From: Alphaproteobacteria bacterium
Lineage (GTDB): Bacteria > Pseudomonadota > Alphaproteobacteria > MPNO01
Length of the DNA stretch: 64,000 nt
NCBI GenBank assembly: GCA_965248835.1
Contig: CBDFLJ010000002.1
Location: 352,001 to 416,000 of the forward strand
Direction of reading: 5' to 3'
In this document: positions 1 through 64,000 of the stretch, piece after piece
Layout: every line of letters starts with the position of its first letter
How positions within the stretch are numbered: the first letter of the stretch is position 1
Position numbers and translations under genes: made by a program
Notes under the pieces: model-generated
Told to the model about the DNA's origin: nothing
Database searches by the model: none
What the model saw: the letters and a program-made list of their open reading frames with translations, nothing else

Positions 1-103
1 GATCCCCAAGGCCCAGCGCGCGGCGGCCTGAGGGGCGGCGTCGCCTCGAATCCTCGTGTGGCGGCGGGCTGCTCGTGGGTCTCCGCGGTCCATCGCCGAC
101 GCG

Positions 104-793
104 CTACTGCAGCTTGTAGCCGACCTCGTAGTGGAGGTTGATGCCGTCCCAGAACATGTATTTCATCCGCGCGCCGTCGCGGGCGTAGCGGAGCGCTATG
201 TCCTGCTTTTCGGTCGTGTCGCAGTGCTTGACCAGGATCTCGAAGGCGCGCCCGCCGTGCTCGATATCGGCCTCGGCGTGCAACCACCAGTATTCGAGCT
301 CGTGCTCGGAGAAGTTGTAGGTCTCGCGCAGCGCCGGCAGCACCTTGGAGAACAGCCGCGGCTCCTGCGCCTCGCTGGCGATATGGATGCCCGCGACGCC
401 GGCGATCCAGGACTCCCGGGCGGTGACGTCGAGTTCCCAGTTGAGCCATGACTCGGTGGTCGGCAGGCCGCGTTCGGCCGCCAGCCCCTCGCGGGTCATC
501 CCGCAAGCCTCGCAGAACCGCAGCAGCAGTTCGACATGGGGGTTCGTCGGGTCGGTCTCCTCGGCGTAGTTCTCCATCTCCATCGCCACCACGTCTTCGG
601 GCGCCTTGGCGCAGATGTTGAACAGGGCGGCGGGGAGCAGGTTGCTGATCCAGTACCAATGCTCGCGGATGGCGCCGGCGATGGTCTCGCGCTTGACCTG
701 GCCTGCCGCCCACTTGTCGATCAGCGGGTGGTTCGCCTGGTGGCGCTCATCGACGGCCGCCTGCAGCGTGTTGCGGAAAGATGGCGTCGTCAT
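104..793 (-). CDS. CADD/PqqC/TenA-like heme-oxygenase-like diiron oxidase (HDO)
   Basis: ENYAEE...H, SEAQ and WWLHAEADIEH motifs match the E/H/E/H-x3-D-x2-H ligand set of CADD; last gene of the TRAP operon. Confidence 0.8.
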   Translation of the reverse strand: MTTPSFRNTLQAAVDERHQANHPLIDKWAAGQVKRETIAGAIREHWYWISNLLPAALFNICAKAPEDVVAMEMENYAEETDPTNPHVELLLRFCEACGMTREGLAAERGLPTTESWLNWELDVTARESWIAGVAGIHIASEAQEPRLFSKVLPALRETYNFSEHELEYWWLHAEADIEHGGRAFEILVKHCDTTEKQDIALRYARDGARMKYMFWDGINLHYEVGYKLQ

Positions 794-809
794 TTCGGCA
801 GCTCCTCGG

Positions 810-2138
810 TTATGAGCCCATCAGGCTCGGCAGGAAAAGCACCACATCGGGGACCGCGATCAGGAGCGCCAGCAGGACGAAGGCGCAGCCGATATAGGGC
901 AGGCCCGCATAGACCACCTGTGAGAACGTCGTGCCCGGCGGTGCGACGCCCATCATCACGAACAGCAGCAGCCCGAACGGCGGCGTGGTCGTGCTGATCT
1001 CCAGAGCGAGCACGATGATGATGCCGAACCAGACCGGATCGAAACCGAGCGAGATCGCGAGCGGCACGAAGATCGGAATGGTCAGCATCATCTGCGAGAT
1101 CTGATCGACGAACATGCCCAGGAACAGGAGCACCGCGAACATGAACAGCAGCATGACCAGCTTGGGCAGCTCGAACCCGCTCGCCCAATCGACGATGCCG
1201 GCGCTGGCGCCCGAGAACGCCATGATCTGGCTGAAGGTCGATGACGCCAGCAGGATCATGAACACCATCGTGGTCACGACCAGCGTGCCTTCGATCGCCT
1301 TGCGGACGACCTTCAACGACAGGCAGCGGAAGCAAGCGGCGAGCACGATCACGCCGACCACGCCAAAGGCGGCAGATTCCGAAGGCGTCGCGATTCCGAC
1401 CAGGATCAGACCGACGACGCAGAAGAACACCAAGCCCAGCGGCACGATGTTGATCATCGTGAGCAGGATCTTGGTGCCGAAGCTCGTCGGGTCGACCGAA
1501 TATAGCGGCGCCGCTTCGGGGTCCAGCCTGACCTGGGCGAAAATCAGCACCGCATAGAGGCTCGCCAGGATCAGTCCCGGAAGAATGCCGCCGATCAGCA
1601 GATGGCCGATGTCGACGGCGGTCAGCGCGCCCATCAGGCTGCCCAGCAGCACCACCAGCGCGGACGGCGGGATCAGGATTGCCAGGCTGCCCGAGCCCAG
1701 GATCGGGCCCATCGACATATGCTTCTTGTATCCCCGGCGCGTCATCTCGGGCACCATCGAGGAGCCCATCATCGCCGTCGTGGAGATGCTCGATCCCGAC
1801 AAGGCGGCAAAGATCGTCCCGCCGGCCACCGCCATATAGGACAGCCGGCCGGGCACGCGCCCGAACACCTTGTCCAGCGTCGAGAAGATTCGGTCCGCGA
1901 TGCCGCAATGGAAGAACAGCTCACCCATCAGGATGAACAGCGGCACCGGGATCAGGAGGAAGTTCGAGACCGACCGCGTCGCGTTGTTGATGACCTGCTC
2001 GATTCCCGCGACCCCGCCCATGAAGACCATCGCGCCGACGACGTTGGCGATCAGGAAGGCGAAGGCGACCGGAATGCTGAGCGCCATCAGCCCGACAACG
2101 AGGCCGAGCATCATGAGGCCCGCCGTATACCACTCCAT
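810..2138 (-). CDS. dctM: TRAP transporter large permease
   Basis: Highly hydrophobic; LIPVPLFILMGEL, ILIPPS, ATPSE and TTPPFG motifs. Confidence 0.95.
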   Translation of the reverse strand: MEWYTAGLMMLGLVVGLMALSIPVAFAFLIANVVGAMVFMGGVAGIEQVINNATRSVSNFLLIPVPLFILMGELFFHCGIADRIFSTLDKVFGRVPGRLSYMAVAGGTIFAALSGSSISTTAMMGSSMVPEMTRRGYKKHMSMGPILGSGSLAILIPPSALVVLLGSLMGALTAVDIGHLLIGGILPGLILASLYAVLIFAQVRLDPEAAPLYSVDPTSFGTKILLTMINIVPLGLVFFCVVGLILVGIATPSESAAFGVVGVIVLAACFRCLSLKVVRKAIEGTLVVTTMVFMILLASSTFSQIMAFSGASAGIVDWASGFELPKLVMLLFMFAVLLFLGMFVDQISQMMLTIPIFVPLAISLGFDPVWFGIIIVLALEISTTTPPFGLLLFVMMGVAPPGTTFSQVVYAGLPYIGCAFVLLALLIAVPDVVLFLPSLMGS

Positions 2139-2139
2139 C

Positions 2140-2652
2140 TCAGAGACCCTCCGCGCCCGCGTGGTCCTCTGACAGCATCGAATCCGGTCCGAACAGGAAC
2201 CGGCCGAACTCGGCGGCGAGCAGGAAGAACGCCAACGGCACCGGCGCGGTAACGATCCATCCCGGCATCGGGAAGGAGCGGATGTCCTCGAACCCGCGCA
2301 CGTACTCCGAGATCACGACATCGAGCGAGATAAAGGCCAGAATCAGGCAGATGGCAATGCCGGCGACATAGATCAGCCGCTCCGCCCAGAGCTTGGGCCG
2401 GCCCGACAGCAGCGACGTGAAAATGGTGATGAACACATGGGATTTGCGGCGCAGGACCCAGGGGGTCGCGTACAGCGTCGAATGGAGCAGACCGTATTCC
2501 GCGAGCGAGACCGTCCACAGCGGCGAAGGTATGCCGAGCGTCCGGACCGTCACGTCGTAGACGATGGCAAAGAAGATCGCGGTGAGCACGACGCCGCCAA
2601 GCCCGGCGAGCCCCGTGATCACCGCATCGTATGCCCTTATCAAGCCGCGCAT
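2140..2652 (-). CDS. dctQ: TRAP transporter small permease
   Basis: 170 aa with 4 TM segments, lying between dctP and dctM. Confidence 0.9.
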   Translation of the reverse strand: MRGLIRAYDAVITGLAGLGGVVLTAIFFAIVYDVTVRTLGIPSPLWTVSLAEYGLLHSTLYATPWVLRRKSHVFITIFTSLLSGRPKLWAERLIYVAGIAICLILAFISLDVVISEYVRGFEDIRSFPMPGWIVTAPVPLAFFLLAAEFGRFLFGPDSMLSEDHAGAEGL

Positions 2653-2686
2653 GGCGCGCGTTCGGCGCCCGGCGCCGCGGCCGTGT

Positions 2687-3709
2687 TCACGGCCGGAAGA
2701 GCTTCGATTTGAAGTCCTCGATCATCGCCTGCGGGATCTTGTTCTTGGCTAGCGCCTGCCAGACGCCGATGTCGTAGGCCGCGCTCGAATAGATCTTGGC
2801 CGCCTCGCCCTTCAGGTCGATGTCGATCATGCCGCGCTGCTTGAGCTTGGCCTTCTCGTCGGTGCTCATCTTGGTGAACATGTCGTGCGCCCAGATCTCG
2901 GACTCCACCGCCGCGCGGGTAATCGCTTGCTGGTGCGCGACGCTCAGCTTGTCCCACTTGGCCTTGTTGGCGGCGATGATGATGTCGCCCTGCCAATAGG
3001 CCGGCGTGATGCGGTATTTGAGGAACTTGTCCCAGCCGAAATTGGTCACGCCGGGGCCGATCCAGGCCATGCCTTTGACGATGCCGCGCTCGAGCCCGGA
3101 ATACATCTCGGCGACGTGCATCGGGACCGCGCTGGCGCCGAACCGCTTGAGGAACTCGCGATAGATCGCGACACCGCGCAGCTTCATCCCTGTGAAGTCC
3201 GGCGTCCCGTCGGCGGCGAACTTGGGCTTGTCGGTGAGGTAGAGGTAGAACGTGTAGCCCGAACCGTAATAGCCCAGCAGCTCGGCGTTGAGGCGCTTGC
3301 GCACCGCCTGGTTCATCAGCGCCAGCCCGCCGGTGGTGCGGACTTCCATGGCATGCATGTTCGATCCGTTGAACGCCTGGATCTCCGGAATCTCGCCCAG
3401 GAAATAGGACATCGGGCCGTAATAGACGTCCAGCACGCCACGCGAGATGGCCTTCATCTGCTCGGGCACCGGGGTAACGTCCGGCCCGCCGATATAGCGG
3501 ATCTTGATCTCGTTGTTGGAGTACTCCGCCACCCGCTTCGTGAAGTCGTGCAGCGGGGGGTTGAAGGGATGCTTGCGCGGGAACGCCGTGATCGACTTCC
3601 AGTTCACATCCGCGGCGCCCGCCGGGAGGACCGTAAACGCCGCCGGCACGGCGGCCAGGGCGAGAGAGACGATCGCGCCTCCCCAGACATATTTCAGCAA
3701 CCTCATCAT
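2687..3709 (-). CDS. dctP: TRAP transporter substrate-binding protein
   Basis: Signal peptide, GMKLRG and EMYSGLERG motifs; ATG at 3709 follows a GGAGG RBS. Confidence 0.9.
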   Translation of the reverse strand: MMRLLKYVWGGAIVSLALAAVPAAFTVLPAGAADVNWKSITAFPRKHPFNPPLHDFTKRVAEYSNNEIKIRYIGGPDVTPVPEQMKAISRGVLDVYYGPMSYFLGEIPEIQAFNGSNMHAMEVRTTGGLALMNQAVRKRLNAELLGYYGSGYTFYLYLTDKPKFAADGTPDFTGMKLRGVAIYREFLKRFGASAVPMHVAEMYSGLERGIVKGMAWIGPGVTNFGWDKFLKYRITPAYWQGDIIIAANKAKWDKLSVAHQQAITRAAVESEIWAHDMFTKMSTDEKAKLKQRGMIDIDLKGEAAKIYSSAAYDIGVWQALAKNKIPQAMIEDFKSKLFRP

Positions 3710-3867
3710 TGCCTCCTTTGATGTTCGGAGCCTCGCCACTTGCATGTTTGGTTTTCTTTCGAGACAGTCGTCGAGCCCCGTCGAGATCTTCGAGCCGCGG
3801 CCGGGGCATGTCAACCGAGGCCTGCCCGCATCGCTGACGGGCACGCGCGGGGCGATGGGACCAAGCG

Positions 3868-5274
3868 ATGACAGACGATACGGCCTTCCTCCCCCTCACC
3901 GATCTGCTGACCGGATACGACGACGGCACCCTCTCGCCGGTCGAGGCGACGGCGGCAGTCTATGACCGGATCGAGGCCCACGACGGCGCGCTCAACCTGT
4001 TCTGCCACCTCCTGGACCGCGCGGAGGCGATCGCGGCGGCCGAAGAGGCCGCGATCCGGTGGTCGCGCAACGCGGCGTCGGGGCCGCTGGACGGGGTGCC
4101 GCTGACCGTCAAGGATGCGATCATCGCCCGGGGCTGGGCGACGCTGCGGGGCTCGAAACTGTCCGATGCGAGCGTCCCCGACGGCGAGGACGCGCCCTCG
4201 GTCGCGCGGGTACGCGCCGCCGGGGCAATCGTGATCGGCAAGACCACCATGCCCGAGTTCGGCTGGAAGGGGGTCACCGACTGCCCGCTTTCCGGGATCA
4301 CCCGCAACCCCTGGAACACCGCCATGACGCCCGGCGGATCGAGCGGCGGCTCGGCGGCGGCCGTCGCCGCGGGGATCGGCCATGCCGCGATCGGCACCGA
4401 TGCCGGCGGCTCGGTGCGCATCCCCGGCAGCTTCTGCGGGCTGATCGCGCTCAAGCCTTCGATCGGCCGGGTCGGCAACTACCCGCCGAGCGCGGCGGGG
4501 ACAATGGGCCATATCGGCCCGATAACGCGCACTGCGGCGGACGCCGCGCTGATGCTCACCGTCATGGCCGGATCGGACCCGCGCGACCCGACGGGACTGC
4601 CCGATGACGGAACGGACTACCGCGACGGGCTCGACGGAAGCATCGCCGGGATCCGCGTCGCCTTCAGCCCGACCTTGGGCTATGCCAAGGTCGACCCGGA
4701 GGTCGCCGCCCTGGTGGCGACCGCAGCCGAAGCGTTCGCGGACCTCGGCGCCCGGGTCGAGCGCGTCGATGCTCCTTTCCCCGATCCGACCGATTGCTTC
4801 CGGACCCATTTCTTCGCCGGCATCGCGCATGCGCTGCGCAATGTGCCGGCCGAGAAGCTGTCGTTGCTGGACCCGGGACTGCTGCCGATCCTGGACAAGG
4901 CCCGCGGGATCGGCCTCGGTCAGTACATGGAAGCGGTCGACGCTCGCGTGGCGCTGTCGCGGACCTCGAAGACGTTCTTCGAGACCCACGACCTGCTGCT
5001 CACCCCGACACTGGCGGTTCCGCCGTTCGAGGTCGGCAGGCTGTCTCCGGACGGCTACGACCAGGAGGAATGGATGGCGTGGTCGCCGTTCACCTATCCG
5101 TTCAACCTGACCGGACAGCCGGCGCTCAGCGTACCGTGCGGGTTCACCGCATCGGGTCTGCCGGTGGGCTTGCAGATCGTCGGCCAGTACCATGCCGATG
5201 CGTTGGTGCTGCGTGCCGCGCACGCCTATCAGAGCGCGCACCCGACATGGGACCGCCGGCCGCCGCTTGCCTGA
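3868..5274 (+). CDS. Amidase-signature family amidase
   Basis: VKD, TPGGSSGGSAAAV and GTDAGGSVRIP (Ser-cisSer-Lys triad). Confidence 0.95.
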   Translation: MTDDTAFLPLTDLLTGYDDGTLSPVEATAAVYDRIEAHDGALNLFCHLLDRAEAIAAAEEAAIRWSRNAASGPLDGVPLTVKDAIIARGWATLRGSKLSDASVPDGEDAPSVARVRAAGAIVIGKTTMPEFGWKGVTDCPLSGITRNPWNTAMTPGGSSGGSAAAVAAGIGHAAIGTDAGGSVRIPGSFCGLIALKPSIGRVGNYPPSAAGTMGHIGPITRTAADAALMLTVMAGSDPRDPTGLPDDGTDYRDGLDGSIAGIRVAFSPTLGYAKVDPEVAALVATAAEAFADLGARVERVDAPFPDPTDCFRTHFFAGIAHALRNVPAEKLSLLDPGLLPILDKARGIGLGQYMEAVDARVALSRTSKTFFETHDLLLTPTLAVPPFEVGRLSPDGYDQEEWMAWSPFTYPFNLTGQPALSVPCGFTASGLPVGLQIVGQYHADALVLRAAHAYQSAHPTWDRRPPLA

Positions 5275-5277
5275 GGA

Positions 5278-6114
5278 TCAGCCGCGGCCCTGCGGCCGGT
5301 CCACCGCCTCGTAGCCCGGCCGGTAGCTCTTCTCGTCCAGGAACCCCGTCATGCCGCGGCCCCGTGTGTTCTCGGCATCGCGGAAGCGGAGCTGGTCGGA
5401 CTTGGCCTGGATGAAGTCGTAGGATTCCTCGATCGACATCATGCGCACCGACTTGATGGTTTCCTTGGTCGAGCGCAGCACCTCCGGGTTTTTCTTCATC
5501 AGGTCTTGGGCCAGGTCGATCACCTCGCTGCGCAGCCGCGCCGCCGGCACGGCATAGGTGACAAGCCCGATCTCCGCGGCGGTCTTGCCGTCGAACGGCC
5601 GGCCGGTCATCGCGTAATACATCGACTTCCGATAGTTCATGGTCATGGTGACGACCTTGCTCACCAGCCCGCCCGGCAGGATCCCCCAATTGACTTCCGA
5701 CAGCCCGAACGTCGCTTCCTCGGCGGCAATCGCGAAGTCGCAGGCGACCAGCGGGATGAACGCGCCGCCGAAGCAATAGCCGTTGACCATCGCGATGGTC
5801 GGCTTGGAGAAAGCGGACAGCTTGTACCAGCCCCAGCGGCGGTCGGCCTCGCGCGCGGCAGCCCGCTCGGCAGGCTTGTCGTCGAGGTCGCGGAAGAACA
5901 GCTTCAGGTCCATGCCTGCGCTGAACGCCTCGCCCGCGCCGGTCAGCACGAGCACCTCGATCTCCTCGTCGACGTCGAGCCGGCTGAGCGCGTCGACCAT
6001 CTCGGAATGGAGTTCCGGGCTCATCGCGTTGCGCTTCTCCGGCCGGTTCAGCCGCACCCAGGCGATGCGGTCGGCCTTTTCGATCTCGACGGTGTTGTAG
6101 GCTGGCATGGACAT
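5278..6114 (-). CDS. ech: p-hydroxycinnamoyl/feruloyl-CoA hydratase-lyase (crotonase family)
   Basis: NRPEKRNAMSP, AGMDLKLFFR, CFGGAF, LSEVNWGILPGG and the C-terminal FLDEKSYRPG typical of HCHL. Confidence 0.85.
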   Translation of the reverse strand: MSMPAYNTVEIEKADRIAWVRLNRPEKRNAMSPELHSEMVDALSRLDVDEEIEVLVLTGAGEAFSAGMDLKLFFRDLDDKPAERAAAREADRRWGWYKLSAFSKPTIAMVNGYCFGGAFIPLVACDFAIAAEEATFGLSEVNWGILPGGLVSKVVTMTMNYRKSMYYAMTGRPFDGKTAAEIGLVTYAVPAARLRSEVIDLAQDLMKKNPEVLRSTKETIKSVRMMSIEESYDFIQAKSDQLRFRDAENTRGRGMTGFLDEKSYRPGYEAVDRPQGRG

Positions 6115-6176
6115 CCGGGCCTCCTTCTGATTACCGATTGGACGCGCACCTGGGTCAGTATACGCTTCCGGCCATC

Positions 6177-7241
6177 ATGGATTTCGGCATCAACGTCGCA
6201 ACCTCGGCCGATTCCTGGAAAGTGGTCGCGCGCGCCGAGGCGTTGGGCTTCAGCCACGCCTGGTTCTTCGACACCCAGTTGATCAACGCCGACATTTTCG
6301 TCGCCATGGCTGCGGCGGCGATGCGCACCGAGCGCATCAAGCTCTGCGCCGGCGTGCTGATCCCGTCCAATCGGATCGCGCCGGTGGCCGCCAACGCGCT
6401 CGCCTCGCTTTCCAAGCTGGCGCCGGGGCGCATCCAGTGCGGCATCGGCACCGGTTTCACCGCGCGGCGCGCAATGGGCTTGGGCGCGCTCCCGCTGGCC
6501 GAGGTCGAGGCGTATGTCGAGGTGATCCGCGGCCTGCTCGCCGGACAGACGGTCAGCGCCGACATCGAGGGCGAATCGAGACAGATCCGCTTCCTCAACC
6601 CCGAGCTCGGCCTGATCGAGACCGCGCATGACATCCCCATCCACATGAGCGCGCTCGGGCCCAGGGGGCGGGCGATGACCGCGCGCCTCGGGCTGGACTG
6701 GATCGTGCCGGCGCGCTCCAACGAGCAGACCGTCGCCCAGATCGAGGACATGCAGCGGTGCTGGCACGAGGCCGGCCGGGTGGCCGAGGATCTCTACACC
6801 ACCGTCCAGTGCGGCGGCTGCATCCTCGCCGACGGCGAGCCGGTCGACAGCGCGCGGGCAATGGCCCAGGCGGGGCCCGCCGCCGCCATGGTGATGCACG
6901 ACATGGTCGAAGCCCGGTCCCTCGGCCGGCTCGGCTTCGCGGTCCCCGAGATGCTGCACCGCTCTCTCGAGGCGTACCGCGAGATCCATGCCCGCTACAC
7001 GCCCAAGGACGCAAGCTATCTCAGCACCCATGCCGGCCACCTGATGGTGGTGCGGCCCGAGGAGCGGCCGCTGATCAGCGCCGAGATGATCCGCGCGCTC
7101 AGCTTCACCGGCACCGCGGCGGAACTGCGCGAACGGGTGCGCGGCTTCCGCGACGCCGGCTTTCGCCAGTTCTCCGCCCATATCCGTCATGGCCACCCGG
7201 AGATGGTCGAGGAATGGGCCGAGCTTCTGGCCACCGTCTAG
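6177..7241 (+). CDS. LLM-class flavin-dependent oxidoreductase
   Basis: AEALGFSHAWFFD, RTERIKL and IPIHMSALGPR luciferase-like motifs. Confidence 0.9.
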   Translation: MDFGINVATSADSWKVVARAEALGFSHAWFFDTQLINADIFVAMAAAAMRTERIKLCAGVLIPSNRIAPVAANALASLSKLAPGRIQCGIGTGFTARRAMGLGALPLAEVEAYVEVIRGLLAGQTVSADIEGESRQIRFLNPELGLIETAHDIPIHMSALGPRGRAMTARLGLDWIVPARSNEQTVAQIEDMQRCWHEAGRVAEDLYTTVQCGGCILADGEPVDSARAMAQAGPAAAMVMHDMVEARSLGRLGFAVPEMLHRSLEAYREIHARYTPKDASYLSTHAGHLMVVRPEERPLISAEMIRALSFTGTAAELRERVRGFRDAGFRQFSAHIRHGHPEMVEEWAELLATV

Positions 7242-7251
7242 CAATGCCACC

Positions 7252-7290
7252 GAGACCGGATACGGAGACCGGATATGGAGACCGGATATG
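7252..7290 (+). repeat. 13-bp tandem repeat x3 (GAGACCGGATAYG) overlapping the RBS and start of the downstream cupin gene
   Basis: gagaccggatacg gagaccggatatg gagaccggatatg read directly; the last ATG (7288) is the in-frame start. Confidence 0.9.
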
Positions 7291-8274
7291 ACGGATGACT
7301 TGCCCCGCCCCGACCCGCCGATCCGCCGCGTCGTCACCGGCCACGATGCCGCTGGCAGGGCGATCGTGGCCATGGACGGGCCGGCCACGAACCACAAGTG
7401 GCCCGGCGAAGGGCGCGCGGCGGGCATCGTCTCGACGCTGATCTGGAGCACCGACGAATGTCCGGCCGAGATCCGGTCGGAAGAGGATTACGGCGCCCGT
7501 ATCATCCCGACCCAGCCGCCTGCCATGGGCTCGCGGTTCTGCGTGATCGATTTCCAGCCGGGCAATATCGCCCACATGCACCGGACCGATTCGGTGGACT
7601 ACGTGATGTGCCTGTCGGGCGAGATCGACATGGACATGGACGAGTCCACGGTGACCATGCGCACCGGCGACGTGATGGTCCAGCAGGCGACCAACCACTC
7701 CTGGCGGAACCGCGGGACCGAGACCGCGCGCCTCGCCTTCGTCCTGATCGACGGCAAGCCCCCGCCGGGCGGATCGCTCGCGATCGCGGCCGCCATGCCG
7801 GACGCGCAAGCCGGCATGGCGCGGCCCGGATCCGAAATCCGCCGCATCGTCACCAGCCACGACCCGGCGGGCGTCGCACGCCCCATGTGGGACGGCCCGG
7901 CGCTCCACCAGGAGCACAACCCCCGCGGCATCACCGCGACGCTGTTGTGGGGCTCCGACGAGACGCCGGCGGAGACCTGGACGCGCGAGGATTTCGGTGC
8001 ACGCGCGAACGACATCGCGCCGGGCGCGCGCGGCACCTGGTTCCGCATCGTCGACTACCCCGCGGGCACGCCGGGCCGGATGCACCGCACCGACACGCTC
8101 GATTACGCGGTCTGCCTGAAGGGAGCGATCGACATGGAGCTCGACATCGGCCTGGTTCCCTTCCGCGCCGGCGACGTGATGGTCCAGCAGGGCACCAACC
8201 ATAGCTGGGCCAACGCCGGCACCGAGGACTGCCGCATCGCCTTCGTGCTGCTGGATGCGAAGAACCAGACCTGA
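7288..8274 (+). CDS. Tandem-duplicated cupin-domain protein
   Basis: Two similar halves, each with IRR(V/I)VT.HD, MHRTD..DY and GDVMVQQ.TNHSW. Confidence 0.85.
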   Translation: MTDDLPRPDPPIRRVVTGHDAAGRAIVAMDGPATNHKWPGEGRAAGIVSTLIWSTDECPAEIRSEEDYGARIIPTQPPAMGSRFCVIDFQPGNIAHMHRTDSVDYVMCLSGEIDMDMDESTVTMRTGDVMVQQATNHSWRNRGTETARLAFVLIDGKPPPGGSLAIAAAMPDAQAGMARPGSEIRRIVTSHDPAGVARPMWDGPALHQEHNPRGITATLLWGSDETPAETWTREDFGARANDIAPGARGTWFRIVDYPAGTPGRMHRTDTLDYAVCLKGAIDMELDIGLVPFRAGDVMVQQGTNHSWANAGTEDCRIAFVLLDAKNQT

Positions 8275-8348
8275 ACGCTTGCCCCGCCGGTGCCGGCGCC
8301 CTAGTTGGACCTGAAATCAACCACGCCGCGTGTTCAAGGGAGCGCCCG

Positions 8349-9170
8349 ATGGCCGAGACCGCCGCGATCCAGACCGTCAATGCCAGGCTGACCTATTCGG
8401 TCGATATTGGGGTGAAACCGGTCAACGAGACCATGGAAGAAGGCAACATGTCCCGCCGCCGGTCCGGCGTCCAGGAAGACCACCCGATGAGCATCCGCAA
8501 CGGTCGGCCGCTGCGCGATACGTTCTCGCTCGAGGAGTCGGGCTTCGTGTTCGTCGACCACAAGACGGCGATGAAGGATTTCTTCGACATCGAGGAACTC
8601 GAGGCGGTCTACTACCCGGAGGTCGAGCGGCTGGTCGAGGAGCAGACCGGCGCCAGGCGGGTGGTGGTCTTCGACCATACGCTGCGTTCAGGCGACGAGG
8701 ACACCCGCGAGACCCGCAAGGTCCGCGAGCCGGTCAAGGCGGTCCACAACGACTACACCGAATGGTCCGGCCCGCAGCGGGTGCGTGACCTGGTGCCCGA
8801 CGAGGCCGACGAACTGCTCAAGCGCCGGTTCGCCATCGTCCAGGTCTGGCGGGCGATCAACCAGCCGATTCAGTCCGATCCGCTGGCGATCGCCCACGCG
8901 CGCAGCCTTCAGCCGGCCGATCTGATCGCTTCGGAGCGGCGCTATCCCCACCGGGTCGGCGAGACCTACCAGGTCGCCTACAACCCCGATCACAAGTGGT
9001 TCTATTTCCCGGAAATGAACCGCGACGAGGCGCTGGTCTTCAAGGTCTACGATTCAGAGACCGACGGCCGGGCGCGGTTCACCGCCCACACCTCGTTCGG
9101 CGATCCCAACACGCCTCGCGGCGCCCCGGCCCGCGAGAGCATCGAGATGCGCACCATCGCCTTGTTTTAG
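8349..9170 (+). CDS. CmcJ/NvfI (AsaB-like) family Fe(II) oxygenase
   Basis: YYPEVE, VFDHTLR, VHNDY, QVWR, AHTSF and RESIEMR family motifs. Confidence 0.85.
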   Translation: MAETAAIQTVNARLTYSVDIGVKPVNETMEEGNMSRRRSGVQEDHPMSIRNGRPLRDTFSLEESGFVFVDHKTAMKDFFDIEELEAVYYPEVERLVEEQTGARRVVVFDHTLRSGDEDTRETRKVREPVKAVHNDYTEWSGPQRVRDLVPDEADELLKRRFAIVQVWRAINQPIQSDPLAIAHARSLQPADLIASERRYPHRVGETYQVAYNPDHKWFYFPEMNRDEALVFKVYDSETDGRARFTAHTSFGDPNTPRGAPARESIEMRTIALF

Positions 9171-9194
9171 AAGCGCCGCCCGGTCGGCGCCGGC

Positions 9195-10250
9195 TCAATT
9201 GACGGCGAAGTGCGGGATCACCTTCTCGCCGAACAGGTGCATCGACCGCTCGGCCGCATCGAAGGGGATGTGGCCGAAATTGACCTGCATCGAGGCGACG
9301 TCGAAGCCGACTGAGTCCTGATAGGCTTGGATCTGGTCGATAATCCGCTCCGGAGAGCCCACCCACGCCGCGCCCGAGGCGACCTGGGTTTCGAAGCTCT
9401 CCTTCTCCAACATTCGATACATCTTCTCGTAGCCCGGATAGTCCTTGCTGGCTGCGCCTTCGACCCACGGCCGGGCGGCGTCGAGGATCGCCTGGAGATA
9501 GCGGTTCAGCGGATCGCGCGCGATGCGGACGGCCTCCGCATCGTCGTCGTGGCAGAACATGTGGAAGGCGAGCATCACCTTGCCTTTTCCGGGATGGCCG
9601 GCGGCCTTCCAGGCCTCGCGGTAAAGCCCCAGCAGCTCGACCATGCGGGTGCTCACCAGCGGGATCGCCATGATGAAATCGCCCTTCTCGCCCGCCTTGA
9701 CGAAGGATTCCGGCGTCGTCGTGGTCGCCGTCCAGATCGGCGGGCGCGGCTTCTGGGTCGGGCGCGGCAGCGAGGTGACGTTGCTGAAGCTGTGGAAGCG
9801 CCCCTCGCAGGTTACGTCCTCCTCCTCCAGGAGCTGGCGGATCTGCGCGGTCCCCTCGTCGAACCGGGCGACGGACTCATCGAGGCTGATGCCGAACTTC
9901 TCGAACTCGTGCGGCAAGAAGGCGCGCGCCATCCCGAGGTCCAGCCGCCCGCCGGAGAGCGCATCCACCATGCCGGCCTCGCCGGCGATCTTCAGCGGGT
10001 TGTTGAAGACCGGCAGGACCGCGCCGGTGACCATGCGCGCCTTCCTGGTGCGCTGGCATGCGGCGGCGAGGAAGACCATCGGTGCCGGCGCGTAGCCGCC
10101 ATAGGACAGGAAATAATGCTCGACCGTGCGGGCGTGGCTGTAGCCGTAGACGTCCATCAGGTCGCACAGCGACAGGCATTCCGCGTAATACTGCGCGCCC
10201 GTCTTGGTCTCCGGGCCGACCGAGGGGAAGAACTGGACGCCGAACTCCAT
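9195..10250 (-). CDS. LLM-class flavin-dependent monooxygenase
   Basis: TVEHYF, LSGGRLDLG and PRPTQKPRPPIW motifs. Confidence 0.9.
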   Translation of the reverse strand: MEFGVQFFPSVGPETKTGAQYYAECLSLCDLMDVYGYSHARTVEHYFLSYGGYAPAPMVFLAAACQRTRKARMVTGAVLPVFNNPLKIAGEAGMVDALSGGRLDLGMARAFLPHEFEKFGISLDESVARFDEGTAQIRQLLEEEDVTCEGRFHSFSNVTSLPRPTQKPRPPIWTATTTTPESFVKAGEKGDFIMAIPLVSTRMVELLGLYREAWKAAGHPGKGKVMLAFHMFCHDDDAEAVRIARDPLNRYLQAILDAARPWVEGAASKDYPGYEKMYRMLEKESFETQVASGAAWVGSPERIIDQIQAYQDSVGFDVASMQVNFGHIPFDAAERSMHLFGEKVIPHFAVN

Positions 10251-10283
10251 CGCCGCTGCTCCTTGGGCAATTTCGGGATGCGG

Positions 10284-11015
10284 TCAGGCGGCGACGCCGA
10301 CCGGCAGGATCTCGTGCTCCTTCAGGTGGTGCTCGCGATAGACTTCGGTGATCGAAGCCCAGCGCAGCCGGCAGGCGTCCTCGCACACCTTGAGCGCGCG
10401 CGGCAGGTCGTTGGTGCCCTCCAGATAGCGTTTGCACAGCGCCATCTGGCGCTCGCTGTGCTCGAGGTCGGCCTCGGCATGCTCGACGAAGAAGTCGATC
10501 TTGGGATCGGTGCGCTCGAAGCCGTAATGCGTCTCGAAGGCCGGGATGGTCACCTCGTTGTTCAGCGCGACCTGCTGGCCCTCCTGGGTCGACTGCATCG
10601 CGAGCGCGACGCCCAGCGGCTCATCGCGCAGGCAGTGGATGTAGTGCAGCGAGCGCGCCCACCAGGCGGGCGGCATCTGCGTGTTGCGCACCTCCCGCTC
10701 CGGCAGCCCGGCCGCGGCGCAGAACCGGAAGATCATCTCGTTGTGGTTATGGGGCACGTGGCCTTCCTTGGGGATGGCCGCCAGCCCCTGCTCCTCGGCC
10801 AGGTTCTCGATCAGCGCGACCTGGATGTCCTCGGGCGCGCGGTAGAACAGCAGTCCGAAGGACGGCTGGACCATCTCGACGAACTTGAAGTGGTTGGCCA
10901 TGTAGACGCCCAGCGCATGGAGTTCCAGCTCGCCCACGGCCATTGCCTGGAAGAACGGGTGGTTCTTGGTATGCCATTTCTCGCGGATAGCGTTGATCTG
11001 GTCTGCGGCGCTCAT
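10284..11015 (-). CDS. Second CADD/PqqC/TenA-like heme-oxygenase-like diiron oxidase
   Basis: ENLAEE...H, QEGQQ and FFVEHAEADLEH ligand motifs. Confidence 0.8.
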   Translation of the reverse strand: MSAADQINAIREKWHTKNHPFFQAMAVGELELHALGVYMANHFKFVEMVQPSFGLLFYRAPEDIQVALIENLAEEQGLAAIPKEGHVPHNHNEMIFRFCAAAGLPEREVRNTQMPPAWWARSLHYIHCLRDEPLGVALAMQSTQEGQQVALNNEVTIPAFETHYGFERTDPKIDFFVEHAEADLEHSERQMALCKRYLEGTNDLPRALKVCEDACRLRWASITEVYREHHLKEHEILPVGVAA

Positions 11016-11171
11016 GATCTCATCCCTTAAGGCGTGCGGTTGCCGTGATGCTATCGCGAGCCTCGCGCCCCCTCAACCCGCCGCCTCCCATTTCATGAAC
11101 CAGGACATTGTCGCCTGTCCGGCGGCGTGCTAGCACGTTGGTGACGCGCGATCGGCCGGGGGAGACATGCC

Positions 11172-11945
11172 ATGGGCAGGCCCGCAATGCTCAGCAACGA
11201 CATCTCGGAGTCCGAATGGAAGGAGCGGGTCGACCTGGCCGCGGCGTTCCGGCTGGTCGACCTCTACGGCTGGTCGGATCTCCTGGGCACCCACCTGTCG
11301 GCACGGGTGCCCGATGCGCCCGATCAGTTCCTGATCAACCCCTTCGGCATGCTTTTCGAGGAGATCACCGCCTCCTGCCTGGTCAAGGTCGACGAGGACG
11401 GCAACGAGCTCAGCCCTTCGACGTTCGGAATCAACCCGGCAGGTTTCACCATTCACAGCGCGGTCCACAAGGCCCGGCCCGAAGCGGGCTGTGTGATCCA
11501 CACCCATACCCAGTCCGGTGTCGGGGTCGCCACCCAGGACGACGGCCTGTTGCCGCTCAGCCAGCACGCACTCGCGGTCCTTGCCCATACCGGTTACCAC
11601 GACTACGAGGGGATCGCCTTCGACCTCGGCGAGCGCGAGCGGCTTGCCGCGAACCTCGCCGGCCACAACGTCCTGATCCTGCGCAACCACGGCCTGCTTA
11701 CGGTCGGCAGGACGGTCGGCGAGGCGTTCATGTGGATGTATCGCGCCGAGCGCGCCTGCAAGTTCCAGCTCGCCTTCCAGCAGGCCGGCGCCGTCCCCCG
11801 CGAGATCTCGGAAGACGTGCAGCGGGTTACCGCCGAGCGCAACCGGCACGCTATCTCGAACGCCGGCTACCGGCCGATCGGCGAGCGCGAATGGCCGGCG
11901 CTGGTCCGCAAGCTCGACCGCGACAACCCCGGCTATGCCGATTAA
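11172..11945 (+). CDS. Class II aldolase/adducin family protein
   Basis: THLSARVP, FTIHSAVH, IHTHT and LRNHGLL. Confidence 0.92.
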   Translation: MGRPAMLSNDISESEWKERVDLAAAFRLVDLYGWSDLLGTHLSARVPDAPDQFLINPFGMLFEEITASCLVKVDEDGNELSPSTFGINPAGFTIHSAVHKARPEAGCVIHTHTQSGVGVATQDDGLLPLSQHALAVLAHTGYHDYEGIAFDLGERERLAANLAGHNVLILRNHGLLTVGRTVGEAFMWMYRAERACKFQLAFQQAGAVPREISEDVQRVTAERNRHAISNAGYRPIGEREWPALVRKLDRDNPGYAD

Positions 11946-11974
11946 GCTGTCACCACAACGAGGAGGGTCCACCC

Positions 11975-12319
11975 ATGACCATCGACAGGATCAAACCGGG
12001 CGCCTGGAACAGCCGGGTGGTGGTGCACGGCGGGCTGGCCTATCTGTCCGGTATCGTCGCCGAGGACAAAACCCGCGACGTCAAGGGTCAGACCGAACAG
12101 GTGCTGGCGCAGATCGACGGCTTCCTGGCCGAGGCGGGGACCGACAAGTCGCGGATCCTGTCCGCGACCGTCTACATGGCCGATCTGTCGCAGAAGGATG
12201 CGATGAACGAGGCCTGGATGGCCTGGCTCGATCCCGCCTGCGTGCCTGCGCGTGCCGCGGTCGGGGTCGTGCTGACGCCCGGCACCGAGGTCGAGATCAT
12301 GCTCGTCGCCGCGGTATAA
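11975..12319 (+). CDS. RidA (YjgF/YoaB-like) family protein
   Basis: YLSGIV, QTEQVL, MNEAW, PARAAV and VEIM motifs; GAGGAGG RBS upstream. Confidence 0.9.
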   Translation: MTIDRIKPGAWNSRVVVHGGLAYLSGIVAEDKTRDVKGQTEQVLAQIDGFLAEAGTDKSRILSATVYMADLSQKDAMNEAWMAWLDPACVPARAAVGVVLTPGTEVEIMLVAAV

Positions 12320-12383
12320 TTCGTTATCCGCGCCGGCGAATTGCGATAAGCTTCCCCATCGTCCAAGCGGAACGGAGGCTCCG

Positions 12384-12794
12384 ATGTCGGAATTCAAGCA
12401 AAAGCTGGTGATCAGCCACGCCGACGGCGCGGTCTATGGGAAAGCCGGCATACGCGATCAGTTCGTGTACCGCCATTTCGGCATCGAAGAGGCGACCGGC
12501 GGCAAATACGGTGCACACCTGATTCGCGGCGGCGATGGACCTCCGCCGATCGAGGACCACCTGCACACCGACATCGATTTCCTGATCGTCTATGTGGTCA
12601 GCGGATGGGTGAAGTTCTGGTACGAGGGCCACGGCGAGGAAACGCTGCGAGCGGGCTCGGTCCATATGCTGCCGCCGGAGATCAAGCACGGCGTGCTGGA
12701 CTGGTCCGACGACCTGGAAATGCTCGAGATCACCTCGCCGGCCGAGTACGGCACCCGCGCGCTGACCGCCGAAGAGATGGCGGTGACCGCCTGA
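12384..12794 (+). CDS. Cupin-domain protein
   Basis: HLHT...YVVSGW...PPEIKH cupin motifs; GGAGG RBS. Confidence 0.85.
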   Translation: MSEFKQKLVISHADGAVYGKAGIRDQFVYRHFGIEEATGGKYGAHLIRGGDGPPPIEDHLHTDIDFLIVYVVSGWVKFWYEGHGEETLRAGSVHMLPPEIKHGVLDWSDDLEMLEITSPAEYGTRALTAEEMAVTA

Positions 12795-12807
12795 GAAGGG
12801 CGCCGCC

Positions 12808-13656
12808 TTAAAAGTCTGCCCAGTCCGGCCTTTGGACCGTGATGTCCGCCGCGCCGGCCTGCAGCTTCTCGGCGGCTTCGATCGCCTCCAGGCGCAGCAT
12901 GGCCAGGCCGAGTTCGCCGGTGCTGCCCCTCATTTCGCCGACCTGCGCCGCGCCGCGGTGAACCGCCGTCCCGGGCGGCGGGGCGGGGCCGTCGATGCGC
13001 ACCGGCACCAGGCGCTTGCGCACCAGGGCGCGGTGCTTCATCCGCGCGGTGACCTCCTGGCCGACATAGCATCCCTTCTCGAAATCGACGCCGTTCAACG
13101 CCTCGAAACCGTTCTCGAGCAGGAAGGACTTCTCCGAAACCAGGTCGCGGCTGCCGTCCGGGACGCCGAGGCGGATGCGCAAGCCGTCATAGTCCGCGCG
13201 CGCGGCGGGCCGCAGGCCGGCCGCGGCAAGCGCCCCGCGGTCCGCCGGCGCGATGATCACCCGGGCACCCAGCCCCTCGATGCGTGGATCGGGGAATGAA
13301 AGCCCGCGCCCGAGTCGGGCGGCGGCCGCCGCCGCACCGTCGCCGATCACCGCATGGACCTCGAGGTCGAAGCCGTCCTCGATCGCGACCTTGGCGCGCA
13401 GCCGGTACATCAAAAGCCGGCGGCGCAGCGCCTGTTGCCCGGCCGCCTCGCAATCGAGCCACAGCGCATCGCCGCTTGCGATGACGAAGAAGTCGAACAG
13501 GTATTTGCCCTGGGGGGTCAGCAGGGCGGCGTGGATCGCCTCGGTCCCGGTGACCTTGTCGATATCGTTGGAGATCAGGCCCTGCAGGAAGGGCCGCGCG
13601 TCCTCGCCGGAGACCGACAGCACGGCACGATCCTCGAGTCTGATGTATTCCGGCAT
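12808..13656 (-). CDS. ygfZ: Folate-binding Fe-S repair protein YgfZ
   Basis: FLQGLISND, LLTPQGK and the KGCYVGQE signature. Confidence 0.95.
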   Translation of the reverse strand: MPEYIRLEDRAVLSVSGEDARPFLQGLISNDIDKVTGTEAIHAALLTPQGKYLFDFFVIASGDALWLDCEAAGQQALRRRLLMYRLRAKVAIEDGFDLEVHAVIGDGAAAAAARLGRGLSFPDPRIEGLGARVIIAPADRGALAAAGLRPAARADYDGLRIRLGVPDGSRDLVSEKSFLLENGFEALNGVDFEKGCYVGQEVTARMKHRALVRKRLVPVRIDGPAPPPGTAVHRGAAQVGEMRGSTGELGLAMLRLEAIEAAEKLQAGAADITVQRPDWADF

Positions 13657-13807
13657 CGCCTGGTCCACCGACGCAATATTCGGGCTCACAGTGAAGTGGC
13701 ATGCCTGATCGCCCTCGGCAAGGCCGGAAGGCCCGAACAGGTCCGCTTGACGAGTCTTTCGCGAACGGCTTATTCGTCGGGCAGATTGGCTGGTTTGGAA
13801 CAGGATC

Positions 13808-14803
13808 ATGAGTGAACGGTTCCGGGCGCTCGTCCTGGAAGAGGGCAAGGACGGCCCGGTGGCGACAATCGCGGAGCTCGACGAGGCGGCGCTGCCGCAG
13901 GGCGAGGTGACGGTCGCGGTCGCGTATTCGGGGCTGAACTACAAGGACGGCATGATCCTCAAGGGGCTTGGCCGGCTGGTGCGCAGCTATCCGCATGTCC
14001 CGGGCATCGATCTGGCCGGCACCGTGGCGGAGTCGGCCTCGGCGAACTTCGCGGTCGGCGACAAGGTGCTGGTGACCGGCTACCGGATGGGCGAGGTCCA
14101 TTGGGGCGGCTATGCCCAGCGCGCCCGGGTGCCGGCCGAATGGGTGGTCAAGTGCCCCGACGGGCTCGATCCGTTTCAGGCAATGGCGCTCGGGACGGCC
14201 GGGTTCACCGCGATGATCGCGGTCATCGCGCTCGAACAGGCCGGGCTCAGGCCGGGCGCGGGCGAGGTGTTGGTCACCGGCGCCAACGGCGGGGTCGGCA
14301 GCGTCGCGGTGAGCTTGCTGGCGGCGCTTGGCCACGAGGTGGTGGCCTCCACCGGACGGCCGGAGACCGGGGCGGCGCTGAAGGCGCTCGGGGCCGCGAC
14401 GGTCATCGACCGCGCCGAGCTCGCCGCAGCGCCCGACCGTCCGCTGTTGAACGAGCGCTGGGCCGGCGCGGTCGATGCGGTCGGCGGCACCACGCTCGCC
14501 TCGATCCTGGCCGGGCTGCGCTACGGCGCTGCGGTCGCGGCCTGCGGGCTTGCCGGCGGCAGTGCGCTGGAGACCACGGTGATCCCGTTCCTGTTGCGCG
14601 GCGTCCGGCTGCTGGGGATCGATTCGGTGATGTATCCGCACGCGCCTCGGCTGGAAGCCTGGCAGCGGCTCGCCACCTTGCTGCCCAAAGACGCCTTCAA
14701 CCAGTTCGCCGGCACCGTGCCGCTCGACGCGCTGCCCGGTCTTGCCGAAGAGATCCTCCAGGGCCGCACGCGCGGCCGCACGGTGGTCGATGTCAACGCC
14801 TGA
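13808..14803 (+). CDS. acuI: Acryloyl-CoA reductase / YhdH-type MDR oxidoreductase
   Basis: LNYKD, PGIDLAG, GTAGFTA, VTGANGGVG and PFLLRGV.LLGIDSV. Confidence 0.88.
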   Translation: MSERFRALVLEEGKDGPVATIAELDEAALPQGEVTVAVAYSGLNYKDGMILKGLGRLVRSYPHVPGIDLAGTVAESASANFAVGDKVLVTGYRMGEVHWGGYAQRARVPAEWVVKCPDGLDPFQAMALGTAGFTAMIAVIALEQAGLRPGAGEVLVTGANGGVGSVAVSLLAALGHEVVASTGRPETGAALKALGAATVIDRAELAAAPDRPLLNERWAGAVDAVGGTTLASILAGLRYGAAVAACGLAGGSALETTVIPFLLRGVRLLGIDSVMYPHAPRLEAWQRLATLLPKDAFNQFAGTVPLDALPGLAEEILQGRTRGRTVVDVNA

Positions 14804-14924
14804 CCCGGCCAGCGGTTTGCAACCTTTTCGTTCGCGCGATGCCGTCGTTACCCGCGTCGCTGCGTGGAACCGGTTCGGGCGGTGGCCGGGGCTTTCAGCG
14901 GGTTTTCTCGCTGCGTGTTCGTTC

Positions 14925-15317
14925 TTGTCGCGGCGACGGCGGCCACGGCCCGGTTCGATCCTTCGGCCGCTTGCGCTCGCCCCGGCGCTTGCGGGCATTC
15001 ACGCGGGTGCCGTGACCGCCCAGGTCGAGGTTCCGGTGACCTTCGGCGATTCGATGCGCTGGTACTCTCGGGCCGCCGAGGTCGGTTTCGCGCCCGCCCA
15101 GCTCAATCTCGGCGTGCTCTATGCCAAAGGTGACGGTGTCGAGCCCGATCCGGTCGAAGCCTGGGTGTGGTTCGACCGTGCTGCGTCCAAGGACCAGCCC
15201 CAGGCTGAAATCTTCCGCAGCCGGCTCGAAGGCATGATGAGCGAGGCGGAGCGTCGGCGTGTACGCGCCGCCGCCAAGAAGCGCCGCGCCCGCCTCGCCC
15301 CCGGCCAGGCGCGGTGA
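14925..15317 (+). CDS. Short Sel1-repeat protein (start uncertain)
   Basis: WYSRAAEVGFAPAQLNLGVLYAKGDGVEPDPVEAWVWFDRAA; possible TTG start with a signal-like N-terminus. Confidence 0.7.
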   Translation: MSRRRRPRPGSILRPLALAPALAGIHAGAVTAQVEVPVTFGDSMRWYSRAAEVGFAPAQLNLGVLYAKGDGVEPDPVEAWVWFDRAASKDQPQAEIFRSRLEGMMSEAERRRVRAAAKKRRARLAPGQAR

Positions 15318-15383
15318 GCGCCGCCGTGATCCACGCGTGAACGGTGCCCGGGCCCGACCGACCCAGTTGGATTGGGACATACA

Positions 15384-17048
15384 TTAGGCCTGGCGGTGGA
15401 CGAAGCTGCCGCCGAGGACCGTTGCCAGGCAGTCGATGTCCTCGAATTCACGCGGGTCGATGTCGAGCGGGTTCTTGGAAAGCACCGCGCAGTCGGCGAG
15501 CCAGCCCGGCATCAGCCGGCCCTTGCGGCCTTCCTCGAAGGTGAACCAGGACCCGGCCGCGGTCACCATTTCCAGCGCCGCCTCGGCCGAAAGCCGTGCC
15601 GAGGCGCCCAGCACGCGGCTGGTCGTTCGCTCGCTGCGCAGCATCATCGCTGCCATCGTCGCCAGGGGATCGTAGGGCACGTTGTCGGTGCCCGCCGCAA
15701 CCGGCACGCCACGCTCGCGCAGCGGTTTTGCCGGCACCAGAAGCGCTTCCTCCTCCGCCGACAGGTCGAAGAACCTGGTGCCGTTCTTCCACAGGTGATG
15801 CAGCGGAATCAGCGTAACCCCGAGCCCCATCGCCTCGATGGCGTGCAGGTCCTCCGCGCGTGACAGGCTGAGATGCTCCAGCACCCAGCGGCGGCCGCGC
15901 AGGTCGAACCTTGCGTGGACGCGCTCGAGGATCGGCAGGATCGTCGCCTGAACGCCCGCCGAGGCGATGGTGTGCACGCGGATGCCGTGCTCGGCGGCCA
16001 GCATGCACAGACGCTCGAACGCCTCCGGTTCATGGGCATGCCAGTGGAAGCTCCAATATCCGGTATCGTTGCCCCGGCTGCGCGCGAGCCCGGCCGCGAC
16101 CGGATCGCCGCCGAAGCCGATGTGGATACCCGACACCCGGTACATTGCATCGCCCAGCCCCGCGCCCCGCGCGGGACCGAGCCAGTCGCGCATGACAGCC
16201 TCGGCGTCCTCAAGCGAGCGCCAGGCAGGGTTGACGACCATGCCGACCCGCATCGTCAGCGCGCCCGCCTGCCACAAATCCTGGTAGATCCGCATGAACG
16301 CGGGCGAGCAGCCGTGGCCCTCGTAGATGCTGGTCGTCCCCTTGGCGTTGTAGAGCCGCATCGCCTCGCGGACCCCCGCCGTCCGTTCCGCCGTCGAGAA
16401 GCCAGGGACCGCCGGCAGCAGGTCGAGCTGGACCGACTCGCGGGGGTTGTCGTCGGATATCACCCCGGTCGGCTCGCCGTCGGAATCCTTGAGGATCGTG
16501 ATGCCGGCAAGGCGCGGGGTGGTGTCGCGGTCGATCGCGTTGAGCGCCAAGCCCGCCGAATTGAGCGCGGTAAAACAAGGCGGGGTGCCCCAATAGCCCG
16601 AGGGCGGCAGAATGCACACCGGATTCGCGGGCGCGGCCCGGTCGAGCTCGCGGCGCGTCGGCATGCGCCCTTCCGACAGGGCCGCCGGGCCGTCGAAGTA
16701 ATAGGGCGGGGTGCCGACCGGCATGGTGATGATCCACTCGCCCGCGGCCCGCGCGGCGGCCAGCGATTCGATACGGGCGAGCACGTCCCCGACGGAGGCC
16801 GCCCCGGCGAGCGAGGGGCGGGCGGCCTTGATGCCCTCGGTATCCATGTGCGCGTGGGTATCGTTGAAGCCCGGGATGATCGACGCCGCGCCGAAGTCGA
16901 CGATCTCGGCTTCGCCGCGGGTTGCGCCCAGCACGTCCTCGCGCGATCCGACAGCCAGGATCCGCCCGTCGCGCAGCGCAAGCGCCTGCGCGCGCGCGCC
17001 CGCGCCGTCGAGCGTGATCACCTCGCCCAGCAGGATCAGGTCCGCCAT
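15384..17048 (-). CDS. YtcJ-like metal-dependent amidohydrolase (Amidohydro_3)
   Basis: PGFNDTHAH, LNSAGL, VLEH, AGTD and GRLMPGWLAD. Confidence 0.9.
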   Translation of the reverse strand: MADLILLGEVITLDGAGARAQALALRDGRILAVGSREDVLGATRGEAEIVDFGAASIIPGFNDTHAHMDTEGIKAARPSLAGAASVGDVLARIESLAAARAAGEWIITMPVGTPPYYFDGPAALSEGRMPTRRELDRAAPANPVCILPPSGYWGTPPCFTALNSAGLALNAIDRDTTPRLAGITILKDSDGEPTGVISDDNPRESVQLDLLPAVPGFSTAERTAGVREAMRLYNAKGTTSIYEGHGCSPAFMRIYQDLWQAGALTMRVGMVVNPAWRSLEDAEAVMRDWLGPARGAGLGDAMYRVSGIHIGFGGDPVAAGLARSRGNDTGYWSFHWHAHEPEAFERLCMLAAEHGIRVHTIASAGVQATILPILERVHARFDLRGRRWVLEHLSLSRAEDLHAIEAMGLGVTLIPLHHLWKNGTRFFDLSAEEEALLVPAKPLRERGVPVAAGTDNVPYDPLATMAAMMLRSERTTSRVLGASARLSAEAALEMVTAAGSWFTFEEGRKGRLMPGWLADCAVLSKNPLDIDPREFEDIDCLATVLGGSFVHRQA

Positions 17049-17214
17049 CGCCGCCTCCCGTCCCGACGCCCCAGTCTATCGCATGTCCCGAAAGAGCCGG
17101 ACCGGATCCACCGGATCGGACGATGCGCCGGCGCCGCCGGGCCGGGCGTTGCGCGCGCCCCTGCCATGGGCGAGGATCGCCCCTGTCGGTGCGCGATTGG
17201 ACGAAGGAGCTTCC

Positions 17215-17820
17215 ATGAAGGGCTACGCCTCACATAACTCGCCGTTTGCCCGCAAGGTCCGGGTCGCGGCGATCGAGACCGGCCAGGGCGAGACGATCGA
17301 CTGGACGATGGTCGATCTCGTCGACCGTCCGGCGGTGCTCGGGCAGACCAATCCGCTGGACCAGGTGCCCGTGGTCATCCAGGACGACGGCACAGCGCTC
17401 TATGATTCGCCGGTGATCTGCCAATATCTCGACAGCTTGCACGACGGGCCGAAGCTCTATCCCGAGGTCGGCGCGGCGCGCTGGACGGCGCTGCGGCTGG
17501 AAGCGCTGGGTGACGGGCTGGGGGCGGCCTCGGCCGCGCTCGCCGGCGAGCGGCGGCGCCCGGAGGACCGCCGTTACGATCCCTTCATCGCTGCCCAGTC
17601 GGGGAAGATCGGCGCGGCGCTGGCCGCGCTCGAAGACGAGATCGATCGGCTCGACGGCCCGACCGGCATTGCCCAGATCGCAGTGGCTTGTGCGATCGGC
17701 TACATGGAGCTGCGCGCGTGCGCGCCCGGATGGCGCGAGTCCCGCCCACGCCTCGCCGCCTGGTACGATGCGTTCCGCGACCGCCCCTCGATGCGCCGGA
17801 CCGCTCCACCCGACCAATAA
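17215..17820 (+). CDS. Glutathione S-transferase family protein
   Basis: SPFARKVR, NP..QVP and LYDSPVICQYLD; AAGGAG RBS. Confidence 0.9.
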   Translation: MKGYASHNSPFARKVRVAAIETGQGETIDWTMVDLVDRPAVLGQTNPLDQVPVVIQDDGTALYDSPVICQYLDSLHDGPKLYPEVGAARWTALRLEALGDGLGAASAALAGERRRPEDRRYDPFIAAQSGKIGAALAALEDEIDRLDGPTGIAQIAVACAIGYMELRACAPGWRESRPRLAAWYDAFRDRPSMRRTAPPDQ

Positions 17821-17959
17821 ACACCGCCCTGAAACACCGCCCCGGTCGATTCGCCGGTCCGGCCGGTTCGGGACAGGCGCCAGGACGCCTCCGGGGACGC
17901 CCGAGGCGCTGCACCGTCGGCGGCGTGAGTCCCGCCGGCCGGTTCGTCCCCGGTTCGTC

Positions 17960-19120
17960 CTACGGCTCGATCAGGTGCGGTATGAAGCGCGCATCATCGC
18001 CGGTGACCAGCGAGCGGTCCTCGCGGATGCACAGGCCCGCCGCCTGGCTTGCGACCACCCAGCAGCCGATCATCGGGTGGTTGCCGTCGAACTCGGGCAG
18101 CGGGTGGAAGGCCTGGACGATATGGCCTTCGCGGCCGTAATTGCCCGGATGCGGGATGTGCGCGCTGCCCCCGCGGACGATCTCTACGTTCTGTCCCTCG
18201 CGCGACAGCAACGGCTTGCGGACGTAGGTCTCTGCCAGCGCGGAAGCGCGCGGGTCATCGGCAAAGAAGCTCGGCAGCAGGTTTGGGTGGCCCTCGAACA
18301 TTTCCCACAACAGCGCCAGCAGGCCCTTGTTGGAAAGGATCGCCTTCCAGGCCGGCTCGATGAACACCGCCCCGCAATCGGGGACATTGCGGCCGAACTC
18401 TTCCGCCATGATCCATTCCCAGGGATAGAGCTTGAAAAGGTTTTCGATCACCCGGTCGTCGAGGTCGGTGAACCGGCCCGCCCGGTCGATTCCGATATCG
18501 TCCATGTAGACGAAACCGGTCTGTAGCCCGGCCTGCTTCGCGCAATCTTCCAAATAGGCGACCGTGCCGCGGTCCTCCTCGGAGTCCTTGGCGCAGGCGA
18601 AGTGGAGGACGCCGGAGACGCCGAAACGCGACAGCGCATCGATCAGCTTCTCGTGCAGCGCATTGAACTGGTCCGCGCCTGACGCGACCATGCCGGCCTC
18701 GATGGCCTGCTCGAGCCAGACCCACTGGAAGATCGAGGATTCGTAGAGCGCGGTCGGGGTATCGGCGTTGTATTCCAGCAGCTTTGCCGGCCCGGTCCCG
18801 TCATAAGAGAAATCCATCCTGCCGTAGAGGTTCTTCTCGCCCTTTCGCCAGCTTTCGGCGATCGTCTCCCAGAAGGCTTCGGGGATCGCCAGCCGCGCGA
18901 GCACGGCCTCCTCGGCCAGCGCGCGCTCGACCACCGAGAAGCACATTTCCTCGAGCTCCTCGACCGGCTCCTCGAGCCCGTCCTCGATCTCCTCCAGGGT
19001 GAATCGGTAGACCGCGCTCTCGTCCCAATAGGGGTCGCCCTGGATCGAATGGAAGTCGAAGCCGTGCGCCAGCGCGACATCCTTCCAGTCCGGGCGCGGC
19101 GCGATCGGGGTGCGCTGCAT
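17960..19120 (-). CDS. ygiC: Glutathionylspermidine synthase-like ATP-grasp ligase
   Basis: YGRMDF, LLEYNADTPT, FKLYPWEW, EPAWK.ILSNK and KPLLSREG. Confidence 0.92.
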   Translation of the reverse strand: MQRTPIAPRPDWKDVALAHGFDFHSIQGDPYWDESAVYRFTLEEIEDGLEEPVEELEEMCFSVVERALAEEAVLARLAIPEAFWETIAESWRKGEKNLYGRMDFSYDGTGPAKLLEYNADTPTALYESSIFQWVWLEQAIEAGMVASGADQFNALHEKLIDALSRFGVSGVLHFACAKDSEEDRGTVAYLEDCAKQAGLQTGFVYMDDIGIDRAGRFTDLDDRVIENLFKLYPWEWIMAEEFGRNVPDCGAVFIEPAWKAILSNKGLLALLWEMFEGHPNLLPSFFADDPRASALAETYVRKPLLSREGQNVEIVRGGSAHIPHPGNYGREGHIVQAFHPLPEFDGNHPMIGCWVVASQAAGLCIREDRSLVTGDDARFIPHLIEP

Positions 19121-19138
19121 CCCGGCTGTCGGCTCGCC

Positions 19139-19681
19139 CTAGCCGGCGACCGAGCCGTAGCCGCGCGCGCTCTTGCCGAAGCCGCCGCGGGAGGTCGTGC
19201 GCATCTTGGTGGTCGGCGCCGCCCCGGCCGATTTTGCGATCTGGGTGCGGCCGATCCGGTCGCCGACCTTGCGGTTGTCGGCGGTGCGGAAGGATTTGGG
19301 ATCGTCGACCGAGCGGTAGAGCGGCTGGGAGGCCACGCCGGCGCGCGGGCCACCGAGCATCGAGCCCATCATGTAGCCCATCATCAGGGGCATGAAGACC
19401 GAGCCGCCGGTGGTGGTGCGCTGCGCCGCCTGCTCGCAGTTTTCCGCGCCGAAATCGGACTGGCAGGCCTCGAGCGAGGTGTATTTGGGCGCCGCCTTGA
19501 TGTGGGCCGTCCGGGCGGTCTCGTATTCGACGTCGCATTGCGCGCGGGTCAGAGCCTGGTCGGCGTAGCATTGCTGAAGGCTCTCGAAGACCATCGCGTC
19601 GATCTGCTGCTCCTCGCATGCGGTCAGCGCGATCGCGCTCGCGCCCATCATCACCAGGCCGATTGATCTGGACCGTTTCAT
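19139..19681 (-). CDS. ygiB: DUF1190 lipoprotein
   Basis: Lipobox LTAC, APKY, FMPLMMGYMMG and TTSRGGFG; directly upstream of ygiC. Confidence 0.9.
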   Translation of the reverse strand: MKRSRSIGLVMMGASAIALTACEEQQIDAMVFESLQQCYADQALTRAQCDVEYETARTAHIKAAPKYTSLEACQSDFGAENCEQAAQRTTTGGSVFMPLMMGYMMGSMLGGPRAGVASQPLYRSVDDPKSFRTADNRKVGDRIGRTQIAKSAGAAPTTKMRTTSRGGFGKSARGYGSVAG

Positions 19682-19814
19682 GGCGACCTCCGGTGGCAAT
19701 CGAATGGTGTCCCGAGCAGGACTCTAGCCCGGAACCGCGCCCATGTCTCGCTGCTGTCCTGCTTCGGACCGGGGCGCGCAGGGGCCAGATCGATGTTGGA
19801 ATGGCACGCCGCTC

Positions 19815-20564
19815 TCATATCCGGTTCTCGGCGATCAGCGCTTCGACCTCCCGGTCGGTCATCTGGAAGTCGAACTGCTCGTTGCGCATGCGCACGCGCT
19901 GTATGCTGACCTCGTGGACGGCGCGCTTCATGCGCTCAAGGTCCTCGGCCGATTCGACCGCCTGGGCAGCGGCCACGGCGGCGTCCTCGTAGTGGTCCTT
20001 CTCGTCGGTGTGGATGATCTTCATCGCCGCGGCGAGCCGCTCCTCGATCTCCCCGCCCGACAGCTTGGAGGCCTCGCGGAAGGTGCTGGCGCCGCCGCCC
20101 TCGGTCAGCCCCATGGCGGCCACCAGGCAGGGATCGCCCGATTCCACATAGGCCCGCCGCATGTCGTTGAGCTCCCGGTCTTCCGGCAACTGGCCGACGT
20201 CGCCGTCGGTGAGCGGACGGCCGAGGATAAATTCCAGCACCTCGGCCAGGACCACGTAGTGCTCGAACTCCTCGGTCATCATCTTGAGCGAGGCCAGCAT
20301 CGCGCGCCGGTCGCCCCCCGTGCCGAGGCCGCGAAAGCCTTCCACGATGTCGCAGAATTCCATATGCAGCGCATTCGCGTAGCCATCGGTTGCGCCGTAG
20401 CCGATGGTCGGGTTGAGCTCTTTGTAGACCGCAGAACCCAGGTAGCGGATATAGGCCTCCCGGCTCGGCGGGCCGGCGAAGAACCTCCTGGTGATCTCCG
20501 CTTCCGCATCCCAGAACGGCTTCGCGACCGCGATCAGCCGCTCGGCAATCTCCTGGTCGGACAT
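19815..20564 (-). CDS. Uncharacterised ferritin-like (diiron carboxylate) protein
   Basis: Helical composition with EEFEH, TEGGG and DEKDH (two ExxH motifs); GGGAGAG RBS. Confidence 0.6.
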   Translation of the reverse strand: MSDQEIAERLIAVAKPFWDAEAEITRRFFAGPPSREAYIRYLGSAVYKELNPTIGYGATDGYANALHMEFCDIVEGFRGLGTGGDRRAMLASLKMMTEEFEHYVVLAEVLEFILGRPLTDGDVGQLPEDRELNDMRRAYVESGDPCLVAAMGLTEGGGASTFREASKLSGGEIEERLAAAMKIIHTDEKDHYEDAAVAAAQAVESAEDLERMKRAVHEVSIQRVRMRNEQFDFQMTDREVEALIAENRI

Positions 20565-20875
20565 CGCGCGCTCTCCCTGACCAAGTGTCGATTATCGCTT
20601 CTCAACTGCGCGGCGCCTATCCCGCGCTTCGTCGCCGGCGCCACGCGGACACCGCCCATATCATAGCGGATAGGCATTGCTGGATGAGCGGGATTCGTTT
20701 TTTGAGCGTTCGCGTTGTGAAGCCTGAGCGCGCCGGCCTGCGGCCCGCATGCGGACGGCAGGCAAGCGCCCCGGGACAGATGAACTTCATGGATAAGCGG
20801 GCAGCGTCTTGCCCCCGCCCGGCCTGCCGCACATGATGGATCGGGCGTAGCGGTCGAACGGTCAAACGGTTGAGC

Positions 20876-22534
20876 ATGGCGAGCAGGACGGACGCGCGGG
20901 CGGTTGCCGCCGCGCAGGATCGGGCCTACCCCGATCTCCACGATCATCTGGCGGCGCTGGACGATGCCGGGTTGCTCTACCGGATCGGCCATGCGGTCGA
21001 TAAGGACTCCGAGCTCCATCCGCTGGTCCGCTGGCAGTTCCGCGGCGGCATCCCCGAAGCCGAGCGCAAGGCGTTCCTGTTCACCGACGTCCGCGATGCC
21101 GCCGGGCGCGCGTTCGATTTCCCGGTCCTGGTCGGCGGGCTCGCGGCGAGCGCGGAGATCTACTCCATCGGCATGGGCGTTCCGGTCGCCGAGATCGGCG
21201 CGGCGTGGCAGCGTGCGATGACGGCGCCGGTCCTGCCGCGCGAGGTCGCGCGCGCGCCGTGCCAGGAAATCGTGCTCAGCGGGGCCGACCTCGACGGGCG
21301 GGGCAGGGGGCTCGACGCCCTGCCGGTGCCGATCTCGACGCCGGGCTACGACGCCGCGCCGTATCTCACCGCGACATGCTGCATCTCGGCCGATCCGGAG
21401 ACCGGCATCCAGAACATGGGCACCTATCGCGGCCAGCTCAAAGGCCCGCGCCGGCTGGGGCTCAAGATGTTCGTCGAGCTCGGCCAGGGCGGCTACGCCC
21501 ATTGGCAAGCCTGCCGGGCGCGCGGCGAGAGGCTTCCTATGGCGATCGTCGTCGGCTGCCCGCCGGTGGTGGCCTATTGCGCGCCGCAGAAGGTCGGCCT
21601 CGGGGTCGACGAGCTCGCGGTGGCCGGCGGTCTCATCGGCGCACCGATCAACGTCGTGCGCGCACGCAGCGTCGACCTGCTGGTGCCGGCGGAAGCCGAG
21701 TTCGTGATCGAAGGCCACGTCGATACCGAGTATTTCGAGCCCGAGGGGCCGTTCGGCGAGAGCCACGGGCATGTGAACCTGGAGGAGTACAACTTCGTCT
21801 TCGAGGTCAGTGCGATCACCCACAGAAGCGATGCCGTCTTCACCTCGATGATCAGCCAGGTAACGCCCAGCGAGTCCTCGGTGGTCAAACGGGTCGCCTA
21901 CGAGCCGTTGTTTCTGGAACATCTGCGCGACCATCTGGGGATCAAGGGGATCCGCCGGGTCTCCATGCACGAGCCGCTGACCAACCTGCGCCGGGTGATC
22001 ATCCTCCAGGTCGCGGCCGGCACGCCGCGCACCGAGATCTGGCGCGCGCTCTACGGCACCTCGTCCTTCCAGAAGCCGTGCGGCAAGTATGTCATCGCGG
22101 TCGACGAGGACATCGATCCGGAAAACGCCGATGCGGTGTTCTGGGCGATGGCCTATCGCGCCGATCCGGCGCGCGATACCGCGATCCTGCCGCACCGCGA
22201 CCGCGGCCACGGGCCGAAGGGCGGGGCCGAGGAGGACTCCTCGCTGCTGGTCGATGCGACCCTGCGCGAGCCGGTGCCGCCGGTCTCGCTTCCCAAGCGC
22301 GAATACATGGAACGGGCGCGCGCGCTGTGGGAGGAGATCGGCCTGCCGCCGCTCAAGCCCGAGCCGCCCTGGCACGGCTATTCGCTGGGCGACTGGTCGC
22401 AGGCATGGGATGAGGATGCGCTGCGCGCGGTCCAGGGCCGCTACATGGAGACCGGCGAGCGGTCGCGCCAGCACCGGCGCAGCGATGTCGAGCCCAACGC
22501 GCTGATCCGCGACGCGGGGCCGCAAGCCGAATGA
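20876..22534 (+). CDS. UbiD-family prFMN-dependent decarboxylase
   Basis: QNMGTYR, VPAEAEFVIEG, EGPFGE, VDEDID and VFWAMAYR. Confidence 0.92.
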   Translation: MASRTDARAVAAAQDRAYPDLHDHLAALDDAGLLYRIGHAVDKDSELHPLVRWQFRGGIPEAERKAFLFTDVRDAAGRAFDFPVLVGGLAASAEIYSIGMGVPVAEIGAAWQRAMTAPVLPREVARAPCQEIVLSGADLDGRGRGLDALPVPISTPGYDAAPYLTATCCISADPETGIQNMGTYRGQLKGPRRLGLKMFVELGQGGYAHWQACRARGERLPMAIVVGCPPVVAYCAPQKVGLGVDELAVAGGLIGAPINVVRARSVDLLVPAEAEFVIEGHVDTEYFEPEGPFGESHGHVNLEEYNFVFEVSAITHRSDAVFTSMISQVTPSESSVVKRVAYEPLFLEHLRDHLGIKGIRRVSMHEPLTNLRRVIILQVAAGTPRTEIWRALYGTSSFQKPCGKYVIAVDEDIDPENADAVFWAMAYRADPARDTAILPHRDRGHGPKGGAEEDSSLLVDATLREPVPPVSLPKREYMERARALWEEIGLPPLKPEPPWHGYSLGDWSQAWDEDALRAVQGRYMETGERSRQHRRSDVEPNALIRDAGPQAE

Positions 22535-23598
22535 GCCCGCACCGCATCGCCGTCATCCCGGGCGACGGCATCGGCAAGGAGGTCGTCCCCGAGGGCCTGC
22601 GCGTGCTCGAGGCCGCCGCTGCCAGGTTCGGCATCGACCTGGCGTGCACGGCGTTCGACTGGGACTGTTCGCGCTATGCCGAGACCGGCCGGATCATGCC
22701 CGCCGACGGGCTCGACCGTCTGGCCGATTTCGACGCGATCTTCCTCGGCGCGGTCGGCATGCCCGGCGTGCCCGACCATGTCTCGCTGTGGGACATGCTG
22801 ATCCCCATCCGGCGGCGGTTCGACCAGTACGTCAATTTGCGCCCGGCCAAGCTGTTCGAAGGCGTGCGCTCGCCGCTGGCCGACCGGCGGCCCGAAGACA
22901 TCGACATGCTGATCGTGCGTGAGAACGTCGAGGGCGAATACTCCCAGATCGGCGGCCGGCTCTATCCCGGCACCGACAACGAGCTCGCCGTCCAGCAGTC
23001 GGTGTTCACCAGGAGGGGCTGCGACCGGATCATGCGCTTCGCCTTCCGTCTGGCCGAGACCAGGAAGGCGCGCAAGGTCACCTCGGCCACCAAGTCGAAC
23101 GGGATCATCCATTCCATGCCCTACTGGGACGAGCGGTTCGCGGCAATCGCGGCCGAGTTTCCCGCGATCGAGACCGACCAGTTCCACATCGACATCCTGG
23201 TTGCCCACTTCGTCGCCCATCCCGACTGGTTCGATGTCGTCGTGGGCTCCAACCTGTTCGGCGACATCCTGTCGGATTTGGGGCCTGCGGTCGCCGGCTC
23301 GATCGGGCTCGCGGCCTCGGGCAACATCAACCCCGAGCGCGACCATCCTTCGATGTTCGAGCCGGTGCATGGCTCCGCGCCGGACATCTACGGCCGGAAG
23401 ATCGCCAACCCGATCGCCCAGATCTGGTCCGGCGCGATGATGCTGGGCCATCTGGGGCATGCCGACGCCGAGGCCGCGATCGTCGAAGCGATCGCCGCCC
23501 TGCTGGCCAGCGACGGGCCGAAGACCGCCGATCTCGGTGGGGCCGCCGGCACCGAAGATGTCGGCCGCGCCCTGGCCGAGGCGGTCCGGTCGGGATGA
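22531..23598 (+). CDS. ttuC: Tartrate/D-malate dehydrogenase (decarboxylating)
   Basis: PGDGIGKEV, PDHVSLW, RRRFDQYVNLRP, TKSNG and FEPVHGSAPDI. Confidence 0.9.
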   Translation: MSPHRIAVIPGDGIGKEVVPEGLRVLEAAAARFGIDLACTAFDWDCSRYAETGRIMPADGLDRLADFDAIFLGAVGMPGVPDHVSLWDMLIPIRRRFDQYVNLRPAKLFEGVRSPLADRRPEDIDMLIVRENVEGEYSQIGGRLYPGTDNELAVQQSVFTRRGCDRIMRFAFRLAETRKARKVTSATKSNGIIHSMPYWDERFAAIAAEFPAIETDQFHIDILVAHFVAHPDWFDVVVGSNLFGDILSDLGPAVAGSIGLAASGNINPERDHPSMFEPVHGSAPDIYGRKIANPIAQIWSGAMMLGHLGHADAEAAIVEAIAALLASDGPKTADLGGAAGTEDVGRALAEAVRSG

Positions 23599-24293
23599 TC
23601 ACCCTCCACGCCTGGCCGACGCCCAACGCCCAGAAGGTCTCGATCATGCTGGAGGAATGCGGCCTGGCCTATGAGGTCGTGACGGTCGACATCAACCGGG
23701 GCGCCCAGTTCGCGCCCGGGTTCCTTGCGATCGCGCCGAACAACCGGATCCCCGCGATCGTCGATGACGAGGGCCTCGACGGCGCGCCGTTGTCGCTGTT
23801 CGAATCGGGCGCGATCCTGCATTACCTGGCCGAGAAGACCGGCCGGTTCATGCCCGAAAGCGGGCCGGGGCGCTACCGCGTGATGGAATGGCTGATGTTC
23901 CAGATGGGCGGGCTCGGCCCGATGTGCGGCCAGGCCCACCATTTTCGCCAGAAGATGGGCGGCTCGACGGTGCCCTACGGCATCGCCCGCTACACCGACG
24001 AGGTCGGGCGGCTCTACGGCGTGATGGAGACCAGGCTCCGGTCCAGCCGCTTCCTCGCCGGCGAGGTCTATTCGGTCGCCGACATCGCCTGTTGGCCCTG
24101 GATCCGCCCGCACCGCCGCCAGGGCCAGGATCTGGCCGATTATCCGTCGCTCCGCCGCTGGTTCGAGGAGATCCGGGCGCGGCCCGCAGTCGAGCGCGGC
24201 ATGCAGCTCCTGGCCCAACACCGCGGCAGGCGCGCGCTCACGCCCGAAGCACGCGCGACCTTGTTCGGCGCCGCCCAGTTCAAGGCGCGCTGA
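23595..24293 (+). CDS. YfcG/Nu-class-like glutathione S-transferase
   Basis: TPNAQK, PNNRIPAI, FESGAIL and WLMFQMGGLGPM. Confidence 0.9.
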   Translation: MITLHAWPTPNAQKVSIMLEECGLAYEVVTVDINRGAQFAPGFLAIAPNNRIPAIVDDEGLDGAPLSLFESGAILHYLAEKTGRFMPESGPGRYRVMEWLMFQMGGLGPMCGQAHHFRQKMGGSTVPYGIARYTDEVGRLYGVMETRLRSSRFLAGEVYSVADIACWPWIRPHRRQGQDLADYPSLRRWFEEIRARPAVERGMQLLAQHRGRRALTPEARATLFGAAQFKAR

Positions 24294-24297
24294 GGCT

Positions 24298-25077
24298 CTA
24301 CCAGGCCGTCCAGCCGCCGTCGACCGACAGCGCCGCGCCGGTGATCAACGCGGCCGCCGGCGAGGCGAGGAAGACCACCGCCCCCATCACGTCCTCCAAT
24401 TGGCCAAGCGCGCCAAGCGGAATCCGGGAAAGCGTATCCTCGCGGAAGGCTCGGTTCTCGAAGAACGGCCTGGTCATCGGGGTGAGGATGAAGGTCGGGC
24501 CGATCGAGTTGACCCGGATCCGGTGCGCTGCGAGCTCGACCGCCATTGCCTTGGTCAGCCCCTCCACCGCGTGCTTGGAGGCGCAGTAGACCGTCCGGGT
24601 CGGTGCGCCGACATGGCCCATCTGCGAGGATATGTTGATGATCGCCCCGCCGTTTCCCGCCTCGATCATCCGCCGTGCCGCGGCCTGGCTTGCCATGAAC
24701 AGCGCCTTGACGTTGAGGTCCATGATCGTGTCGTAGTGGGCCTCGGTCACCTCGACGAACGGTTCGGGCACGTTGGTGCCGGCGTTGTTGACCAGGATGT
24801 CGATGCGCCTGGGGCTTGCCAGCGCCGCGTCAAGCGCCGCGCCCGTAGTGATGTCACAGACGATGGTCCGGGCATCGCCGCCGATCTCGCCGATCCTGGC
24901 CGCGACCTCATCGAGATCGGTCTGGGTGCGGCTGATCAGGACGAGGTCGGCGCCGGCCTCGGCCAGCGCAAGCGCCGCTGCGCGCCCGATGCCACGGCCG
25001 GCTCCGGTCACCACCGCGCACAGCCCGTCGAGCCGCATCGATGGGGTCTTCGGTGTTTCGATGCTCTGAGTGCTCAT
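24298..25077 (-). CDS. SDR oxidoreductase, HpsO-like
   Basis: TPSMRLDG, TGAGRGIG, NNAG, SSQMGHVG, YCASK and VDGGWTA. Confidence 0.85.
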   Translation of the reverse strand: MSTQSIETPKTPSMRLDGLCAVVTGAGRGIGRAAALALAEAGADLVLISRTQTDLDEVAARIGEIGGDARTIVCDITTGAALDAALASPRRIDILVNNAGTNVPEPFVEVTEAHYDTIMDLNVKALFMASQAAARRMIEAGNGGAIINISSQMGHVGAPTRTVYCASKHAVEGLTKAMAVELAAHRIRVNSIGPTFILTPMTRPFFENRAFREDTLSRIPLGALGQLEDVMGAVVFLASPAAALITGAALSVDGGWTAW

Positions 25078-25169
25078 CGGTCCTTTCCGTTTGGCGCGCC
25101 GGCGTGAATTGTTGACAGCACCAGGCCGATTGCCCGTAATCGGCCTCGACCTGGGCAAGGGGGGACGAG

Positions 25170-26138
25170 ATGCCGCGCCGCCACGATGAAGGCAAGCTTG
25201 ATATGACCATCCTCCGCGAGACCGCGGAGCGTTGCAAGAACTGGGGCAAGTGGGGCCCGGACGACGAGGCGGGCACGCTCAACTACATCACGCCCGAGAC
25301 GGTCGTGGCCGCGGCAGGGCTGATCCGCAAGGGCAAGGTGTTCTCGCTCGCGCTGAACTTCGACCGCAACGGCCCGCAGAAGGGCCTGTGGGGCAACCGG
25401 TTCAACCCGATCCACACCATGCTGGCGACCGGCACCGACGCGGTGGCCGGCACCCAGGACGAGGGCGGGCTGCGCTTTGCCGACGACATGGTCTCGCTGC
25501 CGCTGCAATGCGGCACCCAGTGGGACGCGCTGGGCCACATCTTCTACGACGACAAGATGTGGAACGGCTACGACGCCAGGCTGGTCGATTCCGACGGCGC
25601 CCAGAAAAACGGCATCGAAAAGGTCAAGGACAAGATGGTCGGGCGCGGCGTGCTGCTCGATGCCGCGCGCCATTTCGGCGTCGAGCGGTTCCAGGACGGC
25701 ATCGCGATCACCAACGAGGACCTCGACGCCACCGCCGCGGCCCAGGGCGTGGAGATCCGCCGCGGCGATTTCGTGATCGTGCGCACCGGCCACATGGGCC
25801 AGTGCCTGCGCGAGGGCGAATGGGGCGGCTATGCCGGCGGCGACGCGCCGGGGCTCGCCTTCGAGACCGCCGAGTGGATCCACGCCAAGGAGATCGCCGC
25901 GATCTGCACCGATACCTGGGGCTGCGAGGTCCGCCCCAACGAGACCACCCAGGCGAGTCAGCCCTGGCACTGGGTGGTGATCCCGATGATCGGCATCACC
26001 ATGGGCGAGATCTTCTATCTGGAGGAACTCGCCGATGACTGCGCCGAGGACGGCGTCTACGAGTTCTTCTTCTGCGCGCCGCCCTTGCCGATCACCAAGG
26101 CGGTGGGCTCGCCGCTCAACCCGATCGCGGTGAAGTAG
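25170..26138 (+). CDS. Cyclase/kynurenine-formamidase family metallohydrolase
   Basis: NWGKWGPDDEAGTLN, QCGTQWD.LGH, VGRGVLLD, VRTG and GSPLNPIAVK. Confidence 0.88.
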   Translation: MPRRHDEGKLDMTILRETAERCKNWGKWGPDDEAGTLNYITPETVVAAAGLIRKGKVFSLALNFDRNGPQKGLWGNRFNPIHTMLATGTDAVAGTQDEGGLRFADDMVSLPLQCGTQWDALGHIFYDDKMWNGYDARLVDSDGAQKNGIEKVKDKMVGRGVLLDAARHFGVERFQDGIAITNEDLDATAAAQGVEIRRGDFVIVRTGHMGQCLREGEWGGYAGGDAPGLAFETAEWIHAKEIAAICTDTWGCEVRPNETTQASQPWHWVVIPMIGITMGEIFYLEELADDCAEDGVYEFFFCAPPLPITKAVGSPLNPIAVK

Positions 26139-26144
26139 GCACCG

Positions 26145-27446
26145 ATGACGAGGATCCTCAAACGGCGCAAGGGCGCGGAAGAAACTCGGTCCGCCGAGGA
26201 TCAGGTGCGCCGGACTGTCGAGGACATCCTGGGCGATATCCAGGCGCGCGGCGACGAGGCCCTGCGCGCGCTGTCGCAGAAGTTCGATAAATGGTCGCCG
26301 GAAAGTTTCCGGCTGAGCGCCGCGGAGATCGAGGCCCTGGTCGCACGCGTCCCGGCGGAGACCATCTCCGACATCGCGTTCGCCCAGGCCCAGATCCGCA
26401 ACTTCGCCCAGGTCCAGCGCGCGGCGCTGCAAGACGTCGAGGTCGAGACCATCCCCGGGGTGACCTTGGGCCACCGCAACATCCCGGTGCATAGCGTCGG
26501 CTGCTACGTTCCCGGCGGGCGCTACCCGATGGTGGCATCTGCCCATATGAGCGTGGTCACCGCAAAGGCGGCCGGTGTCGAGAGGATCATCGCCTGCACG
26601 CCGCCGACCGACGGGGCGCCCCATGCCGAGACCATCGCCGCAATGGCGTTGGCCGGGGCCGATGAGATCTACATCATCGGCGGCGTCCAGGCGGTCGGCG
26701 CGATGGCGCTGGGCACCGAGACGATCGCGCCGGTCGACATGCTGGTCGGCCCGGGCAACGCCTATGTCGCCGAGGCCAAACGCCAGCTTTTCGGCCGGGT
26801 CGGGATCGACCTGCTCGCCGGCCCGACCGAGATCCTGGTGGTGGCCGACGAGACCGCCGACGCAGAGATGGTAGCGACCGACCTGTTGGGCCAGGCCGAG
26901 CACGGCCCGACATCGCCGGCGACGTTGATCACCACCGATGCCAGACTCGCCGAGGCCCTGCCGGCGGAGATCGACCGCCAGCTCGCCGTGCTGCCGACCG
27001 CCGAGGTCGCCGCTGCCGCGTGGCGCGATTTCGGCCAGATCATCGTGGTCGAGAGCGACGAGGAGGCGGCCGCCGAGGCCGACAAGCTCGCCTGCGAGCA
27101 TGTCGAAATCCTGACCCGCGAGCCGCGCTGGTTCCTCGAGCGCATGCGCAATTACGGCTCGATGTTCCTCGGGCCCGAGACCAACGTGTCCTACGGCGAC
27201 AAGGTGATCGGCACCAACCACACCCTGCCCACCATGGGGGCGGCGCGCTATACTGGCGGGCTGTGGGTCGGCAAGTTCCTGAAGACGGTCACCTATCAGG
27301 AATGCACCGAGGCGGCGAGCGTGGAGATCGGCGATTACTGCTCCAGGCTGTGCGCGATCGAGAAGTTCTGGGGGCATAAGGAACAGGCCGACCTCAGGCT
27401 GCGGCGCTATGGCGGGCGCAATATCGGCCTGGGCGCCGACCGATAG
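26145..27446 (+). CDS. Histidinol dehydrogenase paralog (HpsN-like clade)
   Basis: [37 protein letters not shown]; no his genes nearby. Confidence 0.85.
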
Positions 27447-27461
27447 GGTGGAGCGGCGGGC

Positions 27462-28649
27462 GTGGATGGCGTAATCTCGAACGACCTTCGCGGCGAGCTC
27501 GTCGCGCGTGCGCGCGACCTGGTCCCGGCGCTGCGCGAGCGCGCGGCGACGTGCGATGAGATCCGCACGATCCCGCAGGAAACCCACGATGCCTTCCTCG
27601 ATGCCGGGTTCTACAAGATCCTCCAGCCGGCGCGGTTCGGCGGGCTCGAGATGGATCTGGAGACCATGATCGACGTCGCGGCCGAGCTCGGCCGCGGCTG
27701 CGGCTCCAGCACTTGGGTCTACACCAACCTGGTCATGCAGGCCTGGCTCAACGGCCGCAAGGACCCGCGCGCCCAGGAAGAGTTGTGGGGCGATGACGAG
27801 GATGCCCAGGTCGCCTGCTCCTTCCCCGATCCCGCGGCGGAGGTGCGCGAGATCGACGGCGGCTTCGTGGTCAAGGGCACCTGGCGCTATTCCAGCGGCA
27901 TCGATTTCGTGAGCTGGAACAACCTCCAGCTCTTCCTCAAGCCCGAGCACGGCCCGCCGGTCAACGTGTTCGCGATGATCCACAACGCCGAATACGAGGT
28001 GATCGACGACTGGGACATGACGGGTCTGCGCGGCACCGGCAGCCGCTCGCTGCGCATCGAAGAAGCGTTCATCCCGGAATACCGCGTCCACCGCATCCGA
28101 GACGACCAGGCCTTCGAGACCCCGGGCAGCAAGATCAATCCCGGCACGATCTACCGCCTGCCGTTCTGGGGGATCGGCGGGCGTGCCTTCTCCAGCCCGG
28201 CGATCGGTTATGCCCGCGGCGTGATGGACCTGGTGGTCGCGGACTTGCGCGACCGGGTGGCCGCGCGCGGCGGCGTCAAGCTCGCCGACCAGCCGACCGT
28301 CCAGGTGCGCATCGCCGAAGCCGGGGCCGAGATCGACGCCGCCTGGGCGCTTCTGCTGCGCGACTGCGCCGAGGCGACCGCGATGACCGAGGCCGGCCGG
28401 ATGGCCGACCTCGAGACCCGGATGCGCTGGCGGCGCAACAACGCCTACGCGGTCCAGCTCTGCCTCCGGGCGACCGACCGTCTCTACCCGCTGGCCGGCA
28501 TGCGCGCCATGCAGCCCGGCAGCGCGGTCGCGCGGCTATGGCGCGACGTCCACGCCGCCTCGTCCCAGGTCGGCACCGCCTGGGATCCGCAGGCCACCAA
28601 CTACGGCAAGGCGCTGTTCGGCGCCGCGCTGTCCGACCCGCGTGCCTGA
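27462..28649 (+). CDS. Group D two-component flavin monooxygenase, oxygenase subunit (HsaA/HpaB-C2-like)
   Basis: LQPARFGG, GTWRYSSG, DW...GLRGTGS and RLWRDVH. Confidence 0.88.
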   Translation: MDGVISNDLRGELVARARDLVPALRERAATCDEIRTIPQETHDAFLDAGFYKILQPARFGGLEMDLETMIDVAAELGRGCGSSTWVYTNLVMQAWLNGRKDPRAQEELWGDDEDAQVACSFPDPAAEVREIDGGFVVKGTWRYSSGIDFVSWNNLQLFLKPEHGPPVNVFAMIHNAEYEVIDDWDMTGLRGTGSRSLRIEEAFIPEYRVHRIRDDQAFETPGSKINPGTIYRLPFWGIGGRAFSSPAIGYARGVMDLVVADLRDRVAARGGVKLADQPTVQVRIAEAGAEIDAAWALLLRDCAEATAMTEAGRMADLETRMRWRRNNAYAVQLCLRATDRLYPLAGMRAMQPGSAVARLWRDVHAASSQVGTAWDPQATNYGKALFGAALSDPRA

Positions 28650-28681
28650 CCCGAATGATGCCAAGCAGGGAGGAAACCCAG

Positions 28682-29209
28682 ATGGCAAACCGTGAAGTCT
28701 CTCGCGAGGAAATGCTGTCCCGCACCGCCAGGTTCGACGACCTCAACCCGAGCCCGGTCGCCTTCGTCGACACAAAGCTGCCCGGCCATGAGCGCGACAT
28801 CTACAACGTCATCGGCGCCGGCGTGACCGAGGATGCCAATCTCAAGCCCGCGATCGCTGCGGTCGAGGGTTTCAACCTCACCTATTCCGCGGCCGAGCCC
28901 GGCAAGGGCGCGGCGCTGCATTCCCACCAGACGGTCGAGGTGTTCATCCCGATGTCCGGCAAATGGTCGGTCTATTGGGGCGACGACGGCGAGAACGAGG
29001 TGATCCTCGGGCCGTGGGATGTGGTCTCGGTGCCGGTCGGCGTGATGCGCGGCTTCAAGAACGTCGGCACCGAGCACGCCTTCTTGATGGCGATCATCGG
29101 CGGCACCGATTCCGGCAAGGTCGACTGGGCCGAAAGTGTGCTCGAACGGGCCGCTAAGACCGGCCTGGCACTCGATAATGCCGGCAACCTGGTCGAGGCG
29201 CAGGCCTAG
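28682..29209 (+). CDS. Cupin-domain protein
   Basis: LHSHQTVEVF and DVVSVPVGVMRGF; GGGAGG RBS. Confidence 0.85.
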   Translation: MANREVSREEMLSRTARFDDLNPSPVAFVDTKLPGHERDIYNVIGAGVTEDANLKPAIAAVEGFNLTYSAAEPGKGAALHSHQTVEVFIPMSGKWSVYWGDDGENEVILGPWDVVSVPVGVMRGFKNVGTEHAFLMAIIGGTDSGKVDWAESVLERAAKTGLALDNAGNLVEAQA

Positions 29210-29236
29210 CCTCGCCCCACCGCAGAGCGAACGCCG

Positions 29237-29269
29237 GTCCGGGGGCCTGTTCCGAACGGGCTCCCGGAC
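29237..29269. terminator. GC-rich hairpin between convergent genes
   Basis: gtccgggggcctgtt-ccg-aacgggctcccggac forms a 15-bp stem with two G-U pairs. Confidence 0.6.
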
Positions 29270-29311
29270 TGCGGCCGGATCCGCCCCGCCGCGAAGCGCG
29301 GTGACGCGGGT

Positions 29312-31693
29312 CTACGCCGTCCGGAGGGCCGCGAGAACCAGATCGGGCGACAGAGGAATGTCGTCGATCCTGGCGCCGAACGGTCGTATCGCGTCGTTGA
29401 CCGCATTGACCACCGCGGCCGCGGCACCGGCGGTGCCGGCCTCGCCCGCCCCCTTGGCGCCGAGCTCGGACAGGCCGGTCGGGGTCTCGATATGGGCGAC
29501 CTCGATATCGGGCGTCTCCAGGAACTGCGGGACCAGGTAATCGGCCATCGTCCCGCTCAGGAGCTGGCCCGCATCGTCGTAGACGCAGTGCTCCCACAGG
29601 GCTGCGCCGATGCCCTGGATCACGCCGCCGCGGACCTGCTCGTCGACGAGCTGGGGGTTGATCATCCTGCCGCAATCTTCGACCGCCCAGTGGTTGAGCA
29701 GCTTGATCTCCCCGGTCCCCGTATCGACCTCGACCCAAGCGGCCTGGACACCGTTGGTGAAGACGAACGGATAGTCCGTGACCCGGTAATGGCGGGTCAC
29801 CACCAGCTCCGGCTGATGGTCGTTGGGCAGGTCGTTGCCGCGGTAGAACGCGGTCCGGGCGACCTCCGAAAGCGCCATGCGCTGGCTGCCGGTGGCCTCA
29901 TCGACCACGGCGCCGTCGCGGATATCGAGGGTCTCTGGCTGCGCTTGCAGAAGGATCCCGGCGGTCTCAAGGACGTTGGCGCGCAGCGCGCGCGCCGCCT
30001 GCCACCCGGCCTCCCCGCCAATCCCGGCCGCGCGCGAGGCCCAGGTCCCGCCGCCATAGGGCGTGTGGTCGGTATCGCCGGTGATCACCCGGACCTTCTC
30101 CAGGGGGATGCCGAACCCGGTGGCGACGACCTGGCCCATGACTGCCTCGGCGCCCTGGCCCTGCTCGGTCACGCCGGTCGAGCACGTCACCGTCCCGCCC
30201 GCCTCCAACCGCAGCGTACAGCCGTCCTGGGCCGCGATATGCGCCCCGCCGACGCCGTAGAACATCGGGCTCGGATTGGTCACCTCGATGAAGGTTGCAA
30301 GCCCGATGCCGCGATAGATCCCCTCGGCCCGCAGCGCTTGCTGTTCGGCGCGCAGATCCGCGTATCCCATCATCTCTTCGAGCTTGTCGAGCGATGCCTG
30401 GTGCGACAGGCTCTCGAATCTGAGGCCCGAGGCCGACCCGCTGGGATAGGCGTCATCGGCGATCATGTTGCGCCGGCGGATGGCGAACGGATCGATCCCG
30501 GCAGCCTCGGCGGCGAGGTCGACCAGCCCTTCGGTCACCGAGCAGGCGATCGGATGGCCGACGGCGCGGTACTGGCACATCATCGCCTTGTTCTGGAACA
30601 CCACCCGCCCGCGTGCGCGATAGTTGGGACAGGCGTATTGCGATCCGACCAGGTTGAGGATCTGGTTGGTTTCGATCGCGCTGGTGCGGGGGTACATCGA
30701 ATAGGGCCCGATCCCGGTGAGATCGTCGATCTCGAAGGCCAGGATCTCGCCGTCGGCCGCGACAGCGATACGCCCGTCCACCCGGTGGTCGCGGGCGTGG
30801 ATGTCCGAGACGAAGGACTCCAGCCGGTCGGCGATGAACTTGACCGGGCGGCGCAGCATGAGGCTGAGCGCGGCCGTCGCGATCTCATCGCCGTAGGTGT
30901 GCACCTTGATGCCGAACGAGCCGCCGACATCGGGGGTGATGACGCGCACCGCGTCCTCGGGCAGGTCCAGATGCTTGGAAAGGATATATTGGATCATGTG
31001 CGGGCATTGGGTGGCGAGCCACACCGTCAGCCTTCCGTCGCCCGGATCGAAGCTTGCCAGCGCCGCGCGGGGCTCCAGGCAGACGCCGGTATGCCGGCCG
31101 AAGCCGAACGAGGCCTCGACCACATGGGCGGCCGCCGCGAGCGCCTCCTCGGTCTGTCCGACGTCGATATTGCGCTCCCAGGCGAGGTTGTCGCCGAGCT
31201 CGGCATGGATCGGCGCCGCGCCGGCGGCGAGCGCCGCCTCGGCATCGACGACCGGCTCGAGCGGGGCGTAGTCGATTTCGACCAGCGCGGCCGCGTCCTC
31301 GGCGACCGCGCGGCTGTCGGCCAGGACCGCGGCCACCGGCTCGCCCTGCCAGCGCGCGACCGTGGTCGCCATCGCCGGCTGCGGCGGCGACTTCAGGCCC
31401 TGCAGATGGGTCAGCACGCCGACCCAGGGCGTGCAGTGTTGGGCGAGCTCTGCCCCCGTCACCACGGCGACGACGCCGGGCATCGCACGCGCGGCATCGC
31501 TGCGGATGGCATCGATCCGCGCGTGGGCGTGGGGGCTGCGCAGGAAGGCGGCGTGCACCATGCGCGGCAGGCTGACGTCGTCGACGAAGCGCCCGCGGCC
31601 CGCCGTGTGCCGTCCGGCCGCCTCGCGCGGCGCGCTGCGCCCGATATAGGAGTTCGGCCGGTCGAATCGTGTCAGTATGACCTGGTCCGCCAT
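29312..31693 (-). CDS. Xanthine-oxidase-family molybdopterin large subunit (CoxL-like; loop QYRAVG)
   Basis: RSPHAHARI, GGSFG.K, QGQG, WASR, INPQLVDEQVRGG and GAKGAGEAG; start at MADQVILT. Confidence 0.92.
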   Translation of the reverse strand: MADQVILTRFDRPNSYIGRSAPREAAGRHTAGRGRFVDDVSLPRMVHAAFLRSPHAHARIDAIRSDAARAMPGVVAVVTGAELAQHCTPWVGVLTHLQGLKSPPQPAMATTVARWQGEPVAAVLADSRAVAEDAAALVEIDYAPLEPVVDAEAALAAGAAPIHAELGDNLAWERNIDVGQTEEALAAAAHVVEASFGFGRHTGVCLEPRAALASFDPGDGRLTVWLATQCPHMIQYILSKHLDLPEDAVRVITPDVGGSFGIKVHTYGDEIATAALSLMLRRPVKFIADRLESFVSDIHARDHRVDGRIAVAADGEILAFEIDDLTGIGPYSMYPRTSAIETNQILNLVGSQYACPNYRARGRVVFQNKAMMCQYRAVGHPIACSVTEGLVDLAAEAAGIDPFAIRRRNMIADDAYPSGSASGLRFESLSHQASLDKLEEMMGYADLRAEQQALRAEGIYRGIGLATFIEVTNPSPMFYGVGGAHIAAQDGCTLRLEAGGTVTCSTGVTEQGQGAEAVMGQVVATGFGIPLEKVRVITGDTDHTPYGGGTWASRAAGIGGEAGWQAARALRANVLETAGILLQAQPETLDIRDGAVVDEATGSQRMALSEVARTAFYRGNDLPNDHQPELVVTRHYRVTDYPFVFTNGVQAAWVEVDTGTGEIKLLNHWAVEDCGRMINPQLVDEQVRGGVIQGIGAALWEHCVYDDAGQLLSGTMADYLVPQFLETPDIEVAHIETPTGLSELGAKGAGEAGTAGAAAAVVNAVNDAIRPFGARIDDIPLSPDLVLAALRTA

Positions 31694-31837
31694 CTCGCCC
31701 CCGCTGCGCTTGTTTTCTCCTGTCCAAAGCTCTATGCCGCCTATGGGCGAACGGTCAAGCCGTTTGGGACATTGAGGCCTTGCCGAGCCGCCCCCGGTGT
31801 TGCGATCATCGGCCGTCACTGCGAAGGGAAAATACCG

Positions 31838-32260
31838 ATGGCACTGACCAGCCTGGACCACTGTTCGATCAGGACAGCGAAGCTCGACGAGACGCGCGAC
31901 TTCTATGTCGATGTCCTGGGGCTCGAGGACGGCGACCGGCCGGACTTCCCGTTCCCCGGCAACTGGCTCTATGCCGATGGTGTGGCGGTGGTCCATCTGG
32001 TCGGCATCGATCCGGACGACCCGTCCGGGCTTGAGGACTATCTCGGCGCCGTTCCGCTGGAAGAGCTCCAGGGCAGCGGCGCGGTCGATCACATCGCGTT
32101 CCGCGCCGGCGATGCCATCGCCCTGATAGCGAAGCTGCGCGGCATGGGGGTCGATTTCCGCGAGCGCCTGATCGCCAACATGGACCTGTTCCAGCTGTTT
32201 CTCGAGGACCCCAACGGGATCACCGTCGAGCTCAACTATTTCGGCGAAGACGGCAAGTAG
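31838..32260 (+). CDS. VOC/glyoxalase family protein
   Basis: LDHCSI, FYVDVLGL, VDHIAF and DPNGITVELN. Confidence 0.9.
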   Translation: MALTSLDHCSIRTAKLDETRDFYVDVLGLEDGDRPDFPFPGNWLYADGVAVVHLVGIDPDDPSGLEDYLGAVPLEELQGSGAVDHIAFRAGDAIALIAKLRGMGVDFRERLIANMDLFQLFLEDPNGITVELNYFGEDGK

Positions 32261-32269
32261 GACCCGCTC

Positions 32270-33472
32270 ATGCAGATGGCGGCGGCGGGGGATGTGATCC
32301 CCTCGGACGAGGAGCTGATCGCCCGCGCCCGCGACCTGGTGCCGGCGATCGCCGCGCGGGCCGACGAGACCGAGCGGATACGCCGGATCCACCCCGACAC
32401 CATTGCCGACATCGAAAAGGCCGGCCTGTGGCGCGTGCTCCAGCCGGTGCGCTATGGCGGTTACGAAGGCCACTACGAGGTGTTCATCGACATCGGCGAA
32501 GAGTTCGGCCGAGCCTGCACCTCGACCGCCTGGGTGTGGGTCAACCTGGTCTCGCACAACTGGATGCTGGGCATGTGGCCGGTTGATGGCCAGGAGGCGG
32601 TGTGGGGACCCGACCCCGGCGCGCGCATCGGCTCGGCGACGATCTACCCGCCGGGCAAGGTCGTCCCGGTCGAGGGAGGCTACCGGCTGAGCGGGCGCTG
32701 GCCGTTCTCCAGCGGCATCGATGCCTCGGACTGGGTGATGCTGGGCGGCATGGTCCCGCCCGAGGACCAGGACGCGAAGCCGGTGCCGAGGGTCTTCGTC
32801 CTGCCGGTGGATGTGATCGAGGTGATCGACAATTGGGACGTGATGGGCCTGCTGGGCACCGGCTCCAAGGACGTGGCCTGCACCGATGTCTTCGTGCCGG
32901 CCTGCATGACGCTGAGCCCGCACGAGATGCGCGGCGAGGTGACGCCCGGCATGGCCGTCAATCCGAACCCGCTCTACCGCCTACCTCTGCTGGCCCTTTT
33001 CCCGCATATTATCGGCGGCGCGCTGCTCGGCGGCGCCCGCGGGGCCTATGACAGCTATGTCGAGGAGATGCGCAGCCGTGTCGCGACCTTCAACGCCGGT
33101 CGGATCGCCGATCACGCGGCGGTCCAGCTCAGGATCGCCGAGGCCGGCTCGATGATCCGCGCGGCCCGCCAACTGCTGCGCGACGGCCCGCGCGAAGGTC
33201 ATCGCATCGCCGCAGCCGGACGCGCTCCGAGCGAGCAGGAAAAGACCCGCTGGCGCGCCGACGCCGCCTATGCCTGCCGGCTGTGCCGCGATGCGGTCGA
33301 TGTGCTGCACGATGCCTCGGGCGGCGGCGGCAACTACCGCGCCAACAAGCTGCAACGCTTTTTCCGCGATGTTCATGCCGGCTGCGGCCACATCGGCGTG
33401 TCCTGGGACGCCAACGGCGCCGAGCACGGCCGTTCCGTGCTGGGCCTGCCGGTCGGCAATTTCCTGCTATGA
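32270..33472 (+). CDS. Group D flavin monooxygenase, oxygenase subunit (HsaA-like)
   Basis: LQPVRYGG, SGRWPFSSG, NW...GL.GTGS and QRFFRDVH. Confidence 0.88.
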   Translation: MQMAAAGDVIPSDEELIARARDLVPAIAARADETERIRRIHPDTIADIEKAGLWRVLQPVRYGGYEGHYEVFIDIGEEFGRACTSTAWVWVNLVSHNWMLGMWPVDGQEAVWGPDPGARIGSATIYPPGKVVPVEGGYRLSGRWPFSSGIDASDWVMLGGMVPPEDQDAKPVPRVFVLPVDVIEVIDNWDVMGLLGTGSKDVACTDVFVPACMTLSPHEMRGEVTPGMAVNPNPLYRLPLLALFPHIIGGALLGGARGAYDSYVEEMRSRVATFNAGRIADHAAVQLRIAEAGSMIRAARQLLRDGPREGHRIAAAGRAPSEQEKTRWRADAAYACRLCRDAVDVLHDASGGGGNYRANKLQRFFRDVHAGCGHIGVSWDANGAEHGRSVLGLPVGNFLL

Positions 33473-35772
33473 TCGGCCGATCGATCCCGCGCAGCGAGGA
33501 TTTCAGGCTGGTCACCGGCCACGGCCGGTTCAGCGACGATGTCGACCGTCCGGGCCAGGCGTTCGCCTGCATGGTCCGCTGCCCCCATGCCCACGCCGAA
33601 ATCGGCGACATCGCGATCGATGCGGCGCTCGCCGTGCCGGGCGTCATTGCCGTGCTGACCGGCCGGGATGCCGCAGACGACGGGCTGGCCATGATCCCGC
33701 ACATCACCATCCCGTCGAGCCCGCCCGACATCGCGATCGCCAATACCGACGGCTCGCCGGTCTTCGAGCCGCCGCACGAGGTGATCCCGCTGGCCCGCGT
33801 CCGCCATGTCGGCGAGGCCGTGGCCGTCGTCCTGGCCGAGTCCGAAGCGGCCGCCAGGGACGGGGGCGAGCGGGTCGCGGTCGACTACCGGCCGATCGAT
33901 CCGGTCATCGCGACCCGGCAGACCCTCGAGTCCGGACCGCTGGTCTGGCCCGATCACGGCTCCAACGTCTGCATCGACGGCACGGTGGGCGATGCCGAAG
34001 CAGTCGCGCGCGCCTTCGAGACGGCCCATGAGGTGGTCACTCTGGAGACCACCGTGTCGCGCTGCACCGGAGTGCCGATGGAGCCGCGTGCCGCGGTCGC
34101 TTCCTACGATGAACGGACCGGGCGCTACGATCTTCACGCCGGCTCCGGCGGGGTGGTCCGCCACAAGGAGGACCTGGCTGCGATCCTCGGGGTCGCCGCC
34201 GAGGATCTGCGGGTGACGGCGAACGATGTCGGCGGCAATTACGGCACCCGAAATGCGCTCTATCCCGAGTTCGCGATCGTGCTCTGGGCGGCGCGGCGGA
34301 TCGGCCGGCCGGTCAAGTGGACCGGCGATCGGACCGAGATGTTCCTCTCCGACTTCCAGGCCCGCGACCTGGTCGTCCGCGCCGAGCTCGCGCTGGCCGC
34401 CGACGGCCGGTTCGAGGCCTTGCGGATCTCCAATATCAGCAATATCGGCGCGCACGGGGTCTCGTTCATCCCGCTGGTCAAGGGCGTGGAGATCTTCCCG
34501 CTGACCTACCGGATCGGCGCTTGCCACGCGCGGGCGCGGGCGGTGACGTCGAACACCCCGCCGACCTATCCCTACCGCAGCGCCGGCCGGCCCGAAGTGA
34601 CCTACGCCATGGAGCGGCTGATCGACATCGCCGCCGACCGGCTCGGGCTCGACCGGCTGGCGATCCGGCGGCGCAACATCGTCCCGACCGAGGCAATTCC
34701 ATATGCCAACGGGCTCGGCCTGGTCTACGACAGCGGCGATTTCCCTGTTGCGATGGAGGCCGCCGTCGCGCTCGGCGACTGGCACGGCGCGGCCGCGCGC
34801 AAGTCCGCCGCCGCCGCCCGCTCCCGGCTGCACGGCATTGGCATCGCCAACTACCTCGACCTCGCCACCGGCTCGCCCTACGAACGGACCGAGATGACGG
34901 TCTCGCCCGACCACCGCATCGACGTGGTGATCGGCACCCAGGATTCGGGCCAGGGCCATGAGACCGCGTTCGGCCAGGTGGTGGCTGCGCTCCTGGGCGT
35001 GCCGTTCGAGACGGTGCGGTTGATCACCGGCGATACCGACGTGGTCGCCGTCGGCGGCGGCTCGCATTCCGGGCGGTCGATGCGGCTGGGCGCGATGATC
35101 CTGAGCCAGGCCGCCGAGGAGATCATCGCCACGGGAAGCGGCATCGCCGCCGAGATGCTGGAGGCCGCCGCCGCGGACATCGATTACGCCGACGGCCGCT
35201 TCACCGTGGTCGGCACCGACCGGTCGGTCGGGCTGTTCGAGGTCGCGGGCGCCGCGCCCGACCCGCTGTCCGCGGCCGCCCAGGTCGAGCACCGCCAGGC
35301 CGCCTTCGGCAGCGGCTGCCATGTCTGCGAGGTCGAGATCGATCCGGAGACCGGCGAGACCGAGATCCTGCGCTATGCCGCGGTCGATGACGTCGGCCGG
35401 GCGATCAACCCGATGCTGATCGACGGCCAAACCCACGGCGGCATCGTCCAAGGCCTGGGACAGGCGCTGATGGAGCGCTGCGTCTACGATCCGGAATCCG
35501 GCCAGCTCCTGAGTGCGAGCTTCATGGACTACGCGATGCCCCGGGCCGACCGGACGCCCAGCTTTGCCACCCGCCTGATCGAGGTGCCGAGCCCGCAGAA
35601 CCCGCTGGGCGTCAAACCGGGCAGCGAGGGCGGCACGGCGGTCTCCCCGGCCGTGATCGCCAATGCGATCGTCGATGCCCTGGCACCGCTCGGCGTGCGC
35701 CATATCGAGCTGCCGGCGAGCCCGGAATGCATCTGGCGAGCGATCCGCGAGGCCGCGCAAGGCGACGCCTGA
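33469..35772 (+). CDS. Xanthine-oxidase-family molybdopterin large subunit (form II CoxL-like; loop PYRSAGR)
   Basis: PMEPR, GGNYG, YRSAGRPE, GQGHET and INPMLIDGQTHGG; ATGA overlap with the upstream gene. Confidence 0.9.
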   Translation: MIGRSIPRSEDFRLVTGHGRFSDDVDRPGQAFACMVRCPHAHAEIGDIAIDAALAVPGVIAVLTGRDAADDGLAMIPHITIPSSPPDIAIANTDGSPVFEPPHEVIPLARVRHVGEAVAVVLAESEAAARDGGERVAVDYRPIDPVIATRQTLESGPLVWPDHGSNVCIDGTVGDAEAVARAFETAHEVVTLETTVSRCTGVPMEPRAAVASYDERTGRYDLHAGSGGVVRHKEDLAAILGVAAEDLRVTANDVGGNYGTRNALYPEFAIVLWAARRIGRPVKWTGDRTEMFLSDFQARDLVVRAELALAADGRFEALRISNISNIGAHGVSFIPLVKGVEIFPLTYRIGACHARARAVTSNTPPTYPYRSAGRPEVTYAMERLIDIAADRLGLDRLAIRRRNIVPTEAIPYANGLGLVYDSGDFPVAMEAAVALGDWHGAAARKSAAAARSRLHGIGIANYLDLATGSPYERTEMTVSPDHRIDVVIGTQDSGQGHETAFGQVVAALLGVPFETVRLITGDTDVVAVGGGSHSGRSMRLGAMILSQAAEEIIATGSGIAAEMLEAAAADIDYADGRFTVVGTDRSVGLFEVAGAAPDPLSAAAQVEHRQAAFGSGCHVCEVEIDPETGETEILRYAAVDDVGRAINPMLIDGQTHGGIVQGLGQALMERCVYDPESGQLLSASFMDYAMPRADRTPSFATRLIEVPSPQNPLGVKPGSEGGTAVSPAVIANAIVDALAPLGVRHIELPASPECIWRAIREAAQGDA

Positions 35773-35808
35773 GCCGGCGGAGAGCGGGAACGTCAACGTC
35801 CCGGCAAC

Positions 35809-36750
35809 TCACCGTGCCGCTGTGCCGTGCGCGGGGCGGCCGGCCGCAGCGTGCTTGAGGCAGGCATAGGCGGTCCGGTGCACCGGGGTCGGGATGCCCA
35901 GAGCCTCGCCGATCGCGACCACCGCGCCGCTCAGCCATTCGACCTCCAGCCGCCTGCCGGCCTCCAGATCCTCCAGCATCGACATCCTGGACGCCGGATC
36001 GAAAGTCTCCGCAAACGCCAGCGTGCGGGGGACGATGTCCTCGGCCAGCGCGATGCCCTTGGCGCGGGCCAGCGCCTCGATCTCCGTCATCGCGTCCACG
36101 AACGACGCCTTGATGTCGGCATCGGTCTGGATCGCCCCGATCGGCTGGCGGCCGAGGCAGCCGACGGCGCTGGCCGAGGCGAGGAACAGGAACTTCTCCC
36201 ACAAGGCACGCCGAATATCCGCGTTGACCTCGACATCGATCCCGGCGGCGGTTGCCGCTCCGCGGAACCGCTCCAGCCGGTCGCTGGCGCGTCCGTCCAG
36301 CTCGCCCACGACCAGGCGGTGCGTCCTGCCCAGGTGGCGAACCCGGCCGGGCTCGGGAACCGAGGTGGAAATGAACACGAGCCCGCCGACGGCACGCAAG
36401 GGGCCGACCAGGGCCGGCAGCCAATCGGGCATCGCCACGCCGTTCTGGATACCGATCACCGCGGTCTCCGGTCCCAGCATCGGCGCGATCGATGCGCACG
36501 CCGCCGCGACGTCATAGAGCTTGACCGTCAGCACGACGACATCGACCCGACCGACCGCGGCCGGATCGCCGCTGGCCGCGATATGCGCCAGGCTTACGTC
36601 CCCCAGGGGGCTGTCGAGGCGCAGTCCGCGGCGCCTCATGGCCTCCAGATGCGCCCCGCGCGCGATCAGGACGGTATCGGCTCCGGCGGCGGCGAGCCGC
36701 GCGCCGAGATAGGATCCGACCCCGCCGGCGCCCATGATCGCGATCCTCAT
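35809..36750 (-). CDS. panE: 2-dehydropantoate 2-reductase family
   Basis: GAGGVG, VKLYD, QNG, LWEKF and SMLEDL..GRRLE. Confidence 0.9.
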   Translation of the reverse strand: MRIAIMGAGGVGSYLGARLAAAGADTVLIARGAHLEAMRRRGLRLDSPLGDVSLAHIAASGDPAAVGRVDVVVLTVKLYDVAAACASIAPMLGPETAVIGIQNGVAMPDWLPALVGPLRAVGGLVFISTSVPEPGRVRHLGRTHRLVVGELDGRASDRLERFRGAATAAGIDVEVNADIRRALWEKFLFLASASAVGCLGRQPIGAIQTDADIKASFVDAMTEIEALARAKGIALAEDIVPRTLAFAETFDPASRMSMLEDLEAGRRLEVEWLSGAVVAIGEALGIPTPVHRTAYACLKHAAAGRPAHGTAAR

Positions 36751-36985
36751 CGGCGTCAGTCCGCGCGCGGCCCGGCGGGCGTGAACCCGACCCGGGCCGC
36801 AGGGATCAGGACCGACCGCATCGCGCTTCCCCGCGCTGTTGGTGGGGCGAGGAGCCTATCACGCAACCCCGCCGGCGGGCTATTCGGGGCCGGGGCGGTG
36901 CCACCGTTTCCTGTCGCCTTATCCTCGAGCACGGGTAATATGGCTTCGGCCGTACGCGCGGAGGCCGAGCCATCGGGGAGAGCCC

Positions 36986-37669
36986 ATGAGCGACGTTCAT
37001 TTTGCCGGCCCGCGTGAGGAAATGGTCTCGGAGATCGCCGAGCACGTGCGCGCAACGGCCGATGAGATCGGCCGTCATCGCCTCGACGAGCGGGTGATGT
37101 CGGTGATGGGAAAGGTTCCTCGGCACGCCTTCGTGCCGGTCGAGCTGCGCGGTTTCGCGTATGTCAATTCGCCGCTGCCCATCGGCTACGGCAAGACCAT
37201 CTCCCAGCCCTACATCAACGCCGTGATGACCGATCTCCTGGACGTCCGGCCCGAGGACATCGTGCTCGAGGTCGGGACCGGCTTCGGCTACCAGGCGGCG
37301 CTTCTGGCCGAGCTCGCCGCACAGGTCTACACGATCGAGATCATCGAGGAGCTTGCCCAAAGCGCGCGGCGCAGGCTCGCGGATGAGGGCTATCGGAACA
37401 TCGAGGTTCGCCACGGCGACGGCTCCCGCGGCTGGTCCGAGCACGCGCCTTTCGACCGCATCCTGCTCGCTGCCGCGCCGGATCTGGTGCCCCCGCCGCT
37501 GCTCGGCCAGCTCAAGCCCGGCGGGCGGATGGTTCTGCCCGCCGGCATCGAGGACGCCCAGCAGCTCATGGTCGTCGACAAGGACCGCGGCGGAAAGCTC
37601 ACCATGCGGGAGGTGCTGGGCGTGCGCTTCTCGCCGCTCCATGTCGACGACGACCCAGCGAGCATTTGA
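36986..37669 (+). CDS. pcm: Protein-L-isoaspartate O-methyltransferase
   Basis: VPRHAFVP, TISQPY, VLEVGTGFGYQAA and GDGSRGW..APFDRI. Confidence 0.95.
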   Translation: MSDVHFAGPREEMVSEIAEHVRATADEIGRHRLDERVMSVMGKVPRHAFVPVELRGFAYVNSPLPIGYGKTISQPYINAVMTDLLDVRPEDIVLEVGTGFGYQAALLAELAAQVYTIEIIEELAQSARRRLADEGYRNIEVRHGDGSRGWSEHAPFDRILLAAAPDLVPPPLLGQLKPGGRMVLPAGIEDAQQLMVVDKDRGGKLTMREVLGVRFSPLHVDDDPASI

Positions 37670-37701
37670 AGTGCCTGACCGGCAGGCGGTCGAGGCGCTG
37701 A

Positions 37702-38466
37702 TCAGGCCATCGTCTCGCCGCCGTCGAGCGAGATCACTTGGCCGGTGATGTAGCTCGCCTCGGGACCCAGCAGGAAGACGATCATCGGCGCGATCTCGTC
37801 CGCCCGGCCGAGCCGGCCGATCGGGACGACTTCGGCGCGCTTGGCGGCCACAGCCTCGAACTCGGCCGCCGGCACCAGGCCGCGCCACAATGGCGTGTCG
37901 ATCGGGCCGGGTGCGACGGCGTTGCAACGGATGCCGAGCGGGCCCTTCTCGCGGGCGAGCGACTTGGTGAAGCCGATGATGGCGCCCTTGGCGGCGGAAT
38001 AGTGGGCGGCCTGCGCCTGGCCGCGCAGGGCATGGAGCGAGGACATGTTGACGATCGCCCCCGCCTTGGCCGCGATCATGTCGGGCAGCGCCGCGCGGCA
38101 GACGTTGAAGGTCCCGGTGACGTGGACGGCAAACATCGCCGCCCAGTCCGCATCGGTGATGTCCTGGACTTCGACCACCTGGTAGAAGCCGGCGATGTTG
38201 ACCACGGCATCGATGGTCCCCAGCGCGGCCTGCGCCGCAGCGACGGCGTCATTGACGGCCGTCGGGTCGGCGACGTCGAGCGTGATCGGAAACGCCTTGC
38301 CGCCGGCCGACTCGATCGCGGATGCAGTCTGGCGCGCGCCGTCTTCGTTGCGGTCGGCGATCGCCACCGCCGCGCCGGCGGCGGCCAGCAGTCTGGCCGT
38401 CTCCCGGCCCATGCCGCTGCCGCCGCCGGTGACGAACCCGACCCGTCCGTCCATGGTTCCCGGCAT
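37702..38466 (-). CDS. SDR oxidoreductase
   Basis: TGGGSGMG, YSAAK, NAVAPG and YITGQ. Confidence 0.9.
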   Translation of the reverse strand: MPGTMDGRVGFVTGGGSGMGRETARLLAAAGAAVAIADRNEDGARQTASAIESAGGKAFPITLDVADPTAVNDAVAAAQAALGTIDAVVNIAGFYQVVEVQDITDADWAAMFAVHVTGTFNVCRAALPDMIAAKAGAIVNMSSLHALRGQAQAAHYSAAKGAIIGFTKSLAREKGPLGIRCNAVAPGPIDTPLWRGLVPAAEFEAVAAKRAEVVPIGRLGRADEIAPMIVFLLGPEASYITGQVISLDGGETMA

Positions 38467-38475
38467 GATCGACCT

Positions 38476-39633
38476 CTACTCGGCGGCGGCGGCAAGCCGG
38501 CGCTTCTTCTGCCTGACCTTGATGCCGTAAAACTTCTCGGCGTTGCGGTAGAGGATCTTCTCCTTCTGCACTTCGGTGATGTCGGTGCGCTCGCCCAAAT
38601 CCTCGCCCGAGCCCTCGCGCTCCTCCAAATGCGGCATGTCCTCGGAGACCATGATCTTGTCATCGCCGAGATAGCCGAGAACCTGGGGCAGCAGCAGCTC
38701 GTCGGCCTCGGCGGTGACGTAGATGCGGTCCTTGTAGGTCTCGGGCGACTTGCTGGTGATCTTGCCGAGCCCGAAGGAGGAGCGGAAGAATTCCGCCACC
38801 GGGTAGTAGTGGTTCATGCGCGCCAGGTACCACGGCAGCCAGCCGCACCCGCCCTCGAGAAAGATCGCCCGCAGCCTGGGATGGCGGTCGAGGATGCCGC
38901 CGCCGGCAAAGCTGTAGAATCCCATCAGGAGCGGCAGGGTGAAGGAGACGTTGAGCGAGCTGGAATGCTCATCGCACATCCGGCGCATCGAGCCCAACGG
39001 CCAGCCGACATGGACCGCGACTGGCAAATCCACCTCCTGGGCGGCCGCCCAGACGGGGTCGAACTCCGGCATATGGAGCAGTCTCTCGCCGACGGTGCCG
39101 AAGCACATCAGCGAGACCGCGCCGGCGTCCTTGACGCGGTGGATCTCCCTGACCGCCGCCTTGGGCTCGCACAGGGGGAGCACCGCAGCCCACTTCAGCC
39201 GGTTCGGCGCTTCGGCGCAGCGCTCGGCGATCCATTTGTTGTAGCTCACCGTCAGCGCGGTCTGGAAGGCATCGTCATCGGTCAGCGGCGCGAAAAGCAG
39301 CGTCGAATAGACCACCTGGATGTCGATCCCCGCGCGGTCGAGGTCAGCGAGCCGGGCCGGTACATCCATCAGCGACTGGTTGCCGATGGAGAACTCCTTC
39401 AAGCCGGCATGGACCGACGACAGCGGACAGCCGATCTGGATCGTGCCCGGGCCCCAGGTCCACTGGATGGCCTTTCCATCGACGAACCAGAACGCGTTGT
39501 CGACGCCCATATAGGGCGCGTCCTGCTGCGGAATGGTGATCGGGATCGGCCGGCGGTCGCGGTATTTTTTGGGCAGATAGTCCCAGGTCTGCTCGACCTC
39601 GAAGACATGGGAATCCGCATCGATATAGGGCAT
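38476..39633 (-). CDS. Amidohydrolase_2 family (decarboxylase/hydratase-type)
   Basis: IDADSH, GIDIQV, VAVH, LEGG.GW and SEDMPH. Confidence 0.85.
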   Translation of the reverse strand: MPYIDADSHVFEVEQTWDYLPKKYRDRRPIPITIPQQDAPYMGVDNAFWFVDGKAIQWTWGPGTIQIGCPLSSVHAGLKEFSIGNQSLMDVPARLADLDRAGIDIQVVYSTLLFAPLTDDDAFQTALTVSYNKWIAERCAEAPNRLKWAAVLPLCEPKAAVREIHRVKDAGAVSLMCFGTVGERLLHMPEFDPVWAAAQEVDLPVAVHVGWPLGSMRRMCDEHSSSLNVSFTLPLLMGFYSFAGGGILDRHPRLRAIFLEGGCGWLPWYLARMNHYYPVAEFFRSSFGLGKITSKSPETYKDRIYVTAEADELLLPQVLGYLGDDKIMVSEDMPHLEEREGSGEDLGERTDITEVQKEKILYRNAEKFYGIKVRQKKRRLAAAAE

Positions 39634-39695
39634 GGCCGTCCTGCTCTCCGATCATTGGCGTCGCCGCGGAGTGTCGGTGACCCGCCGGTCGGGCG

Positions 39696-39890
39696 TCAAG
39701 TCGGTCGCAGGAAGACCAGGCCGAGCTCGGGGACCGCGACCAGGAGCACCGCGGTGACGATCGAATTGCCGACGATCTGAGCCACGCCGCGGATCAGGCC
39801 GTTGAACAGGGTCCGGCCGAGGATGTCTGCGCAGATCAGGAACATCAGGCAGAACACCGTGAACGTCCCCAGGCTGTTCGCGCCCGCGGT
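39696..39890 (-). pseudogene. TRAP remnant: DctQ N-terminal fragment fused in frame to a DctM C-terminal fragment
   Basis: Hand translation TAGANSLGTFTVFCLMFLICADILGRTLFNGLIRGVAQIVGNSIV-TAVLLVAVPELGLVFLRPT*; no start codon at the 5' end. Confidence 0.65.
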
Positions 39891-39912
39891 TCGGCAAACG
39901 CCCGCGGGGCGC

Positions 39913-40821
39913 TCACCGGCCTATCGGCGCATCGGGGCGGCTGCGCGATTCGCGCCGTGCAACGTAGGTGGTCGCCGCAACGATCATCGCGCCGCCGATC
40001 CAGACCTCCAGCCCGGGACGCTCGGCGAACAGCAGGAAGCCGAGCAGCGAGGCCCACACCAGCCGGAACAGGATCATCGGCTCGACCAGACCGACATCGG
40101 CCAGCCGGTAGGCCTGGATCACGCAGATATGTCCGCAGCTCCCCAGCGCGCCGATCAGCACCAGCACCGCGAGCTGCCCGAGGCTCGGCGTCTGCCAGAC
40201 CAAGGCCGCCGGGATCGCCGTGACCGGGATCATCAGAAGCGTCAGATAGGCAACGATCGTGGTTGTGGAATCGGTCCGGGTGAGGCCCTTGGCGATGAGC
40301 TTGGAGCCGGTCACGAAGCCGGCCGAACCCACCACCAGCATTGCGCCCAGCGTGATCTCGACGAAGCCCGGCCGCAGGATGACCAGCATGCCGGCCAACC
40401 CGACCGCCAGACCCACCACCCGGTGGAACCGGATCCGCTCACCGAGGATCAGGATCGCCCCGAAGATCGCGAACAGGGGGCTGGTCAGGGACAACGCCGT
40501 CGCATCAGCCAGCGGGATCAGGCTGAGCCCGGTGAACCAGCACAGCATCGAGCCGCCGTTGAGCAGCCCGCGCACCGCGTGAAGCCCGAACCGGTCGGTC
40601 TTGAAGGCCACGATCCCGATCCGCATGAGCCAGGGCAGGAGCACGCAGAAACCGAAGACGTTGCGGAAAAAGGCGATCACGAACGGGTGCAATTCGCCCG
40701 ACATGTAGCGGACCGTGCCGTGCATGCTTGCAAGGAAGGCGCTTGCCAGGATCATGAAGACGACGCCGGCGATTGCCGGCGAGCCCGCTCCGATCGCGTC
40801 GAGCCGGGCGGGGCCGTTCAA
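39913..40821 (-). CDS. DMT/EamA family transporter
   Basis: About 10 TM segments; AFFRN, LADATAL and LGER motifs. Confidence 0.9.
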   Translation of the reverse strand: MNGPARLDAIGAGSPAIAGVVFMILASAFLASMHGTVRYMSGELHPFVIAFFRNVFGFCVLLPWLMRIGIVAFKTDRFGLHAVRGLLNGGSMLCWFTGLSLIPLADATALSLTSPLFAIFGAILILGERIRFHRVVGLAVGLAGMLVILRPGFVEITLGAMLVVGSAGFVTGSKLIAKGLTRTDSTTTIVAYLTLLMIPVTAIPAALVWQTPSLGQLAVLVLIGALGSCGHICVIQAYRLADVGLVEPMILFRLVWASLLGFLLFAERPGLEVWIGGAMIVAATTYVARRESRSRPDAPIGR

Positions 40822-41237
40822 TCGACGAACCGCCGCTTCGCGGACTCGGGAAAGGCGATCGCGCGGATTCCCCTAGACGAGCCCGGATCGTCGGTCATCA
40901 GCACCCGCCGCTCGAAGCCTTCCACCGCCGGCTCGCCCCCGGCAAGGTTGATCCGGTGGCGGAGCAGGAAAGCGCGCGTGCTCCATTCGTCGACCCAGCT
41001 CTCCTGATCGATTTCATCGCCCAGCCGGCAGGGAAAGCGGAAGGTCGTGCCGGTCTCGATCAGCGGCATCCCGGTCACCCCGAAGTCGCGCGCGAGCTCC
41101 GGATAGCTCAGCCCGTTGGCGCTGAACAGCTTCTCGGTGGCTTGATCGAACCAGATCTGGAAGTTGGGGTAGAAAACGATGCCGGCGGAATCGCAGTGCG
41201 ACCAGGCGACGACAAAGCGGCTGCGGTAGGTCCTCAT
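40818..41237 (-). CDS. fcbC: 4-hydroxybenzoyl-CoA thioesterase (4HBT class I, FcbC-like)
   Basis: CDSAGIVFYPNF (catalytic Asp), WFD, EW, and the C-terminal RAI..P as in the Pseudomonas CBS3 enzyme. Confidence 0.75.
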   Translation of the reverse strand: MRTYRSRFVVAWSHCDSAGIVFYPNFQIWFDQATEKLFSANGLSYPELARDFGVTGMPLIETGTTFRFPCRLGDEIDQESWVDEWSTRAFLLRHRINLAGGEPAVEGFERRVLMTDDPGSSRGIRAIAFPESAKRRFVD

Positions 41238-41240
41238 CGC

Positions 41241-41702
41241 CTAGCCCGGTTGGTTGAGCCGGACCAGCAGGCCCATCAGCGTGTCGAGCTCGTCCGCGCT
41301 CAAATGGCCCGCGACCCGGTCCTCGTGCGTGCGCACCGCGACCCGCAGAGTCGCGAGCACCGCCTCGCCCCGGTCGGTCAGCACGATCGCGTTGGACCGG
41401 CGGTCGCCTTGCTGGGCCTTGCGGGCGAGGAGGCCCGCGTCCTCCAGCTTGTCGATCATGCGCACGATCACCGAGCGGTTGCTGCCGAAGACGTTGGCCA
41501 ACGCGGTCTGGGTCGATCCCGGGTTGGCGCCAACCACGATCAGGAGCCCGAACTGGCCGTGGGTCAGGCCGTGGCGCGCCAAGCGCGCCGAAAAGCCGGC
41601 ATAGACCAGCGTCTGGCCTCGGCGTAGCTGATAGCCGAGGAGTCCGGGCAGGATATCGAGGTCCAGGGGCCTTTCCCGGCCGAGGTGGGCATCGTCTGGC
41701 AT
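41241..41702 (-). CDS. MarR family transcriptional regulator
   Basis: GLTHGQF, TQTALA, IDKLE..GL and DRRS...LT..G. Confidence 0.93.
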   Translation of the reverse strand: MPDDAHLGRERPLDLDILPGLLGYQLRRGQTLVYAGFSARLARHGLTHGQFGLLIVVGANPGSTQTALANVFGSNRSVIVRMIDKLEDAGLLARKAQQGDRRSNAIVLTDRGEAVLATLRVAVRTHEDRVAGHLSADELDTLMGLLVRLNQPG

Positions 41703-41739
41703 GGCATTGCTATTGGTCGTTGCGGAAGGTTGCAGCTTA

Positions 41740-41785
41740 TGGCATTGTTTAATTGTTGACTAGGTAAATGATTGATTACATCACG
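41740..41785. promoter_or_regulatory. AT-rich divergent promoter with a putative MarR operator
   Basis: AT-rich patch in GC-rich DNA; imperfect palindrome TTGACTAGGTAA centred on CTAG (41756-41767) that overlaps a TTGACT -35-like hexamer. Confidence 0.5.
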
Positions 41786-41822
41786 CTCTGCGGTCCAGAT
41801 GTGGCACGCCGGGAGGGGAGCC

Positions 41823-42308
41823 ATGAGAACCGTCCTGTCTCTGAGCCTCAACGGGAAGGGCCGCGACGATGTCGTCGCGGACAACATGCTGCTGGTCGAC
41901 TACCTGCGCGAGGTCGCCGGCGCAACGGGCACCAAGATCGGCTGTGACGGCGGCGAGTGCGGCGCCTGCACGGTGCTGATCGACGACCGGCCGCGCCATT
42001 CGTGCCTGACCCTTGCCGGTGCCTGCCAGGGCGCCCGCGTCGAGACGATCGAATCCCTCGAGCGAAGCGGTCGGCTGTCGGCGATCCAACGCGGCTTTCA
42101 CGAAAAGCTCGGTGCCCAGTGCGGGTTCTGCACCCCCGGCATGATCATGGCCGCCGAAGGCCTGTTGCGGGCGAACCCCGACCCGGACGAGGCGGCGATT
42201 CGTTCCGGCATGGCGGCCAACATCTGCCGGTGCACCGGCTACATCAAGATCATCGAGGCGATACGCGCGGCCGCGGTCGAAATCGCGGCCGGGGAGGCGG
42301 CGGCATGA
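41823..42308 (+). CDS. hcrC: 4-hydroxybenzoyl-CoA reductase gamma (2x[2Fe-2S]) subunit
   Basis: [20 protein letters not shown] and CRCTGY. Confidence 0.9.
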
Positions 42309-44641
42309 GCCAGGCGATCGGCCCCATCCAGACGATCGGCGTGCCGACGCCGCTGATCGACGGCCCGGAAAAGGTCTCCGGCAAGGCGCTTTATACCGCC
42401 GATTTCATCAACCAGGCCGAACTGGTCGGGCGGATCCTGCGCAGCCCGGTGGCGCATGCAAGGATCCTCAGCGTCGATACCAGCGCGGCCGAGGCGCTGC
42501 CCGGCGTCCACGCGGTGGTCACCGGTGCGGACTGCGCGGACACCTATGGCGTGCTTCCGATCGCGATGAACGAGTACGCGATCGCCAAGGACCGGGTGCG
42601 CTACCGCGGCGAGGCGGTGGCGGCGGTCGCGGCCGAGGATATTGTTACCGCCCAGCGTGCGCTCGATCTGATCGAAATCGTCTATGACGAGCTGCCGGCC
42701 TATTTCACCGCCGAGGCGGCGCGCGCGGCGGATGCGATCCAACTCCACGACGAGCGGCCGGGCAATATCGAGCGCGAGGTTGACTTCGAGCTCGGCGATG
42801 TCGCGGCCGGGTTTGCCGCCGCCGATCTGGTGCGCGAGCGGACCTATCAGCTTGGCGAGGTCTGCCAGGTCCAGTCCGAGCCGCACGCCGCTCAGGCCGA
42901 ATACGACGCCACGCGCGAGCGCATCACCGTCCGCGCGTCCACCCAAGTGCCCTATTACGTCCACCTGATGCTCGCCCGCACGCTGGGCATGGAGCAGTCC
43001 GACATAAGGGTGATCAAGCCCCATGTCGGCGGCGGGTTCGGATGCCGGACCGAGGCGCTGCATGTCGAGCTGGTCGCCGCCCTGCTCGCGCGCAAGGCGC
43101 GCGGCACCGTCCGCCTGGTCCTGAGCCGCGAGGAGACTTTCATCACCCATCGCGGCCGCCAGGAGACTGCGGTCAAGCTCAAGCTCGGGATGAAGAAGGA
43201 CGGCACGATTACCGCGGTCGAGTGCGAATCGGTCCACCGCGCCGGCGGCTATTCGGGCTACGGGATCGTCACCATCCTCTACAACGGCTCGATGCTGTTT
43301 GCGATCTACGACCTGGAGAACGTCAAGTACAAGGGATTCCGGGTCTTGACCAACATGCCGCCGCCCGGCGCCTTCCGGGGCCACGGCACGGTCAACATCC
43401 GGTTCGCCTTCGAGAGCCTGCTCGACGACATGGCCGAGACGCTGGGGCTTGACCCGTTCACGGTCAGACGGGCGAACCTGCTGAGCGCGCCGACGTTTAC
43501 GGCCAACGAACTGATGGTCAATTCCTACGGCCTGCCCGAGTGTCTGGATATCGTCGAAAAGGTATCGGGCTGGAAGGAGCGGCGCGGCAAGCTCGGTCCC
43601 AACCGCGGCCTCGGCATGGCGTGCTCGCACTACATCTCCGGTGCGTCCAAGCCCAAGCACTGGACCGGTGAGCCGCACGCGACGATCCAGCTCAAGCTCG
43701 ACTGGGATTCCTCGATCACACTGTTGACCGGCGCGGCCGAGATCGGCCAGGGCTCGTCCACCGTCCTTGCCCAGTGCGTGGCCGAGGTGCTGGGGATCGA
43801 TATCAGCCGGATCAACGTCGTCGCCTCCGACAGCGCGCTCACCCCGAAGGACAACGGCTCCTATTCCTCGCGGGTCACCTATATGGTCGGCAACGCCGCG
43901 ATCAATGCGGCCGAGAACCTGAAGGCCGTGCTGACCGACGCGGCAGCGAAAAAACTCGACGTCCGTCCCGAGGACGTCGAATGCCTGGGCGATGTCTACC
44001 GTGCCGGTTCTCAGGACGAGGGCCTGACCTGGAAGGAGGTCGTGATGGCGGCCCTGGAAGGCACCGGCACGATCACCGTCAAGGGCACCTTCGATACCAT
44101 TCCCGAGTCCTGGGGCGGGCGGAAATACCGCGGTGCCGCGATCGGCGGGACGATGGCCTTCGCCTACTCCGCGCTGGTCTGCGAAGTCGCGGTCGATCCG
44201 GAAACCTGCGAGATCTCGGTCGAGAAGGTCTGGGTTGCCCATGACTGCGGCAAGGCGCTCAACCCGCTCTCGGTCGAGGGCCAGATCGAAGGCTCGGTCT
44301 GGATGGGCATGGGCCAGGCGCTGTCCGAAGAGACCCGCTACCACGACGGGCTCGGGATCACCGGCAACATGCTCGACTACCGCGTGCCGACGATCGTCGA
44401 ATCGCCGCCGATCGAGACCCACATCGTCGAAAGCGCCGACCCGCACGGCCCGTTCGGCGCCAAGGAGGCCGGCGAGACCTCGCTTGCCAACTTCCTGCCG
44501 GCGCTGACCAGTGCGGTCGCCGATGCGCTGGGCGTGCGCGCCAGCGAGCTGCCGCTGACCCCGGACCGGTTGATGGAGCTGCTGGAGAAGAGGGAAACGG
44601 ACACGCGGGTCGCGGCGCGCCGGATCGGGGAGGCCGGGTGA
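42305..44641 (+). CDS. hcrA: 4-hydroxybenzoyl-CoA reductase alpha (Mo-MCD) subunit
   Basis: [29 protein letters not shown] and GAKEAGE typical of HcrA/HbaC. Confidence 0.9.
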
Positions 44642-45618
44642 TGGAGTACATGCCGGCCTTCAAGTTGGAGCGGCCCGATACGGTCGCAGACGCGGTCCGG
44701 CTGCGCGCAGCCGATGAGACCGGGCGCTATCTCGCCGGCGGGACCGACATGGTGGTCAACGTCCGGCGCGGGATCGAGGCGCCGACGACATTGGTCGACC
44801 TGACCAACGTTGCCGAGCTCAAGGAGATCCGCGCGGACGCGGACGGGCTGCATATCGGCGCCGCCGTCCCGCTGAGCGCGGTTGCCGCCCATCCCGATGT
44901 CGCGCGCGACTACGCCGCCGTTGCCGAGGCCGCCGCCGCGGTGGCCGGCCCCACCCATCAGAACTACGGCACCGTCGGCGGGAACCTGTGCCTGGACACC
45001 CGCTGCCTCTACTACAACCAGAGCGAGTGGTGGCGCCGGTCCAACGATTATTGCCTCAAGCACCGGGGCGAGGTGTGCCATGTCGCGCCCGGCGGCAAGC
45101 GTTGCTTCGCGACGTTCTCCGGCGACCTCGCGCCGGCCGCACTGGTCCACGGGGCCGAGGTGACGCTTGCCGGCCCCGACGGCGACCGGCTTGTGCCGCT
45201 GCAGGAGATCTACAGGAACGACGGGATGGATCACCTCGCGCTGGGGCGCTACGAGCTGCTGACCACGCTGCATCTGCCCAAGGCCGGGGCGGGCCTGCCT
45301 TCGGGCTACCGCAAGGCACGGGTCAGGGGCTCGATCGATTTCCCGCTGGCCGGTGCCGCCGTCGGACTCAGGATGGACAACGGCGCGCCGGCCGAACTCA
45401 GGATCGCGGTGACCGCGGTCAACCCCATTCCCCATATGATCAAGGGCACCGACGCCTTCCTCGGCAAGCCGCTCGACGGGGCCGCGCTCGATGCGCTGCG
45501 CGATGCGGTGCGCAGCCAGGCCAAGCCGATGCGGACCACCACGGTCGCGCCGTGGTATCGTCGCCGCGTGGTGGGTGCGCTGGCCCGGCAGCTCGTGGAG
45601 CGTCTCCAGGCCGCCTGA
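44641..45618 (+). CDS. hcrB: 4-hydroxybenzoyl-CoA reductase beta (FAD, [4Fe-4S]) subunit
   Basis: AGGTD, plus the HBCR-specific 4-Cys insertion CLDTRCLYYNQSEWWRRSNDYCLKHRGEVCHVAPGGKRC. Confidence 0.93.
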   Translation: MEYMPAFKLERPDTVADAVRLRAADETGRYLAGGTDMVVNVRRGIEAPTTLVDLTNVAELKEIRADADGLHIGAAVPLSAVAAHPDVARDYAAVAEAAAAVAGPTHQNYGTVGGNLCLDTRCLYYNQSEWWRRSNDYCLKHRGEVCHVAPGGKRCFATFSGDLAPAALVHGAEVTLAGPDGDRLVPLQEIYRNDGMDHLALGRYELLTTLHLPKAGAGLPSGYRKARVRGSIDFPLAGAAVGLRMDNGAPAELRIAVTAVNPIPHMIKGTDAFLGKPLDGAALDALRDAVRSQAKPMRTTTVAPWYRRRVVGALARQLVERLQAA

Positions 45619-45654
45619 GCCCGCCCTGCTGCAAACCCGGGGAGGGCAGAAGAG

Positions 45655-46491
45655 ATGGCCAGGGCAAATGTGCGCGGGATCGGCATCAACTACCAGGTCC
45701 TGGGCGAGGACGGCCCCTGGGTCGCGCTGTCGCCCGGCGGGCGGCGCGGCATGGAGGCCGTGGATTCGCTGGCCGGGCGGATCGCCGGGGCCGGCTACCG
45801 CGTGGTGATCCACGACCGGCGCAATTGCGGCGCCTCGGACGTCGTCATCGGCGGCGCGGAATCGGAATACGAAAGCTGGGCCGACGACCTCCACGCGCTG
45901 CTCCATCAGCTCGGCGCCCTGCCGGCGTTCATCGGCGGCGCGTCCTCGGGCTGCCGTACCTCGATCCTGTTCTACCTCCGCCACCGCGAGGCGACCCGTG
46001 CGCTGATGCTGTGGCGGGTGACCGGCGGCAAGTTCGCCGCCGAGCGCCTGGCATGGAACTATTACGGTCTGTTCATCGAGGCGGCGAAGAACGGCGGCAT
46101 GGAAGCGGTCTGCCGGACCGAGCATTTCAGCGACCGTTTCGCCCAGTGGCCGGCCAACCGGGGCCGGCTGATGGCGATGGACCCGGCCGACTTCATCGAC
46201 CGGATGGAGCACTGGCGGCGCTTTTTCCTGGCTGGCGCGGACCTGCCGGTGATCGGCGCCTCCGAGGAGGATCTGCGCTCGATCGCGGTGCCGACGATCA
46301 TCGTGCCGGGCTGCGACCGCATCCACGGCATCGAAACCGGCCGCAACGCGCACCTCCTGATCCCCGGCGCCGAGCTCTACGAGATGTTCACCGAGCAGGT
46401 TGACGTCGACCTCTACCCGCTCGAGGAATGGGACGCGCGCGAGGGGGAGCTCGCCGGCGCCTTCATCGATTTCCTCGAGCGCGCCGCGTAA
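45655..46491 (+). CDS. Alpha/beta-fold hydrolase
   Basis: HDRRNCGAS, the G-A-S-S-G nucleophile elbow, and PTIIVPG.D. Confidence 0.82.
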   Translation: MARANVRGIGINYQVLGEDGPWVALSPGGRRGMEAVDSLAGRIAGAGYRVVIHDRRNCGASDVVIGGAESEYESWADDLHALLHQLGALPAFIGGASSGCRTSILFYLRHREATRALMLWRVTGGKFAAERLAWNYYGLFIEAAKNGGMEAVCRTEHFSDRFAQWPANRGRLMAMDPADFIDRMEHWRRFFLAGADLPVIGASEEDLRSIAVPTIIVPGCDRIHGIETGRNAHLLIPGAELYEMFTEQVDVDLYPLEEWDAREGELAGAFIDFLERAA

Positions 46492-46501
46492 AGGATCAGC
46501 G

Positions 46502-47320
46502 ATGCCGACGCGAGACTACGAGACCCTGCTTCTCGACATCGTCGACGGGGTCGGGCGGATCACCTTCAACCTGCCGCAATTCGGCAACGCGCTCACCCGG
46601 ATCGGCGTCGAGGAATTGCTCGCCGCGCTGAATGCCTGCGAGTCCGATGAAACCGTCGGCGCGGTCATGCTGACCGGCGCCGGCCGGAGCTTCTGCGCCG
46701 GCTTCAACCTCAAGGAGATCCCGCCGGTCGATGACGGGATCGCGCCGATCGCCGACCACTTCCGCGATCTGGCGATGTGGTGGCATCTGGTGCTGCACAA
46801 GATCGTCCATATCCCCAAGCCGGTGATGTCGGCGGTCAACGGGGCTGCCGCCGGCTCCGGGCTCGGCATGGCGCTGTGCTCGGATCTCGTGGTGTGCTCG
46901 CAGGACGCGCGGTTCCTGTGCGCCTGGCACACCATCGGGCTGGCCAACGATGCGACCACCAGCTATTCGCTTGCCAAGATCGTCGGCTTCCGCCGCGCCC
47001 AGGAGATGATGATCACCAACCGCACGCTGGGAGCGGCCGAGGCGGTCGAATGGGGCATCGCCAACCGCGTCTACCCGGCCGCGACCTTCGCCGAGACCGC
47101 CGCCGCCATCGCCCGCGACCTCGCCGCCGCGCCCACCCACCTCCAGGCGATGGCCAAGGAAAGCTTTCACCTCGGCTGGCGGCGGTCGATCGAGGAGGCG
47201 ACGGAATACGAGATCAAGAATGTCATGACCTCGGTCCGCGACCCCTATTTCCACGCCGCGCTCAAGCGCTTCCTCGAAGACGGCGGCAAGTCCTCCAAGG
47301 TCCAGGTCGAATTGCCCTGA
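46502..47320 (+). CDS. fcbB: 4-chlorobenzoyl-CoA dehalogenase homolog
   Basis: FCAGF..EIP, DHFR..WWH, CAWHTIGLAND, SYSLA.IVG, AAAPTHLQ.MAK and VELP match the CBS3 dehalogenase along its whole length; His90, Trp137 and Asp145 equivalents present. Confidence 0.9.
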   Translation: MPTRDYETLLLDIVDGVGRITFNLPQFGNALTRIGVEELLAALNACESDETVGAVMLTGAGRSFCAGFNLKEIPPVDDGIAPIADHFRDLAMWWHLVLHKIVHIPKPVMSAVNGAAAGSGLGMALCSDLVVCSQDARFLCAWHTIGLANDATTSYSLAKIVGFRRAQEMMITNRTLGAAEAVEWGIANRVYPAATFAETAAAIARDLAAAPTHLQAMAKESFHLGWRRSIEEATEYEIKNVMTSVRDPYFHAALKRFLEDGGKSSKVQVELP

Positions 47321-47365
47321 AGCGATCGGACATGCACCGACCACGCCGATCGTGAAGACAAACGC

Positions 47366-47381
47366 CGCCCGCCGGCGGGCG
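47366..47381. terminator. Perfect GC palindrome between convergent genes
   Basis: cgcccgccggcgggcg. Confidence 0.4.
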
Positions 47382-47409
47382 TGCAATCACCGACGGCTGC
47401 CGCCGCGCC

Positions 47410-48402
47410 TCAGCTCTTGGACTGCTCCAGGGTTTCCGGGGTAAACAGGTCTTCGATGGCGAGCGGGCGCTTGGACAGGCCCTGCTCGTATGAGTACCGC
47501 GCCATGGTCTCGATCGATTTCCGGTTCTTCTCGATGCCGTAGGGCCAGTAGTCCTCGCCCATCAGGGCAATGGTCTCCTCGACCTCGGCGGCGAGCCAGG
47601 GCACCGTGGCCTTGACCGCGCCGAAATTGCGCAGACCCGGCATGGCCACCGCCTTGGCCTTCTCGAAGGCCTCGAAAACGTTGTTGGCGAGCCAGCGGTG
47701 CTCATCGACCAGCGAGCGGCGCAGGGCGGCGACATGCATGATCGGGTGCACCCCGGTCCTCTTGTAATAATCCTTCTCCAGCGCGCGGTAGTCGGGGAAC
47801 AAGCGGCCGATGTCGGGGTGGCCCTTGAGGAAGGCCGACGGCGGCAGGGGCGAGACCATGGCGTCGAGCTCGCCGTCCGCCATCATCCCCGACAGGCTCT
47901 TGTCCGCAGGGATCGGCCGGCAGACGATGTCGGACGGCAAATCCAGGCTCAGCTTCTCCGGCCGGCCGGGGTCCTCGATCCCGCCGGTGAGCCAGGTGAC
48001 GTCCGAGGCCTTGACGCCGTATTCGTCCGACAGCATGCCGCGGGCGGCCAGGGCCGCGGTGACCTGGTACTCCGGCACGCCGACGGCGCGGCCCTTGAGG
48101 TCCTGCGGGTCTTTGATCCCCCGGTCGGTGCGGATGTAGATCGCCGAATAGCGCCACATGCGCGACAGAAACACGGGGATCGCGACGTAGGGTGCCTCGC
48201 CCCGGTCGAGCATCATCATATAGGAGCTGAACGACAGCTCGGTCAGATCGAACTCCTGGTTGCGGATCGCGCGGAAGAAGATGTCGTGGATGTCGAGTGC
48301 GAAATGGGTGGCATCGCAGCCCTCGATCCTCACCCTGCCGTCGGCCAGCGCCTGCACCCGGTCGTAGTCCCAAAACGTCATCGTCAACGGCAGCAGCGCC
48401 AT
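47410..48402 (-). CDS. 4,5-dihydroxyphthalate decarboxylase-like (Pht5/OphC family, PBP fold)
   Basis: YDR..L.DGRV, IFFR, ELSFSSY, PVFLSR, GVPEYQ.TA, PIMH and DYWPYG. Confidence 0.8.
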   Translation of the reverse strand: MALLPLTMTFWDYDRVQALADGRVRIEGCDATHFALDIHDIFFRAIRNQEFDLTELSFSSYMMMLDRGEAPYVAIPVFLSRMWRYSAIYIRTDRGIKDPQDLKGRAVGVPEYQVTAALAARGMLSDEYGVKASDVTWLTGGIEDPGRPEKLSLDLPSDIVCRPIPADKSLSGMMADGELDAMVSPLPPSAFLKGHPDIGRLFPDYRALEKDYYKRTGVHPIMHVAALRRSLVDEHRWLANNVFEAFEKAKAVAMPGLRNFGAVKATVPWLAAEVEETIALMGEDYWPYGIEKNRKSIETMARYSYEQGLSKRPLAIEDLFTPETLEQSKS

Positions 48403-48517
48403 CGCATCCTCCCCCGGCTCACGGCTCAGCAAACCCAACCGTCCCATATGTCGTGGGCCGGGACAATTGCCAGCCGCGCCGAATTCGCGCAGCTTTGGCG
48501 ATCGATCGCGAGGCTTT

Positions 48518-49213
48518 ATGGCGAATCGGTTCTACCGACGGGTCACCGTCGAGCCCGTTGCCGGCGGGTTCGCGGTGCGGCTCGATGCGAAAGCGCTGCT
48601 CAGCCCGGGCAAGCGGGCGCTGCTGTTGCCGGGCGCGTCCCTGGCCCGCGCGATCGCGGCGGAATGGGATGGCCAGGGAAAACGCATCGATCCGGCGACG
48701 ATGCCGCTCACCCGCCTGGCCAATACCGCGCTGGATACCGTGATCGAGCGGCGGGACGCGGTGATCGGCGAGGTCGCGAAATACGCCGAGACCGATCTGG
48801 TATGCTACCGCGTCACACAGCCCGATTCCTTGCGGCGGCGCCAGGCCGAGGCCTGGGACCCGTTGGTCGCGTGGGTCGGAGAGGCCCACGGCGCCAGGCT
48901 CGTCGTAACCACCGGGCTGTTGCCTGCGGTCCAGCCCGAAGCCGCGCTGGCGGCCATCCGAGGCGCGGTCGAGGCGTTCGACGACTTCAGCCTGACCGCC
49001 CTGCACGCGGCGACCGGCGCGTTGGGCTCTGTGGTGATCGCGCTGGCCATGGCGGCCGGTCGGCTCGGCGCGGAGGCGACCCTGCACGCCTCGCTGATCG
49101 AGGAGCGCTACCAGAACGAACGCTGGGGCGAGGACGCCGATGCCGAGACCCGGCGCGCCAGGCTGCACGATGACCTGGCGGCGGCAGACCGTTTCCTGAG
49201 CCTGTGCCGGTGA
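48518..49213 (+). CDS. ATP12 F1-ATPase assembly chaperone
   Basis: [27 protein letters not shown] and WGED. Confidence 0.92.
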
Positions 49214-49485
49214 AGACCGTCCGCGCCAGGATAAGCGGGCGGGTCCAGGGCGTCTGGTTCCGCGCCTGGATCGAGGGCGAGGCCGGCAAGCACATGCTCG
49301 ACGGCTGGGTGCGCAACCGCCGCGACGGCTCGGTCGAAGCGCTGTTCCACGGCCCCGAGCCGGCAGTCGATCGGATGCTCGTGGCCTGCCGCATCGGCCC
49401 GCCGGCTGCCCGGGTCGAAGACATCGCGGTGTTCGCGGCCGAGGCCCCGGAACGGGCCGGTTTCACGGTGCATTCGTCGGCGTGA
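49210..49485 (+). CDS. acyP: Acylphosphatase
   Basis: [21 protein letters not shown] and GPPAARV. Confidence 0.93.
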
Positions 49486-50113
49486 GCGCGGTCTGGAAAG
49501 TCTCGGCGAATGTCCGGCGCAGCACCGCATCGACCTCCTCCATCCGCACCGCAAGACCAAGGCGGGCGAGCGAGGTCACGCCATGCTCTCTGACCCCGCA
49601 CGGCACGATCCCGTCATAGTGGCGGAGCGCTGGATCGACATTCAACGAAACACCGTGAAAGCTTACCCAGCGGCGCAGTCGAAGCCCGACGGCGGCGATC
49701 TTGTCTTCGCCGCCGGGCCGTGCGACCCAGATGCCCACGCGGCCCTCGCGCCGCTCGCCGACGACGCCGAACGCGGCCAGCGTGGCGATCAGCCAGGCTT
49801 CGAGCGAGCGCACGAACCGGCGGACATCGCGGCCGCGCCGGCCGACGTCGAGCATCACATAGGCCACTCGCTGGCCCGGACCGTGATAGGTGAACTCGCC
49901 GCCCCGCCCGGTCCGATGGACGGGAAAGCGGTCGGGCGCCAGCAGGTCCTCGGGCCTGGCCGAGGTCCCGGCGGTATAGAGCGGCGGGTGCTCGACCAGC
50001 CAGACAAGCTCCGGCGCGGCGCCCTCGCGGATCGCGTCGGCGCGCTCCTCCATCGCCGCCACCGCTTCCGGGTAGGGCTGGAGCCCGGGCTGGATGCGCC
50101 ATTCCACCTGCAT
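49463..50113 (-). CDS. lipB: Lipoyl(octanoyl) transferase
   Basis: [28 protein letters not shown] and GIVPCG. Confidence 0.96.
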
Positions 50114-50215
50114 GGGCGGAGCTTAGCACGCATGCGGACCTTGCGATGGCGACGCCATTTTGGTATCCCCGCCCATCGCGATTTGGCGCGCGAGGTGATC
50201 GGCTCCAGAGAATTT

Positions 50216-50302
50216 GCGGTCGTGGCGGAATTGGTAGACGCGCAGCGTTGAGGTCGCTGTGGGAGAAATCCCGTGGAAGTTCGAGTCTTCTCGACCGCAC
50301 CA
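50216..50302 (+). tRNA. tRNA-Leu(GAG)
   Basis: GCGGTCG/CGACCGC acceptor stem, GGCGGAATTGGTAGAC D-arm, CAGCG-TTGAGGT-CGCTG anticodon arm, long variable arm, GTTCGAGT and encoded CCA. Confidence 0.97.
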
Positions 50303-50308
50303 GTTCAT

Positions 50309-50337
50309 CGGGCCCGCCCATTCCTGGAGCGGGCCCG
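50309..50337 (+). terminator. Hairpin downstream of tRNA-Leu
   Basis: cgggcccgc...gcgggcccg 9-bp stem with an inner cca/tgg extension. Confidence 0.55.
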
Positions 50338-50411
50338 GTCCGAAGCCAGTACGGATCGGCGCCGGCACTGCGGCGGGCCGGCGTCAACGGTCTCGAGGTG
50401 GGATGCGAGGG

Positions 50412-51809
50412 ATGGCGGATCACGACCGCAGGGCGGCGATCGGACCGCAGGGCGCGCCCGCCTCTGACCTGATCGGCATGATCCCCGACATCGCGATCTC
50501 GGTCGGTGATGCGATCGACGCCGCCGAGCCCACCCGCGTGGTCGAGCTGACCTCGGCGCTGCACTACGCCGAGGTCGCCGACCTCCTGGAGCAGCTCAAC
50601 CCGGAGCAGCGCGCGCATCTGGTCGAGATCCTGGCGCCCGGCTTCGCGCCGGAGATCCTGCCCGAGCTCGGCCAGACCGTCCGCGAGGAAGTGGCCGAGC
50701 ATCTCGGCACCCAGCGCCTGGCGGGGGCCATCGCGCGCCTCGAGTCCGACGATGCGCTGCTGCTGCTGTCGTCGCTGCAGGAGGCCCAGCAGCGGCAGGT
50801 GATGCAGGCGATCCCGGCGGCGCTGCGCGACTCGCTCGAGCAGGGGCTCGCCTATCCCCAGGACAGCGCCGGCCGGCTGATGCAGCGCGACCTGGTCGCG
50901 GTGCCGACGTTCTGGACGGTCGGCGAGACCATCGACTACCTGCGCGAGGCCGAGAGCCTGCCCGACGACTTCTACGACATCTTCGTCGTTGATCCCGGTC
51001 ACCGGCCGGTCGGCACCGTGTCCTTGAGCCATGTGCTGCGCGCGCGGCGGCCGGTGCCGATGCAGGATCTGACCCGCCGCGAGGTCGTCGCGGTCCCCGT
51101 CGCGATGGACCAGGAGGAGGTGGCCTATATCTTCGCCCAGAAGGATCTGGTCTCCGCGCCGGTCGTCGATGACGGCGGCCGGCTGATCGGCGTGATCACG
51201 GTCGATGACGTCGTCGACGTCATCCACGAGGAGGCCGAGGAAGACCTGATGCGCCTGGGCGGGATTTCCGAGACCGACATCTATGAGGCGGTGCTGGACA
51301 CCGGCAAGGCCCGGTTCTCCTGGCTGTTCGTCAACCTGTTCACCGCGGTGCTGGCCTCGATGGTGATCTGGTTCTTCCAGGCGACCATCGAGCAGATCGT
51401 CGTCCTCGCCGTCCTGATGCCGATCGCCGCCTCGATGGGCGGCAACGCGGGCACCCAGTCGCTGACCGTCGCGGTCCGCGCGATCGCGATGCGCGACCTG
51501 ACGCCGGCCAACGCGCTGCGGGTGCTGTCCAAGGAGGCCCTGGTGGGCCTGTTCAACGGGCTGTGCTTTGCCGCGATCGTCGGCCTGATCGCATGGGTCT
51601 GGTCGGGCGAGCTGTCGATCGGCGCGGTGATGGGCGCGGCGATGGTGGTGACGCTGGTCATCGCCGGGCTAGCCGGGACGGCGATCCCGTTCGGGCTGTC
51701 GCGTACCCGAATCGATCCGGCGGTCGCCTCGGGCGTGCTGTTGACCACGGTCACCGACGTGATCGCGTTCCTCGCCTTCCTCGGACTTGCAGCCTGGTTC
51801 CTGATGTGA
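50412..51809 (+). CDS. mgtE: Magnesium transporter MgtE
   Basis: SAGRLM, CBS pair, MGGNAGTQ, DPAVASG and TTVTD. Confidence 0.95.
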   Translation: MADHDRRAAIGPQGAPASDLIGMIPDIAISVGDAIDAAEPTRVVELTSALHYAEVADLLEQLNPEQRAHLVEILAPGFAPEILPELGQTVREEVAEHLGTQRLAGAIARLESDDALLLLSSLQEAQQRQVMQAIPAALRDSLEQGLAYPQDSAGRLMQRDLVAVPTFWTVGETIDYLREAESLPDDFYDIFVVDPGHRPVGTVSLSHVLRARRPVPMQDLTRREVVAVPVAMDQEEVAYIFAQKDLVSAPVVDDGGRLIGVITVDDVVDVIHEEAEEDLMRLGGISETDIYEAVLDTGKARFSWLFVNLFTAVLASMVIWFFQATIEQIVVLAVLMPIAASMGGNAGTQSLTVAVRAIAMRDLTPANALRVLSKEALVGLFNGLCFAAIVGLIAWVWSGELSIGAVMGAAMVVTLVIAGLAGTAIPFGLSRTRIDPAVASGVLLTTVTDVIAFLAFLGLAAWFLM

Positions 51810-52720
51810 GCGCGGCGGGTTCGGCCCGGCCGATCGTCATCGACTGCGATCCCGGCACCGACGATGCCGTCGCGCTCCTGCTCGCCTTCGCTGCTGCCGA
51901 TGCGCTCGACGTCAGGGCCGTGACCACGGTGGCGGGCAACGTGTCGGCCGCGCAGACGCTTGCCAACGCCTTGAAGATCCGCGAACTGGCCGGGCGCGAA
52001 GACGTGCCGGTCCACGGCGGCTGTGCCGCGCCCCTGATCGGGGTGGGGGGCACCGCGACCGAAATCCATGGCGATGACGGTCTGGGCGGGCTCGACCTGC
52101 CGGCGCCGGCCGGCACCGCCGCATCCGCCCACGCCGTCGATGCGCTGATCCGGGCGATCGAAGACCGGCCGGGGGCGATCACCATCCTCGCCGTCGGCCC
52201 GCTGACCAACCTCGCATTGGCGCTGGCCAAGCGCCGCGACCTGGTGCCTGAGATCCGCCGGATCGTCCTGATGGGCGGGGCGGTCGGCGCCGGCAACGTC
52301 ACACCCCATGCCGAATTCAACGTCCATGTCGATCCCCATGCCGCGCGGGTGGTCTTCGAGGCCGGCGCGCCGGTGGTGATGATCGGGCTGGATGTCACCC
52401 ACCAGGTGCGGTGCACGCCCGATCGCATCGCCGCGCTTGCGGCGCTGGGCACGCCGGCCGCGCGGGCCGCGGCGCGGCTGATGGCGCGCGATCCCGGCGA
52501 AGAACACGGTGCCGCGCTGCACGATCCGTGCACGATCGCCTACCTGCTGCGGCCCGACCTGTTCACCGGCGCACCGGCCCGCGTTGCGGTGGCGACCGCC
52601 GAGACCGCGGAGATCGGCCGCACCGTGGTCGATTTCGATGCGCCGCCCAACGCGCTGGTGCTGACCGGCGTGGATGCGGACGGGGTCTTCGCGTTGATCG
52701 AAGAGCGGCTCAGCCCTTGA
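51806..52720 (+). CDS. Nucleoside hydrolase
   Basis: DCDPGTDDA, HGDDGLG, GPLTNLA, AEFN and LHDP. Confidence 0.93.
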   Translation: MSAAGSARPIVIDCDPGTDDAVALLLAFAAADALDVRAVTTVAGNVSAAQTLANALKIRELAGREDVPVHGGCAAPLIGVGGTATEIHGDDGLGGLDLPAPAGTAASAHAVDALIRAIEDRPGAITILAVGPLTNLALALAKRRDLVPEIRRIVLMGGAVGAGNVTPHAEFNVHVDPHAARVVFEAGAPVVMIGLDVTHQVRCTPDRIAALAALGTPAARAAARLMARDPGEEHGAALHDPCTIAYLLRPDLFTGAPARVAVATAETAEIGRTVVDFDAPPNALVLTGVDADGVFALIEERLSP

Positions 52721-53936
52721 GCAGGGCCTGGAGCTTGACCTCGGGATCGGCGAGCGCGGCAGGGTCGAGCACCTTGCCGGCCTGCATCAGGCGCCTGGCA
52801 AAGCGGATGTCGCGGGGGTTGTTGATTGCGGCCGCCCCCTCGATCCGGCCGTCCTTGAGATAGAACTCGATGAACCGGTTCTCCGCCCGCTCGCCGCGGG
52901 TGACGGTCCGGTCCCAGTCGGCCGGCAGGCCGATGAGCTGGATGTTGACGTCGTACTGGTCCGACCAGAACCAGGGGATCTCCGCATACGGCGTCGCGCC
53001 GCCCAGCATCGCCCGGGCCGCGGCAATCGCCTGGTTCTGGGCATTCTCCCAGGATTCCAGCCTGATGCGCCGGCCCAGCAGGTCGTTGGGGTGGTTGGTC
53101 ACATCGCCGGCGGCATAGATGTTCGGATCGGACGTCCGGCCAAGCGCATCGACGATCACGCCGTTGTCGACCTCGAGCCCCGCTTCGGCCGCAAGCTCGA
53201 CATTGGGGATCAGCCCGATGCCGATCACCACGACGGAGGCCGGCAGCACCGTGCCGTCGGGCAGCCGCACGCCGCTCACCCGATCCTCGCCGAGGACCGC
53301 CTCGATCGACGTGCCCAGGCGCACATCGATCCCGCGCTCGCGGTGGATCGCGTACAGGTGGGCCGCGAAGTCGGGTGTCAGCGCCCGGCCGCAAAGCTGG
53401 TCCAGTGCCTCCAGGACGACCACATCGGCGCCCAGCATGCGCCCGGCTGCGGCGACCTCGAGCCCGATCCAGCCGCCGCCGACGACCACCAGCTTCGCGC
53501 CCTCGGTGATGTCGGCCCGGATCGCTGCGCTGTCGGGGATGTCGCGCAGATAGTGCACGCCGGGACGCTCGCTGCCGTCGATCGGCAGCTTGCGGACCCG
53601 CCCGCCGGTGGCCAGCATCAGCTTGTCGTATGCGATCGCCTCGCCGTCGGCGAGCCTCACGGTCCTGGCCGCGCGATCGATCGCGGTCACCGCCGTCGCG
53701 GTACGCAGCTCGACCCGCCATTCCTCGAAGGCGCCTTCGGGCCACAGATAGCTGGATTCGGCCGGCACCTTGCCCAGCAGCACCTCTTTGGACAGCGGCG
53801 GGCGTTCATAGGGCGGGTAGGGTTCCTCGCCGATCAGGACGATCCTGCCCTCGAAGCCCTCGTCTCGCAGGGTCTTGGCGGCCCAGCCGCCCGCCTGGCC
53901 GGCGCCGACCACGACGATCGCCCCGGCGGCGTTCAT
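52710..53936 (-). CDS. GR-type FAD ferredoxin reductase of a Rieske system
   Basis: GAGQAG, PYERPPLSK, GGGWIGLE, RLESW.NA and PWFWSDQY. Confidence 0.93.
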   Translation of the reverse strand: MNAAGAIVVVGAGQAGGWAAKTLRDEGFEGRIVLIGEEPYPPYERPPLSKEVLLGKVPAESSYLWPEGAFEEWRVELRTATAVTAIDRAARTVRLADGEAIAYDKLMLATGGRVRKLPIDGSERPGVHYLRDIPDSAAIRADITEGAKLVVVGGGWIGLEVAAAGRMLGADVVVLEALDQLCGRALTPDFAAHLYAIHRERGIDVRLGTSIEAVLGEDRVSGVRLPDGTVLPASVVVIGIGLIPNVELAAEAGLEVDNGVIVDALGRTSDPNIYAAGDVTNHPNDLLGRRIRLESWENAQNQAIAAARAMLGGATPYAEIPWFWSDQYDVNIQLIGLPADWDRTVTRGERAENRFIEFYLKDGRIEGAAAINNPRDIRFARRLMQAGKVLDPAALADPEVKLQALLKG

Positions 53937-53957
53937 CGCACGTCCGGTCCGGCAGAA

Positions 53958-54278
53958 TCAGCCGGGCACGCCGACCATGATGTCGTCGCCGTCGACCTTG
54001 ATCTCGTAGGTCCTAAGGTTTTCGGTCACCGGCGGGGTCATCGCCTTGCCCGACTTGATGTTGAAGCAGCCGCCGTGCAGCGGGCATTCGATCACCTCGC
54101 CTTCGACATAGCCGTCCGCCAGAGAGGCATAGGCGTGGGTGCAGATGTCGTCGGTCGCGTAGAATTCGCCCTCGAGGTTGTAGATCGCGATTTCCTTCCT
54201 GCCGACCACGACCTGCAGAGCTTCGCCGTCGTCGAGGTCGCCCGTCTTGGCGACCGCGTGGAACTCGATATCACTCAT
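53958..54278 (-). CDS. Rieske-type ferredoxin
   Basis: CTH...CPLH Rieske motif; 106 aa. Confidence 0.93.
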   Translation of the reverse strand: MSDIEFHAVAKTGDLDDGEALQVVVGRKEIAIYNLEGEFYATDDICTHAYASLADGYVEGEVIECPLHGGCFNIKSGKAMTPPVTENLRTYEIKVDGDDIMVGVPG

Positions 54279-54491
54279 TATGCGCTGTGTCTCCGTGTTA
54301 TCCGAACCCGCACGGAAGCCGGCTCTCGGGTGCAGGCCGAACCGCGCATTTCCGGGGCAAACCCGTCCGCCCGGCGCGGCCGGCCGGGCGGGCCGGAGTG
54401 TACACAGCCCCCCGGATCGTGCCAACCGCTATCACCCGCAATGGCCAGGGCGTCAAGCCGCCGGTATAGTCCGTCCGTTCGCCGACCGCCC

Positions 54492-55751
54492 ATGCAGGGA
54501 AACGACAGCTTGCCCGAGAACGACGCCCCGTTCGTCTGGCCGCAGGAGGGCGTAAGCCGCGTCCCCTACCGGGTCTATGCCGAGCCCGGCATCTACAAGG
54601 CCGAACAACGCAACATTTTTCGCGGCGACGTCTGGCATTTCCTGCTGATGGACCGGGAGATCCCGGAGCCCGGCGACTACCGCACCGTCGAGATCGGCGA
54701 GACTCCGGTGATCGTGCTGCGCGACGAGACCGGTGCCATCAACGCGATGGTCAACCGCTGCGCCCACCGCGGCAACATGGTCTGCATCGCCAAGGCCGGC
54801 AGGGCGGACGGCAGGCTGACCTGCGTCTATCACAACTGGACCTACGACCTTCAGGGACGCCTCGAATCGGTCGCCTTCCAGCACGGGATCGCACGCCGCG
54901 GCGGCATGCCGGAGGACTTCGCGATCACCGACCATGCGCTGCAGCGGCTGCGGGTGGACAGCTATTGCGGGCTGGTGTTCGCGAGCTTCTCCGACCAGGT
55001 CGCGCCGCTGGCCGACTATCTCGGCGCGGAGATGCGGGCCAACATCGACCGCGTGCTCGGCCGCGAGATGGTTCTGCTGGGCAGCTACAGCCAGTTCATG
55101 CCCAACAACTGGAAGCTCTACATGGAGAACGTGCGCGACTCCTACCATGCGAGCCTGCTGCACGTCTTCTTCACCACCTTCCGGCTCAACCGGCTGTCGA
55201 TGGACGGCGGGATCAAGCTCAGCCCGCGCGGCTGGCACCATATCAGCTATTCGATCGCTGCCACCGACCGCGAGGAGGCGCAATACGACGCGGACAAGCT
55301 GCGGGCGGTCGATGACGGTTACCGACTGGCCGATTCGCGCCCGGTCAGCGGCTGGCCCGAGTTCCCGTGCGGCACGACGCTCGCGATTCAGTCGATCTTT
55401 CCCAATTTCGTCATCCAGCAGACCCAGAACTCGATCGCGCTGCGGGTGTGCACGCCGAAGGGGCCGGACGGGTGCGAGCTGTCCTGGCGCATCCTGGGCT
55501 GTGCGGATGACACAAAGGCGCAGCGCGCGGCGCGGATCCATCAGTCCAACCTGATCGGGCCCGGCGGCCTGATCTCGATGGAGGACGGGGTCATCGGCAG
55601 CTGGGTCCAACGCGGCACCCGGGCGGATCCCGACCGCGTATCCCTGCTGGAGATGGGTGGCCGCGACGTCGCGCCGAGCCCCGGCTCGCGCGCAACCGAA
55701 GTCTCGGTGCGTGGTTTCTGGAACGGCTTTCGCGACCTGATGGGCGTCTGA
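54492..55751 (+). CDS. Rieske ring-hydroxylating oxygenase alpha subunit (terephthalate/salicylate/anthranilate group)
   Basis: NRCAHRG...CVYH, NWKLYMEN.RDSYH...LH, LNRLS, SMED and RATE.SVRGFW. Confidence 0.9.
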   Translation: MQGNDSLPENDAPFVWPQEGVSRVPYRVYAEPGIYKAEQRNIFRGDVWHFLLMDREIPEPGDYRTVEIGETPVIVLRDETGAINAMVNRCAHRGNMVCIAKAGRADGRLTCVYHNWTYDLQGRLESVAFQHGIARRGGMPEDFAITDHALQRLRVDSYCGLVFASFSDQVAPLADYLGAEMRANIDRVLGREMVLLGSYSQFMPNNWKLYMENVRDSYHASLLHVFFTTFRLNRLSMDGGIKLSPRGWHHISYSIAATDREEAQYDADKLRAVDDGYRLADSRPVSGWPEFPCGTTLAIQSIFPNFVIQQTQNSIALRVCTPKGPDGCELSWRILGCADDTKAQRAARIHQSNLIGPGGLISMEDGVIGSWVQRGTRADPDRVSLLEMGGRDVAPSPGSRATEVSVRGFWNGFRDLMGV

Positions 55752-55778
55752 GCCGACGGTTGAGGGGAGAATTGGCCT

Positions 55779-56645
55779 GTGAGATTCGTTACCTTCGAGG
55801 CCGGAGGCAAGGTATCATTCGGCATGGTCACCGAGACCGGGGTCATCGACCTCGCGCCGCGGATGAAAGGAGTCGACGGCCTGCTCGACCTGCTCGATGC
55901 GGAGGCCTGGGCGCGGGCGGCCGCGGCGGCGAAAGGGGCACCTTCCGACTATGCGATGGGTGAGATCGCCTACCGCCGGCCGATCGAGCAGCCGGAGAAG
56001 ATCATCTGCATCGGCGTCAATTACGCCAACCGCAACCTGGAATATGACGACAGCACGCTGCCGGACTATCCCAGCGTCTTCATGCGCGCCCCCGATACCC
56101 TGGTCGGCCACGGCCAGCCGCTGGTTCGGCCGCCGGAGTCGGTCCAGCTCGACTACGAGGCCGAGATCGCGATCGTCATCGGCCAGGGCGGCAGGCGGAT
56201 TCCGCGCGAGCGCGTGCACGCGCACATCGCAGCGCTGACCTGCCTGAACGAAGGCTGCATCCGCGATTGGATGCGCCACGGCAAGTTCAACGTCACCCAA
56301 GGCAAGAACTTCGACCGCTGCGGCGCGGTCGGGCCGTGGCTCGTCACCGCCGATGAATTCGCGCACGGCTACGGCGACCTGCAGGTGCGCTGCCGGGTCA
56401 ACGGCGAGGTGCGTCAGGACGACACCACCGCCAACCTGATCTTCGATTTCGCCGACCTGGTGAGCTACGTCTCGACCTGGGCCAGCCTCAAGCGCGGCGA
56501 CATCATTTCGACCGGCACCCCGATCGGCGCCGGCGCCCGGTTCGATCCGCCCAAGTGGCTGGTCCCCGGCGATATCGTCGAGGTCGAGGTCTCCGGCATC
56601 GGGACCCTGTCCAACCCGGTCGTCGATGAGGCGCCGGCGCCCTGA
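55779..56645 (+). CDS. Fumarylacetoacetate hydrolase family protein
   Basis: KIICIGVNY, LDYEAE, GKNF, GPWLVT and GDIISTGTP. Confidence 0.92.
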   Translation: MRFVTFEAGGKVSFGMVTETGVIDLAPRMKGVDGLLDLLDAEAWARAAAAAKGAPSDYAMGEIAYRRPIEQPEKIICIGVNYANRNLEYDDSTLPDYPSVFMRAPDTLVGHGQPLVRPPESVQLDYEAEIAIVIGQGGRRIPRERVHAHIAALTCLNEGCIRDWMRHGKFNVTQGKNFDRCGAVGPWLVTADEFAHGYGDLQVRCRVNGEVRQDDTTANLIFDFADLVSYVSTWASLKRGDIISTGTPIGAGARFDPPKWLVPGDIVEVEVSGIGTLSNPVVDEAPAP

Positions 56646-56679
56646 ACCGGACGCGAATACGCTCGCCGGATATTTCCGT

Positions 56680-57384
56680 TCAATCGCGCGGCGGCTGGTT
56701 CAGTCCGCGCTCGACCGCGGGTCGGGCGAGGCAGCGCTCGAGATAGCCGGTCACGTTGACGTAGTCCGTTAGCCCAAGGGCCTCGGTGCCGTCGTAGAAC
56801 GTCCCCAAGACCCGGATCCACGGAAAGGTCGCGATGTCGGCGATGGTGTAGTCATCGCCCATCAGATGGTCGCGCCCCTCGAGACGCTTCTCGATGACCG
56901 CCAGCAGACGCCTGGTTTCGTCGCGGTACCGGTCGTTTGCATAGCTGTCGGCGGTCTTGTCGGCGGCGAATTTGTGGAAGTGCCCGAACTGGCCGAACAT
57001 CGGCCCGACGCCGCCCATCTGGAACATCAGCCATTGGATGCATTCGTAGCGGCCGGCGGGATCGGCCGGCAGCAGCTTTCCCGACTTCTCGGCGAGATAG
57101 ATCAGGATCGCGCCGCTCTCGAACAGCGGCAGGGGCGCACCGCCCGGGCCGTCCGGGTCGATCATCGCCGGAATCTTGTTGTTGGGGTTGAGCGATAGGA
57201 ACTCGGGCGTGAGCTGATCGTCGTTGCCGAAGGAGACGAGGTGGGCTTCATAGGGAAGCGCCATCTCCTCGAGCGCGATCGAGGCCTTGACCCCGTTGGG
57301 GGTGGGCAGGGAATAGAGCTGGATCCGGTCCGGGTGCTTTGCCGGCCAGCGCCTGGTGATCGGGAAATCGGCAAGCGTCGTCAT
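56680..57384 (-). CDS. YfcG/Nu-class-like glutathione S-transferase
   Basis: LPTPNGVK, NPNNKIPA, FESGAIL and WLMFQMGG. Confidence 0.92.
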   Translation of the reverse strand: MTTLADFPITRRWPAKHPDRIQLYSLPTPNGVKASIALEEMALPYEAHLVSFGNDDQLTPEFLSLNPNNKIPAMIDPDGPGGAPLPLFESGAILIYLAEKSGKLLPADPAGRYECIQWLMFQMGGVGPMFGQFGHFHKFAADKTADSYANDRYRDETRRLLAVIEKRLEGRDHLMGDDYTIADIATFPWIRVLGTFYDGTEALGLTDYVNVTGYLERCLARPAVERGLNQPPRD

Positions 57385-57401
57385 CGCGGGTCCCGTTCAA
57401 C

Positions 57402-58580
57402 CTAAACGAGATCGACGACCGTACCGGCGTCGGTCTTTCCCTGCGCCCGGTAGTGGCCGAGGCTGGAAATCAGCGGCAGGTCGGTATAGCTGTAGAGGAT
57501 GGCATCGCGCGACCCGGAATTGACAATCCGGCGCCAGCGGTGATTGGGCACGACGAAGAAATCGTTGCGCGCCCATTCCAGGGTTTCGCCGTCGACCTCG
57601 GTGCGGCCCTCGCCGTCCATGACCCAATAGATCGTCGATGCGGTATGCCGGAACGGCCGGGTCGCCTCGCCCGGGCGCAGGAGCTGGGCGCGGTAGGAGA
57701 TGGTGGTGAAGACCGGCGTGCCGTCCTCCGGGTTGACCAGCTCGACGATCACGCCCTCGTGCGGGTCGCCGTCGTAACCCGCCAGATCGTCCAGCGCGGC
57801 CCGTATGTCGCCCCCGGAATACAGGAACATCGGCGTCACTCCCTGGCCGACGCCGCGGGGATGGGCCTCGAACAGGGGGCGGATCCCGCCGCGGCCATAG
57901 AAGCGTTTGGAGAAGTTCTCGGCCGGCTCGCCGTGGGGGATCGCGTTCTCCGAATCGTCGCGCGCCCAGGCGCATCCCAGAAAGTCGATCAGCGGCCAGT
58001 CCAGCGTGTCCGCCCAGATCACCGGCGAGTCGTCGTCGTTGCCGTGCGCGTGCCAGGTGCCGTTGGGGGTGAACACCAGATCGCCGCGCTTGGGCAGCAT
58101 CTTCTCGCCCTCGACCACGGTATAGCCACCGCCCTCGGAGATGATCGTCCGGCTGGCGTTGGGCGTGTGCAGGTGCGATTCGGCGTCATCGCCGCGCTTG
58201 TAGATCGAGATCGCGATGCGCATCGTGTTGGTGACCTTGACCCCCTTGGTCCCGAAGGCCGGGTTGGTCAGCAGCACCGACTGGCGCTCGGTGAGCTCGA
58301 GCGGGCAAAGCTCGGCGAGCTTGAGCAGATTGGGCTCGATATCGCTCCATTTCCAGACATGCGGGACGGGCGAGGGGTACTCGACCGTCAGGCTATGCGG
58401 GCCGGGCTGCGGCTGATCGGGCGTGCCGAGGTGCCAGGCGTTCTGGTTGGGCAGGTTCCAGCGCGTGCGGATCCAGATGTGGCGTTCGCGCACTTGCTGG
58501 TTGAGTTCCTCCAGCTCATTGACGATCAGCTCGAGCTCGCGTGCCCGGTCGGACCGAGCCGATTCCCTGACGGTCGCCAT
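57402..58580 (-). CDS. Gentisate 1,2-dioxygenase-like bicupin
   Basis: LTNP, HLH...ASR, YTVVEG, GDLVFTP..WH.H, LDWP and RHT. Confidence 0.8.
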   Translation of the reverse strand: MATVRESARSDRARELELIVNELEELNQQVRERHIWIRTRWNLPNQNAWHLGTPDQPQPGPHSLTVEYPSPVPHVWKWSDIEPNLLKLAELCPLELTERQSVLLTNPAFGTKGVKVTNTMRIAISIYKRGDDAESHLHTPNASRTIISEGGGYTVVEGEKMLPKRGDLVFTPNGTWHAHGNDDDSPVIWADTLDWPLIDFLGCAWARDDSENAIPHGEPAENFSKRFYGRGGIRPLFEAHPRGVGQGVTPMFLYSGGDIRAALDDLAGYDGDPHEGVIVELVNPEDGTPVFTTISYRAQLLRPGEATRPFRHTASTIYWVMDGEGRTEVDGETLEWARNDFFVVPNHRWRRIVNSGSRDAILYSYTDLPLISSLGHYRAQGKTDAGTVVDLV

Positions 58581-58696
58581 GTCGTTTCTCCTGCCGTTCG
58601 CGCTTCAGTCTTTGCTGCGGATCATTGCCGGTCAAGGGGCATCTGAGCCACTCGACCTGGTGCGCCGCCACGCCGCGCCGCGTAGGATGGCCCGCC

Positions 58697-59170
58697 ATGG
58701 AAGCGCAGGATGCGAAGCGGGCGATCGAGGTGCTGATCCACGACTACGCCCACACGATCGATGACGACCGGCTCGAAGAATGGCCGGAATTCTTCACCGA
58801 GGACTGCCTCTACCGCGTGATCTCCAGGGAAAGCCACGACAACGGCCTGCCGGTCGGGATCATCACCTGCGAGGGGATCGGCATGCTGCGCGACCGCATC
58901 CTCGCTCTCCGGGTGGCGAACATCTACGAACCGCACAGCTACCGCCACCTGATCAGCGCGATCCGCATCGAGGACCAGGCCGGAGAGACTTATCGGGTCC
59001 GCACCGGGTTCGCCGTCATCCGCACGATGCAAAACGGCGAGAGCAGCGTCTTCTTGTCAGGCAAATACCTCGATTCCATCGTGTTCGAAGCCGGCGCGGC
59101 GAAGTTCCGCGAGCGCATCGTGGTCTGCGATTCCAGCCGCATCGACACGCTGATCGTCATCCCGCCGTGA
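58697..59170 (+). CDS. Rieske ring-hydroxylating oxygenase beta subunit
   Basis: YAHTIDD..LEEWPEFF, GMLRDRI, ANIYEPH.YRH and IDTLIVIP. Confidence 0.9.
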   Translation: MEAQDAKRAIEVLIHDYAHTIDDDRLEEWPEFFTEDCLYRVISRESHDNGLPVGIITCEGIGMLRDRILALRVANIYEPHSYRHLISAIRIEDQAGETYRVRTGFAVIRTMQNGESSVFLSGKYLDSIVFEAGAAKFRERIVVCDSSRIDTLIVIPP

Positions 59171-59189
59171 TCGGACCGGTCGGGCGGGT

Positions 59190-59957
59190 TCAAGGGTTGA
59201 CCGAAAAGTCGACCGCGCCGATCCGCTGGACGGTATTGCGCACGTGGTCGCCGACGCTGAGCGCTTCGGCAGCCGTCGCCCCGCCGGCCATGACGATCCA
59301 GCCGGCCTCCAGCGGCTCGCCGGCCGCGGTCGAAAGCCGGGCGGCCGAGACCAGCGAGCGGATCGGGTTGCCCAGGATCGCCGCCGAAGACCCGATCTGG
59401 CGCGGCCGCCCGTTGATTTCCAGGATCATGCCGAGATTCGTCAGGTCGTCGTCGGCGCTCTGCCACGCGCCGACGACGATGCCTGACGACGAGCAGTTGT
59501 CGGCAACCACGTCGGCCAGCGAGAACTTGAAGTTGCGGTAGCGGGAATCGATGATCTCGATCGCCGGCGCCACCGCCTCGACGGCGGCCATCGCCTCGGC
59601 TGCGGTGACCGGGGCGGTCAGGTTCCGCTTCAGGAGAAAGGCCACTTCCGGCTCGACCCTGGGGTGAACGTACGCGGCCATGGAGATCGCATCGCCGTCC
59701 TCGACGATCATCTGGTCGGTGAGCCGGCCCCAGATCATGTCGTCGATGCCCATCTGGACCATCTTGGCGCGGCTGGTGAAGCCCATCTTCACCCCGATCC
59801 GCTTCTCGCCGCGCGCCAGCCGGCGTGCGATCGAGGCGGCCTGGACTTCGTAGCCTTCCTCGGGCGTGATCGCGGTCTTCTCGGAGATCTGCGCGATGGC
59901 GCTGGCGGCCGCGGCCGCCTTGTCGAGGGATGCCGCAAGGGCTGCGATATCGGCCAT
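59190..59957 (-). CDS. dmpH: 4-oxalocrotonate decarboxylase
   Basis: GVKMGFTSRAKMVQMG, HPRVEPE and EIIDSRYRNFKFSL.DVVADN. Confidence 0.88.
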   Translation of the reverse strand: MADIAALAASLDKAAAAASAIAQISEKTAITPEEGYEVQAASIARRLARGEKRIGVKMGFTSRAKMVQMGIDDMIWGRLTDQMIVEDGDAISMAAYVHPRVEPEVAFLLKRNLTAPVTAAEAMAAVEAVAPAIEIIDSRYRNFKFSLADVVADNCSSSGIVVGAWQSADDDLTNLGMILEINGRPRQIGSSAAILGNPIRSLVSAARLSTAAGEPLEAGWIVMAGGATAAEALSVGDHVRNTVQRIGAVDFSVNP

Positions 59958-59960
59958 GGC

Positions 59961-61004
59961 TCAGGCCTCCTTGCCTTCCGTTTCGGCGCGCTTGACGAGG
60001 TCGAGCGCGACATCGACGATCATGTCTTCCTGGCCGCCGACCATCCGCCGCCGGCCGAGCTCGACCAGGATGTCGCGGGTGTCGATCCCGTAGGTCTCCG
60101 AGGCCGTCTCGGCATGGCGCAGGAAGCTCGAATACGATCCGGTGTAGCCGAGCGACAACGTCTCTCGGTCGACCCGGACCGGACGGTCCTGGAGCGGGCG
60201 GACCAGCTCCTCGGCCGCGTCCATCAATGCCCACAGGTCGCAGCCGTGGTTGAGCCCGGCCCGGTCGGCGACGGCGATGAACACTTCCAGCGGCGTGTTC
60301 CCGGCGCCGGCGCCCATGCCGGCGAGCGAGGCATCGACCCTGGTGACGCCGTGCTCGAGCGCGATGATCGTGTTGGCCACCCCCAGGCTGAGGTTGTGGT
60401 GGGCATGGATGCCGAGCTCGGTCCCGGGGTCGAGCCCGTCGCGGAAGGCGGCGAACCGGTCGGCGGTCTCGCCCATCAGGAGCGCGCCGCCGGAATCGGT
60501 CACATAGATGCAGTGGGCGCCGTAGGATTCCATCAGCTTGGCCTGGGCGAGAAGCGCATCGGCCGGGATCATGTGCGCCATCATCAGGAAGCCGGCGACG
60601 TCCATGCCGATCTCGCGGGCATACTCGATATGCTGCCTGGCGATGTCGGCTTCGGTGCAGTGGGTGGCGATGCGGACCGAGCGCGCGCCCGCGTCGTAGG
60701 CGTTCTTGAGATCGTGAACAGTGCCGATCCCGGGGATCAGCAGCGTCGTCAGCTTGGCGTGCTGCAAAACGCCCGCCGCAGCTTCGATATATTCGAGGTC
60801 GGTGTGCGCGGCGAAGCCGTAATTGAACGACATCCCCGCCAGCCCGTCGCCGTGGCAGACCTCGATCGCATCGACATGGGCGGCATCGAGCGCCTTGCAG
60901 ATCGCCACGACGTGGTCGAGCCCGTACTGGTGGCGGATCGCGTGCATGCCATCGCGCAGGGTGACGTCCTGAATGTAGATCTTCCTGGACTTGTCGAGGG
61001 CCAT
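59961..61004 (-). CDS. dmpG: 4-hydroxy-2-oxovalerate aldolase
   Basis: [28 protein letters not shown] and GGQEDMI. Confidence 0.95.
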
Positions 61005-61018
61005 CGTCGCGTCTCCCA

Positions 61019-61945
61019 TCAGCCCGTGGCGCTGCGCTCGACCAACCGTTCGGCGGTCTTGAGCGCGGCGGAGGTCATTATGTCGAGATTGCCGGCGTAG
61101 GTCGGCAAGTAGTGTCCGGCGCCCTCGACCTCCAGAAAGACCGAGGATTTGATGCCGGTGAATTCCCCCAGCCCCGGTATGCGCAACGGGTTGTTGGAGC
61201 CGAAGCGCTCGAACTGCACGTCCTGCTTGAGCCGGTAGCCGGGAACGTAGGACTGCACCTCGACGATCATCGATTCGACCGAGTCGGTGATCGCGCCGGT
61301 GTCGCCCTCATCGGACAGCGTGTAGATCGTATCGCGCATCAGCAGCGGCGGCTCGGCCGGGTTGAGCACGATGATCGCCTTGCCGCGCGCGGCACCGCCG
61401 ACGACCTCGATTCCCTTGGCGGTGGTCTCGGTGAACTCGTCGATATTGGCCCGCGTGCCGGGTCCCGCCGACCGGCTGGAGATCGAGGCCACGATCTCGG
61501 CGTAGTGCACCGTCGCGACCCTGTCCACCGCATGGACGATCGGGATCGTCGCCTGGCCGCCGCACGAGACCATGTTGATGTTCGGCACGCCCAGATGCTC
61601 GTCCATGTTGACCACCGGCACGACATAGGGGCCGATTGCCGCAGGCGTCAGGTCGATGATGGTCTTGCCGTGCGCCGCGCAAATTTCCGCGTTCCGCGCG
61701 TGCGCCTTGGCCGAGGTGGCATCGAACACGATGCCGATCCCCGCCCATTCGTCCATCGCCGCAAGGCCTTCAAGCCCCTCGTGGGTGGTCGCCACGCCGA
61801 GCTTGCGCGCACGCGCGAGCCCGTCGGAGTCGGGATCGATGCCCACCAGGGCGCCCATCTCCAGGGTCTCGGAGGTTTCGATGATCTTGATCATCAGGTC
61901 GGTGCCGATATTGCCCGAGCCGACGATCGCAACGCGCGTCTTCAT
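61019..61945 (-). CDS. dmpF: Acetaldehyde dehydrogenase (acylating)
   Basis: [27 protein letters not shown] and YAGNLDIMT. Confidence 0.95.
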
Positions 61946-61976
61946 GGTTGTGCCCCTGTCTCTGTCCCGCCGATCC

Positions 61977-62765
61977 TCAGGCCTCGAAGGCCGCGCGGAC
62001 CGAGCCGAGCCCCTCGATCCGCGCTTCCATCACGTCGCCCGGCGCGACCGGGGCCATCGGGCCGAGCGCTCCGGTCATGATCACCTCGCCCGCGTGCAGG
62101 GGGGTCCCCATCGCGACCATCTTGCGGGCGAGCCAGAGCGCGGCGTTCAAAGGGTTGCCCAGGCACGCGACGCCGGCGCCGATCGAGACCTGATCGCCCT
62201 TGTTCTCCATCACCATGCCGCACTCGCGCAGGTCGAGGTCCTCGATCAGGACCGGACGGGTGCCCAGCACGAACAACCCCGAGGACGCGTTGTCGGCGAT
62301 GGTATCGACGATCTTGATGTCCCACTTGGCGATGCGCGAGCCGACCACCTCGATCGCCGGCAGCGCATAGGCCACCGCATCGATCAGATCGATCGGCGTG
62401 AGCTGGTCGTCGTAGAGGTCGTATTCCAGGACCAGCGCGACCTCGGCCTCGCAGCGCGGCTGGAGGACCCGTCCGGCCGGGATCTCCTCGCCGTCGACCA
62501 GGCACATGTCGGCGAACAGCATGCCGTAGTCGGGCTGGTCGACGCCGAGCTGGGCCTGGACCGCCTTGGCGGTCAGCCCGATCTTGCGCCCGACCAGCCG
62601 GCGGCCCTGCTTTTCGATCCAGTGATCGGTGTTCAGCTTCTGGACCGCGTAGGCGGCCTCGACGTCGCCCTCGGGCAAGCTGTCGCGCACCGGCCTGATC
62701 GGCTTTCCCTTGGCGTATGCGCCGCGGATGCGGCTGGCCGCCCTCTTGATCGCGTCTTGGCTCAT
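61977..62765 (-). CDS. mhpD: 2-keto-4-pentenoate hydratase
   Basis: [30 protein letters not shown] and GALGPM. Confidence 0.92.
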
Positions 62766-62780
62766 CGGCTGCGGGGTCCC

Positions 62781-64000
62781 TCAAAGCTTGATGCAGATGT
62801 TCTTCTGCTCGGAATAGAAGTTGAGTGCGTGCTGGCCGCCCTCGCGCCCGATGCCTGACAGCCCGATACCGCCGAACGGCGTGCGCAGGTCGCGCAGGAA
62901 CCAGCAATTGACCCAGTTTATGCCGGCTTCCATCGCCTGACTGACCCGATGGCCGCGCGACAGATCGGTGGTCCACACGACCGAGGCCAGCCCGTAGTCG
63001 GTGTCGTTGGCCATCGCGACCGCCTCGTCCTCCGAATCGAAAGGGGTTACATGGCAGACCGGCCCGAAAATCTCCTCCTTCTGGATCCGCGTGTCCTCGC
63101 CGAGGCCTGCGAAGATGGTCGGCTGGACGAAGGCGCCGTTGTCGCGGCTGTCGCCGAATTCGGGGATGCCGCCGCCGGTCACCACCTCGGCGCCGAGTTC
63201 GGCCGCAAGCCGGTAATAGGAGGTCACCTTGTCGCGGTGCTCGTGGGAGATCAGCGAGCCCATCTGGGTCGAGGCCTCCTCGGGCCGGCCGATGACCATC
63301 GCCTCAGCACGGCCCTTCAGCGCGTCCACGAAGCGCTGGTATATCGGGCGCTCCACATAGACCCGCTCGGAGCTCAGGCAGACCTGGCCGGTGTTGGCGA
63401 AGACCGATCGGGCTGTGCCCTCGATCGCGGCATCGAAGTCGGCATCGGCGAAGACGATCGCCGGGTTCTTGCCGCCGAGCTCGAAGGACAGCGCCTTGAT
63501 ATTGACCGAGGCGGCTTTCATGATCTCGCGCCCGGTTGCGGTCTCGCCGGTGAAGGTGATCGCATCGATCCCGGTGTGGTGGGTGATGAACTCGCCGGCC
63601 GAGCCGGGCCCGAAGCCGTGGACCACGTTGAACGCGCCGGCCGGTACGCCGGCCTCGTGCATCACCTCGGCCAGGAGCGTCGCCGTCGTCGGGGTCTCTT
63701 CGGACGGCTTGAGGATCACCGCATTGCCGCTCGCCATCGCCGGCGCGAGCTTCCAGGTGGACAGCAAGAGCGGCAGGTTCCAGGGCGAGATCACCCCGAC
63801 GACGCCATGCGGCTGGCGCACCGAATAGTTGACCGCCCCGCGCCCGTCGGGAGTCTCCTGCATATAGGCCTCGGTTCCGACCGACTTCACCAGGTCGGCG
63901 AAGACGCGGAAATTGGCCGCCCCGCGCGGGATGTCGAGGTGGCTCGCCAGCGACTTGGGCTTGCCGGTATCGGCGCATTCGGCATCGACGAACTCGTCGA
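62781..64000 (-). CDS. dmpC: 2-hydroxymuconic semialdehyde dehydrogenase (5' end lies beyond the window)
   Basis: DTGKP, DIPRGAANF, SPWNLP, ELGGKN, GQVCL, EEIFGP and WFLRDLRTPFGG. Confidence 0.92.
   Translation of the reverse strand, partial: DEFVDAECADTGKPKSLASHLDIPRGAANFRVFADLVKSVGTEAYMQETPDGRGAVNYSVRQPHGVVGVISPWNLPLLLSTWKLAPAMASGNAVILKPSEETPTTATLLAEVMHEAGVPAGAFNVVHGFGPGSAGEFITHHTGIDAITFTGETATGREIMKAASVNIKALSFELGGKNPAIVFADADFDAAIEGTARSVFANTGQVCLSSERVYVERPIYQRFVDALKGRAEAMVIGRPEEASTQMGSLISHEHRDKVTSYYRLAAELGAEVVTGGGIPEFGDSRDNGAFVQPTIFAGLGEDTRIQKEEIFGPVCHVTPFDSEDEAVAMANDTDYGLASVVWTTDLSRGHRVSQAMEAGINWVNCWFLRDLRTPFGGIGLSGIGREGGQHALNFYSEQKNICIKL

Follow-up and report, generated by a model that had tools for sequence, protein, structure and literature searches.

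We propose, with a confidence only slightly better than even, that the hcr-fcbB gene cluster described here is a para-substituent-removal module, which would convert 4-halobenzoyl-CoA to benzoyl-CoA in two steps and then feed the Box pathway. It comprises known enzymes in a new arrangement, of which our literature searches found no description. From its gene content, the bacterium can probably turn 4-halobenzoates into benzoyl-CoA. Activation to 4-halobenzoyl-CoA would probably be carried out by an unlinked FcbA-type ligase. In the first step, the Asp nucleophile of FcbB would attack C4 of the thioester, expelling halide and releasing 4-hydroxybenzoyl-CoA; this chemistry is suggested by the conserved Asp/His/Trp set. 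In the second step, HcrCAB, assigned by similarity at the equivalog level, would reductively strip the hydroxyl group with a low-potential electron donor, yielding benzoyl-CoA. The original prediction stands that the product of FcbB is what the reductase, encoded immediately before it, takes as its substrate. Benzoyl-CoA would then enter the O2-dependent epoxide route of BoxB and BoxC.

Gene order and operon-like packing

The window, i.e. the whole stretch of 64,000 nucleotides that was analysed, belongs to an uncultured wastewater-type alphaproteobacterium. Its genome consists of 2 contigs, is 100% complete by markers and is flagged with 9.5% contamination. All eight genes of the cluster were confirmed at positions 39913 to 47320, followed by a hairpin:

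39913-40821, - strand: EamA/DMT membrane transporter gene (Pfam EamA, 97 bits)
40818-41237, - strand: 4HBT-class hotdog-fold thioesterase gene, FcbC-like (Pfam 4HBT_2, 37.6 bits)
41241-41702, - strand: MarR-family regulator gene (Pfam MarR_2, 49.6 bits; MarR, 44.1 bits)
41823-42308, + strand: hcrC, 2x[2Fe-2S] gamma subunit (TIGR03193, 241.1 bits; Pfam Fer2_2 and Fer2)
42305-44641, + strand: hcrA, molybdopterin alpha subunit (TIGR03194, 1144 bits)
44638 or 44641 to 45618, + strand: hcrB, FAD beta subunit (TIGR03195, 421 bits)
45655-46491, + strand: alpha/beta hydrolase gene (weak Pfam Hydrolase_4 and Abhydrolase_1 matches)
46502-47320, + strand: fcbB, 272 aa (1NZY, 331 bits)
47363-47381, no strand assigned: GC-rich hairpin with terminator-like signals, between the convergent fcbB and NMT1-like genes

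The predicted order hcrC-hcrA-hcrB-hydrolase-fcbB was thus recovered on the + strand, and the divergent marR, thioesterase and DMT genes on the - strand. Stop and start codons overlap between hcrC and hcrA (ATGA) and between hcrA and hcrB (GTGATG); gaps of 36 nt and 10 nt separate hcrB from the hydrolase gene and the latter from fcbB. The likely hcrC start is ATG 41823, downstream of a GGGAGGGGA motif, hcrB may start at GTG 44638 or ATG 44641, and fcbB starts at ATG 46502, the TTG 46400 of the open reading frame list lying further upstream. No terminator-like site was found on the + strand from hcrC to fcbB, and this packing suggests that fcbB is probably on the same transcript as hcrCAB. The hairpin downstream of fcbB, for which terminator-like calls were obtained on the - strand only, is a possible transcript end. 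The thioesterase and DMT genes overlap by 4 nt, and the marR-hcrC spacer is 120 nt long and AT-richer.

Predicted enzymes of the proposed two-step route

The identification of a 4-hydroxybenzoyl-CoA reductase is borne out by the NCBIfam equivalog cut-offs, which are exceeded by HcrA (1144 against 994.55 bits, TIGR03194) and HcrB (421 against 404.55 bits, TIGR03195); HcrC (241.1 bits) falls slightly below that of TIGR03193 (257.8 bits). The sole solved match of HcrA at E <= 1e-100 was 1RM6_A (995 bits, E 1.9e-298); 1RM6/1SB3 is the solved 4-hydroxybenzoyl-CoA reductase of Thauera aromatica. HcrB matched 1RM6_B with 286 bits over residues 4-324, and its FAD_binding_5 match covered 209 residues for 168 profile positions. 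The predicted [4Fe-4S] insertion is kept in HcrB as a Cys-rich stretch, NLC..TRC..YCLK..CH..RC, each Cys of which is paired with a Cys in the 1RM6_B alignment. HcrCAB is an O2-sensitive, ferredoxin-dependent enzyme of anaerobes, and the genome encodes a 2-oxoacid:ferredoxin oxidoreductase-type (POR-type) protein, a possible source of reduced ferredoxin. Since hcrCAB persists without fcbB in genomes G004 and G009, its main role is probably in the use of 4-hydroxybenzoate itself, a point against our preferred explanation.

hcrCAB and hbaBCD clusters are found in facultative anaerobes such as Thauera aromatica and Rhodopseudomonas palustris. The present cluster shares with them the gamma-alpha-beta order, the overlapping genes, the equivalog-level alpha and beta subunits and the Cys-rich insertion in the beta subunit. 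It differs in that the operon is extended by the hydrolase and dehalogenase genes, and in that the host lacks a benzoyl-CoA reductase, although 18 of the 22 other sampled genomes of alphaproteobacteria with HcrA do carry one.

The predicted fcbB homolog was likewise confirmed. FcbB scored 331 bits (E 5.6e-98) with 1NZY, the solved 4-chlorobenzoyl-CoA dehalogenase with bound 4-hydroxybenzoyl-CoA; the crotonase ranking next reached 122 bits. The catalytic residues are kept: at aligned positions, FcbB is identical to 1NZY at Phe64, Trp89, His90, Trp137 and Asp145, and their equivalents are invariant among 22 relatives. From these similarities, fcbB is predicted to be an ortholog of the 4-chlorobenzoyl-CoA dehalogenase gene, of which it is a close relative. 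Arg24 is replaced by Gly, Arg67 by Lys and Gly114 by Ser; we count these differences against our preferred explanation.

No ligase gene is present among the genes of the cluster. An aryl-CoA ligase was found elsewhere in the genome: an FcbA-type gene lies amid housekeeping genes on the other contig (C1:159844-161412), unlinked to the cluster. Its product scored 410 bits against the solved 4-chlorobenzoate:CoA ligase (3CW8; next match, 217 bits) and is 56-63% identical to ligases that follow fcbB in other loci. It differs from the solved enzyme by F184W, A280G and N311C, at positions which presumably line the 4-chlorobenzoate pocket. FcbA-like ligases occur in 18 of the 20 genomes of the family, and as these include each of the 4 that have no FcbB, the ligase is not tied to FcbB. 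The lack of a ligase gene in the cluster, the changed pocket residues and this distribution count against our preferred explanation. The location of the ligase gene on the other contig of a genome flagged for contamination is a caveat to this assignment; in the sister genome G004, however, which is a single contig, an FcbA-like ligase and hcrA are both encoded. Three further TIGR02262-class aryl-CoA ligases are encoded elsewhere in the genome.

The changed ligase pocket, together with Ser at the Gly114 position, which is the consensus of the FcbB clade, would also fit a rather improbable variant of the same route, in which the clade naturally acts not on a chlorinated pollutant but on another benzoyl-CoA whose C4 substituent is a good leaving group, for instance one derived from brominated or iodinated aromatic natural products or from nitro- or fluoro-compounds, with 4-hydroxybenzoyl-CoA again as the product. 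The spread of the clade (489 proteins, 55 loci) is beyond what pollutant exposure alone predicts. However, in its catalytic residues and overall score FcbB stands close to 1NZY, the structure with 4-hydroxybenzoyl-CoA bound.

Predicted fate of benzoyl-CoA and oxygen demand

The cluster had been proposed to be an O2-independent module and an anaerobic funnel into benzoyl-CoA. The first label is fair for FcbB and HcrCAB, as neither step to benzoyl-CoA chemically requires O2. The wider idea of a funnel in an anaerobe was not supported by the gene content. Profiles for class I benzoyl-CoA reductase (TIGR02260 and PF06050) gave no matches in this genome, and PF06050 none in the 20 family genomes. 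No BamB-like protein was found in this genome, where the single AFOR protein resembles aldehyde:ferredoxin oxidoreductase (AOR, 192 bits, versus 63 bits to BamB over the N-terminus). NarG was looked for in this genome and not found. Instead, BoxB (849 bits) and BoxC (926 bits) are encoded next to a benzoate-CoA ligase (600 bits), and BoxB occurs in all 20 family genomes. FcbB was found in none of the 18 sampled HcrA-positive alphaproteobacteria with a benzoyl-CoA reductase. A benzoyl-CoA-consuming pathway is thus present, as expected, but it is the O2-dependent one: because the genome lacks a benzoyl-CoA reductase, consumption would fall to BoxB and BoxC, and BoxB requires O2. As HcrCAB is O2-sensitive, the two halves of the route have opposite oxygen demands, which we count against our preferred explanation.

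A strictly anaerobic funnel would need a reductase type outside the profiles used to dearomatise benzoyl-CoA without O2. Both enzymes of the cluster work without O2, and the POR-type oxidoreductase and an AOR-type tungsten or molybdenum enzyme are present. Given that no class I reductase, BamB-like protein or NarG was found, that BoxB occurs in all 20 family genomes and that FcbB was found in none of the 18 reductase-bearing genomes, we disfavour this reading and regard it as very improbable.

The host resembles bacteria with the Box pathway (Azoarcus evansii and others) in its BoxB, BoxC and adjoining ligase. It differs in the usual reductase component, BoxA, which was not found here (best match 36.9 bits), a point against the preferred explanation, nor in 18 of the 20 family genomes. 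Our literature searches found no description of a Box pathway fed from 4-hydroxy- or 4-halobenzoyl-CoA via HcrCAB. Coschigano, Haggblom and Young (Appl Environ Microbiol 60:989) reportedly constructed, in 1994, a denitrifying strain metabolising 4-chlorobenzoate, by putting hydrolytic 4-chlorobenzoate dehalogenase genes into an anaerobic aromatic degrader; its route is said to run via 4-hydroxybenzoate as the free acid, and its host to have benzoyl-CoA reductase. The idea is the same as that of the anaerobic funnel, whereas that system was engineered and the present one is natural, at the operon level and in a host without benzoyl-CoA reductase.

Conservation of the linkage and the divergent unit

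The FcbB clade is widespread in uncultured Alpha- and Betaproteobacteria from marine, soil and sludge settings: a cut-off of E <= 1e-20 gave 489 proteins, of which the top 120 showed 60-90% identity, and neighbourhoods were sampled at 55 species-level loci. In 9 of these 55 loci, hcrCAB is followed by a full fcbB; in 27, fcbB adjoins an fcbA-type ligase gene. The neighbourhood search that had been suggested was positive: in 11 of the 16 FcbB-positive species genomes of the same family, from genera g1, g3, g5 and g6, the FcbB and HcrA genes share contig and strand and lie 1.1-2.6 kb apart. Since it recurs in both samples, the arrangement is not due to chance. All hcr-linked FcbBs fall within a single (starred) clade of 15 rows. 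In a sister species, one deletion takes the 3' part of the hydrolase gene and the 5' part of fcbB, and a second takes the thioesterase gene. Because these deletions spare hcrCAB, marR and the DMT gene, they suggest an hcr core to which the genes for FcbB, hydrolase and thioesterase were added as an accessory set.

fcbABC operons for 4-chlorobenzoate dehalogenation are found in Pseudomonas sp. CBS3, Arthrobacter and Alcaligenes AL3007, with 1NZY, 1T5D/3CW9 and 1BVQ as solved enzymes. Counterparts of all three proteins are encoded here, and the chemistry presumably does not differ in its first two steps. However, the three genes do not form one operon, the ligase gene being on the other contig and the thioesterase gene divergent; fcbB stands behind hcrCAB rather than being paired with a ligase gene; and the usual downstream enzyme, PobA, was counted as not found in this genome (best match 32.6 bits, cut-off 538.7). 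In g6, 10 of 12 genomes have PobA, compared with none of the 8 of g1-g5. Without PobA, the classical route through thioesterase, 4-hydroxybenzoate and protocatechuate is closed in this genus. It is open in g6, although the hcr-fcbB linkage is commonest there, which counts against the preferred explanation.

The predicted fcbC-type thioesterase held up: its best solved match is the Pseudomonas 4-hydroxybenzoyl-CoA thioesterase 1BVQ and it keeps the catalytic Asp, aligned to Asp17, the residue mutated in 1LO9, but the similarity is weak (50.9 bits, E 1.3e-12). We regard it as a candidate 4-hydroxybenzoyl-CoA thioesterase. Such an enzyme would allow two separate pathways, a reading that we consider unlikely, if less so than the alternatives above: FcbB and the thioesterase would release 4-hydroxybenzoate for DMT export or PobA, HcrCAB would serve plant-derived 4-hydroxybenzoate activated by a separate ligase, and the genes would cluster only because one MarR protein senses the common intermediate. 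The predicted co-transcription of the overlapping DMT and thioesterase genes, PobA in g6, the retention of hcrCAB where fcbB is absent or deleted and the three TIGR02262-class ligases agree with it. Yet fcbB lies on the hcr strand, 10 nt after the hydrolase gene, and the thioesterase gene on the opposite one; of the 9 hcr-linked loci, no more than 4 (L014, L016, L017 and L018) have the thioesterase; and where PobA is missing, free 4-hydroxybenzoate would need re-activation to the same CoA ester.

For the two-step route into the Box pathway, the MarR-thioesterase-DMT unit might, speculatively, provide regulation and a relief valve: when HcrCAB cannot run, the thioesterase could hydrolyse 4-hydroxybenzoyl-CoA and the DMT protein could move the acid across the membrane. 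The adjacent thioesterase would also compete with HcrCAB for 4-hydroxybenzoyl-CoA, which counts against the preferred explanation. Among NCBIfam families, the MarR protein matches Saro_0803 best, but its 81 bits do not reach the cut-off of 200. It is conserved in loci L014-L021 and L065, and MarR genes also lie upstream of fcbB in the ligase-linked L041 and L058 and in L054. Homologs of the DMT gene, the last of the divergent unit, occupy the same position in 7 related loci (L014, L017-L021 and L065; 70-86% identity).

The alpha/beta hydrolase, to which the preferred explanation gives no role, is likewise counted against it. It was found in 8 related loci and is missing from the hcr-linked L018 and L022. 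Among solved structures, it comes nearest to cofactor-free haloperoxidases and arylesterases (33-45 bits). All 8 sequences compared share the G-x-S-x-G motif (GASSG) and the Asp of PGCD without variation; the column of the catalytic His of 1A8Q holds His in 6 of the 8 and Val in the protein of this genome.

Gene order and enzyme identity

The genome (G000) comprises 4.89 Mb with 67% G+C in two contigs, C1 and C2, the latter carrying the window, and marker genes put it at 100% complete and 9.5% contaminated. Eight genes lie within window positions 39913-47320, and on re-examination their identities, order, strands and close packing proved to be as the original prediction had described them:

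39913-40821, − strand, EamA/DMT transporter gene, overlapping the thioesterase gene by 4 nt
40818-41237, − strand, 4HBT hotdog thioesterase gene, 3 nt from the MarR gene
41241-41702, − strand, MarR gene
from 41823 (likely ATG start), + strand, hcrC, gamma subunit of 4-hydroxybenzoyl-CoA reductase
from 42305, + strand, hcrA, alpha subunit, in ATGA overlap with hcrC
from 44638 or 44641, + strand, hcrB, beta subunit, in GTGATG overlap with hcrA
45655-46491, + strand, alpha/beta hydrolase gene, 36 nt behind hcrB
46502 (ATG) to 47320, + strand, fcbB, 4-chlorobenzoyl-CoA dehalogenase type, 272 aa, 10 nt behind the hydrolase gene

No terminator-like site was found on the + strand inside the run from hcrC to fcbB, and a GC hairpin lies 3' of fcbB. 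In 41690-41830, searched for a MarR operator candidate, inverted repeats with a seed of 6 or more were not found.

Compared with solved structures, the predicted product of the last + strand gene is unambiguous as a 4-chlorobenzoyl-CoA dehalogenase type. FcbB has the crotonase fold (Pfam ECH_1, 167 bits) and matches the solved dehalogenase 1NZY with 331 bits (E 5.6e-98), the next crotonase reaching 122 bits; no NCBIfam model scored over its cut-off, the best being a generic enoyl-CoA hydratase model (159 of 351 bits). The residues aligned to Phe64, Trp89, His90, Trp137 and Asp145 of 1NZY are identical, and their equivalents are invariant among 22 FcbB relatives. In 1NZY, Asp145 is the nucleophile and His90 the general base, and Trp137 also belongs to the active set; in window FcbB these are D150, H95 and W142, all invariant in the 22 clade members. 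Gly114, Arg24 and Arg67 of 1NZY are replaced by Ser, Gly and Lys, with the Ser at Gly114 also present in the clade consensus; in the solved enzyme the backbone NH groups of Phe64, which is kept, and Gly114 form the oxyanion hole, which the Ser may or may not affect. A second crotonase gene in the window (5278-6114) was considered as a second FcbB and rejected, as G000 holds a single match at E ≤ 1e-60. When a plasmid collection was searched with FcbB by tblastn, nothing reached E ≤ 1e-40.

Reductases of the HcrCAB type are O2-sensitive, ferredoxin-dependent enzymes of anaerobes. Window HcrA scored 1144 bits with TIGR03194 (cut-off 994.55) and 995 bits with chain A of the solved reductase 1RM6, and HcrB scored 421 bits with TIGR03195 (cut-off 404.55) and 286 bits with 1RM6_B, aligned end to end. 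HcrC remains below equivalog level, with 241.1 bits to TIGR03193 (16.7 under the cut-off of 257.8), which is still its best model by 70 bits. The Cys-rich insertion of HcrB aligns to 1RM6_B without gaps and with every Cys matched; Unciuleac et al. (2004) name the extra [4Fe-4S] cluster of the reductase beta subunit in their title. The HcrA model has at least 32 scored matches at E ≤ 1e-100 per genome in G000 and its family, with 82 first-look candidates in G000, and two more Mo-hydroxylase large subunits are encoded in the window (29312-32923 on the − strand, 33283-35772 on the + strand).

The best solved match of the thioesterase, a weak one of 51 bits, is the Pseudomonas 4-hydroxybenzoyl-CoA thioesterase, with the position of the catalytic Asp kept. 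A profile search with the hydrolase against the PDB gave weak matches to cofactor-free haloperoxidases and arylesterases. Across eight aligned orthologs, neither the G-x-S-x-G motif nor the Asp varies; the column of the catalytic His of bromoperoxidase A1 (1A8Q) holds His in six of them, the window protein having Val and that of locus L014 Leu, and a further invariant His lies three residues past the Asp.

Ligase and fate of benzoyl-CoA

In the classical fcbABC operon, the genes for ligase, dehalogenase and thioesterase are transcribed together, whereas in G000 the ligase gene is on C1 and the thioesterase gene is on the opposite strand. The FcbA-type ligase ortholog (C1:159844-161412) is surrounded by housekeeping genes, its neighbours encoding a tRNA-binding protein and a CCA-adding enzyme. 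It is 56-63% identical to ligases that follow fcbB elsewhere, the next G000 match reaching 32-36%, and it scored 410 bits with the solved 4-chlorobenzoate:CoA ligase and 217 with the next structure. At the positions that we take to line the 4-chlorobenzoate pocket, five residues (H207, F249, I303, G305 and M310) are retained and three (F184, A280 and N311) differ. For the benzoate-CoA ligase model 59 matches were counted, and both this model and that of HcrA represent very large sets of paralogs in G000 and its family.

The original prediction proposed an O2-independent module that turns 4-halobenzoate into benzoyl-CoA as part of an anaerobic funnel, and called for a search for benzoyl-CoA consumption and an aryl-CoA ligase. 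This search yielded the C1 ligase and Box genes, and no benzoyl-CoA reductase. For the class I enzyme (BcrABCD/BzdNOPQ), neither TIGR02260 nor PF06050 had a match in G000. The lone AFOR gene was considered as BamB of the class II reductase and rejected, with 63 bits to BamB (4Z3W) vs 192 to the aldehyde oxidoreductase type AOR (1AOR). In contrast, BoxB (849 bits), BoxC (926 bits) and a benzoate-CoA ligase (600 bits) all scored over their cut-offs, and their genes are adjacent at C2:149869-154575 (L068:9861-14575). The module itself needs no O2, but its exit in G000, through BoxB and BoxC, is oxygen-dependent, and a truly anaerobic funnel in which an unknown reductase handles benzoyl-CoA is very improbable. 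BoxA was not found in G000, where the best TIGR03224 match has 36.9 bits vs a cut-off of 459, and the surroundings of boxBC contain no reductase-like gene, the neighbours being EamA, UbiD, DUF427 and unassigned genes. PobA, NarG and CcoN were not found in G000 either; the search covered these markers, and other forms of anaerobic respiration may be present. One gene for a POR-type 2-oxoacid:ferredoxin oxidoreductase is present.

From these gene contents, we lean towards a CoA-bound route in which 4-halobenzoate would be converted via 4-halobenzoyl-CoA and 4-hydroxybenzoyl-CoA to benzoyl-CoA, which would enter the Box pathway. In hosts without PobA, it would stand in for the last part of the classical fcb pathway, through thioesterase, PobA and protocatechuate. 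That such a route serves a natural, non-chloro substrate seems to us rather improbable.

The same combination extends to the other genomes of the family (20 species with G000), in which PF06050 was found in none, BoxB in all 20 and BoxA in two. PobA occurs in ten of the 20, all of genus g6, and an FcbA-like ligase in 18. When 301 genomes were sampled evenly across the Alphaproteobacteria, HcrA exceeded the cut-off in 22, G000 included. Besides G000 we examined 22 HcrA-bearing genomes, namely the other 21 and one in which the gene is cut at a contig end; PF06050 is present in 18 of them and BoxB in 20. An FcbB ortholog at E ≤ 1e-60 was found in none of the 18 carrying PF06050, and in the four without benzoyl-CoA reductase a crotonase of 35% identity was all that reached E ≤ 1e-40. 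Within the genomes sampled, then, FcbB occurs together with HcrCAB solely in the family without benzoyl-CoA reductase.

The most interesting point of the cluster is the tension between HcrCAB, an enzyme known from anaerobes, and the O2-requiring BoxB. It is possible, though we put it forward only tentatively, that this Defluviicoccus-related family of Rhodospirillales, lacking benzoyl-CoA reductase and mostly also BoxA, uses HcrCAB to strip para-substituents (hydroxyl groups directly, halogens via the appended FcbB) and directs the product into the Box pathway, not into protocatechuate. Such a funnel would need either an O2-tolerant HcrCAB, or anoxic, ferredoxin-driven dehydroxylation followed by oxic ring opening. 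The latter, temporal separation would fit organisms living through the anoxic/oxic cycles of activated sludge, and a shared ferredoxin might replace BoxA as the electron donor to BoxB.

Linkage of hcr and fcbB in relatives

One genome per species was scanned with two peptide motifs of the window FcbB clade, an approach blind to classical fcbB genes; this returned 55 fcbB loci, all from uncultured bacteria. Their neighbourhoods were compared by tblastn with the window proteins. The proximity of fcbB to hcr, for which the original prediction had suggested a neighbourhood search, recurs: hcrCAB lies directly upstream of a full fcbB in nine of the 55 loci (L014-L022; 71-90% identity), and within the family, 11 of the 16 genomes with FcbB, belonging to four genera, encode it on the contig and strand of HcrA at a distance of 1.1-2.6 kb. 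In the remaining five of these genomes the genes are unlinked (three) or the assembly is too fragmented to judge (two); HcrA exceeded the cut-off in 17 of the 20 family genomes. A tenth locus, L065 of the sister species, has hcrCAB with fcbB reduced to its last 85 codons; in L012 and L013 the sequence ends too soon upstream to judge linkage, and hcr was not found in the other 43 loci. An FcbA-type ligase accompanies fcbB in 27 loci, none of them hcr-linked, and Pfam identified an AMP-binding enzyme directly 3' of fcbB in seven of nine loci inspected.

In a maximum-likelihood tree of FcbB (53 rows, three short matches being left out), all hcr-linked sequences fall within one starred clade of 15 rows, which also contains two sequences from the same family whose genes have a ligase neighbour. 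A third FcbB clade comprises 11 loci without ligase or hcr beside fcbB (L027, L034-L036, L040, L043, L046, L051, L054, L060 and L066). L054, the only one of them examined with Pfam, has a MarR gene ahead of fcbB, and behind fcbB come genes for a 453-aa protein that matches no Pfam model and for a Mem_trans carrier. Six members of this clade (L027, L034, L036, L040, L051 and L060) have a distant Mo-hydroxylase (27-30%) 5-8 kb upstream. In genome G016 of the family, the hcrA beside fcbB (C3:264057-265820; L014:5621-7411) matches model positions 1-589 only and, at 885 bits, stays below the cut-off, which could stem from a truncated gene, a frameshift or faulty assembly.

The sister species provides a natural deletion. 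Its locus, on a single 3.9-Mb contig, is collinear with the window between the DMT gene and hcrB (84-86% DNA identity) and lacks the equivalent of window 46006-47061, a loss that removes the hydrolase gene's 3' portion along with two thirds of fcbB from its 5' end (junction at L065:9996-10000). Most of the thioesterase gene is also missing (L065:4988-5032 vs window 40931-41239), and hcrCAB, MarR and DMT are retained. Because these deletions spare the hcr core, MarR and DMT, they suggest that fcbB, the hydrolase gene and the thioesterase gene form an accessory set. As the hcr core outlasts the loss of fcbB, HcrCAB must have an independent role, for which the catabolism of 4-hydroxybenzoate is the simplest candidate. 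It is unlikely that the locus combines two pathways sharing merely a regulator, with the thioesterase and the DMT transporter completing a classical dehalogenation. The four FcbB-less genomes of the family (G004, which is that of the sister species, G009, G013 and G018) all retain an FcbA-type ligase (73-86% identity), and the ligase must thus do more than supply FcbB.

Relation to known routes and flanking genes

The known bacterial 4-chlorobenzoate route requires free 4-hydroxybenzoate, PobA and protocatechuate cleavage. Para-halobenzoates are degraded in two known ways, by this fcb/protocatechuate route or by ATP-dependent reductive dehalogenation by benzoyl-CoA reductase. If the CoA-bound route holds true, a natural operon carrying the compound as a CoA thioester through to benzoyl-CoA would represent a third. 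Each enzyme belongs to a known family; what is new is their combination and the host context. The nearest precedent known to us is the engineered denitrifier of Coschigano et al. from 1994. Full-text searches, which cover few subscription journals, found no literature joining 4-chlorobenzoyl-CoA dehalogenase with 4-hydroxybenzoyl-CoA reductase or benzoyl-CoA reductase, nor 4-hydroxybenzoyl-CoA reductase with 4-chlorobenzoate, and only unrelated work for 4-hydroxybenzoyl-CoA reductase with boxB (on SAR324) or Defluviicoccus with benzoyl-CoA (surveys of communities). The text of Tiedt et al. (2016; PMC4992971) contains no mention of a hydrolytic route via 4-hydroxybenzoyl-CoA.

A wastewater organism may well meet 4-chlorobenzoate. 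This compound is the usual dead-end product of the breakdown of 4-chlorobiphenyl (PCB). If our reading is correct, 4-hydroxybenzoyl-CoA reductase, a metagenome marker of anaerobic aromatic degradation, occurs family-wide in bacteria unable to reduce benzoyl-CoA, and the presence of HcrCAB alone would therefore be no sign of anaerobic capacity. Since the enzymes are small, soluble and near solved structures, the claim is directly testable.

Several flanking genes may also concern aromatic compounds or accompany the cluster elsewhere. Convergent to fcbB lies a gene for an NMT1/THI5/SsuA-like protein (47410-48447, − strand) with no obvious signal peptide or transporter partner, which stays beside fcbB in L012, L015, L018 and L022 (76-92% identity); the fold includes some aromatic-acid decarboxylases. 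An Amidohydro_2 protein gene and an SDR gene adjoin the DMT gene (37702-39633, − strand), the former being kept near the cluster in L014, L016, L017 and L018 (82-86% identity), and Amidohydro_2 is the family of non-oxidative hydroxybenzoate decarboxylases. Further downstream, window 52710-63890 is a block of aerobic aromatic-catabolism genes, including those for a Rieske ferredoxin and its reductase, a gentisate-pathway-like set of bicupin, GST and FAA hydrolase (55779-58580), and a meta-cleavage lower pathway (59190-63890) with DmpG-like aldolase, acetaldehyde dehydrogenase, hydratase or decarboxylase, and aldehyde dehydrogenase.
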